In this document: one piece after another, positions 1 to 64,000 of the stretch
Layout of the letters: every line of letters starts with the position of its first letter
Position numbering within the stretch: position 1 is the first letter of the stretch
Assembly (NCBI GenBank): GCA_037379345.1
Contig: CM074517.1
Location: forward strand, 47,166,577 to 47,230,576
DNA from: Perna viridis
Lineage: Eukaryota
DNA length: 64,000 bases
Reading direction: 5' to 3'
Made by a program: the position numbers and the translations under genes
The notes under the pieces: model-generated
Seen by the model: the letters and a program-made list of their open reading frames with translations, nothing else
Database searches by the model: none
What the model was told of the DNA's origin: nothing

Positions 1-1432
1 AACGATGTTTATTTCGGTCTACATATGGTATACTTTTATAAAGATGGTCCTACGTTTTTATTTTCGGTGACAAGTGCGGACACAGACTGGTATTGCCCGA
101 GGGGCAAGTATGGACGAAGAGTGGTATTGCCCGAAAAGCAAATTTGAACATACATACAATGTCTTGAAAGTATTGTAAATACATGCACATATGTGTACAA
201 TTTCGTAATAAAATTATCCCAGAAAAGGAGATAATTACAACCTCATTTCTATTTCTCCACTTATTATGCTAAGCTCAAATGTTGAAAATCAAATTTTACC
301 AATTGCAATCATGCCAATGGAGAAATAATACTGAGTGCGAATCTTGAGTTATACAAATACATGCACATCTATACAGAAACCTGAAAAATAGTCAACAGGT
401 GTGTAAAGTTAAGATTTTATTCGTCTTCATACATGTATTTATGTGTTTTGGTTTCAAAACCCAGTTAACCCTTTATGTACTTTTGTACATGTATAAAACA
501 TACTTGATTTAACAAATGTAGACTAGACGGACCCGTCATACTTGTACAGTTCATAAACTATTTACACACAATAACATGTACATTAAATCATAATGTGATG
601 GTTTTCTATAAATCGGAAATTAAACAGAAATGGTAATTAATCTCTAAGTATTATAAAAGATTTTATATGGTAATCATCTGAAAAAGAGTAATATTTACAT
701 GTATAATGTTAAGTATGAAGTTGACTAAAATTATATTTTTATATACATGAACAAATTTTACTTTATTGGCTTAAGTCATAACAAAAAAATATATGGTTAA
801 ATCAAAAATCAAATTAAAAGTCAGTACAAGCAGTCTGACATATACTATATATCAAAACTAAAAATCATTTGAGCTCCTCGGGAATGTACTTGCATTTACA
901 TTGTACTTATACGTGTACATAATGGGCAGCTAATTGGACTTCCCAACTTGACAGATTCCTCAATGCCGTGGGTTTTTGCAACAAAACGTCGAAAAGTTCA
1001 TATACATGATATACGCTTACGTGTATGTAACATAAACTCCTAAAAGATATGTAAAAGGAAGGTCCTATTTAACCTTGGACCCCAAGTTTTTCCTCCAGCA
1101 AAATGTGAAGAAATATAGACCATATTCAACTTGTGTTCTTAATAAAATGCAATTTAAATAATCTACCTTCCTCCTGGACCGTTTTATGCGCATTTTCCAT
1201 TGAAAAAATATTTAAGTTGAAAAAAAAATCGATTTCAGAACCGCTTTAGAAAAACCCAAATTCAAACCTCATATTATTTGTATATATATTGACTACTCCT
1301 ACAATGTAAGAGGTTGGAATTCCATTCTTCCAAACCCCAACCAAAGTCAAACAATAGCTTACCAGACAACCTCTAGCACTGCTGGAGTAATAAATAGACC
1401 ATCCGTTTAGGCCTAAAAAATGTTTCCGGTCA

Positions 1433-1508
1433 CCCTACCGACCCTCCTTCAGATCCCCTATCGACCTTCCTTCAGACCCCCTACCGACCTTCCTTCAGAC
1501 CCCCTACC
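1433..1508. repeat. 23-bp tandem repeat, ~3.3 copies
   Basis: Unit ccctaccgaccttccttcagacc. Confidence 0.85.
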
Positions 1509-3715
1509 CAAAAGTTTTATATGTGATTAAAAAAAAATTAAAAAGTCTGCCGATTGTCTTTCAGAAAGAAGGAACAAATAAAGCCAAAGATGTTCCTAGA
1601 TGGAAAAACAAAGAGAAATACTGGTTGTTTATATTTAGAATCGATTGTAAACACACAGGCCTTGAGTGTGCTCTTGGTCGTGGATAATCCCTTTTGAGAT
1701 TCGGCATTTGAGATTTTTTTTGTTTGAACCACCACCGTCAAAACAAAAAACAATATCAAGCGCCGAATCCCAAAAGGGATTAGGCCGTGGACGAAGTCTA
1801 TTACATGTTTAGTCTCTGCATATTTGGTTGTCATTGTATTCTGTGTTTGGTGTCACTGTGACTTCATTAGAATTGTGATCGGAACCATAACATTTTTTCG
1901 GCCTTGGAGAGTTCCCATCAATTGACTGGCATGCTCCAAATAGGTTGACTTACCCATCTGTCTTACATGCACTGGAAAGTGTTCAGCGTGCAGACCACAA
2001 ATTGGATCACTAGGTCACCGATCGACCTTAAATGACGTGATAATGCATTTAATGAATTTAATGAATGAACGTGGTCATATGACAACTAATTTTTCCGAAT
2101 ATACCATGACCCACATTCACGGGTATGACTTTGATCGGGTACTGTGTTAACGCTTCGATGCTTTACACCGTCCGTGAGAGACCCCAAATGGTAGCCAAGG
2201 GCGTTAAGAAACCCATCAGTCGGTCATGTACTACAAATGATTTGAGTGCAAACCGGGTCTAACAGTATTGAGTGTATATGTTTGCACGAAAACGAAAATT
2301 AAACCAACTATTGGAACAGTCAGCTGATGGCCAGCATCACTCATATTGTGCAAATAATTGGCTAACACTGTGTTACCAAAGATTTTGGGGGATTTTGGTG
2401 GTTTATATCCTCAAAGACATTCGAATTATCTCCAAGCAGCAGCGATGTGCTAGCTTTATAATGCACGAAATGAAGGGTGTAACGGATGTACGGAAAGCGT
2501 TATCTTTTTCAACTTAATTGTTAAAGTGTTATTTAACCATACATTAATCTCCCACTTAAATCGGCCAGATCAAACCAAATTCAGAAGTATAACTCTTCCA
2601 TACACAATTTATGTAAGTGCAACTAGTTACAGCCGAATTACAAACTAAAGATTGGTTTTGTGGTCTGAATAAGAAATAAAAGTGAAATTGCCGGGTTTTT
2701 GAGATGCATGAATTTCCTCTGCCAAATTCTTTTAGGACTGCTACTAAAGTATATGCTTACCCAAGAATCATGCAAAGGCTGATAAATCTATTGGTGTAAA
2801 TGCATTCAGTATGTTTGTGATTTGCGAAACAATGAAATTAAGGCACGTGTCTTTATTTTCTACATGAGGAAAAGGGATTAAAAAGTTTTCAGTAGGAGCC
2901 AGACTCAAATCTGAGGAACATATTTTTACATGAAGTGGTAAAATCTCGAGTAAACCAGAAAATGAAAACAGCGGCTCTGTTGTTGACTGGGTACAAGAAT
3001 TTCGAAACGAAAAAAGGGGGTTGAACTACATTGTATGGCTAGCCAAACCTCCTACTTCCATTGTGGCCATTAAATTTCCGGTGTAAGTTTTAGTTGAAGA
3101 GAATTTGAAAAAAAATGATAAAATGCAGTGTTTAACTTTCCCACTTTCCCAGTCTAGAGGTACAAATCATTTTACCTTTTTAGGTTAAGCCTGGGACTTT
3201 TTGAACGATCACAGTTACTGAGGAAGTCATAATTATTTCATTTAAATTGTTTTGTTCTTAAAACTGTTCTTTTATGCAGTAAACCTCCTTTCCATGGAAT
3301 ATTGGGAGATTGGGAACGGGGGAATGAGTAGATATGAAATGGAGATGCGTAATCTTTTAGATTAAGTTGCATAATTTGAAAAACACTACACAGCTAAGTA
3401 ACCAATTTAACATCTAACATCGCATGCAAAGCTAATGGTATACGTCAAGCCATCTGGAAAAGTTATCAGGCCCACAGAAATGGACCGGGGAAGTGAATTT
3501 AGATAGAAATTAGCATTTAAATTGATCTTAAATTAAAATATGCACTTCATAAACAAATAAAAAGTATATAAATTATTTAAAGTATCTTGATCCGGTTATT
3601 TTATTTTGAATGGACAACCATATACCTATCCTAACACGCCCCTTTCAGCTATTGTCCTTTTTATACAATGACTTAAGGATCGTAAGAAAAATATTTATGT
3701 GCGATGCTCGGTTGT

Positions 3716-3797
3716 AAGAGTAATTAAGGGAACCAAGATTATAGCGGTAATCAAAAGAATGTAATCCAGGGACAAAGATCAGACATGGAAAACAGAC
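3716..3797 (-). mobile_element. Short 3' tail fragment of Penelope-like family 1
   Basis: Reverse complement of the terminal ~80 bp of the 9456-9982 copy. Confidence 0.8.
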
Positions 3798-3939
3798 GTA
3801 CAGACAGGCATGTACGCTGTGCCTTACTCATATTATGGAGTAGGCATTGCCTATAAGCGAGCACGTTGTTTCCTTTTGATAAATATTATGTTTCACTGTA
3901 AATGGCAAACAGTTGCAGGTACATGCGCAAGCAGTACAC

Positions 3940-4200
3940 GATTGAGCGGCGTTTTACTGAATGGAATGACATCATCATGGTTTCCAGTTAATCAAGGTGT
4001 ACGATAAGGTGGTGTATTATCTACCTTTTTATACAACTATATCTTGACGAACTACTGAATCGGCTTGAAGCGTCTAGCCACGGTCTAATAATCAAAGGCA
4101 TTAATTGTGGTAATCCGACGTTTGCAGATGACTTTGCATTATTGGCTCTTAGACCTATGGCTTTTCAGAATCTGATTGACATTTGCTATAACTATTCCAT
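3940..4200 (+). mobile_element. Decayed non-LTR (LINE) reverse transcriptase fragment
   Basis: VLLNGMTSSWFPVNQGVR*GGVLSTFLY / YLDELLNRLEASSHGLIIKGINCGNPTFADDFALLA: GVRQG and FADD motifs, with a stop and a frameshift. Confidence 0.8.
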
Positions 4201-4234
4201 AACTATTATGGTTATTTCAATTAAACTGTCATGG

Positions 4235-4492
4235 CCTGTGCAGGTCCGAGTGTCAAAAGAATAGGCCTGCAGCAGCGCTAAGCTTGTCGTAACACGGTGC
4301 ACCACTATGGTTTGCGGTCAGGTTTTCCGTATTATAGCCTGACAACCCCAGCATGTAACATGCCAGGGGTACCCCATTCCACCACCTGGGGCACACAACC
4401 CCGGCTAGGTTTCTGAGCACTATTTAGTCGCCTTTTACGACATGCTTAGCGCTGCTGCAGGCCTATTCTTTTGACACTCGGACCTGCACAGG
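4235..4492. repeat. Fold-back element with 58-bp inverted arms
   Basis: 4235-4292 and 4435-4492 are reverse complements with one mismatch; a diverged copy of the right part lies at ~5718-5800. Confidence 0.85.
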
Positions 4493-4919
4493 GGATGAAT
4501 AATGGGAACTGTGTGACTAATGTAAATTAGCAAATCCGATTAGGTAAAAAAATCTCGATTTCAAAATTTACGTTGAATTTCCAATTAATATAGAGCTCGT
4601 CGTGATCATCATCCCACAATCAATCGATCGTTGTTCATGTTCCAATTTTCGTCGATCACGGTCCAGTCACTCATCGTTTAAAAATTATCATTGTTAATTT
4701 GTATATTTTTTTTTTTACATTTTGTCATAGACCTGTAATTCAATTAAATTATTTAATTATAAAATTAAAGGTCTATGTTTCTGTTCTTAGTGTAAAAACG
4801 GTAACCGATAACTTTCAGATGTTTGGTAGTTCTCGCGAAGTTCAGGATTGACAAAATACTTTTTGAGTAAAAGCTACTTTTAAATAACACAAGGGTCACC
4901 AATCATTCTATAAAATGTT

Positions 4920-5430
4920 AAAATGGACAATTTTAGCATTAAATGGGTGACTGATACCCAAATATTTCGGTCATAATTCTTCAAAATACCAATTTTAGCA
5001 ACGAATATGAGAGTGAGCACTTCCAATTTACCTAAATATGTCCACTATTAGATTCCAAAAGGGTCTAATCTTAATGACTTATATAATTAATTTGTCAATA
5101 TAACTATCACATAGTGCTGCGACATATTAATTTGAGTAAACATTCTTTAAAAATGTCATATTCTTGCAAAATGTTTGAATGGGAGCACTTTTAATTTCAC
5201 AATTAATTTCAATGAGGGTCTAAAATTAAGGCTAAAATGCTAATTTTTCCATATAACTATCATATGGGTAACTGTGAGACATATGTTTCAGTCAAAATTC
5301 TTCAAAAATGTCATATTCCTGCAAATGTTCGCACACTTTTAATTTCGATGAAGGTCTCAAATTAATGAATAATATGCAAAATGTTTCAATATAACTATCA
5401 TGTGGGTGGCTGAGACACATTTATTTGAGC
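4920..5430. repeat. Degenerate ~150-165-bp tandem repeat (3-4 units)
   Basis: Recurring attctt(c/t)aaaa..., gagcactt..aattt, agggtctaa and atataactatca motifs. Confidence 0.6.
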
Positions 5431-5437
5431 CTGCACT

Positions 5438-5471
5438 AAGTCTAGCGCCCTAGACCACTCGGCCAGCTAGG
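5438..5471 (-). mobile_element. tRNA-derived SINE head remnant (A-box)
   Basis: Minus strand ctagctggccgagtggtctagggcgctagactt resembles a tRNA 5' half with the A-box TGGCCGAGTGG; no B-box or 3' half is present. Confidence 0.4.
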
Positions 5472-5809
5472 CTATATAAAAAATATAGCTTTCGCTGGCA
5501 GGGTCATTGCTCCTCATAGGATTAATCTAGGGCTGTAACTTAGTACACCATTTATGGTAGTACGGGACAGTTCATATAGGTGTTATTATGTAGGATAGAG
5601 GATCAAATTAATGATGCATGTCACAACAAATCAATATTATACAACGTCTCAGAATGTGACGACTCTATTCGCTACACTGCGCCATCGGATCAAATTGATC
5701 CGACATATTAACAGTTGTTCTGAGCACTATTTAGTGGCCTTCTACGACAAGCTTAGCGCTGCTACAGGCCTATTCTTTCGACACCCTGACCTGCACGGGG
5801 CGACGAATC

Positions 5810-7172
5810 CTTTAAAAAAACGGCAAAGTAATATTGTTCAGCATCATGAGATGGACCTATGCCGAAATTTTCAAAACGATTCGTCCACTGATGTAGGAGT
5901 TACGGCTCCTGAAACAGTTTTTTTTTTGGCATTGAGAGAATTCAATGAAAGTTGGCTTATTGTTGCTTATTGTTTCCCACACAAAATGACCATTGGGATT
6001 TTGATTTACTAAAAATTGAACATAGGGATCAGGAGGCAGTTTTTTTGCAATTAACTGAAGAACTATTATCTTTAGCAAAATTCCGGCAGGGTTATATTAT
6101 TAAACGTAATGGGATGGACTTGTACTGAAATGTTCAAAACATTTTGTCAACTCATGTAAGAGTTGTATCTCCTGAAGCATTTTTTTTTCACATGTACGCT
6201 TCTGAAAATCTTCTTTTCTAATATTATTTAAGATCATTCAATGAAAATAAGCACATTTGTTCTTTAGGGTGTGTGCTCAAAATGACTTATGTGATTTTTA
6301 ATCTGTGAATAGATACAGCTGCCATTACGTAAAATGGAATATAGGGGTTGGAAGATTTTTTTTTGCAAATAATTCAAAACCTGTTGTCATTAGCAAATTT
6401 ATATTGTTCAGCCTCATGAGACGAAGTTATGCTATAATTAGCTAAAGAGTTAATAGGCTGAAATAGGATTTATTGCCCTTGAAAGCATATTTTTATCACT
6501 TATACAACTTTAAAGATCTTCTTTGAAGCTATTGATGAGATACACTACATATATGCAAACTTGTTCATTAGTATCATGTACAAAATGACTTTTGGGATTT
6601 TTGATTTGTGTAAAAGCATCGCTGCTGCTTATAAAAATATAACAAAGTCATTGGTTGGCAATATTTTGCTATTTACTAAAAAAACTGTTGGCTTTAGTAT
6701 AATTCTGGGTTATTAATGTATTGTTGTTCAGAATTATGAGTTGGACATTCAAAATGTATTAGGAATTTGACAACCAATATAAGAGTTATGTCTTGAAACT
6801 TTTTTTGTTGTCTTGTTTTTTTTTTACATTCTAAAATGTTTGTGTCTGAAACCATTTAATATCATTTAATGAAAATAAGCACATTGGTTCTTAAGTATAT
6901 TGTGCTATGACATCTGATTTTTAATTCGTGAATAGATATGGCTGCCTCTACTAAAAACTGAACAAAGTGGTCGGAAGACATTTTTTTGAAAATAATTCAA
7001 AAACTGTTGCCTTTAGCAAAATTCTGGTACAGGTCATAAAAATACCATTAAAAGCATTTACTACATTTGACAATTAAGTCAATTTTAACTTAGCCTTCCT
7101 CATTCCTCAAGTTTTTGGAATAAGCAAATGGTTAACCAGATGAGCGATTCAGGCTCTCTTGAGCCTCTAGTT
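5810..7172 (+). mobile_element. Helentron/HINE-like non-autonomous element (degenerate internal repeats + 3' end)
   Basis: Recurring degenerate blocks (aaaactgttg..tttagca, gggattttttgattt, attgttcagc.tcatgag) and a 3' end cagatgagcgattc-aggctc-tctt-gagcct-ctagttt with a palindrome, resembling bivalve pearl/HINE elements (from recall). The 5' boundary is approximate. Confidence 0.6.
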
Positions 7173-7368
7173 TGGTCTGTATCTTCATTCGATGAAGTTT
7201 CAGATTTTTTAATCTAAAGAAGACATGTTTTTGCAAAAAATAACATATGTTTACTTAATTCCCTTATACCACCTCCACGAAAGATGACCAAAAAAAATTG
7301 TAAAATAGGTTTATTATAGGTTAAGTTTTTTTGATAACTTTATTTTTCATATTTTTGTTTATATTTTA

Positions 7369-7810
7369 CAATTGATTCGCTACGCTAGAGCAAGTACTGA
7401 ATACTCTGATTTCCTTGAACGCCATAAATATCTGCGTAACAGACTCTTGAATCAGGCTTATGAGAAAATGCGTCTTTGAAGGTCTCTTACCAAATTCTTT
7501 TTGAGATATCAGTCCTTGGTAGACATAATGCTCAGTTTGTTCTAAAACAATGAGTAATGATTGTTTTTTTTGTAATTTTCTCTTGTGTGTTGATGTGACA
7601 GCTGGTCTACTGATTATGACGCAATACCTTGCAAATGCTTTTTAATTATTTTGTTCGAAGTGCCTGTACCAAGTCAGGGCCATTGCGGTACCAGCTGCTC
7701 CGGTGGTGTAATATCTATTTTGCCAGGTTTATTTTTTTTACTTAACTTGATTATGAATCGAATTAAGTGTTCGATGTTGTTATCCTTTTTTCTGTATTAG
7801 CTGTAATTGT
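7369..7810 (+). mobile_element. Decayed 3' fragment of a second Penelope-like family
   Basis: Translates as QLIRYARASTEYSDFLERHKYLRNRLLNQAYEKMRL*RSLTKFFLRYQSLVD, homologous to the C-terminus of the family 1 RT. The 3' boundary is approximate. Confidence 0.75.
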
Positions 7811-7935
7811 GGGAAAATCTTTTAATACTCTTTAAGGTCCAAATTAGCTCAATGAACGGTAAAGAAGATATAACATATTCTTATATCAAGACGCGTCCGA
7901 TATAGATTATTTGACTTGCATATGTATCATTATAG

Positions 7936-8783
7936 CACAAGAAACGGCTTGTGAGAAAGAGAGAAGAGAAGCCATAAAACCGCACCAGGATTGGACAAAG
8001 AATTCCTGTATATGATAGCGACGGGAATTATGCTCCTCAACAATGTTCTGGATCTCAGTACGTAATCAATACACTGAAAATACTTCTGTCGGCTTATCAG
8101 ATATTCGCAGATTTTGTCAAATGAATATATAGTGTTTATTTTCAATGATAATGTGTTAAACTTGTCCAGTTTGGATTATTATTTTAAGGTGATGATCACA
8201 ATTTTAAGAATGGTTCCTTGTTTGGGAATCAAATTTAATGAAACACAAAAACAAATTTCTATAAAATGAAGCTTAAAAATAGAACAGTGCTCGTTTACAA
8301 AAGAAAAACAAATACATACAAACAAACAAAAAACGACAGACAAACAAACAATGAGAAGTAGATTTAACGAAAACAGTTTTATGTGACCGTCCTACTAAGG
8401 ATAAGTTTATTGGTCCTATACCGAAGGTAAACAATTTAGTCTTAAACTATAAAGTTTTAAGTTCTGTATAAGAATCAGGCCATGGGATGCACATCATATT
8501 TTTCACCTAAAAACAAATTAAACAAGCGTGATTCTGAAGAAACTATATTTCTGTTCCTACTTATTTTAGGGAATAACTTTTATAAACTTATAATAAATTT
8601 ACAAACATACAAATACGAGAGTGTGTCAAAAGTTTTTGAATGAAGAAAGAGAATAGAAAATTTATTGTATGAAGAAATCTGTTATTTATTCCTTTCCGTA
8701 TTTCAGATGTTACTGTGTTATGAAAGATGGCACCACGATAAACATTTTTGTTTCCATATCGGAGTCTAGCAAGCAGAACTGTA
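7936..8783 (+). pseudogene. Tg1-domain pseudogene A (partial duplicate of paralog B; exons 2 and 3 only)
   Basis: Exon-2 homolog 7936-8057 has a +1 frameshift (gccataaaaccgcaccagg vs B gccaaaagcagctccagg) and a Cys->Tyr change (tgt->tat). Exon-3 homolog 8707-8783 (CYCVMKDGTTINIFVSISESSKQNC) is intact. I found no exon 1 or exon 4 homolog. Confidence 0.85.
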
Positions 8784-9455
8784 GTAAGTTTTTCCATGTC
8801 ATTAAATGAAGAATAATTGTCAAAATGTTGTCAACAGTGATACAATGTGAATATGTTTCAATAACTCGTAATATATCAATGATATTATTCATCACCTTTA
8901 TTTTTTAGAAACAAAATACTATTCAACGACAGAATAATAGTTATGGAAGCCAAGAGGAGACATAGCAAAAAGTTATTTATGTCGTGTCTCCATACATATA
9001 GCGTTATCGCGATGGGCATCGTCCTTTTGCGCCAAATGGATAATTATCGTAGTAAAATTGCACCAAAAATTTGTTTTACGTGTAGTTCTTTTCCGCCACA
9101 AAACAGACTAACTTTCTGCGCCAAATACAAATAAGGAAATGAAATATCAAAAAGGTAAAAATCTGAAATAAAACGATAAAGCCAACAAAAACAATTAAAA
9201 AATGATTATGTTTAGGCAACAATTTCAATACCAACGCCAATAATTTAATCAATATTTAACAATTTTATAGACCACTATCTCCCCTTTTTTATATAAAAAT
9301 AAGACGTTTCATACATGTACATTTTTTTGATTTTTTGTTGTTGATACTTGCTGTCTTATCTTTTTAAACAAGACAATAAAAGTGTCCTCCGTCAAAATAC
9401 TGACTACGTAAACACTTCGTACGTCACAAACATTGCTATTTCACATCACTTCAGC

Positions 9456-9982
9456 ACATCCCTTCAGCATCTGCGTATGGAGTGTTCATATCACAAGTCA
9501 TACGTTATGCCAGAGCTTGTCGGAAATACGCAGACTATGTATCGCGCTAGAACTCTAACAAATAGGGTTCTGGAACAGGGTTATGTTGCTACAAGATTGA
9601 AGTCATTACTACAGAAGTTTTATGGTCGTCATCATGAACTCGTGGATCGTTATGGTGTATCCATCTGCACCATGAAAACTGATTTATTCAACGGGTCATA
9701 GTTTTCCTTTCCTTGTTTGCCTACCCCGGACATGACTTTTTATGAGCAACTCGGCGGGTGTTTCTAGAAAAGCAGAGGACGCTTACCCTACCGGTGCACC
9801 TGGTCCATGCTCCCAGTTTTTAGTGGAGTCCGAGTTGCTCATTTGCTTTTGTTACTTTGTATGTATGATTTTAGTTACTTTATGTTCTTTGTTGTGTATG
9901 TCTGTTTTCCGTGTATGGTCTTTGTCACTGGATTACATTCTTTTGATTACTGCTATAACCTTGGTTCCCTTGATTACTCTTT
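9456..9982 (+). mobile_element. 3' fragment of Penelope-like family 1
   Basis: Near-identical to 32733-33214 (..RARTLTNRVLEQGYVATRLKSLLQKFYGRHHELVDRYGVSICTMKTDLFNGS* plus tail). Confidence 0.9.
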
Positions 9983-12900
9983 AGTTCTTCAGTTGTACAA
10001 ATAGAATGTTACAGACTTGTAAGATTTCAAACTAGATAGTAATTTGAACGCATCATTACTTTATTTATTTGCACTTCAATCACAAACGTTTCTTAATACA
10101 ATACATCGTCATTTCTGCGTTTTAATGTATGCATAGTCAGTCTACCTTTCTCTACATGTATCAGAAACTGAAATGAATGTCCATATTGGTTTTCAATACA
10201 TTTCGGGTCGAGAGGAAGCAAAGCTCGACGTTGCTCTTGTTATGTCAGAATTTGTTCTAAAGGGGAGATGCTTTTTAAATGCAAAGAAAAGAGAAGCATA
10301 AACTATTTTTATTGTCTTGAGCCACTGGCCCGGAGTCTTCTATTTTCCCCTTTTAATACTCGGTACTTTGACTGTTTTAAGGACTACTCGGTACTTCGGG
10401 CATTGAGTACCATACCCTGAATCTTAAAAAAATAGTACTAGGTACTCCAAATATTTCATATTCGGTACTCAACGCTTATATCAAGCAGTACTCGGTACTG
10501 TTAATTTAAAAAGTTACAAATGTGTTTGATGATTCGTTCAATATTCCTCTGAAGTTTGATTTTTTTCAACAATATTTTGAAACAACTACCAACAACAATG
10601 TCAATGTCAAAAAATGTACACTGAGATACAAAATTAAGAGATGAAACTAACCCTGAAGCTAAAACACTGTACGGGTGCTTACTGATTTACAAAAGCAAGG
10701 ATATGGAACCAACCATGAAAAGTTCATGGAAATAAATACTAGTAATACATGACAAAATATTTCTAGTAAATAAGACACTCCCTTTAAGTGTATGCACATC
10801 CCAAAAAACTGATAAGAAATGCCAATTTAGTATTAAGTTTCTTATAAAAGGCCATATTTAAGGTATATTCCCTCTCCCCTTGCACTCGCAATATTTGAAT
10901 TTTTGCAATTAGTGACGGGTTTGAAATTTCAATTTTGTTTTGGTTTTGTTTTATTCGTTCAAATGGGCTCAATAAAAGTTGAATGAATTATTATTGAAAC
11001 AAATCACAGGGAAATAAATGAATGAGAATTAAACATTTTGTTGTGTTCACGTGGACCCCCACCCGGAACTTTTGATATGTTCAACATTTTATGAAACCCT
11101 TCACCAACAGAAACACAATGTAACACCCACTAGATAATCATAGAGCTCTGTGAAATAATCGCTTGATCAAATAACCATCTTGTTTCTTTAAACCAAGACC
11201 TAAAATTCGACTTTCCTTTGTCCGTACCGCCTCGATTGTTTTTGTATCCCCGGTATCATCGTATCCATATCCCCGAATGCCTGCCTGTAAACGGTGCCGA
11301 AACTGGAATATGCATGCTCCATTTGGGATCCTCACCCGCTGACCGCTGCCAGAACCTAGAGATGGCCGAGCAGCTGGATACATGTATGTCTACAACCAGT
11401 ATCAAACTTCCAGCAGGTGAAACTGTCATGATGCAATCACTACACTGGCTACACTTCAACATCGAAGAGTAAAAACCCGGATCATTATGTTTTATAAAAT
11501 CAGTAAGTAAGTAGCAGTTCCAATCACAGTTTTATTTCCTCCAGACCGTAGAACACGACAAGCTCAACCACACTCATACAGACACATTTGTTGGCTTCAG
11601 AAGATTGTTACAAATACTCATTTTCCCCTAGAACCATACTACAGTGGAATTTATTATATGTAAACATCAACAGCTAAATTAAGTTGGAACTTTTAAAGAA
11701 CAGCTGACTCCAGCTGTTCTTTGGACAATAAAATCATGTAGAAATTTAAACTAAATCCAGTAAAACTCTAAATATTTTTAATAACATGATTTTTTGTTTT
11801 TCATCACTATTTTTGGCGTTTGACTGGATAATTTTTACTACGCATGCGAAGCAGTTAGTTATCATCGAATATGTGATAATTGGATACCAGAAGATGGGGA
11901 CATCGATAACAAGCTAACAAAGGTTTTTTAAATAAATTATATCCACTTTTATATTTGAATAAAACGGACATTAACATGTTTTAAACAAAAAGGTTCTGCC
12001 CAAATGTTATTTTTTATCTCCCCATTGGTGAACAGGGAGATCAAATTGATTGCATGCCTAGTGAAGTGTCTAGTCGTAGAATAAAATTGTATGTAAGTTA
12101 TATAAAATTGACTGAATCTACTGTTTTTTAAAGCATTTTTTTCAAAAGTTCCCTATTTTGAAAATTCGTTTTTTTTTATACTTTATACCGTATATATCTT
12201 TATATAATGTTTTCTTCGCTGTTTTCAAAATTCAATAAACATGCTCTTTTTTAAAGAAATAAATTGGCATACATTACGATTGATGGGGTTGATATTTTGT
12301 TTGTTAATACCTTGTACAATGCAGTGTCTACTCATTTGTACACATGCCATGGCGATCGTCTTTGTTCATCATTTTGCGTTATAATTAATCATGATATATT
12401 AAATTTGCCTCATGTTGACAATACAGCCAAAAAAGGACAACAGTTGGTATACTGACCAAACTCCTGACCTATGACCTCTAGGTACAGCGGGTGTAAGGAC
12501 TAAACATAGAACAAATAACAATAAAAACGTTTACACACACGTACATGTAATCATTAACAATGTTACTTGTACATGTAAGTAGTAAATACATGTACCAAGA
12601 AAGGTCAACCGGCTGAAAATGTCACTAGTCTCAGCTATATTAATTTGTTGGGCACTCTAGTGGTAGATTTAATTGTGTATAAGTCAGGTGGAAACTGTTA
12701 GAAGAGATGTTTAACCGTGTAATACGAATATTGGATAGTTATAATAAAATGGAATAGTTCATAGATATTGTATTGTTTTCTTTTTTATGTGTTCGCATAT
12801 GGTAATATCATTGTATATTTTAGTGTGCAATGCACATAGTTTTATGGCATCAATGAAACACAACAAAATTCATTTGAAACTATGTACCAATATTCATTTC

Positions 12901-13036
12901 AGTTACCATGTGCACTTATTATATTTTTAAATGGTATTTTTGTGCCATTTTACAATATTTATTGTGTTTAAAGAAAATAAATAAATTGCTTTGCGATTTG
13001 GTGTGGGGTCAACCGACATTGAATTATAAGAAACAA

Positions 13037-25746: not shown

Positions 25747-27496
25747 TCTCGATGTTGTGATATCAAACAGTGGATGCTGATGAGGGGAACTACCATATAA
25801 CATTATTTTTATAGATAAATTACCAATTAATTTGATGACAATCATATAAGTAATAAATACCGGATGTTACATGTTCTTTTGTCGTATTTCATCGCCGTCG
25901 GTGACTTACACGACTTTACCACCATATGGAACTCAGTCAAACATGATAGACTGACACCTAAAATAGTTATAATTAAATATCAACTAACAGCACATGCTGA
26001 AAATAAGGTTCAATCCCTAAAAACAACACAAAACTAAACAAACAAGGCAGCCCAGGCAAATAACATTGAAACAAAATAATATAATTAATAAAAAAAAATA
26101 AATTGCAATCGTTTCCATTTTTAACCAAAAAAAAGAGAAAGAAAAAATACATTTATTTTACTGTGAAAATAAATCATATATCTTTATATTTATATTGGGA
26201 AAGGACAAAAATTAAACAATTACATTAAGTCGTCCTAACGACTCACGGTTTGAAGAAGTTGCAAAACAATATTTAAAAGAAAAAAAAACTTCATTCAAGC
26301 TAGAGGCATATTTTCCATAATATTCATATCAGCTCTTATTATTCCGTAATCTAAGCTTAAACATGTTTTATACTACACAATAGAATGGGAATTAGGCAAT
26401 AATTAGTATACAATCATAGACAATAACATCGAGTTCCGAAAGTTTTAATGCTTAAAAATCAGTATGAAATATATGTCGGTACTCCTAATTTAAAACTGTA
26501 CAGTCATTTCATGTACATCAGAAAGTTGTGTTTTGTGTTAAAAATACTTTTTATTTTCGTACGTTTGTGATTTGTAATACACTGGACATGAATTGAATAG
26601 TTTGTGTATTGTTCTATTGAACTGAAATCAATAATATGTATTTATATAGTTCTTTCTTCGTCATTATTCGGCGGCACATAGTGCCCAGACCGTAATAATT
26701 GAAATAAACATTGAAGTCCTGTTTATAACCATCTTCCGATGCTTTAATCCTTTAGAACGACTTGCTCAATCGTTTTACAAGACGACGAATGCATCAATTT
26801 GAATTGTTCAAATCCGATAACAGCATTACAATTTTTACATTGTCATTGCGGTCATGATTCTGTTACCAAGATTTTCAGTTTGTGGTTGTTTGTCCAAATT
26901 TCTAAATTCCTTGGAACAAATATTGCGAAGGTAATTATTCCAAATGTTTATTTATTTTCAAATTCGTGAGGAATTACATTTCTAAAAACACAAAATTTGA
27001 TCAGTATTTGACAATAATTGACACTTAGCAACTAAAACGGCAGAATTACAATGAAAGTTTTCCTGAGAAAATTTTTAAGTTCTCATTTATTCAGCGTAAT
27101 CAAGGGAACGTATACCAACTTAGCAACCAGAATATAACGAGTGAAAAAAATTGTGGCTAAACCAATGACGGTTTTGAAATGTAGTCGAGTAGAGATGAAG
27201 AAAAATTTTTTTTATAAAAAATGTCTATTTTCCACTTTTTCACTTCTCAACAAATGAAAAATTACGAAAATGAATAAAAACTATAAAACTGATATTTTTT
27301 TAGCCAAACGAATATGTTCTTCTGTTGATTAGTTTAACCAGATGGACCATGACATAATCCAAAAGTTATACATCATGTTACATTGATGCAGGAAATATGT
27401 GGCCAAAACAGCGTATGTTATAACTGAAGCTGTTGCAGTAATGTCGGAATTTGCCATTTATTATGCAATCGAAATAAATTGTTTGACAACAAGCGT

Positions 27497-27518
27497 GTAC
27501 AGTACTGTATAAATGACC
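27497..27518 (+). promoter_or_regulatory. TATA-box core promoter of paralog E
   Basis: tgtacagtactgtataaatgac, ~55 bp upstream of the ATG. Confidence 0.55.
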
Positions 27519-27564
27519 AGTCGCCCAAAAGTTCATCAGCTGATATTTTATATTCGCTAAGACG

Positions 27565-29557
27565 ATGGATCAACTTATTCTTTGTCTTTATGTGGTTATG
27601 ATTGCTGTTTTTTATGTTGGTGCTACTGGTAAGTTATGGTATACTATGTTGAATGTTGTATTTAAAAGCAATGATTGGAGGTCTAATCATGTTTCTGCTT
27701 AGGTTACATTTACTAAATATTAATATTATAAAGTAGTTTTCTAAATAAGTATTTAACATTTCTCCATAGTTTTATATTTGTCATTTACGTATACAAAATA
27801 CCTGGTGAATTACCCATAGTAAACTAAAAAAATACGAATTTGTCTAATGCCTCAATAATCTGATGAATCTTTTGATCTAGTCCAAGAAACTGAATGCCAA
27901 AGAGAGTTGAGAGTAAATACTGCCGCCTACAATGCAGTACCACCAAGAGTAGGACAGAGAATACCAGTATGTGATACCAATGGGAATTATGCTCCTAAAC
28001 AATGCTCTGGTTCCCAGTAAGTTTATTACAAGAATAATTTGGCCTTGGTTTCAAAAAGTACTTACTTATAAAATAGTTTGATACATATTTGTTGATTTTG
28101 CTATTTGTTGCAAAAAAGTGATAAAATGCATTTGTACTTTTACTTACTTTTGATTTCAAAATAAAGTATAAAAAAATATTAAAAGTTATTCACTTCATTG
28201 AATTTCATTTTTGTTGGTTTTTTCGTATTGACCAAGTTGTTAATGGATTAAACATCTTATTTATAGATGTATAAAATTGCATTCCTTCATAAACAAGACA
28301 TTACAATACTTGGGTCATCTATAAATTCTGGAAAACACTCGTTATTTATATACTAACAAATCTGAGGTGTATCATTCGTGTTTCGACTTTGAAACTCTAA
28401 TGCAGTAAAACTGACACATGGAGTCGAAATTGCCAATTGCGGCTTTCAACCATCAACGTGATCAATATCAATATTCGAGGGAATAGGTGCAACTGATAAC
28501 TTTATTCTCTCAAACTTGTTCTTTTAAACATATGATGTCAAAAATGAATAGAATATAGCAGATAATAACGGTTCTCTCTTTTCAATCAGCTCAATCTTTT
28601 GTCACAGCAATGGTAGCCATGTATGTGTACGGTATTTTCAAAGAATTTACTTACTTGCAAAAACTGTCACCGTGGAGGCCGTAGAAGATAACCAAAGAGA
28701 CATATGCTAATTAGATTGGAATCATATTAATATAATATCGTTTTTATGTTACGTTTTTTAACATTGAGTTTTAATTGATTTAACATAAAATCATAAGACG
28801 TTTAAAAAGTCATTCTCCTTTGATTTTTAAAGAATTCTATTAAGAATAGCGTTCTTTTTTTCAGATGTTACTGCGTTGATAGCGATGGTGTTGCTATTGA
28901 TGGTTACAGTGTTAACAATTGGGAAGCTGTAGATCAAAACTGCAGTAAGTAAATGTGTTTAAGTTTAAAGTAAAATGTTCTGAAGTATTTGTCCAGACAT
29001 TTCATCCTTTAATTATAAATAAAACTAAAACAACGAAATTTAGTCCCCAACGAAAACGTAACTTTCCATTCGTTTGTATGATGAATTTATAAATTCTATG
29101 AATTCAAAAATCTTCGAACTGTCGTTTTTTATAACAAAAACAAGAAAAAACACGAAAATTAGTACCCACAAATTTAAGTTCTTTCACAGTATAACAGTTT
29201 CTTTGACTATGTGGATAATTTGTTGATAGGTATCGTTATCTTCATTATCAGTTCTCACGATTAGTCTAGTTTGTTCCTCCTGATGCTTTCTGTTCTGATT
29301 GCAAAAGGTATTTCACTACTATAACATTATTCAAGCGTGTTGTTCTGGTAAACACATCTTAAATTTCAGACTGTGCAAGGAACAAGGCCGAATATTCAGC
29401 TCTTGGTATCATTGGCAAAATGTATAGGTGTTTACCTAATGGAAACTACGACCCAATCCAGTGCACCGGATCAGTCTGTTATTGTGCTGACCATAACGGA
29501 CAGAAAATAGGAACAGCCACTGTTAATATTGGACTGATAGGAGAGCTGAACTGTTAA
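27565..29557 (+). CDS. Secreted two-domain thyroglobulin type-1 protein, paralog E, 4 exons
   Basis: Exons 27565-27628 (MDQLILCLYVVMIAVFYVGAT), 27881-28016 (VQETECQRELRVNTAAYNAVPPRVGQRIPVCDTNGNYAPKQCSGSQ), 28865-28944 (CYCVDSDGVAIDGYSVNNWEAVDQNC), 29370-29557 (NCARNKAEYSALGIIGKMYRCLPNGNYDPIQCTGSVCYCADHNGQKIGTATVNIGLIGELNC*). TATAAA at ~27508; AATAAA at ~29577. Confidence 0.92.
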
Positions 29558-30924
29558 AACATTCATTAAATCTATAAATAAAATGTTAAATACATGGCAT
29601 CATATTTTATTATTATTATTACAAGCTTAAGTTGCCTTTGTTTGCAGTTTGTAGCTTTTTATATGACGAGAATGTGTATGGCGAATATGTCAAAGAAATA
29701 ACACCTCCAGCGGGATGGAAAATATCAGTTCAATGCCATCGAATGGTCTTCAATGAACAACAAAGAAACCCTCATACCACAGGGCAAGCTTCAGCTGGCC
29801 CCAAAACATCATTAGACACAGGTACAGTTAAAGAGTTGCTACTATATACTCAAGTAACATAAAAATAAACAGAATATGAAAACGAAACAAGACCTAAAGA
29901 GGCCAGAAGTTCACAACTTGGCGCAAAAATGCGGCGGGGTTAAAGAACTTTGGCGTGATCACAACCGCCACCCCTTAACAATCTGGCCACTGTGGACAAA
30001 ACATATTATACAAATAAACCCGTCCGTCTAAAAATCAGTTCAGAAAGGTCTGAAAACCTTGTTAAAACTGAAATAAAGAAACTGATTACAATTTACTTAA
30101 ATGTAAAAACTAATGACTACTAGCAGTTAAATGACAGGCCAGCATCAGACCAGTTTAAACCTACAAATAGTTATGTCCACATCGTATGTAAAATCAATTA
30201 CAATGCCTCCCATGCGGGGTTGAGAACCATAAGTTATACAACATAGCCTATGTCATGCCAAACACTGCTTTAAATATAGTGTTTTAATTTCTGTTATTTG
30301 CAACAATACACTTTATTAAACAATTTTGTTTATCATTGATTCTACCGCCACAAGGTATGTCTGAGTGACAAACTGAGTTTGCAAGCATATGGTATTCAGG
30401 CTAACATTTAAGCAAACAACAAAATAGGATTTTTTTTATTTAAGCTGATGGCTATGGAAAGTAATCAATAGTTTAAGGGTTACATTGACAAACTACATAA
30501 AACAATTAAATGGTAGTACTACATTGTTATCGCTACAAAACTATATTCAAAGGCAACATACTTCAACAAGAAATACCTCGGTCCATGGTTTTAAATACGG
30601 TTGTTACCAAAGTTGCTTTACATTAGCCTATTTTTGTGTGTGTGTTTTTTTTAAGGGTTCCTATATGTTATTCGTTCTTTTCAAGTTTTCTTTTCATTTC
30701 TGATGTCCTTCTTAAGATACTAACTCTTTATTATACATATCTAAGTCTAACGACTAACGAAGAGCTCGAAAAGGGCCATTTTTCCAGCTTGTAATCATAC
30801 GTATTGGTTTTGGCAATCAGTGTTGTCGAGACAGTTGGTTTCAGCGCACTCCCTCTTCCATTCCGGCGTAAATACACCAGTGGTGATTAAATAGCATTTG
30901 CTTGCTATTGTGTCATAATCGGAA

Positions 30925-31072
30925 AATCAGCAGTTACATCAGCACAAAGAATAGTTTACAAAAATAACAATTACTCATTATTTTAAGAAGAAACTGATTA
31001 TTTTTTTTACCAAGGATTGATATCTAAAAAGACTTTGGAAAAAGACGTTTTGAGACGCATTTCCTCATACCC
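30925..31072 (-). mobile_element. Penelope-like family 2 fragment
   Basis: Reverse-complement similarity to ~16978-17135 (atgaggaaatgcgtct...agatatc..tccttggta...tgtgctgatgt). Confidence 0.65.
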
Positions 31073-31544
31073 CTGAGGAAATGTTTAAAATGATTTCAAA
31101 ATGAAAACAATAGGCACCAAATTATGGAACTTATCATCCTCCTTAGGAATTTTAATTTAAGAGATATATCCTTTTCATTTGTCTTTGATTAATACTTTTT
31201 TTTTCTTCACAAAAATTATTTTGAAAAGGTAATTAGTCTTTAAATTCTAATTTTTTAATAATCCCTCCATTCATATTTGTATATGATTGCCATTATGTCA
31301 TTAGTATGCAGGAAAGGTATGATGGTATGCAAGAACCTTATTTTGGCCGACAAAGTAGAATAATGGTAATTATGATATAATGTATATTGATAAGTAATGG
31401 TGCATCTGTAAGAGTACGTAGAAAGCAGCTTAAGATGCCTTTTCGTTAGATATGTCACTACTTTAAGTTGAATTAAAACGAGAACAAGAAGACATTGATT
31501 CTCTGTCAGAGTGGTAAAGACCGTGAGGTCTTTAATTTGGAACA

Positions 31545-33214
31545 AAAGAAAGTTTTAAGTAGGTCAATGAGTGCTAAGGCTACATCAGTTTTCAAAGACC
31601 CCGATGTAGCAAAAACTGTCTACTATACATGACAAGTATGTTGTCGTACCAACAGACAAAGCCCAAAACAACATTTTTTTGTCTGCAAAACGTTTTATAT
31701 CCAATGTTTATTATCAGAGGTAGACGTAGAAAATAATAGCAGTGATAGGACCTACACTGCTACCACTCTCTCCAAAGAAGAGTTTGCAGAAAACCATAAA
31801 TATGTGCTATCGTCTTTTGGTCTCTCTACCAAGGACGATGATTGTGATTTACCGTCTATGTACTGGATTCCTAAACTTCACAAGAATCCATACAAACAAC
31901 GTTTCATAGCTGGATCTGCAAAATGTACCACCAAACCTCTTTCAAAACTTTAACTTCTATACTCACAACTGTCAAAGAGGGTCTACAGTCCTACCACAAC
32001 ACTTGCTACTCGCGTAGTGGTATTAATTCAATGTGGATCCTGAAAAATTCGAAAGATCTTTTGGAGACAATCAGTTTAAGACTATTATCTGAATATAATA
32101 GCATTAAAACCCATGTTTTTTCAACACTGTATACTTCTATTCCCCATACTCAGTTAAAATCCCGACTTAAAAACATTATACATCGTTGTTTTTCCAAAAA
32201 AGATGGTACACCTAGATACAAATATACAGTTCTTGGTAGAGATTCCTCATACTTTGTAAGAAATAATCCCAAATCATCTTCCAAATATACAGAGGAAGAT
32301 GTTTACAAAATACTGGAATTTTTAATCGACAACATATTTGTCCAGTGTGGGACGTGTTTTTCAACAAACGGTCGACATTCCAATGGGAACAAATTGTGCT
32401 CCTTTACTTGCTGACCTATTCCTTCACTCTTATGAGGCTGACTTTATAGCTGATCTGATCAGAAAGAAAGAATATCGTTTGGCTAGGTCCTTCGATCTGT
32501 TTCCGCTACATAGATGACGTATTATCTTTAAACAATCCTAATTTCGGGGATTTGATACATCGCATCTACCCAAAAGAACTTGAGATAAAGGATATTACAG
32601 ACACTGTAACGTCAGCCTCATATCTTGACCTACACTTAGAAATCGACGGTAAAGGAAAACTGTTGACCAAACTTTACGACAAACGTGATGACTTTTCATT
32701 CAGAATTGTTAACTTTCCTTTCATCTGTGGCAACATCCCTTCGGCTCCTGCGTATGGAGTGTTCATATCACAACTCATACGTTATGCCAGAGCTTGCCGA
32801 AACTACGCAGACTTTTTGTATCGCGCTAGAACTCTAACAAATAGGCTTCTGGAACAGGGTTATGTTGCTACAAGATTGAAGTCATCACTACAGAAGTTTT
32901 ATGGTCGTCATCATGAACTCGTGGATCGTATGGTGTATCCATCAGCACCATGAAAACTGATGTATTCAACGGGTCATAGTTTTCCTTTCCTCGTTTGTCT
33001 ACCCCGGACTTGACTTTTTATGAGCAACTCGGTGGGTGTTTCTAGCAGAGGACGCTTACCCTACCGGTGCTCATTTACTTTTGTTACTTTGTATGTATGG
33101 TTTTAGTTACTTTATGTTCTTTGTTGTGAATGTCTGTTTTCCATGTCTGGTCTTTGTCCCTGGATTACATTCTTTTGATTACTGCTATAACCTTGGTTCC
33201 CCTTATTACTCTTT
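31545..33214 (+). mobile_element. 5'-truncated, frameshifted Penelope-like retroelement (RT + 3' tail), family 1
   Basis: PLE RT motifs across frameshifts: VVVPTDKAQNN, MYWIPKLHKNPYKQRFIAGS, STLYTSIPH, IPMGTNCAPLLADLFL, FRYIDD, SYLDLHL..LYDKRDDF, AYGVFISQLIRYARAC. The ORF ends at ~32979 with no C-terminal GIY-YIG domain; a ~235-bp tail follows. Confidence 0.9.
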
Positions 33215-33563
33215 CATCATAGATCCTAGAAGACTTTGGATGATTTGTCTGTGGTTGGAGTTTTTAACTTCCGTATTTCCATATCAGAACTTCTCGGCCA
33301 TGTTACTTTTGTGTAACATATAGCTTTTGTAAATAATTTTCTGCCAGACCATCAGTGAGTCTAGTGTTATAGGTTGAATTCGTATAGATTACCTTCATTA
33401 GTACTTCGTCCTATATAAATAGGTAACGTCAGTTTTTTTTTCTGTGTGCATCAGAATTAGAAAATATAGTACTTGTTACTTTGGAATTAAAGAGTTCAAT
33501 GACAACGTGACATGCAAACATCACATTTTATTATTACTATAACGTAATGCTAGATTAAAAACA

Positions 33564-34896
33564 TTAACAAGTAAGTTCTTCAATCGATCCAATATGAACT
33601 GTTCTCTACCCGACTTGTTCTCCGTTCTGATTAACACAATAACAAACTGATCCTCTGCACTGGAGTGGTTCATAGTTTCCATTGGGCATACAAGAAAATA
33701 TTTTGCCAATCATTCCTGTTTCTTAACATTCTTAATAGAATGTTGAAATGCATCTTGTTTGATACTCTTTTTTATCCAGAGCACTGCTGAGGGGCGTAAT
33801 ACCCTTCACTATCACACACGGGTTTTCTCTGGCCAATGATCGGAGGATCTGTATTACTGGCGGCTATACTCTTTTATTAGTTTTTTCTGACTTGGGGCTA
33901 CTGGGGACAAGGTTTGCTAATTGACAAAATGTAGTAAATTGATACACATTGGTTAACACCCTGATTTCTTAAAGATTTTCCCAATAACATTTTAAATGTT
34001 AAATAGTTAATTTATCTTAAATAACCTACTTTAGCAGGGATTATGATTTTCACTGTTGATGCTCGATAAAATGCTATATGATATTGTATTAATCCAGTAT
34101 CAGTTTGCTTGAATGCACTGCTTTATTATTATTTTTTAATGTTACTTATATAATGGATGATCTATAGGCAGCATGAAAAACTAAAAACTAAACGATGGAA
34201 GATCTATAGGCAGCATGAAAACTAAAAACTAAACAATGGAAGATCTATAGGCAGCATGAAAAACTAAAAACTACACAATGGAAGATCTATAGGCAGCATG
34301 AAACCTAAAAACTAAACGATGGAAGATCTATAGGCAGTATGAAAACTAAAAACTACACAATGGAAGATCTATAGGCAGCATGAAAAACTAAAAACTAAAC
34401 GATGGAAGATCTATAGGCAGCATGAAAACTAAAAACTAAACGATGGAAGATCTATAGGCAGCATGAAAACTAAAAACTACACAATGGAAGATCTATAGGC
34501 AGTATGAAAACTAAAAACTAAACGATGGAAGATCTATAGGCAGCATGAAAAACTAAAAACTACACGATGGAAGATCCATAGGCAGCATGAAAACTAAAAA
34601 CTAAACGATGGAAGATCTATAGGCAGCATGAAAAACTAAAAACTACACAATGTTGAACTATGTAAAAGAATCTCACTAAAATATGTATGGAGCTCACCTT
34701 AGGTAGTCTGGATGATTATATTTCATAAAAAGTAATATTTACAAGATGGTGTAAATATAAGCAACTATTTATCTTTAAAAATGTAACGACAAAATATTTA
34801 CATGAATTACATATCATCGGCTGATGCTGCACAAATCATGCTCAAACCGTAAAACACGGCAGCTGCAAGCACCACGGCTGTCGTTATATGACACAT
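33564..34896 (-). pseudogene. Tg1-domain pseudogene F
   Basis: Signal-peptide-like exon ~34896-34811 (MCHITTAVVLAAAVFYGLSMICAASADD). Exon-2 remnant 33916-33772 (..SIAASNTDPPIIGQRKPVCDSEGYYAPQQCSG*) is frameshifted and stopped. Exon 3 is missing. The exon-4 remnant follows within ~60 bp (TGMIGKIFSCMPNGNYEPLQCRGSVCYCVNQNGEQVG*RTVHIGSIEELTC*) with an internal TAG at 33606-33608. Confidence 0.85.
34153..34651. repeat. Minisatellite, 41-42-bp unit, ~12 copies
   Basis: Unit gatctataggcagcatgaaaa(a)ctaaaaacta(a/c)ac(g/a)atggaa; lies in intron 1 of pseudogene F. Confidence 0.95.
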
Positions 34897-37800
34897 GGAA
34901 TTCTGATTTGTTTGTATGCGCAGTCTTTCGGTTTTATGCGCAAATTGGTGACATTGATAATTGTATTTAAACAGATATGTAGCATGTGTGTACAGCCGTC
35001 GGCGATTGAATTGACCATTCAATTGTAAATGTTTCGTATAACTTACATTAATATGTTAGGCTGACAAATAAAAACTATAATGCTGTCAATTATTGATGTC
35101 GAACTAGTGGTTAAACGACATTAGCAACGGTTATGAGTTTACAATAATGTAGCTGCCATTGAAATAAAAAAGTTTAAATTCTTAAGAGAAACAGAGAGGA
35201 ATTTTACTCCCACAAATCGGAAATAAAATAGGAATAGGGCAATTGATATCATTTAAAGGTACTTTCTCGGTCAAGATATCGGCTATTAATCTAAGTGTCT
35301 CAGTTATCATATACTTGTAATGTTATGTTATTTTTATATGTATCAATGATTACAACATCATCGTCACAAATTATAAAAACGCATTTATCAATCAATCATT
35401 TACTATTTACAGCAATATTTAAATTTCAGAGTGGTTGCAATGTTAAGATTAAGATATTTGCTGACTAGATTTATACAAGTCATTCCATTCCTTAAATATA
35501 GGCAAAATATGAATTTTAGAACATTTTTTTTTATTCTTATTTACAGTGTATTTGTTTACAAAAGAGTGTTATATATGAGCGGTAGTAAAAGGTTGCAAGT
35601 GAATTGGAAGCAAAATATTATTTATTTTTATACTGTAACCGTTCTGGGCAGACAAAACTAACTGACCTGATACTTACAAGTAATAAATGACCATTTTAAC
35701 AGCCCTGAAGTCACAAACATTGGTTCGAAGATAGCTGGATGTGGTCCGTTTCGAACCAAAAACACTTTGTTGCAGTTTTTTTTTTCTGACAAACATCACT
35801 ATTTTCACTTAAAAATTTGTTTAATATAAAGGGTATAGCAGTTATTGCATGCCACACTTTTACATAGACATTTTAGATCGGACCGATTAAAATGTCCGGC
35901 ATTTTTTTATTTGGGAGGGGGGTGTCATTTTTAACTTGATTCGTAGTGTCTAATGTTTTTTGTTAATGTACTTCTGTTTTATCTTTGCATTTTGATTTGG
36001 TTATGTCTGTTGAAGCTGGACTTCATCTTTCATGTTGTATTGGTCATAACAAATGCCCGAAGGTGTACATGTATACTTGAAAAAAGGACAATATATTATT
36101 TTAATTTTCCATCATACTTTAAACCCCAATGTAAAATTTTAAAATCGAAGCGTCAGAACAATCTATCGTTTTGAAAAAGGGGAGAAGTACAGAAAAGTAA
36201 GCATGAGATCAGAAGTAGGTTTAAGTTACAGAATACATAACACAAAAAGAAATATGGGAATAATGGTATAGGAGTTTTGCCGTTTTTTTCTGTCTCATGT
36301 ATCTGGCAAAACAGAAAGATAAAGATTCAATATTATAAGTTTTTAAAATCATAAATTTATGCTGTCATCTTTAAAAAAAAATACAAATATTCGGAATAAA
36401 AATACGCAATATAGTATTGTCTACAATCTAGTATTGATATTTTTTGTTCAGATAAAATTAGAAGAATAGTTGTTTTCAATGTGTCTTAAAGTTAAATAAA
36501 CAATCATTCATAGTGTAAGCACTTAACATATAAGGAAACATAAAATTGATATAAATGAACACTTTATTAGATATAATAAATAATAAATAGCTTTTGCGTC
36601 CCGCGCAAAATCATAGATACAAGTACATGCATACATTCAAATGAGAAAAGTTATCTAAGGTGAAATGTGATAAAATAACGTAAAGGGTAGACACAATTGT
36701 ACATGTCAGTATATATTAAATAGCACCATTATTTGCTGAAACGATCCGTAAATGAAAATGAGATGATGTATGATATGACAACCATTTGATTTTTAAGGGG
36801 GTAGGGTGATTTTTATATCCTACCTTTTTTATTTGGAGATGATATCGATACTGCTTTTTAAACAACAAAATATAAACTATAAACCATGAAGTATTAGGAC
36901 AATAAGATTTTCCGAACGTCCTATCCTGCCTTTTTATTTCAGAAAAGCTTGAATTATGTCTTATGATTTTAAATTTCATCCTAGCCCCAATAAGATCAAA
37001 TGCAGATTCATTTAAATTTTTTGTGATACATGTACTTGTTCTTACAATAAATATTCAATATAAATAATAATAATTACAGTATACAATTGCATTAAAATAA
37101 ATATACAATATATAACGGTTTGGTAAAACTTCCCATATACACGCATCAGAATAATGCTGAAAATGAGGCATATGGGCATTTTATTCATTTTGATATTAAA
37201 CCATTTCTCGACAAGCGAAAAATTCTCCAAATTGATTTTTAATATCAATTCAAGTATGTATGCAATGTGTCCTGCACATTTTGTCTTTGTATTTAATTAA
37301 CTTTGTGATATACCGGATGTATCACCTATCATTCAGAATCATAACAAATTCTTTTTTAATATCGGTTATTGAAACAAAATATTTGATAAATTCGCTACAG
37401 TTTAGGTAATAACAAGTAGCAACACCGGAAATAGTATAATCTGGGCAAGGACTACTTCCGTTATTCGAAACAAAAAAGTATGTAAAAGAATATTGATATT
37501 TTGAATTGGAAACAGTATTATTTGGGTAAGACTGAATTGAAAAATTTAAAACGGTACAACATTGATGTAAGATGTACAGCTTCGTCTTACGATTTAGCAG
37601 ATATCCATCATTAGACATATCTGTCTGAGGTAAGTCAATGCCGACATATTATTTGTTTTCTCCCCGGTTCGGTCAAATGTTGTATAGTCATTTAGACTAT
37701 GACCATAATTTGGCATTAATAAACGTACTCCATAAGAAAAGGTTTTTTAGGGGTTATCTCCCTAAATCAGCATTGTTTTCACTGATTCTGCCGAAAGTGT

Positions 37801-38037
37801 CAACAATGTGGTACGTTGTATTTCCTCACTGACGTCAACAACATTAATCCTATTCTTATTTACACGATGAGTATTTTGCATTGTTCGTCTAGATAATAGA
37901 ACAACATGAAACTCGTTGAGTGGGATTGTCTATTGCTTTGATTATTACGTCCATATACATGTATACAAATACACTTTGTAGGACAATGTCAAACTTATAT
38001 GACTAGGAAATGGGCAAGATTTTCTTTTTCTTTTTCT

Positions 38038-41000
38038 TTACGCTCTTCGAATTTCATCCTGCAAATGCATTTCCCACAGTGACATATCTGGTTCCTTGTT
38101 GTAACCTATAAATTAATTTTACAAAATATAAACATAACTATTTATTACACTGATATTGTATTTAAATGGAAGTAAAAAAAACAATTTTGTTCAAAGCTTG
38201 TTATCAGTTATTATAACCTGTGCTAGTTTGTTATCGCTACATTCAGTGTAAAGCCTTATACATGTATCATATAACACATTTCAGTATCGAATTTGATTTT
38301 AATATTGGTTTGTCTAGATCTTCCAAACATTTTTTTTTGGTTTTTGGTTGTACTATCATCTACTAACTGCCCTAAAAATCATTGTCAAAATACTTATCAT
38401 GTTATCATTTTGCTTGAAGATGGGGTACTCCTTGCAACACGTGTACAACACATCGAAATTTGTAGTATATATGATTAGTATGTTAGTATTTTCGAAGTGT
38501 TATCTATATCTAATTAAGGAGAAGGGCGATAAAGGGTCTTACTGGCCTTAAATACAACAGAATATTAAATGTAAAGTGTTGAATGATCTAATTTGTGAAT
38601 TTGGAGACTTGAATCTATTACAAATGAGAAAAAATAAAAACTTTTTTATAATTCTTGTATTGATAGGCCTGAACAATTGCTTGTAGCTTACCAGTATTCC
38701 GATATTATGTTAAATTTTGCACTTTTTGGTCACTTTCTTGTTATATTTTTTGCAAGGAAAAGGTTCCATACTAGGAAACAAGTTCATATTCAATGAATAC
38801 ATTTATTATTACACAGTTTATCATATGTGAAAGTATGAAGTTGTTTCTTTGGTGTGGACATAGTTTACTGGATGTAAAATGTTAACAAAAATAAAATTCA
38901 AAATTCTCAGCGGTTTTTGTTGAATGACGAAACATTGTAGCAGCATTATGACATCATTACAATGAACTAATACCATAAGATTTCATTTTCCTTATATTTT
39001 TATATTTTACTATGTTAAAAACACCTTTCATGTTATCACCACAAAGTTGATATTTTGGGCAATATTCCTTCCTTAATAACCCTACAACTTTAAACCACGA
39101 AGAAAAAGAAGCGGTGATAAAGATTCCATATACTAACCGAAGGTCGGTTCCGGACCTCCTTCTTCTTCTATTCCGAAAGGGGCTGCAGGGTTTCGTAGAT
39201 AGTCGGGAACAAGTCTGGGTAGGAAAACTCCAGCAAAAGGGTTGATGTCTGAGGACCTGCAAATTCCAAATAATTTAATAAAGATAAAAAATATAATTCT
39301 GATAAGTCTGATTCAAATACATCAGCCTTATTAAGGAATATTTGTCTACTTTCATTTTTGAGCTGAACTTTCACTCATCACAGGGCTAAATCAGCAAAAA
39401 AAAGAAAATGTTTGTCACTACAAGTCACACAAAAACTCCCTTTTCCTTTGGTAAACAACTTTTCACATATACAGAATATAATAAATAAATAAATAAAATT
39501 GTAGTTGCACGATCGTATTATAAAATCACTAACGATTATTAACTTAAATTATATTTAATGAACATACGTATCAAAACTGTAGTCATCTTTTTCTATGTCA
39601 AATTTCTTTCGTCTGCAACACAGTAACCAACAGCAACAGCCAACCAGAGCAGCCAAAAGTAACCCTCCAGCAACAGCTGATGGTATAACTATTTTAAGTA
39701 GATCATCATTAGACGGCGAAGTATTGGTTACGTCTTGCGTTTGACAAACATCGCCTGTATATGGTGACACACACCTGAAATTAGATAACAATTGTAAGCA
39801 GATTTAAAAAAAAAAAAAAAGCAAAGACAACAAAACAGTTGAGATGCCTTAGATATTAAAGTTTTTTGTAAGAATCAGGCAAATTTGGAAAAAAAATCAG
39901 AAAGAAGCATGTCAAAACTCCAATGATATGACTTGATAATCTCACTCAAGTACGCTTTCTTTATTCTAAAATACCATTATTTGACCTTATTTGATCATTA
40001 TTTCATCAGTGATTCGGCTGTGAATGTTAGAAAAATACGGTTTTTGATAGAGTTATCTGCCCTTGAAATGTTCATTTTCAGTGGATTTCAATGAAATTAC
40101 AACTGAATCTACCAAAACAATTTGAATCACCTTGTCTTTTGCCCTAAATTCTAATGGCGCTAATAGTCAAATTAAACTTTCAAAATCATGGTGATTTTTC
40201 ATACTCGTTTCACCCACTGCCTGATTCTTTCAGAGAGAGACACTTAAAGTGCTTCTTTTCGTGGTACATCTTGACATTGTATTTTTGTCTAGAGAATATC
40301 TAATGTCTTCAATTGTAATCCGTATGTCATACAGAGATTGATGTCTTCCATCTTATGCAGATCTGAAACTGTTTAGTAAGGGCTTTTTTAACTCACTAAC
40401 AATATATTTGCAGTAAAACGAGTAATATGTGTCGTTATGTTAAAGGTCTTAATATTTTCTTGCAATGAGAGCAACAAAGCCATCACAACAAAATAATTTA
40501 TGTGAAAGGTATGTACCTGCACTGAGGGTTACCATCTGTGTTTACGAAACAAACACCCCCATTTTGGCATGTTCTTTGGTAATCATACATGAAACAAGCA
40601 TCATCTATTGGAACTGTAAATACATATGAAAATAATATGATGGATGTTTTGTTATAGCATGCAAATAATAGTAACAATAAATTTAATGAACGCTAATCCA
40701 ATCCATAATCAAGTAAATCCAAAATAAATTTTACAAAAAGATATTACATCACCAGAGTAGCTTGTTCCGCATTATTATTCTTATACGTCAACGCTTTGAA
40801 TCTAAACTTTCTTATTTTGATGAAATTCCACACATAATATTCAACATTACACCTACACTACTCCAATTATACTGGAAGTTATAGCAATCAAGTATGTATA
40901 ACTAACATTATATCCTTGCAGAGTTGAATGTCAAATTACATTGTGTTGACCAAATTAAACTGAATTCCTTAAATCTAAAAAACACTTAGTTTACTCGGTA

Positions 41001-44000
41001 TATTAAAATTTCCTGTCATAATTGATAAATTCTGCAATATCGATGAACTAAATTGTACATTTTCTGCCATACTGTATTTTTATAATACAAATTTAATGTG
41101 AAAGTATTATTTGTTTTTATGGAATTGAATGGTAAAATTACTACAAATATCTGTAAAAAACCACTTAAATGTATATTTACCTTCATTGTTATCTGCTATC
41201 TCTATTTTAGGTGCATCAGAAACATGGTTGACAGTGCCACCTATTGGAAATCCGCCATTGTTTGTAATTGATGTCAGCAATGTTCGTCCGTAGTCTCCTT
41301 TTACTGATTCGTCAACTGTACCATTAATGCACACATCATATTTAACTGATACTACATTTCCAAAAACGCTAAAAACGAATATAATTGAATATCAGTAATT
41401 AATGTTGTTTGGATTAATCAAAAGAACCATGCACAAAATATAAACTGTAAACTTTATAATATTAATATGCAGGAGAACCCGTTCGTTTTTACAAACACAC
41501 ATAATTACAAGATCAAGATATATACGTAGGAATCTATATTTGAACCGTCTTTATTTGATGATAATAGAAAAAAATATTTGTGTAACCAATTTTGTCCTAT
41601 ACCAACGAAGTGTTAGAGAATTATAACGGTGTACATAACAAGGATCCATTTAGGAAATTATGTCTTATATTCTTAAAACGAACTTCATATACGATGGATT
41701 TAATACATGCAATTATATTATTTCAGCTTAAAACCGCAAAATTAAAGTAAAGATATTGAAAAGGAGTACAAGTTCATTTTTCAACAAAATTTAGTTTTTG
41801 TAAATCATGTACTATTATAACACTGTACGGGTCTATTCTTTGAAACCAACACAAATTCCGGATAGTAAATTACATACTAACCTTATGTTACGTATAACTA
41901 TCCCCGAATAACCAGTTGCGTTCTTAAATATGTCTTCTAGCTGTAAAATCAATCAAGTTATGGTCAAAAGATATTTATTCTATCATCACTTTAATTTATA
42001 AAAGTAGAGGATGTTATCTAAATCATTGAATCGTTTTTTTCTGCCCTTCTACAATTGTAATAATAAACGTCTGTGCGATGCAGATCTATATTATGAGTTC
42101 TGCTATATATTTTCTTTGTATTTTGCGTTGTATGTGTCTTTTATTCCTAAATCCTTTAAAATAGATTACAATATTTTGGATTCTCCGAATTTTGTTTAAA
42201 TCATAAACTTTATTGACAAAATATCGAAATTTTACTGAAGAACAAAATGAAGTATAATTTTTGCAAATGTAATGTCAATATAAACAAAACAATAGTTACT
42301 TATGCTAAAAATTTATATTCTATATGAACTCACCGAAGCCATTAAATTTATGTATTTGGTACTGTTTTTGCGCAAATAGTCGCCAACATCGGATGTGTTG
42401 TCAACAAATGACATCAAAAAGACGACAGAAGAAGCACAGGTAGGAACAGACGTGGAAGTAGTTCCTTCATCTACAGGATTAGTTGCTGTTGCAGTAATAA
42501 TCTCAATAGACGAATCCGTAGGTGACAATTTATAAGTGGTACCTGAGACTGGAGTGGTAGATGTTTGGTCTACTGCACTCGTTGTTACTTTCGTTACAGT
42601 TGATGTTTTGTCAGATGTAGTTGTCATGGTAACCGTGTTTCTTTGCGTTTGGGTACTTTGTGTAGTTGCATTTGCTGTAATGATTGATGTAACGACTGAA
42701 GTCTGATCTGATGAACTGGTAGCTCCTGCATTTGTACTTTGCTCTATTGTACTTGTTGCTGCTACTGTTGCAGTTGATGTGATATCTGCAGTAGTGGTTA
42801 TGGTTTCCGTACCTGTTTGTGTTTGGATGTTTTGTGTTGTTGTGGTTTGATCAGGTGAGGTCGTTGATGTAAGAACTGAAGTTTGATCTGTTGGAGTTGA
42901 AGCTTCTGCAGTGGTTGCTTGGTCTACTGTACTTGAGGTTGCTGGTGTACTGGTTGTTTGGCCTGCTGTTACAGTTGCAGTGGAAGTGGGGGTTTCATCT
43001 TTTGAACCTGAGACAGTTGTAACGGTTGTTTGATCAAGAGTGCTTGTTGATGAAGCAGTAGATTGTTGGTCAGTTGTAGTTTTTGATGATGCAGTTGTTG
43101 TCTGATCTGCTGTACTTGTTGTTTGTGTAATTGGTGTTTGACCATCAGTACCAGTGGCTGTAGCAGTAGCTGTTTGACTTGGTGTACCTGTGACGTCTGT
43201 TACTGTTGTTTGATGTTGTGAACTTGTGGTGGTCATTTTATCTACTGAACTTGTTGCTCTTACTGTGGCAGTTGATGTTTTGTCTGCAGTAGTAGTCATG
43301 GTTACCGTATTTGTTTGAGGTTGCGTACTTTGTGTAGTTGCTTCTGCTGTACTGGTTGATGTAACGACTGAAGTCTGATCTGATGAAGTGGTAGCTCCTA
43401 CATTTGTAGTTTGATCAATTGTACTTGTTGCTGCTACTGTTGCAGTTGATGTGATATCTGCAGTAGTGGTTATGGTTTCCGTAGCTGTTTGTGTTTGGAT
43501 GTTTTGTGTTGTTGTAGTTTGATCTGGTGAGGTCGTTGATGTAAGAACTGAAGTTTGATCTGTTGGAGTTGAAGCTTCTGCAGTGGTTGTTTGGTCTACT
43601 GTACTTGAGGTTGCCGATGTACTGGTTGTTTGGCCTGCTGTTACAGTTGCAGTGGAAATTGCGGTTTTATCTTCTGTATTTCTGACAGTTGTAATGGTTG
43701 TTTGATCAGGAGTGCTTTTTGATGAAGTCGTAGGTTGTTGGTCAGTTGTAGTTTTTGATGATGCAGTTGTTGTCTGATCTGCTGTACTTGTTGTTTGTGT
43801 AATTGTTGTTTGACCATCAGTATCAGTGGCTGCAGCAGTAGCTGCTTGACTTGGTGTACCTGTGACGTCTGTTACTGTTGTTTGATCTGGGGAACTTGTG
43901 GTGGTCATTTTATCTACTGAACTTGTTGCTCGAACTGTAGCAGTTGATGTTTTGACTGCAGTAGTAGTCATGGTTACCATATTTGTTTGAGGTTGCGTAC

Positions 44001-47000
44001 TTTGTGTAGTTGCATCTGCTGTACTGGTTGATGTAACGACTGAAATATGATCTGATGAACTGGTAGCTCCTACATTTGTAGTTTGATCAATTGTACTTGT
44101 TGCTACTATTGTTGCAGTTGATGTGATATCTGCAGTAGTGGTTATGGTTTCCGTAGCTGTTTGTGTTTGGATGTTTTGTGTTGTTGTGGTTTGATCTGGT
44201 GAGGTCGTTGATGTAAGAACTGAAGTTTGATCTGTTGGAGTTGAAGCTTCTGCAGTGGTTGTTTGGTCTACTGTACTTGAGGTTGCCGGTGTACTGGTTG
44301 TTTGGCCTGCTGTTACAGTTGCAGTGGAAATAATGGTGGTTTTATCTTCTGAACTTGTGACAATTGTAACGGTTGTTTGATCAGGAGTGCTTGTTGATGA
44401 AGCAGTAGATTGTTGGTCAGTTGTAGTTTTTGATGATGCAGTTGTTGTCCGATCTGCTATACTTATTGTTTGTGTATTTGTTGTTTGACCATCAGTACCA
44501 GTGGCTGTAGCAGTAGCTGTTTGACTTGGTGTACCTGTGACGTCTGTTACTGTTGTTTGATGTTGTGAACTTGTGGTGGTCATTTTATCTACTGAACTTG
44601 TTGCTCCTACTGTGGCAGTTGATGTTTTGTCTGCAGTAGTAGTCATAGTTACCGTATTTGTTTGAGGTTGCGTACTTTGTGTAGTTGCTTCTGCTGTACT
44701 GGTTGAGGTAACGACTGAAGTCTGATCTGATGAAGTGGTAGCTCCTACATTTGTAGTTTGATCAATTGTACTTGTTGCTGCTACTGTTGCAGTTGATGTG
44801 ATATTTGCAGTAGTGGTTATGGTTTCCGTAGCTGTTTGTGTTTGGATGTTTTGTGTTGTTGTAGTTTGATCTGGTGAGGTCGTTGATGTAAGAACTGAAG
44901 TTTGATCTGTTGGAGTTGAAGCTTCTGCAGTGGTTGTTTGGTCTACTGTACTTGAGGTTGCCGATGTACTGGTTGTTTGGCCTGCTGTTTCAGTTGCAGT
45001 GGAAGTGGGTGTTTTATCTTCTGAACTTGTGACAGTTGTAACGGTTGTTTGATCAGGAGTGCTTGTTGATGAAGCAGTAGATTGTTGGTCAGTTGTAGTT
45101 ATTGATGATGCAGTTGTTGTCTGATCTGCTGTACTTGTTGTTTGTGTAATTGTTGTTTGACCATCAGTACCAGTGGCTGTAGCAGTAGCTGTTTGACTTG
45201 GTGTACCTGTGACGTCTGTTACTGTTGCTTGATCTGGTGAACTTGTGGTGGTCATTTTATCTACTGAACTTGTTGTTCCTACTGTTGCATTTAATGTTTT
45301 GTCTGCAGTAGTAGTCATGGTTACCGTATTTGTTTGAGGTTGGGTACTTTGTGTAGTTCCTTCTGCTGTACTGGTTGATGTAACGACTGAAGTCTGATCT
45401 GATGAAGTGGTAGCTCCTACATTTGTAGTTTGATCAATTGTACTTGTTGCTGCTACTGTTGCAGTTGATGTGATATTTGCAGTAGTGGTTATGGTTTCCG
45501 TAGCTGTTTGTGTTTGGATGTGTTGTGTTGTTGTGGTTTGATCTGGTGAGGTCGTTGATGTAAGAACTGAAGTTTGATCTGTTGGAGTTGAAGCTTCTGC
45601 AGTGGTTGTTTGGTCTACTGTACTTGAGGTTGCCGGTGTACTGGTTGTTTGGCCTGCTGTTTCAGTTGCAGTGGAAGTGGGGGTTTTATCTTCTGAACTT
45701 GCGACAGTTGTAACGGTTGTTTGATCAGGAGTGCTTGTTGATGAAGCAGTAGATTGTTGGTCAGTTGTAGTTATTGATGATTCAGTTGTTGTCTGATCTG
45801 CTGTACTTGTTGTTTGTGTAATTGTTGTTTGACCATCAGTACCAGTGGCTGTAGCAGTAGCTGTTTGACTTGGTGTACCTGTGACGTCTGTTACTGTTGT
45901 TTGATCTGGTGATCTTGTGGTGGTCATTTTATCTACTGAACTTGTTGCTCCTACTGTGGCAGTTGATGTTTTGTCTGCAGTAGTAGTCATGGTTACCGTA
46001 TTTGTTTGAGGTTGGGTACTTTGTGTAGTTGTTTCTGCTGTACTGGCTGATGTAACGACTGAAGTCTGATCTGATGAAGTGGTAGCTCCTACATTTGTAG
46101 TTTGATCAATTGTACTTGTTGCTGCTACTGTTGCAGTTGATGTGATATTTGCAGTAGCGGTTATGGTTTCCGTAGCTGTTTGTGTTTGGATGTTTTGTGT
46201 TGTTGTGGTTTGATCTGGTGAGGTCGTTGATGTAAGAACAGAAGTTTGATCTGTTGGAGTTGAAGCTTCAGCAGTGGTTGTTTGGTCTACTGTACTTGAA
46301 GTTGCCGGTGTACTGGTTGTTTGGCCTGCTGTTTCAGTTGCAGTGGAAGTGGGGGTTTTATCTTCTGAACTTGTGACAGATGTAACGGATGCTTGATCAG
46401 GAGTGCTTGTTGATGAAGCAGTAGATTGTTGGTCAGTTGTAGTTATTGATGATGCAGTTGTTGTCTGATCTGCTGTACTTGTTGTTTGTGTAATTGTTGT
46501 TTGACCATCAGTACCAGTGGCTGTAGCAGTAGCTGTTTGACTTGGTGTACCTGTGACGTCTGTTACTGTTGTTTGATCTTGTGAACTTGTGGTGGTCATT
46601 TTATCTACTGAACTTGTTGCTCCTACTGTGGCAGTTGATGTTTTGTCTGCAGTAGTAGTCATGGTTACCGTATTTGTTTGAGGTTGGGTACTTTGTGTAG
46701 TTGTTTCTGCTGTACTGGTTGATGTAACGACTGAAGTCTGATCTGATGAAGTGGTAGCTCCTACATTTGTAGTTTGATCAATTGTACTTGTTGCTGCTAC
46801 TGTTGCAGTTGATGTGATATCTGCAGTAGTGGTTATGGTTTCCGTAGCTGTTTGTGTTTGGATGTTTTGTGTTGTTGTGGTTTGATCTGGTGAGGTCGTT
46901 GATGTAAGAACTGAAGTTTGATCTGTTGGAGTTGAAGCTTCTGCAGTGGTTGTTTGGTCTACTGTACTTGAGGTTGCCGGTGTACTGGTTGTTTGGCCTG

Positions 47001-50000
47001 CTGTTTCTGTTGCAGTGGAAGTGGTGGTTTTATCTTCAGAACTTGTGACAGTTGTAACGGTTGTTTGAGCAGGAGTGCTTGTTGATGAAGCAGTAGATTG
47101 TTGGTCAGTTGTAGTTATTGATGATGCAGTTGTTGTCTGATCTGCTGTACTTGTTGTTTGTGTAATTGTTGTTTGACCATCAGTACCAGTGGCTGTAGCA
47201 GTAGCTGTTTGACTTGGTGTACCTGTGACGTCTGTTACTGTTGTTTGATGTTGTGAACTTGTGGTGGTCATTTTATCTACTGAACTTGTTGCTCCTACTG
47301 TGGCAGTTGATGTTTTGTCTGCAGTAGTAGTCATGGTTACCGTATTTGTTTGAGGTTGGGTACTTTGTGTAGTTGCTTCTGCTGTACTGGTTGATGTAAC
47401 GACTGAAGTCTGATCTGATGAAGTGGTAGCTCCTACATTTGTAGTTTGATCAATTGTACTTGTTGCTGCTACTGTTGCAGTTGATGTGATATCTGCAGTA
47501 GTGGTTATGGTTTCCGTAGCTGTTTGTGTTTGGATGTTTTGTGTTGTTGTGGTTTGATCTGGTGAGGTCGTTGATGTAAGAACTGAAGTTTGATCTGTTG
47601 GAGTTGAAGCTTCAGCAGTGGTTGTTTGGTCTACTGTACTTGAGGTTGCTGGTGTACTGGTTGTTTGGCCTGCTGTTTCAGTTGCAGTGGAAGTGGGGGT
47701 TTTATCTTCTGAACTTGTGACAGTTGTAACGGTTGTTTGATCAGGAGTGCTTGTTGATGAAGCAGTAGATTGTTGGTCAGTTGTAGTTATTGATGATGCA
47801 GTTGTTGTCTGATCTGCTGTACTTGTTGTTTGTGTAATTGTTGTTTGACCATCAGTACCAGTGGCTGTAGCAGTAGCTGTTTGACTTGGTGTACCTGTGA
47901 CGTCTGTTACTGTTGTTTGATCTAGTGAACTTGTGGTGGTCATTTTATCTACTGAACTTGTTGTTCCTACTGTGGCAGTTGATGTTTTGTCTGCAGTAGT
48001 AGTCATGGTTACCGTATTTGTTTGAGGTTGGGTACTTTGTGTAGTTGTTTCTGCTGTACTGGTTGATGTAACGACTGAAGTCTGATCTGATGAAGTGGTA
48101 GCTCCTACATTTGTAGTTTGATCAATTGTACTTGTTGCTGCTACTGTTGCAGTTGATGTGATATTTGCAGTAGCGGTTATGGTTTCCGTAGCTGTTTGTG
48201 TTTGGATGTTTTGTGTTGTTGTGGTTTGATCTGGTGAGGTCGTTGATGTAAGAACAGAAGTTTGATCTGTTGGAGTTGAAGCTTCAGCAGTGGTTGTTTG
48301 GTCTACTGTACTTGAAGTTGCCGGTGTACTGGTTGTTTGGCCTGCTGTTTCAGTTGCAGTGGAAGTGGGTGTTTTATCTTCTGAACTTGTGACAGTTGTA
48401 ACGGTTGTTTGATCAGGAGTGCTTGTTGATGAAGCAGTAGATTGTTGGTCAGTTGTAGTTATTGATGATGCAGTTGTTGTCTGATCTGCTGTACTTGTTG
48501 TTTGTGTAATTGTCGTTTGACCATCAGTACCAGTGGCTGTAGCAGTAGCTGTTTGACTTGGTGTACCTGTGACGTCTGTTACTGTTGTTTGATCTTGTGA
48601 ACTTGTGGTGGTCATTTTATCTACTGAACTTGTTGCTCCTACTGTGGCAGTTGATGTTTTGTCTGCAGTAGTAGTCATGGTTACCGTATTTGTTTGAGGT
48701 TGGGTACTTTGTGTAGTTGTTTCTGCTGTACTGGTTGATGTAACGACTGAAGTCTGATCTGATGAAGTGGTAGCTCCTACATTTGTAGTTTGATCAATTG
48801 TACTTGTTGCTGCTACTGTTGCAGTTGATGTGATATTTGCAGTAGTGGTGATGGTTTCCGTAGCTGTTTGTGTTTGGATGTTTTGTGTTGTTGTGGTTTG
48901 ATCTGGTGAGGTCGTTGATGTAAGAACTGAAGTTTGATCTGTTGGAGTTGAAGCTTCTGCAGTGGTTGTTTGGTCTACTGTACTTGAGGTTGCCGGTGTA
49001 CTGGTTGTTTGGCCTCCTGTTTCAGTTGCAGTGGAAGTGGTGGTTTTATCTTCGGAACTTGTGACAGATGTAACGGTTGTTTGATCAGGAGTGCTTGTTG
49101 ATGAAGCAGTAGATTGTTGGTCAGTTGTAGTTTTTGATGATGCAGTTGTTGTCTGATCTGCTGTACTTGTTGTTTGTGTAATTGTTGTTTGACCATCAGT
49201 ACCAGTGGCTGTAGCAGTAGCTGTTTGACTTGGTGTACCTGTGACGTCTGTTACTGTTGTTTGATGTTGTGAACTTGTGGTGGTCATTTTATCTACTGAA
49301 CTTGTTGCTCCTACTGTGGCAGTTGATGTTTTGTCTGCAGTAGTAGTCATGGTTACCGTATTTGTTTGAGGTTGGGTACTTTGTGTAGTTGTTTCTGCTG
49401 TACTGGTTGATGTAACGACTGAAGTCTGATCTGATGAAGTGGTAGCTCCTACATTTGTAGTATGATCAATTGTACTTGTTGCTGCTACTGTTGCAGTTGA
49501 TGTGATATCTGCAGTAGTGGTTATGGTTTCCGTAGCTGTTTGTGTTTGGATGTTTTGTGTTGTTGTGGTTTGATCTGGTGAGGTCGTTGATGTAAGAACT
49601 GAAGTTTGATCTTTTGGAGTTGAAGCTTCAGCAGTGGTTGTTCGGTCTACTGTACTTGAGGTTGCCGGTGTACTGGTTGTTTGGCCTGCTGTTTCAGTTG
49701 CAGTGGAAGTGGGGGTTTTATCTTCGGAACTTGTGACAGATGTAACGGTTGTTTGAGCAGGAGTGCTTGTTGATGAAGCAGTAGATTGTTGGTCAGTTGT
49801 AGTTTTTGATGATGCAGTTGTTGTCTGATCTGCTGTACTTGTTGTTTGTGTAATTGTTGTTTGACCATCAGTACCAGTGGCTGTAGCAGTAGCTGTTTGA
49901 CTTGGTGTACCTGTGACGTCTGTTACTGTTGTTTGATCTGGTGAACTTGTGGTGGTCATTTTATCTACTGAACTTGTTGCTCCTACTGTGGCAGTTGATG

Positions 50001-53000
50001 TTTTGTCTGCAGTAGTAGTCATGGTTACCGTATTTGTTTGAGGTTGGGTACTTTGTGTATTTGTTTCTGCTGTACTGGTTGATGTAACGACTGAAGTCTG
50101 ATCTGATGAAGTGGTAGCTCCTACATTTGTAGTTTGATCAATTGTACTTGTTGCTGCTACTGTTGCAGTTGATGTGATATCTGCAGTAGTGGTTATGGTT
50201 TCCGTAGCTGTTTGTGTTTGGATGTTTTGTGTTGTTGTGGTTTGATCTGGTGAGGTCGTTGATGTAAGAACTGAAGTTTGATCTGTTGGAGTTGAAGCTT
50301 CAGCAGTGGTTGTTTGGTCTACTGTACTTGAGGTTGCCGGTGTACTGGTTGTTTGGCCTGCTGTTTCAGTTGCAGTGGAAGTGGTGGTTTTATCTTCTGA
50401 ACTTGTGACAGTTGTAACGGTTGTTTGATCAGGAGTGCTTGTTGATGAAGCAGTAGATTGTTGGTCAGTTGTAGTTATTGATGATGCAGTTGTTGTCTGA
50501 TCTGCTGTACTTGTTGTTTGTGTAATTGTTGTTTGACCATCAGTACCAGTGGCTGTAGCAGTAGCTGTTTGACTTGGTGTACCTGTGACGTCTGTTACTG
50601 TTGTTTGATCTTGTGAACTTGTGGTGGTCATTTTATCTACTGAACTTGTTGTTCCTACTGTGGCAGTTGATGTTTTGTCTGCAGTAGTAGTCATGGTTAC
50701 CGTATTTGTTTGAGGTTGGGTACTTTGTGTAGTTGTTTCTGCTGTACTGGTTGATGTAACGACTGAAGTCTGATCTGATGAAGTGGTAGCTCCTACATTT
50801 GTAGTTTGATCAATTGTACTTGTTGCTGCTACTGTTGCAGTTGATGTGATATCTGCAGTAGTGGTTATGGTTTCCGTAGCTGTTTGTGTTTGGATGTTTT
50901 GTGTTGTTGTGGTTTGATCTGGTGAGGTCGTTGATGTAAGAACTGAAGTTTGATCTGTTGGAGTTGAAGCTTCAGCAGTGGTTGTTTGGTCTACTGTACT
51001 TGAGGTTGCCGGTGTACTGGTTGTTTGGCCTGCTGTTTCAGTTGCAGTGGAAGTGGTGGTTTTATCTTCTGAACTTGTGACAGTTGTAACGGTTGTTTGA
51101 TCAGGAGTGCTTGTTGATGAAGCAGTAGATTGTTGGTCAGTTGTAGTTATTGACGATGCAGTTGTTGTCTGATCTGCTGTACTTGTTGTTTGTGTAATTG
51201 TTGTTTGACCATCAGTACCAGTGGCTGTAGCAGTAGCTGTTTGACTTGGTGTACCTGTGACGTCTGTTACTGTTGTTTGATCTGGTGAACTTGTGGTGGT
51301 CATTTTATCTACTGAACTTGTTGCTCCTACTGTGGCAGTTGATGTTTTGTCTGCAGTAGTAGTCATGGTTACCGTATTTGTTTGAGGTTGGGTACTTTGT
51401 GTAGTTGTTTCTGCTGTACTGGTTGATGTAACGACTGAAGTCTGATCTGATGAAGTGGTAGCTCCTACATTTGTAGTTTGATCAATTGTACTTGTTGCTG
51501 CTACTGTTGCAGTTGATGTGATATCTGCAGTAGTGGTTATGGTTTCCGTAGCTGTTTGTGTTTGGATGTTTTGTGTTGTTGTGGTTTGATCTGGTGAGGT
51601 CGTTGATGTAAGAACTGAAGTTTGATCTGTTGGAGTTGAAGCTTCAGCAGTGGTTGTTTGGTCTACTGTACTTGAGGTTGCCGGTGTACTGGTTGTTTGG
51701 CCTGCTGTTTCAGTTGCAGTGGAAGTGGTGGTTTTATCTTCTGAACTTGTGACAGTTGTAACGGTTGTTTGATCAGGAGTGCTTGTTGATGAAGCAGTAG
51801 ATTGTTGGTCAGTTGTAGTTATTGATGATGCAGTTGTTGTCTGATCTGCTGTACTTGTTGTTTGTGTAATTGTTGTTTGACCATCAGTACCAGTGGCTGT
51901 AGCAGTAGCTGTTTGACTTGGTGTACCTCTGACGTCTGTTACTGTTGTTTGATCTGGTGAACTTGTGGTGGTCATTTTATCTACTGAACTTGTTGCTCCT
52001 ACTGTGGCAGTTGATGTTTTGTCTGCAGTAGTAGTCATGGTTACCGTATTTGTTTGAGGTTGGGTACTTTGTGTAGTTGTTTCTGCTGTACTGGTTGATG
52101 TAACGACTGAAGTCTGATCTGATGAAGTGGTAGCTCCTACATTTGTAGTTTGATCAATTGTACTTGTTGCTGCTACTGTTGCAGTTGATGTGATATCTGC
52201 AGTAGTGGTTATGGTTTCCGTAGCTGTTTGTGTTTGGATGTTTTGTGTTGTTGTGGTTTGATCTGGTGAGGTCGTTGATGTAAGAACTGAAGTTTGATCT
52301 GTTGGAGTTGAAGCTTCAGCAGTGGTTGTTTGGTCTACTGTACTTGAGGTTGCCGGTGTACTGGTTGTTTGGCCTGCTGTTTCAGTTGCAGTGGAAGTGG
52401 TGGTTTTATCTTCTGAACTTGTGACAGTTGTAACGGTTGTTTGATCAGGAGTGCTTGTTGATGAAGCAGTAGATTGTTGGTCAGTTGTAGTTATTGATGA
52501 TGCAGTTGTTGTCTGATCTGCTGTACTTGTTGTTTGTGTAATTGTTGTTTGACCATCAGTACCAGTGGCTGTAGCAGTAGCTGTTTGACTTGGTGTACCT
52601 GTGACGTCTGTTACTGTTGTTTGATCTGGTGAACTTGTGGTGGTCATTTTATCTACTGAACTTGTTGCTCCTACTGTGGCAGTTGATGTTTTGTCTGCAG
52701 TAGTAGTCATGGTTACCGTATTTGTTTGAGGTTGGGTACTTTGTGTAGTTGTTTCTGCTGTACTGGTTGATGTAACGACTGAAGTCTGATCTGATGAAGT
52801 GGTAGCTCCTACATTTGTAGTTTGATCAATTGTACTTGTTGCTGCTACTGTTGCAGTTGATGTGATATCTGCAGTAGTTGTTATGGTTTCCGTAGCTGTT
52901 TGTGTTTGGATGTTTTGTGTTGTTGTGGTTTGATCTGGTGAGGTCGTTGATGTAAGAACTGAAGTTTGATCTTTTGGAGTTGAAGCTTCAGCAGTGGTTG

Positions 53001-56000
53001 TTCGGTCTACTGTACTTGAGGTTGCCGGTGTACTGGTTGTTTGGCCTGCTGTTTCAGTTGCAGTGGAAGTGGGGGTTTTATCTTCGGAACTTGTGACAGA
53101 TGTAACGGTTGTTTGAGCAGGAGTGCTTGTTGATGAAGCAGTAGATTGTTGGTCAGTTGTAGTTTTTGATGATGCAGTTGTTGTCTGATCTGCTGTACTT
53201 GTTGTTTGTGTAATTGTTGTTTGACCATCAGTACCAGTGGCTGTAGCAGTAGCTGTTTGACTTGGTGTACCTCTGACGTCTGTTACTGTTGTTTGATCTG
53301 GTGAACTTGTGGTGGTCATTTTATCTACTGAACTTGTTGCTCCTACTGTGGCAGTTGATGTTTTGTCTGCAGTAGTAGTCATGGTTACCGTATTTGTTTG
53401 AGGTTGGGTACTTTGTGTATTTGTTTCTGCTGTACTGGTTGATGTAACGACTGAAGTCTGATCTGATGAAGTGGTAGCTCCTACATTTGTAGTTTGATCA
53501 ATTGTACTTGTTGCTGCTACTGTTGCAGTTGATGTGATATCTGCAGTAGTGGTTATGGTTTCCGTAGCTGTTTGTGTTTGGATGTTTTGTGTTGTTGTGG
53601 TTTGATCTGGTGAGGTCGTTGATGTAAGAACTGAAGTTTGATCTGTTGGAGTTGAAGCTTCAGCAGTGGTTGTTTGGTCTACTGTACTTGAGGTTGCCGG
53701 TGTACTGGTTGTTTGGCCTGCTGTTTCAGTTGCAGTGGAAGTGGTGGTTTTATCTTCTGAACTTGTGACAGTTGTAACGGTTGTTTGATCAGGAGTGCTT
53801 GTTGATGAAGCAGTAGATTGTTGGTCAGTTGTAGTTATTGATGATGCAGTTGTTGTCTGATCTGCTGTACTTGTTGTTTGTGTAATTGTTGTTTGACCAT
53901 CAGTACCAGTGGCTGTAGCAGTAGCTGTTTGACTTGGTGTACCTGTGACGTCTGTTACTGTTGTTTGATCTTGTGAACTTGTGGTGGTCATTTTATCTAC
54001 TGAACTTGTTGCTCCTACTGTGGCAGTTGATGTTTTGTCTGCAGTAGTAGTCATGGTTACCGTATTTGTTTGAGGTTGCGTACTTTGTGTAGTTGTTTCT
54101 GCTGTACTGGTTGATGTAACGACTGAAGTCTGATCTGATGAAGTGGTAGCTCCTACATTTGTAGTTTGATCAATTGTACTTGTTGCTGCTACTGTTGCAG
54201 TTGATGTGATATCTGCAGTAGTGGTGATGGTTTCCGTAGCTGTTTGTGTTTGGATGTTTTGTGTTGTTGTGGTTTGATCTGGTGAGGTCGTTGATGTAAG
54301 AACTGAAGTTTGATCTGTTGGAGTTGAAGCTTCAGCAGTGGTTGTTTGGTCTACTGTACTTGAGGTTGCTGGTGTACTGGTTGTTTGGCCTGCTGTTTCA
54401 GTTGCAGTGGAAGTGGTGGTTTTATCTTCGGAACTTGTGACAGTTGTGACGGTTGTTTGATCAGGAGTGCTTGTTGATGAAGCAGTAGATTGTTGGTCAG
54501 TTGTAGTTATTGATGATGCAGTTGTTGTCTGATCTGCTGTACTTGTTGTTTGTGTAATTGTTGCTTGACCATCAGTACCAGTGGCTGTAGCAGTAGCTGT
54601 TTGGCTTGGTGTACCTGTGACGTCTGTTACTGTTGTTTGATCTGGTGAACTTGTGGTGGTCATTTTATCTACTGAACTTGTTGCTCCTACTGTGGCAGTT
54701 GATGTTTTGTCTGCAGTAGTAGTCATGGTTACCGTATTTGTTTGAGGTTGGGTACTTTGTGTAGTTGTTTCTGCTGTACTGGTTGATGTAACGACTGATG
54801 TCTGATCTGATGAAGTGGTAGCTCCTACATTTGTAGTTTGATCAATTGTACTTGTTGCTGCTACTGTTGCAGTTGATGTGATATCTGCAGTAGTGGTGAT
54901 GGTTTCCGTAGCTGTTTGTGTTTGGATGTTTTGTGTTGTTGTGGTTTGATCTGGTGAGGTCGTTGATGTAAGAACTGAAGTTTGATCTGTTGGAGTTGAA
55001 GCTTCTGCAGTGGTTGTTTGGTCTACTGTACTTGAGGTTGCTGGTGTACTGGTTGTTTGGCCTGCTGTTTCAGTTGCAGTGGAAGTGGGGGTTTTATCTT
55101 CGGAACTTGTGACAGATGTAACGGTTGTTTGAGCAGGAGTGCTTGTTGATGAAGCAGTAGATTGTTGGTCAGTTGTAGTTTTTGATGATGCAGTTGTTGT
55201 CTGATCTGCTGTACTTGTTGTTTGTGTAATTGTTGTTTGACCATCAGTACCAGTGGCTGTAGCAGTAGCTGTTTGACTTGGTGTACCTCTGACGTCTGTT
55301 ACTGTTGTTTGATCTGGTGAACTTGTGGTGGTCATTTTATCTACTGAACTTGTTGCTCCTACTGTGGCAGTTGATGTTTTGTCTGCAGTAGTAGTCATGG
55401 TTACCGTATTTGTTTGAGGTTGGGTACTTTGTGTATTTGTTTCTGCTGTACTGGTTGATGTAACGACTGAAGTCTGATCTGATGAAGTGGTAGCTCCTAC
55501 ATTTGTAGTTTGATCAATTGTACTTGTTGCTGCTACTGTTGCAGTTGATGTGATATCTGCAGTAGTGGTTATGGTTTCCGTAGCTGTTTGTGTTTGGATG
55601 TTTTGTGTTGTTGTGGTTTGATCTGGTGAGGTCGTTGATGTAAGAACTGAAGTTTGATCTGTTGGAGTTGAAGCTTCAGCAGTGGTTGTTTGGTCTACTG
55701 TACTTGAGGTTGCCGGTGTACTGGTTGTTTGGCCTGCTGTTTCAGTTGCAGTGGAAGTGGTGGTTTTATCTTCGGAACTTGTGACAGTTGTAACGGTTGT
55801 TTGATCAGGAGTGCTTGTTGATGAAGCAGTAGATTGTTGGTCAGTTGTAGTTATTGATGATGCAGTTGTTGTCTGATCTGCTGTACTTGTTGTTTGTGTA
55901 ATTGTTGTTTGACCATCAGTACCAGTGGCTGTAGCAGTAGCTGTTTGACTTGGTGTACCTGTGACGTCTGTTACTGTTGTTTGATCTTGTGAACTTGTGG

Positions 56001-59000
56001 TGGTCATTTTATCTACTGAACTTGTTGCTCCTACTGTGGCAGTTGATGTTTTGTCTGCAGTAGTAGTCATGGTTACCGTATTTGTTTGAGGTTGCGTACT
56101 TTGTGTAGTTGTTTCTGCTGTACTGGTTGATGTAACGACTGAAGTCTGATCTGATGAAGTGGTAGCTCCTACATTTGTAGTTTGATCAATTGTACTTGTT
56201 GCTGCTACTGTTGCAGTTGATGTGATATCTGCAGTAGTGGTGATGGTTTCCGTAGCTGTTTGTGTTTGGATGTTTTGTGTTGTTGTGGTTTGATCTGGTG
56301 AGGTCGTTGATGTAAGAACTGAAGTTTGATCTGTTGGAGTTGAAGCTTCAGCAGTGGTTGTTTGGTCTACTGTACTTGAGGTTGCTGGTGTACTGGTTGT
56401 TTGGCCTGCTGTTTCAGTTGCAGTGGAAGTGGTGGTTTTATCTTCGGAACTTGTGACAGTTGTGACGGTTGTTTGATCAGGAGTGCTTGTTGATGAAGCA
56501 GTAGATTGTTGGTCAGTTGTAGTTATTGATGATGCAGTTGTTGTCTGATCTGCTGTACTTGTTGTTTGTGTAATTGTTGCTTGACCATCAGTACCAGTGG
56601 CTGTAGCAGTAGCTGTTTGGCTTGGTGTACCTGTGACGTCTGTTACTGTTGTTTGATCTGGTGAACTTGTGGTGGTCATTTTATCTACTGAACTTGTTGC
56701 TCCTACTGTGGCAGTTGATGTTTTGTCTGCAGTAGTAGTCATGGTTACCGTATTTGTTTGAGGTTGGGTACTTTGTGTAGTTGTTTCTGCTGTACTGGTT
56801 GATGTAACGACTGATGTCTGATCTGATGAAGTGGTAGCTCCTACATTTGTAGTTTGATCAATTGTACTTGTTGCTGCTACTGTTGCAGTTGATGTGATAT
56901 CTGCAGTAGTGGTTATGGTTTCCGTAGCTGTTTGTGTTTGGATGTTTTGTGTTGTTGTGGTTTGATCTGGTGAGGTCGTTGATGTAAGAACTGAAGTTTG
57001 ATCTGTTGGAGTTGAAGCTTCTGCAGTGGTTGTTTGGTCTACTGTACTTGAGGTTGCTGGTGTACTGGTTGTTTGGCCTGCTGTTTCAGTTGCAGTGGAA
57101 GTGGGGGTTTTATCTTCAGAACTTGTGACAGTTGTAACGGTTGTTTGATCAGGAGTGCTTGTTGAAGAAGCAGTAGATTGTTGGTCAGTTGTAGTTATTG
57201 ATGATGCAGTTGTTGTCTGATCTGCTGTACTTGTTGTTTGTGTAATTGTTGTTTGACCATCAGTACCAGTGGCTGTAGCAGTAGCTGTTTGACTTGGTGT
57301 AACTCTGACGTCTGTTACTGTTGTTTGATCTTGTGAACTTGTGGTGGTCATTTTATCTACTGAACTTGTTGCTCCTACTGTGGCAGTTGATGTTTTGTCT
57401 GCAGTAGTAGTCATGGTTACCGTATTTGTTTGAGGTTGGGTACTTTGTGTAGTTGTTTCTGCTGTACTGGTTGATGTAACGACTGAAGTCTGATCTGATG
57501 AAGTGGTAGCTCCTACATTTGTAGTTTGATCAATTGTACTTGTTGCTGCTACTGTTGCAGTTGATGTGATATCTGCAGTAGTGGTGATGGTTTCCGTAGC
57601 TGTTTGTGTTTGGATGTTTTGTGTTGTTGTGGTTTGATCTGGTGAGGTCGTTGATGTAAGAACTGAAGTTTGATCTGTTGGAGTTGAAGCTTCTGCAGTG
57701 GTTGTTTGGTCTACTGTACTTGAGGTTGCTGGTGTACTGGTTGTTTGGCCTGCTGTTTCAGTTGCAGTGGAAGTGGTGGTTTTATCTTCGGAACTTGTGA
57801 CAGTTGTAACGGTTGTTTGATCAGGAGTGCTTGTTGATGAAGCAGTAGATTGTTGGTCAGTTGTAGTTATTGATGATGCAGTTGTTGTCTGATCTGCTGT
57901 ACTTGTTGTTTGTGTAATTGTTGTTTGACCATCAGTACCAGTGGCTGTAGCAGTAGCTGTTTGACTTGGTGTACCTGTGACGTCTGTTACTGTTGTTTGA
58001 TCTTGTGAACTTGTGGTGGTCATTTTATCTACTGAACTTGTTGCTCCTACTGTGGCAGTTGATGTTTTGTCTGCAGTAGTAGTCATGGTTACCGTATTTG
58101 TTTGAGGTTGGGTACTTTGTGTAGTTGTTTCTGCTGTACTGGTTGATGTAACGACTGATGTCTGATCTGATGAAGTGGTAGCTCCTACATTTGTAGTTTG
58201 ATCAATTGTACTTGTTGCTGCTACTGTTGCAGTTGATGTGATATCTGCAGTAGTGGTGATGGTTTCCGTAGCTGTTTGTGTTTGGATGTTTTGTGTTGTT
58301 GTGGTTTGATCTGGTGAGGTCGTTGATGTAAGAACTGAAATTTGATCTGTTGGAGTTGAAGCTTCAGCAGTGGTTGTTTGGTCTACTGTACTTGAGGTTG
58401 CTGGTGTACTGGTTGTTTGGCCTGCTGTTTCAGTTGCAGTGGAAGTGGTGGTTTTATCTTCGGAACTTGTGACAGTTGTGACGGTTGTTTGATCAGGAGT
58501 GCTTGTTGATGAAGCAGTAGATTGTTGGTCAGTTGTAGTTATTGATGATGCAGTTGTTGTCTGATCTGCTGTACTTGTTGTTTGTGTAATTGTTGTTTGA
58601 CCATCAGTACCAGTGGCTGTAGCAGTAGCTGTTTGACTTGGTGTACCTGTGACGTCTGTTACTGTTGTTTGATCTGGTGAACTTGTGGTGGTCATTTTAT
58701 CTACTGAACTTGTTGCTCCTACTGTGGCAGTTGATGTTTTGTCTGCAGTAGTAGTCATGGTTACCGTATTTGTTTGAGGTTGGGTACTTTGTGTAGTTGC
58801 TTCGGCTGTACTGGTTGATGTAACGACTGAAGTCTGATCTGATGAAGTGGTAGCTCCTACATTTGTAGTTTGATCAATTGTACTTGTTGCTGCTACTGTT
58901 GCAGTTGATGTGATATCTGCAGTAGTGGTTATGGTTTCCGTAGCTGTTTGTGTTTGGATGTTTTGTGTTGTTGTGGTTTGATCTGGTGAGGTCGTTGATG

Positions 59001-62000
59001 TAAGAACTGAAGTTTGATCTGTTGGAGTTGAAGCTTCTGCAGTGGTTGTTTGGTCTACTGTACTTGAGGTTGCCGGTGTACTGGTTGTTTGGCCTGCTGT
59101 TTCAGTTGCAGTGGAAGTGGTGGTTTTATCTTCGGAACTTGTGACAGTTGTGACGGTTGTTTGATCAGGAGTGCTTGTTGATGAAGCAGTAGATTGTTGG
59201 TCAGTTGTAGTTATTGATGATGCAGTTGTTGTCTGATCTGCTGTACTTGTTGTTTGTGTAATTGTTGCTTGACCATCAGTACCAGTGGCTGTAGCAGTAG
59301 CTGTTTGACTTGGTGTACCTGTGACGTCTGTTACTGTTGTTTGATCTTGTGAACTTGTGGTGGTCATTTTATCTATTGAACTTGTTGCTCCTACTGTGGC
59401 AGTTGATGTTTTGTCTGCAGTAGTAGTCATGGTTACCGTATTTGTTTGAGGTTGGGTACTCTGTGTAGTTGTTTCTGCTGTACTGGTTGATGTAACGACT
59501 GAAGTCTGATCTGATGAAGTGGTAGCTCCTGCATTTGTAGTTTGATCAATTGTACTTGTTGCTGCTACTGTTGCAGTTGATGTGATATCTGCAGTAGTGG
59601 TTATGGTTTCCGTAGCTGTTTGTGTTTGGATGTTTTGTGTTGTTGTGGTTTGATCTGGTGAGGTCGTTGATGTAAGAACAGAAGTTTGATCTGTTGGAGT
59701 TGAAGCTTCTGCAGTGGTTGTTTGGTCTACTGTACTTGAGGTTGCTGGTGTACTGGTTGTTTGGCCTGCTGTTTCAGTTGCAGTGGAAGTGGTGGTTTTA
59801 TCTTCTGTATTTCTGACAGTTGTGACGGTTGTTTGATCAGGAGTGCTTGTTGATGAAGCAGTAGATTGTTGGTCAGTTGTAGTTATTGATGATGCAGTTG
59901 TTGTCTGATCTGCTGTACTTGTTGTTTGTGTAATTGTTGTTTGACCATCAGTACCAGTGGCTGTAGCAGTAGCTGTTTGACTTGGTGTACCTGTGACGTC
60001 TGTTACTGTTGTTTGATCTGGTGAACTTGTGGTGGTCATTTTATCTACTGAACTTGTTGCTCCTACTGTGGCAGTTGATGTTTTGTCTGCAGTAGTAGTC
60101 ATGGTTACCGTATTTGTTTGAGGTTGGGTACTTTGTGTAGTTGTTTCTGCTGTACTGGTTGATGTAACGACTGAAGTCTGATCTGATGAAGTGGTAGCTC
60201 CTACATTTGTAGTTTGATCAATTGTACTTGTTGCTGCTACTGTTGCAGTTGATGTGATATTTGCAGTAGTGGTTATGGTTTCCGTAGCTGTTTGTGTTTG
60301 GATGTTTTGTGTTGTTGTGGTTTGATCTGGTGAGGTCGTTGATGTAAGAACTGAAGTTTGATCTGTTGGAGTTGAAGCTTCAGCAGTGGTTGTTTGGGCT
60401 ACTGTACTTGAGGTTGCCGGTGTACTGGTTGTTTGGCCTCCTGTTTCAGTTGCAGTGGAAGTGGTGGTTTTATCTTCTGAACTTGTGACAGTTGTAACGG
60501 TTGTTTGATCAGGAGTGCTTGTTGATGAAGCAGTAGATTGTTGGTCAGTTGTAGTTATTGATGATGCAGTTGTTGTCTGATCTGCTGTACTTGTTGTTTG
60601 TGTAATTGTTGTTTGACCATCAGTACCAGTGGCTGTAGCAGTAGCTGTTTGACTTGGTGTACCTGTGACGTCTGTTACTGTTGTTTGATCTGGTGATCTT
60701 GTGGTGGTCATTTTATCTACTGAACTTGTTGCTCCTACTGTGGCAGTTGATGTTTTGTCTGCAGTAGTAGTCATAGTTACCGTATTTGTTTGAGGTTGCG
60801 TACTTTGTGTAGTTGCATCTGCTGTACTGGTTGATGTAACGACTGAAGTCTGATCTGATGAAGTGGTAGCTCCTGCATTTGTAGTTTGATCAATTGTACT
60901 TGTTGCTGCTACTGTTGCAGTTGATGTGATATTTGCAGTAGTGGTTATGGTTTCCGTAGCTGTTTGTGTTTGGATGTTTTGTGTTGTTGTGGTTTGATTT
61001 GGTGAGGTCGTTGATGTAAGAACTGAAGTTTGATCGGTTGGAGTTGAAGCTTCTGCAGTGGTTGTTTGGTCTACTGTACTTGATGATGCTGGTGTACTGG
61101 TTGTTTGGCCTCCTGTTACAGTTGCAGTGGAAATGGTGGTTTTATCTTCTGAACTTGTGACAGTTGTAACGGTTGTTTGATCAGGAGTGCTTGTTGATGA
61201 AGCAGTAGATTGTTGGTCAGTTGTAGTTATTGGTGATGCAGTTGTTGTCTGGTCTGCTGTACTTGTTTTTTGTGTAATTGTTGTTTGACCATCAGTACCA
61301 GTGGCTGTAGCAGTAGCTGTTTGACTTGGTGTACCTGTGACGTCTGTTACTATTGTTTGATCTTGTGAACTTGTGTTGGTCATTTTATCTACTGAACTTG
61401 TTGCTCCTACTGTGGCAGTTGATGTTTTATCTGCAGTAGTAGTCATGGTTACCGTATTTGTTTGAGGTTGCGTACTTTGTGTAGTTGCTTTTGCTGTACT
61501 GGTTGATGTAACGACTGAAGTCTGATCTGATGAAGTGGTAGCTCCTACATTTGTAGTTTGATCAATTGTACTTGTTGCTGCTACTGTTGCAGTTGATGTG
61601 ATATCTGCTGTAGTGGTTATGGTTTCCGTAGCTGTTTGTGTTTGGATGTTTTGTGTTGTTGTGGTTTGATCTGGTGTCGTTGATGTAAGAACTGAAGTTT
61701 GATCTGTTGGAGTTGAAGCTTCTGCAGTGGTTGTTTGGTCTACTGTACTTGAGTTTGCCGGTGTACTGGTTGTTTGGTCTGCTGTTACAGTTGCAGTGGA
61801 AATTGTGGTTTTATCTTCTGTATTTCTGACGGTTGTAACGGTTGTTTGATCAGGAGTGCTTGTTGATGAAGTAGTATATTGTTGGTCAGTTGTACTTTTT
61901 TGTGATGATACAGTTGAAACCATGGATGTCGTTGTGACACTTTCTGATGTATATGAGGTTGATGTTGTTGTTGCTTGTAGAGTGTCATAATTGATTGCTG

Positions 62001-62046
62001 TAAGGATCAGTAGGACAGTATACGTTTTCAGTTCGAATTTTTTTAC
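38038..62046 (-). CDS. Giant transmembrane mucin (Thr/Ser tandem-repeat domain + SEA-like + EGF + TM + cytoplasmic tail), ~6800 aa, 5' exon(s) not identified
   Basis: Exons: 62046-42334 (6571 codons; acceptor ...ctttcag, donor gtgagt), 41940-41882 (LEDIFKNATGYSGIVIRNI), 41368-41181 (SVFGNVVSVKYDVCINGTV...), 40613-40517 (EGF: CFMYDYQRTCQNGGVCFVNTDGNPQC), 39774-39568 (RCVSPYTGDVC..., TM IVIPSAVAGGLLLAALVGCCCWLLCC, RRKK stop-transfer), 39256-39138 (tail), and a probable last exon 38105-38038 (GYNKEPDMSLWEMHLQDEIRRA*). Splice phases are mutually consistent. The last exon is less certain because the tail exon can also end at TAG ~39133. Confidence 0.88.
39866..40232. mobile_element. MITE of the same TIR family in a mucin intron
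   Basis: tgtaagaatcaggcaa ... cacccactgcctgattctt inverted termini. Confidence 0.55.
42600..61870 (-). repeat. Coding tandem array, 672-bp (224-aa) unit, ~29 copies
   Basis: Identical motifs recur at multiples of 672 bp (shadow ORFs at 48975, 49647, 53007 and 55023 differ by 672, 3360 and 2016). The reading frame is open throughout. Confidence 0.97.
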
Positions 62047-64000
62047 CTGAAAGTTTAGAAAAATACTAGAAATCGGTTTACGATTGTAGGCGATAAATAA
62101 CAACTAAAATTGGTTATGTGGCAAATTTCCACTAACATTGCTTAGTCGACAAATTACAACTTACTTTGTTCGGGCAACAATTTGCAACCAATATTGTTCA
62201 GACAACAAATTACAACTGACATTATTCAGATAACATATAAAAACCAACACTGTACATGCGACAAACTCCAGAAAACAATTTTCAGGCGACAAACTACAAC
62301 AAACAGTGTGGAACGCAAACTAAAGCTAACACTCTTCAAGCAAAATACATAAGCCTTGGCATTGATTTTTGTATATTTTTCTTTGTCGTTTGACGAACCA
62401 AAATAAAATGACTTCCATGAAGATATATATTTCCAACACCTTAGAATACAACACAGATTATATACAAAGCACTTTGAGACATTTATATACATTCAGTTTC
62501 TGCGCTTGGTGATTAATGATTTTTTTTTTAAAAAATCATGTAAGTAGAAATTTATCGTCATATGTCAACAGGCATTGTTTATTTCGAACTAATCGGATTA
62601 TGTGTTCTGTTAGCTCACTTTTACTCTTTAAAGAGTGGTTTTAATGGTTCATCTTAAAAAGAATATATGCAGCCGAATGTAATTTTTGATAATGATAACA
62701 AAAGGGAAATGATAATTTTATTTTATTTATTTGATCTATAGGTATTTTTAACATCTCAAAGTATTTAATCCCACATTCTAATAATATCTATTGAAACTAT
62801 CATAATATTTGTGCAGTAACCTCAAATAAGTATGAAAATATAAACAATGTTTAGTTACATATCACGTATGTCATATTCAATTTAAACGAAACTATTATAT
62901 GGAACCAAAATGAGAGGATGGTATCTTTTGAATCACATTGCTGACCATCTATACATTCGCCCGTCCAAACATCATTCATTCCATCAAACCGATTATAATT
63001 GCAAATAATCTCGTCTATGAATTGGTGGATTGATTTATAAAATTTTGTTTGTGATTCTGATGTGGTATATGTTGTAAGCGATCTTGTTTGCTGTCTGATA
63101 TCAACTTCTTGCCTAGCAAGACGACGCGTGCCATTTTTAGTATTTTTTCTTTAATGTGTTAAAAAGGAATGCAACAAATAACAATTTTAGTAGTGAAATA
63201 TAGTTCCAAATATGCATTGTATTCCTTAGAATTACTCTACAACAATGATTGGAATTAATGTTTAAATCTCTGTTTATAATTTCGCAGAAAATTTCCTACG
63301 AAATTATAGTTAATTAAAATTAGGTCATTCGAAAGCACTCTATATCAAAACAAAGCACATGTAATAATCAACTTCTTCTAAAGTAACATTTTTCTAAAAA
63401 AAAAGTAATACGTTAATTAAGAAAACGAGTATATACATCTCTGATTTCTGAAAATATATCTTTGCCGCACCATTAGTATTTGGACACTTGATTTTAAGAG
63501 CTTGTATAGTGTTATCAATGATCTTTGATGCGTTTCTTCGTTGATTTACAAGTGAAAACGGTGGTCCATAGTGTATTAATTTTGTTAATTTGTTTGTATT
63601 TAAGACTTAAGATAACCTTTATTGAAATAATCATGACTGGACGAAGGTTATACAATTAAACATATTTGAAGAATTTATTTCCCAACTAAAACTTTCATTC
63701 AGTAGACAACCATTGAATTGATTTAAAATGCAAATTTTAAAGGTAAAAAAATTACTTGACATTTGTAATCCTGATTTATATGAATGAAAAATGCCTATCT
63801 TTTATTCCTTACTTTTATACTCACCGAATAGCGTTATGCTGCTGGCTTGTGTAAGAAGATTATCCTAAATCTTTTTAAGCTTTTAAAGAAGGCATTTGAA
63901 CTCTGTCATATAATGCTTTGATTATTTTTGACTAATGTTATTCAATTAATCTCTACAACATTTATTTACTGAATAAATCAACATTCAAAATATAAGAAAA

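What the first reader, a model, noticed from the sequence alone, without database searches (positions are those of the whole stretch)
7936..34896. Hidden six-member cluster of secreted double-thyroglobulin-type-1 genes undergoing birth and death
Seen: six paralogs in 27 kb in mixed orientations (+,+,+,-,+,-). The four intact copies share one exon plan (signal peptide / Tg1 first part / Tg1 second part / whole second Tg1; phases 1,2,1); two copies are dead. None appears as a full ORF. Known: Tg1 domains in equistatin, the invariant-chain p41 fragment and saxiphilin inhibit papain-family cysteine proteases, and equistatin also inhibits cathepsin D. Inference: a lineage-specific, diversifying family of small secreted protease inhibitors or defence effectors, probably uncharacterised.
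Basis: partly seen in the sequence, partly recalled or inferred. Interest (0 to 1): 0.78.

Follow-up and report, generated by a model that had tools for sequence, protein, structure and literature searches.

The report
Tandem cluster of two-domain thyropin genes
The window holds a real tandem array of small secreted proteins made of two thyroglobulin type-1 domains: four intact genes, two of them shown to be spliced and transcribed, plus two dead copies. They belong to an old, widespread invertebrate family of likely cysteine-protease inhibitors, so this is an ordinary though uncharacterised find.

Summary
Six paralogous loci (+,+,+,-,+,-) lie at 7936-34896.

- **Intact genes:** B, C, D and E splice into complete ORFs of 149-155 aa. 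Each has a signal peptide and two Tg1 type-1A domains with 12 conserved Cys. Intron phases are 1,2,1 with GT..AG introns.
- **Transcription:** RNA-derived contigs from four studies carry every predicted junction of C at high depth and of D at low depth. B and E were not tested.
- **Dead copies:** A is a truncated, frameshifted copy of B. F has stop codons and an internal deletion.

- **Not a new kind:** homologues 50-57% identical, named "equistatin-like", occur in Mytilus, Mactra, gastropods, cephalopods, nemerteans, an annelid and a brachiopod. Mytilus and Mactra share the exon plan.
- **Larger array:** at least five or six more loci lie 25-57 kb upstream, and one dispersed paralog lies 20 Mb away.
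- **Lineage-specific but old:** the array forms its own clade in the tree, but dS is saturated.
- **Not diversifying:** pairwise dN/dS is 0.13-0.27, which indicates purifying selection.

The closest characterised protein is the tick two-domain thyropin IrThy, a cathepsin V/K/L inhibitor with the same Cys-x-Cys domain junction. Protease inhibition here is inferred, not shown. I class this as a new member of a known kind, of modest interest.

The parts
7936..8783 (+). Copy A, a pseudogene. Exon-2 remnant 7936-8057 and exon-3 remnant 8707-8783. No exon 1 or exon 4.
   Evidence: Exon 2 is 96.7% identical to B exon 2 but carries a 1-nt insertion (frameshift) and a TGT-to-TAT change at the second Cys. 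Exon 3 is 90% identical and open. Homology to B runs 7266-9013 (80-90%) and then a repeat element follows at 9456-9982. BLAST finds no B exon 1 or exon 4 in 4000-16000.
16610..19233 (+). Gene B, 149 aa. Exons 16610-16673, 17547-17667, 18424-18500, 19046-19233.
   Evidence: Complete ORF after joining. AG acceptors and GTATGT/GTACGT/GTAAGT donors. PF00086 E = 2e-9 (exon 4) and 7e-7 (exon 2). Transcription was not tested.
20470..21998 (+). Gene C, 151 aa. TATA-like box 20470-20477; RNA contigs reach the first base laid, 20500 (5' end not determined). Coding exons 20531-20582, 20850-20985, 21270-21349, 21765-21952. AATAAA at 21981; poly(A) tail after 21998.
   Evidence: Spliced RNA contigs in four runs of four studies carry all three joints (GT..AG) at word depth 90-1023. 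One contig ends in a poly(A) run after 21998. PF00086 E = 8e-9 and 7e-8. One extra, unpaired Cys lies near the C-terminus.
23210..25746 (-). Gene D, 155 aa. Exons 25746-25683, 25373-25238, 24246-24167, 23397-23210.
   Evidence: All three joints (CT..AC on the + strand) are seen in RNA contigs at depth 2-5. Complete ORF. PF00086 E = 2e-9 and 9e-8.
27565..29557 (+). Gene E, 155 aa. Exons 27565-27628, 27881-28016, 28865-28944, 29370-29557.
   Evidence: Complete ORF, all donors GTAAGT, PF00086 E = 1e-8 and 3.5e-7. Closest paralog is C (73% aa identity, dS 0.77). Transcription was not tested.
33567..34896 (-). Copy F, a pseudogene. Exon-2 remnant 33870-33775 abuts exon-4 remnant 33782-33567. A possible exon 1 lies at 34896-34833.
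   Evidence: Two stops in the exon-2 remnant. Three stops and a roughly 36-nt insertion in the exon-4 remnant. Exon 3, both flanking introns and the adjoining exon ends are deleted, with a frame change. About 960 bases, holding an 83-bp tandem repeat (34152-34652), separate the exon-2 remnant from the possible exon 1, which, if that exon is real, argues against a retrocopy.

Best explanation
The region is part of a tandem array of thyropin-type genes (MEROPS family I31). Each intact gene has four exons: signal peptide, first part of Tg1 domain 1, second part of Tg1 domain 1, and the whole of Tg1 domain 2. Each encodes a secreted protein of about 14 kDa with two consecutive Tg1 type-1A domains joined by a Cys-(Lys/Asn)-Cys junction. 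By analogy with the p41 invariant-chain fragment, equistatin domain 1 and the tick two-domain thyropin IrThy, each domain most likely acts as a competitive, tight-binding inhibitor. It would insert a wedge of three loops (L1, L2, L3) into the active-site cleft of papain-like (clan CA) cysteine cathepsins. The paralogs differ mainly in the L1- and L3-bearing segments, so they may differ in target range. Shown here: the genes, their splicing, transcription of C (strong) and D (weak), the Tg1 sequence and fold, and the age and selection regime of the copies. Inferred: secretion, from hydrophobic N-termini only, and protease inhibition. The array grew by old tandem duplications and inversions within this lineage, with continuing gene death (A, F and some upstream copies) and at least one recent partial duplication (A from B). 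My confidence that these are real two-domain Tg1 genes is about 0.95. My confidence that they inhibit cysteine cathepsins is about 0.55.
For: Pfam PF00086 hits lie above cut-off on every exon 2 and exon 4. Complete ORFs have 12 invariant Cys, QC and C-Y-C-[VA] motifs and hydrophobic N-termini. All junctions of C and D are seen in RNA contigs of four studies, and C also has a poly(A) tail and AATAAA. The AlphaFold model of domain 2 has pLDDT 82.5, and its best PDB match is 1ICF chain I, the p41 fragment bound to cathepsin L, followed by saxiphilin Thy1 domains and thyroglobulin. PDB sequence searches match thyroglobulin, saxiphilin, p41 and IrThy-Cd 8R6T. RefSeq calls the nearest homologues 'equistatin-like'. 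IrThy (PMC10889554) has the same layout: a signal peptide and two Tg1 domains joined by Cys-Lys-Cys, 166 aa. Both of its domains inhibit cathepsins V, K and L competitively with Ki of 27-800 nM. Purifying selection (dN/dS 0.13-0.27) shows the proteins are functional. Variation is concentrated in the C1-C2 and C5-C6 segments (50-57% identity), against 67-100% in the core.
Against: No biochemical data exist for any mollusc member in the open-access library searched. Many Tg1 domains do not inhibit proteases (IGFBPs, nidogen, Trop2/EpCAM and most thyroglobulin repeats), and loop sequences do not predict activity or specificity. Identity to p41 and saxiphilin domains is only 24-36%, and Foldseek E-values are weak (0.015 and above) because the domain is small. 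The signal peptide was judged by eye and by hydrophobicity only. B and E have no transcript evidence. The joined full-length proteins were not run through any public search or fold tool.
Confidence: 0.6

Rival explanations
1. The proteins are non-inhibitory Tg1 proteins that bind a ligand or matrix component. One option is an IGFBP-like binder of insulin-related peptides. Another is a structural component of mucus, byssus or another secretion.
For: The conserved relatives of about 230 aa in other molluscs, a brachiopod and the dispersed paralog H carry an N-terminal Cys-rich module. This module gives weak hits to IGFBP (PF00219) and amfpi-1 (PF12190), so the layout recalls IGFBPs. IGFBP C-domains and Trop2/EpCAM are among the structural matches. 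A giant Thr-rich mucin-like gene lies 7 kb downstream.
Against: B-E lack the N-terminal module, and no such exon was found in the window or in the 76.6 kb fetched upstream of it. The PF00219 hits are below Pfam's cut-off. PF12190 is itself a protease-inhibitor family. The best structural and architectural matches (p41, IrThy) are proven inhibitors.
Confidence: 0.2
2. The proteins are protease inhibitors, but of another class. One or both domains target aspartic proteases (cathepsin D, as equistatin domain 2 does), metalloproteases (as reported for testican), or foreign proteases from pathogens or food, rather than the animal's own cysteine cathepsins.
For: Thyropins differ widely in specificity, and equistatin has domains selective for cysteine or aspartic cathepsins (introduction of PMC10889554). 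The two domains of each protein differ strongly from one another, and the paralogs differ in the loop-bearing segments.
Against: Nothing in the sequence points to a non-cysteine-protease target. The only characterised short two-domain thyropin inhibited no aspartic or serine protease.
Confidence: 0.15
3. The loci are decaying relics or chance Cys-rich ORF fragments, not working genes.
For: Two of the six copies are dead, and several upstream copies carry stops.
Against: Four copies keep complete ORFs, canonical splice sites and all 12 Cys despite saturated dS, with dN/dS of 0.13-0.27. C and D are spliced exactly as predicted in RNA contigs of four studies.
Confidence: 0.03

Closest known systems
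IrThy, the two-domain thyropin of Ixodes ricinus saliva (PMC10889554; PDB 8R6T for its C-domain)
   Same: Both are short secreted proteins, 166 aa against 149-155 aa here. Both have a signal peptide followed by exactly two consecutive Tg1 type-1A domains and nothing else. The domains are joined by Cys-x-Cys: Cys-Lys-Cys in IrThy and in B and D, Cys-Asn-Cys in C and E. The family profile matches 8R6T at E = 9e-4.
   Different: Sequence similarity is low. IrThy's C-domain has a changed Cys spacing and disulfide pattern, whereas both domains here keep the canonical QC ... C-Y-C-V spacing. IrThy is a parasite saliva factor aimed at host cathepsins, and no such ecological role is evident here. The inhibitory activity of the window's proteins is untested.
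'Equistatin-like' or Tg1-domain-containing proteins of other Lophotrochozoa (for example Mytilus edulis P0163, M. californianus XP_052062991.1, Mactra antiquata KAL4229461.1, Tubulanus, Lineus, Owenia)
   Same: They share the two-Tg1 architecture, the C-x-CAR(D) junction and a size of 147-162 aa. They are 50-57% identical to B-E. Mytilus and Mactra share the exon break points. Tandem neighbours also occur in Mactra, with four consecutive locus tags.
   Different: The window's copies form their own clade. The sampled Mytilus gene has no Tg1 neighbour within 10 kb on either side. These are automatic names only; none has been characterised.
Equistatin (Actinia equina) and the p41 invariant-chain fragment (PDB 1ICF)
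   Same: They share the Tg1 type-1A fold, and 1ICF chain I is the top structural match of domain 2. They are the prototype cysteine-cathepsin inhibitors that act through the three-loop wedge.
   Different: Equistatin has three domains and p41 has one, embedded in CD74. Identity is about 27%.

Membership tests
Thyroglobulin type-1 domain (Pfam PF00086), subtype 1A | Match to the Pfam model above the gathering score | tested here: met
   Exon 4 of B-E scores 34.9-37.2 bits and exon 2 scores 29-32.3 bits, against a cut-off of 20.6. The genome-wide six-frame scan also hits them.
Thyroglobulin type-1 domain (Pfam PF00086), subtype 1A | Six Cys per domain with the QC and C-W/Y-C-V motifs | tested here: met
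   There are 12 invariant Cys columns in B-E. Q-C is present in both domains, with C-Y-C-V in domain 1 and C-Y-C-[AV] in domain 2.
Thyroglobulin type-1 domain (Pfam PF00086), subtype 1A | Tg1 fold: N-terminal helix, beta-hairpin and three loops | tested here: met
   The model of domain 2 of C has pLDDT 82.5, with helix 5-11 and strands 29-32, 35-39 and 45-52. All of the top 33 PDB matches are Tg1-bearing proteins, with 1ICF_I first. Domain 1 was not modelled because it is split over two exons.
Thyropins (MEROPS I31) | Demonstrated inhibition of a cysteine or aspartic protease | not testable with these tools
   This needs recombinant protein and enzyme assays.
Thyropins (MEROPS I31) | Reactive-site loops L1-L3 competent to fill a cathepsin active-site cleft | tested here: inconclusive
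   The loops are present and are the most variable parts. No sequence rule predicts activity, and no complex was modelled.
Short two-domain thyropins (IrThy-like) | Signal peptide plus exactly two consecutive Tg1 domains, 180 aa or less, with no other domain | tested here: met
   The ORFs are 149-155 aa. No other Pfam family hit any exon piece. The signal peptide was inferred from hydrophobic N-termini only.
Short two-domain thyropins (IrThy-like) | Cys-x-Cys junction between the domains, carrying the inter-domain disulfides in IrThy | tested here: met
   C-K-C is found in B and D and C-N-C in C and E, split by the phase-1 intron. This compares with Cys79-Lys80-Cys81 in IrThy. Disulfide connectivity itself is not testable here.
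Short two-domain thyropins (IrThy-like) | Modified Cys pattern of the C-domain | tested here: not met
   Domain 2 keeps the canonical 1A spacing, C...C...QC..C-Y-C...C. This feature is particular to IrThy rather than to the architecture.
Equistatin | Three Tg1 domains | tested here: not met
   There are two domains only.
IGFBP-like proteins | N-terminal IGFBP (IB) domain upstream of the Tg1 domain | tested here: not met
   tblastn found no N-module exon in the window or in the 76.6 kb fetched upstream of it. The module exists in paralog H and in relatives of about 230 aa, with only weak PF00219/PF12190 scores.

The most novel reading that the evidence does not exclude
The whole array of about 12 loci, including the upstream subfamily whose last exon ends right after the fourth Cys of domain 2 (a conserved 'half Tg1' ending C-x-G-Y-x-C-stop), is a lineage-specific radiation of thyropins with new target specificities. 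Possible targets are proteases of pathogens, parasites or ingested algae. On this reading the truncated form is a previously undescribed minimal thyropin module that keeps only the helix, L1 and the L2 clamp.
Probability: 0.15. Interest if true: 0.55.

Novelty: new member of a known kind. Interest (0 to 1): 0.3.

Why it matters
Thyropins are poorly studied outside vertebrates, and the first invertebrate two-domain member was characterised only in 2024. This array offers a compact natural panel of diverged two-domain thyropins, with transcript-verified gene models for two of them. It could be used to test how changes in the L1 and L3 loops shift cathepsin specificity, and to ask what bivalves use secreted cathepsin inhibitors for, such as digestion control, mucosal defence or anti-parasite defence. 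It does not open a new kind of biology. Tandem expansion with pseudogenes is common for secreted inhibitor families in bivalves.

Tried and rejected
- **'Diversifying selection':** rejected, because pairwise Nei-Gojobori dN/dS over the mature region is 0.13-0.27 and dS is 0.77 to saturated. Site models were not attempted, since four saturated sequences would not support them.
- **F as a processed retrocopy:** considered because exon 2 abuts exon 4. I rejected it because the break is not at the exon borders and about 960 bases separate the exon-2 remnant from a possible exon 1.
- **Whether the window's own proteins are in the public protein collection (the 'hidden' claim):** a profile that included the window's exon pieces returned no hit above 57% identity.
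- **Finding equistatin among the hits:** naming ten three-domain hits gave Nematostella, Limulus, Latimeria and others, but not equistatin.
- **Literature on mollusc thyropins or 'equistatin-like' proteins:** nothing relevant was found. One search was mis-specified and useless.
- **Pfam on the repeat-element ORFs between the genes:** no family was hit.
- **The search of earlier findings for thyroglobulin, equistatin or thyropin:** nothing was found.
- **Left out by rule:** the joined (spliced) full-length proteins were built only inside scripts from /data, for the ORF check, paralog alignment, dN/dS, local BLAST against fetched proteins and the tree. They were not sent to any public search, exact look-up or fold tool. 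Searches were done exon by exon, by reference.
Full report
**What is there**

The window is G000:C7:47166577-47230576 of a 723-Mb eukaryotic genome. It is AT-rich (30-37% GC in the region) and has no N. A six-frame motif scan and tblastn with the exon peptides of one copy find six related loci between 7.9 and 34.9 kb.

The Pfam model PF00086, searched over the whole genome in six frames, hits eight exons inside the window above its cut-off. The exon pieces scanned by reference give E = 2e-9 to 1e-8 for the exon that encodes the whole second domain. They give 7e-8 to 7e-7 for the exon that encodes the first part of domain 1.

**Gene models**

The sequence around each exon shows AG acceptors and GTAAGT, GTATGT, GTACGT or GTGAGT donors. 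The phases are 1, 2, 1. Hydrophobic ATG-initiated first exons ending in a phase-1 donor lie 270-870 bp upstream of exon 2 in B, C, D and E.

Joined inside a script, the four models give complete ORFs of 149, 151, 155 and 155 aa. Each has a hydrophobic leader and then two Tg1 type-1A domains. Twelve Cys columns are invariant. Q-C and C-Y-C-V/A motifs are present, and a Cys-(Lys/Asn)-Cys junction is split by the third intron. The predicted mature proteins are about 14-15 kDa. C has one extra Cys near its C-terminus.

**Transcript evidence**

Twenty public runs of the same organism hold part of the stretch 20500-25800. Sixteen of them hold about the share expected for exons only, and the tool guesses these to be RNA.

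I laid the contigs of four such runs, from four studies, on the stretch. They show joints at 20582|20850, 20985|21270 and 21349|21765, all GT..AG, at contig depths of 90-1023. One contig ends in a poly(A) run after 21998. This is 12 nt downstream of an AATAAA at 21981. A TATATAAA box sits at 20470; the contigs reach the first base laid (20500), so the 5' end of the RNA was not determined.

Gene D shows 23397|24167, 24246|25238 and 25373|25683 (CT..AC, that is GT..AG on the minus strand) at depths of 2-5. So C is abundantly expressed and D weakly, with exactly the predicted splicing. These are contigs, so depth is only a rough guide.

**The dead copies**

A is a partial duplicate of B. Homology runs 7266-9013 against 16784-18728 at 80-90%.
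- Its exon 2 is 96.7% identical to B's, but has a 1-nt insertion and a Cys-to-Tyr codon.
- Its exon 3 is open.
- No exon 1 or exon 4 can be found.
- A repeat element follows at 9456-9982.

F keeps remnants of exon 2 and exon 4 that abut each other out of frame.
- It has two and three stops respectively, and an insertion of about 36 nt.
- Exon 3, both flanking introns and the exon ends are deleted.
- About 960 bases with an 83-bp tandem repeat separate the exon-2 remnant from a possible exon 1. If that exon is real, this is a genomic deletion and not a retrocopy.

**The array is larger than the window**

PF00086 also hit two places 39-50 kb upstream. I fetched the 76.6 kb upstream of the window. 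It holds at least five or six more related loci at C7:47,109,890-47,142,263.

These form a subfamily whose last exon ends right after the fourth Cys of domain 2 (C-x-G-Y-x-C-stop). This ending is seen in three copies, of which G3 and G6 show no stops in the exons found and the third (G4) has stops in its exon 3; other loci are fragmentary or degenerate.

A family-specific profile of domain 2 finds only one further full match in the genome, at C7:27,085,670. This dispersed paralog H has the same three Tg1 exons plus an upstream exon for a Cys-rich N-terminal module.

**Relatives**

A HMMER search of 1.84 billion representatives with the domain-2 profile gave 909 hits at E <= 0.001. Many are two-domain proteins of 143-235 aa that end with this domain.

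Named examples are 'equistatin-like' proteins of Mytilus californianus, M. edulis, Lineus and Tubulanus. Others are unnamed or hypothetical proteins of M. coruscus, M. galloprovincialis, Mactra antiquata (four consecutive locus tags), Ruditapes, Mercenaria, Mya, Dreissena, Solemya, several gastropods and cephalopods, a chiton, Lingula and Owenia.

The best identities to B-E are 50-57%, to Mytilus. The exon break points are the same in Mytilus edulis and Mactra. The four-exon plan is therefore shared with two distantly related bivalves, Mytilus and Mactra.

Most relatives of about 230 aa carry an N-terminal module with weak hits to amfpi-1 (PF12190) and IGFBP (PF00219). Two of them pass the PF12190 cut-off.

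**Evolution**

I built an ML tree of 53 proteins. Rows for H and G2, G3 and G6 were joined with X at split codons, and G rows fill under half of the columns. B-E plus G2, G3 and G6 form one clade (100/93). Its sister holds H, an unnamed 232-aa protein (P0088) and the Mytilus proteins. Together these form a clade (100/93) within a poorly resolved lophotrochozoan bush.

So the array is a lineage-specific expansion relative to everything sampled, but not a recent one. Pairwise dS over the mature region is 0.77 for C against E and 1.4 to saturated for the rest. dN/dS is 0.13-0.27. The only young event is the partial copy A.

Differences among paralogs are concentrated in the C1-C2 (helix plus L1) and C5-C6 (strand plus L3) segments. 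These are 50-57% identical, against 67-100% between C2 and C5. Two allelic differences in C seen in the RNA contigs are both non-synonymous (K to N and S to G in exon 2). That is too few to interpret.

**Structure and function**

AlphaFold2 on domain 2 of C, with a 40-row alignment, gave pLDDT 82.5. Foldseek against the PDB ranks the p41 fragment in complex with cathepsin L (1ICF_I) first. Saxiphilin Thy1 domains, thyroglobulin, IGFBP C-domains and Trop2/EpCAM follow. E-values are weak (0.015 and above) but probabilities are near 1, as expected for a 61-residue domain. Sequence profiles match the same PDB entries and IrThy-Cd (8R6T).

The closest characterised protein by architecture is IrThy of Ixodes ricinus. 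It has 166 aa, a signal peptide and two Tg1 domains joined by Cys-Lys-Cys. Both domains are competitive inhibitors of cathepsins V, K and L, with Ki from 27 nM to about 800 nM. It shows no activity on aspartic or serine proteases (PMC10889554). That paper also notes that short two-domain thyropins are mostly an invertebrate feature.

I therefore commit to secreted cysteine-cathepsin inhibitors as the most likely function (about 0.55). The rivals are a non-inhibitory binding role (0.2) and another protease class (0.15).

**Limits**

- The joined full-length proteins were not sent to any public search, exact look-up or fold tool, by rule. The work was done exon by exon, by reference.
- Whether the genes are annotated in the source genome cannot be told, because the tools may withhold that genome's records.

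**Verdict**

This is a new member set of a known kind, of modest interest.

Noticed in passing
G000:C7:47109890-47142263 (loci L001, L004, L002, L005; 25-57 kb upstream of the window): At least five or six more paralogous loci (G1-G6) form a divergent subfamily. In three copies the last exon stops right after the fourth Cys of domain 2 (C-x-G-Y-x-C-stop), giving a conserved truncated 'half' Tg1 domain. G4 has stops, and G1 and G5 are fragments.
   Followed up: partly
L009 (G000:C7:27082000-27091999), minus strand, exons near 7907-7806, 5346-5215, 4206-4123, 3856-3671: A dispersed paralog H has the same three Tg1 exons plus an exon for an N-terminal Cys-rich module. Aligned pieces are 61-76% identical to an unnamed 232-aa protein (P0088). 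The relatives of about 230 aa across molluscs and Lingula give weak amfpi-1/IGFBP hits for this module. This may be the conserved ancestral form.
   Followed up: partly
window 42316-62103, minus strand: A single open frame of 6,596 aa, 39% Thr, is built of 672-bp (224-aa) repeats. It explains the extreme GC/AT skew at 42-62 kb. It is a mucin-like gene 7 kb from the thyropin array and was already noted as another finding.
   Followed up: partly
window 22093-22446 and 22624-22977 (inverted pair); also 9782-9982, 19346-19521, 33036-33323: A short repeat of about 200 bp is present many times in the window at 90-95% identity. RNA-derived contigs cover it at summed depths of 25,000-155,000. Its ORFs hit no Pfam family. 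It is probably an abundant transcribed mobile element.
   Followed up: partly
window 9348-9982 and 31742-33323: A larger repeat element shared between the two places (86% over 530 bp) has ORFs of 117-163 aa and no Pfam hit. It sits just downstream of where the homology of pseudogene A to B ends, and it lies between E and F.
   Followed up: partly
window 25251-25266 (exon 2 of gene D): One low-depth RNA contig of run X8 shows four A>G differences within 16 bases on the plus strand (T>C on the gene's strand). This could be an allele, cross-laying of a paralog, or editing of an antisense RNA. Depth is only 2.6.
   Followed up: no
window 20902 and 20945 (exon 2 of gene C): Two differences between individuals seen in high-depth RNA contigs are both non-synonymous. 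K to N lies in the L1 segment, and S to G lies next to the second Cys. No synonymous difference was seen in the coding part.
   Followed up: partly
window 34152-34652: An 83-bp tandem repeat of about six copies (95% identical) lies between the exon-2 remnant of pseudogene F and its possible exon 1.
   Followed up: no
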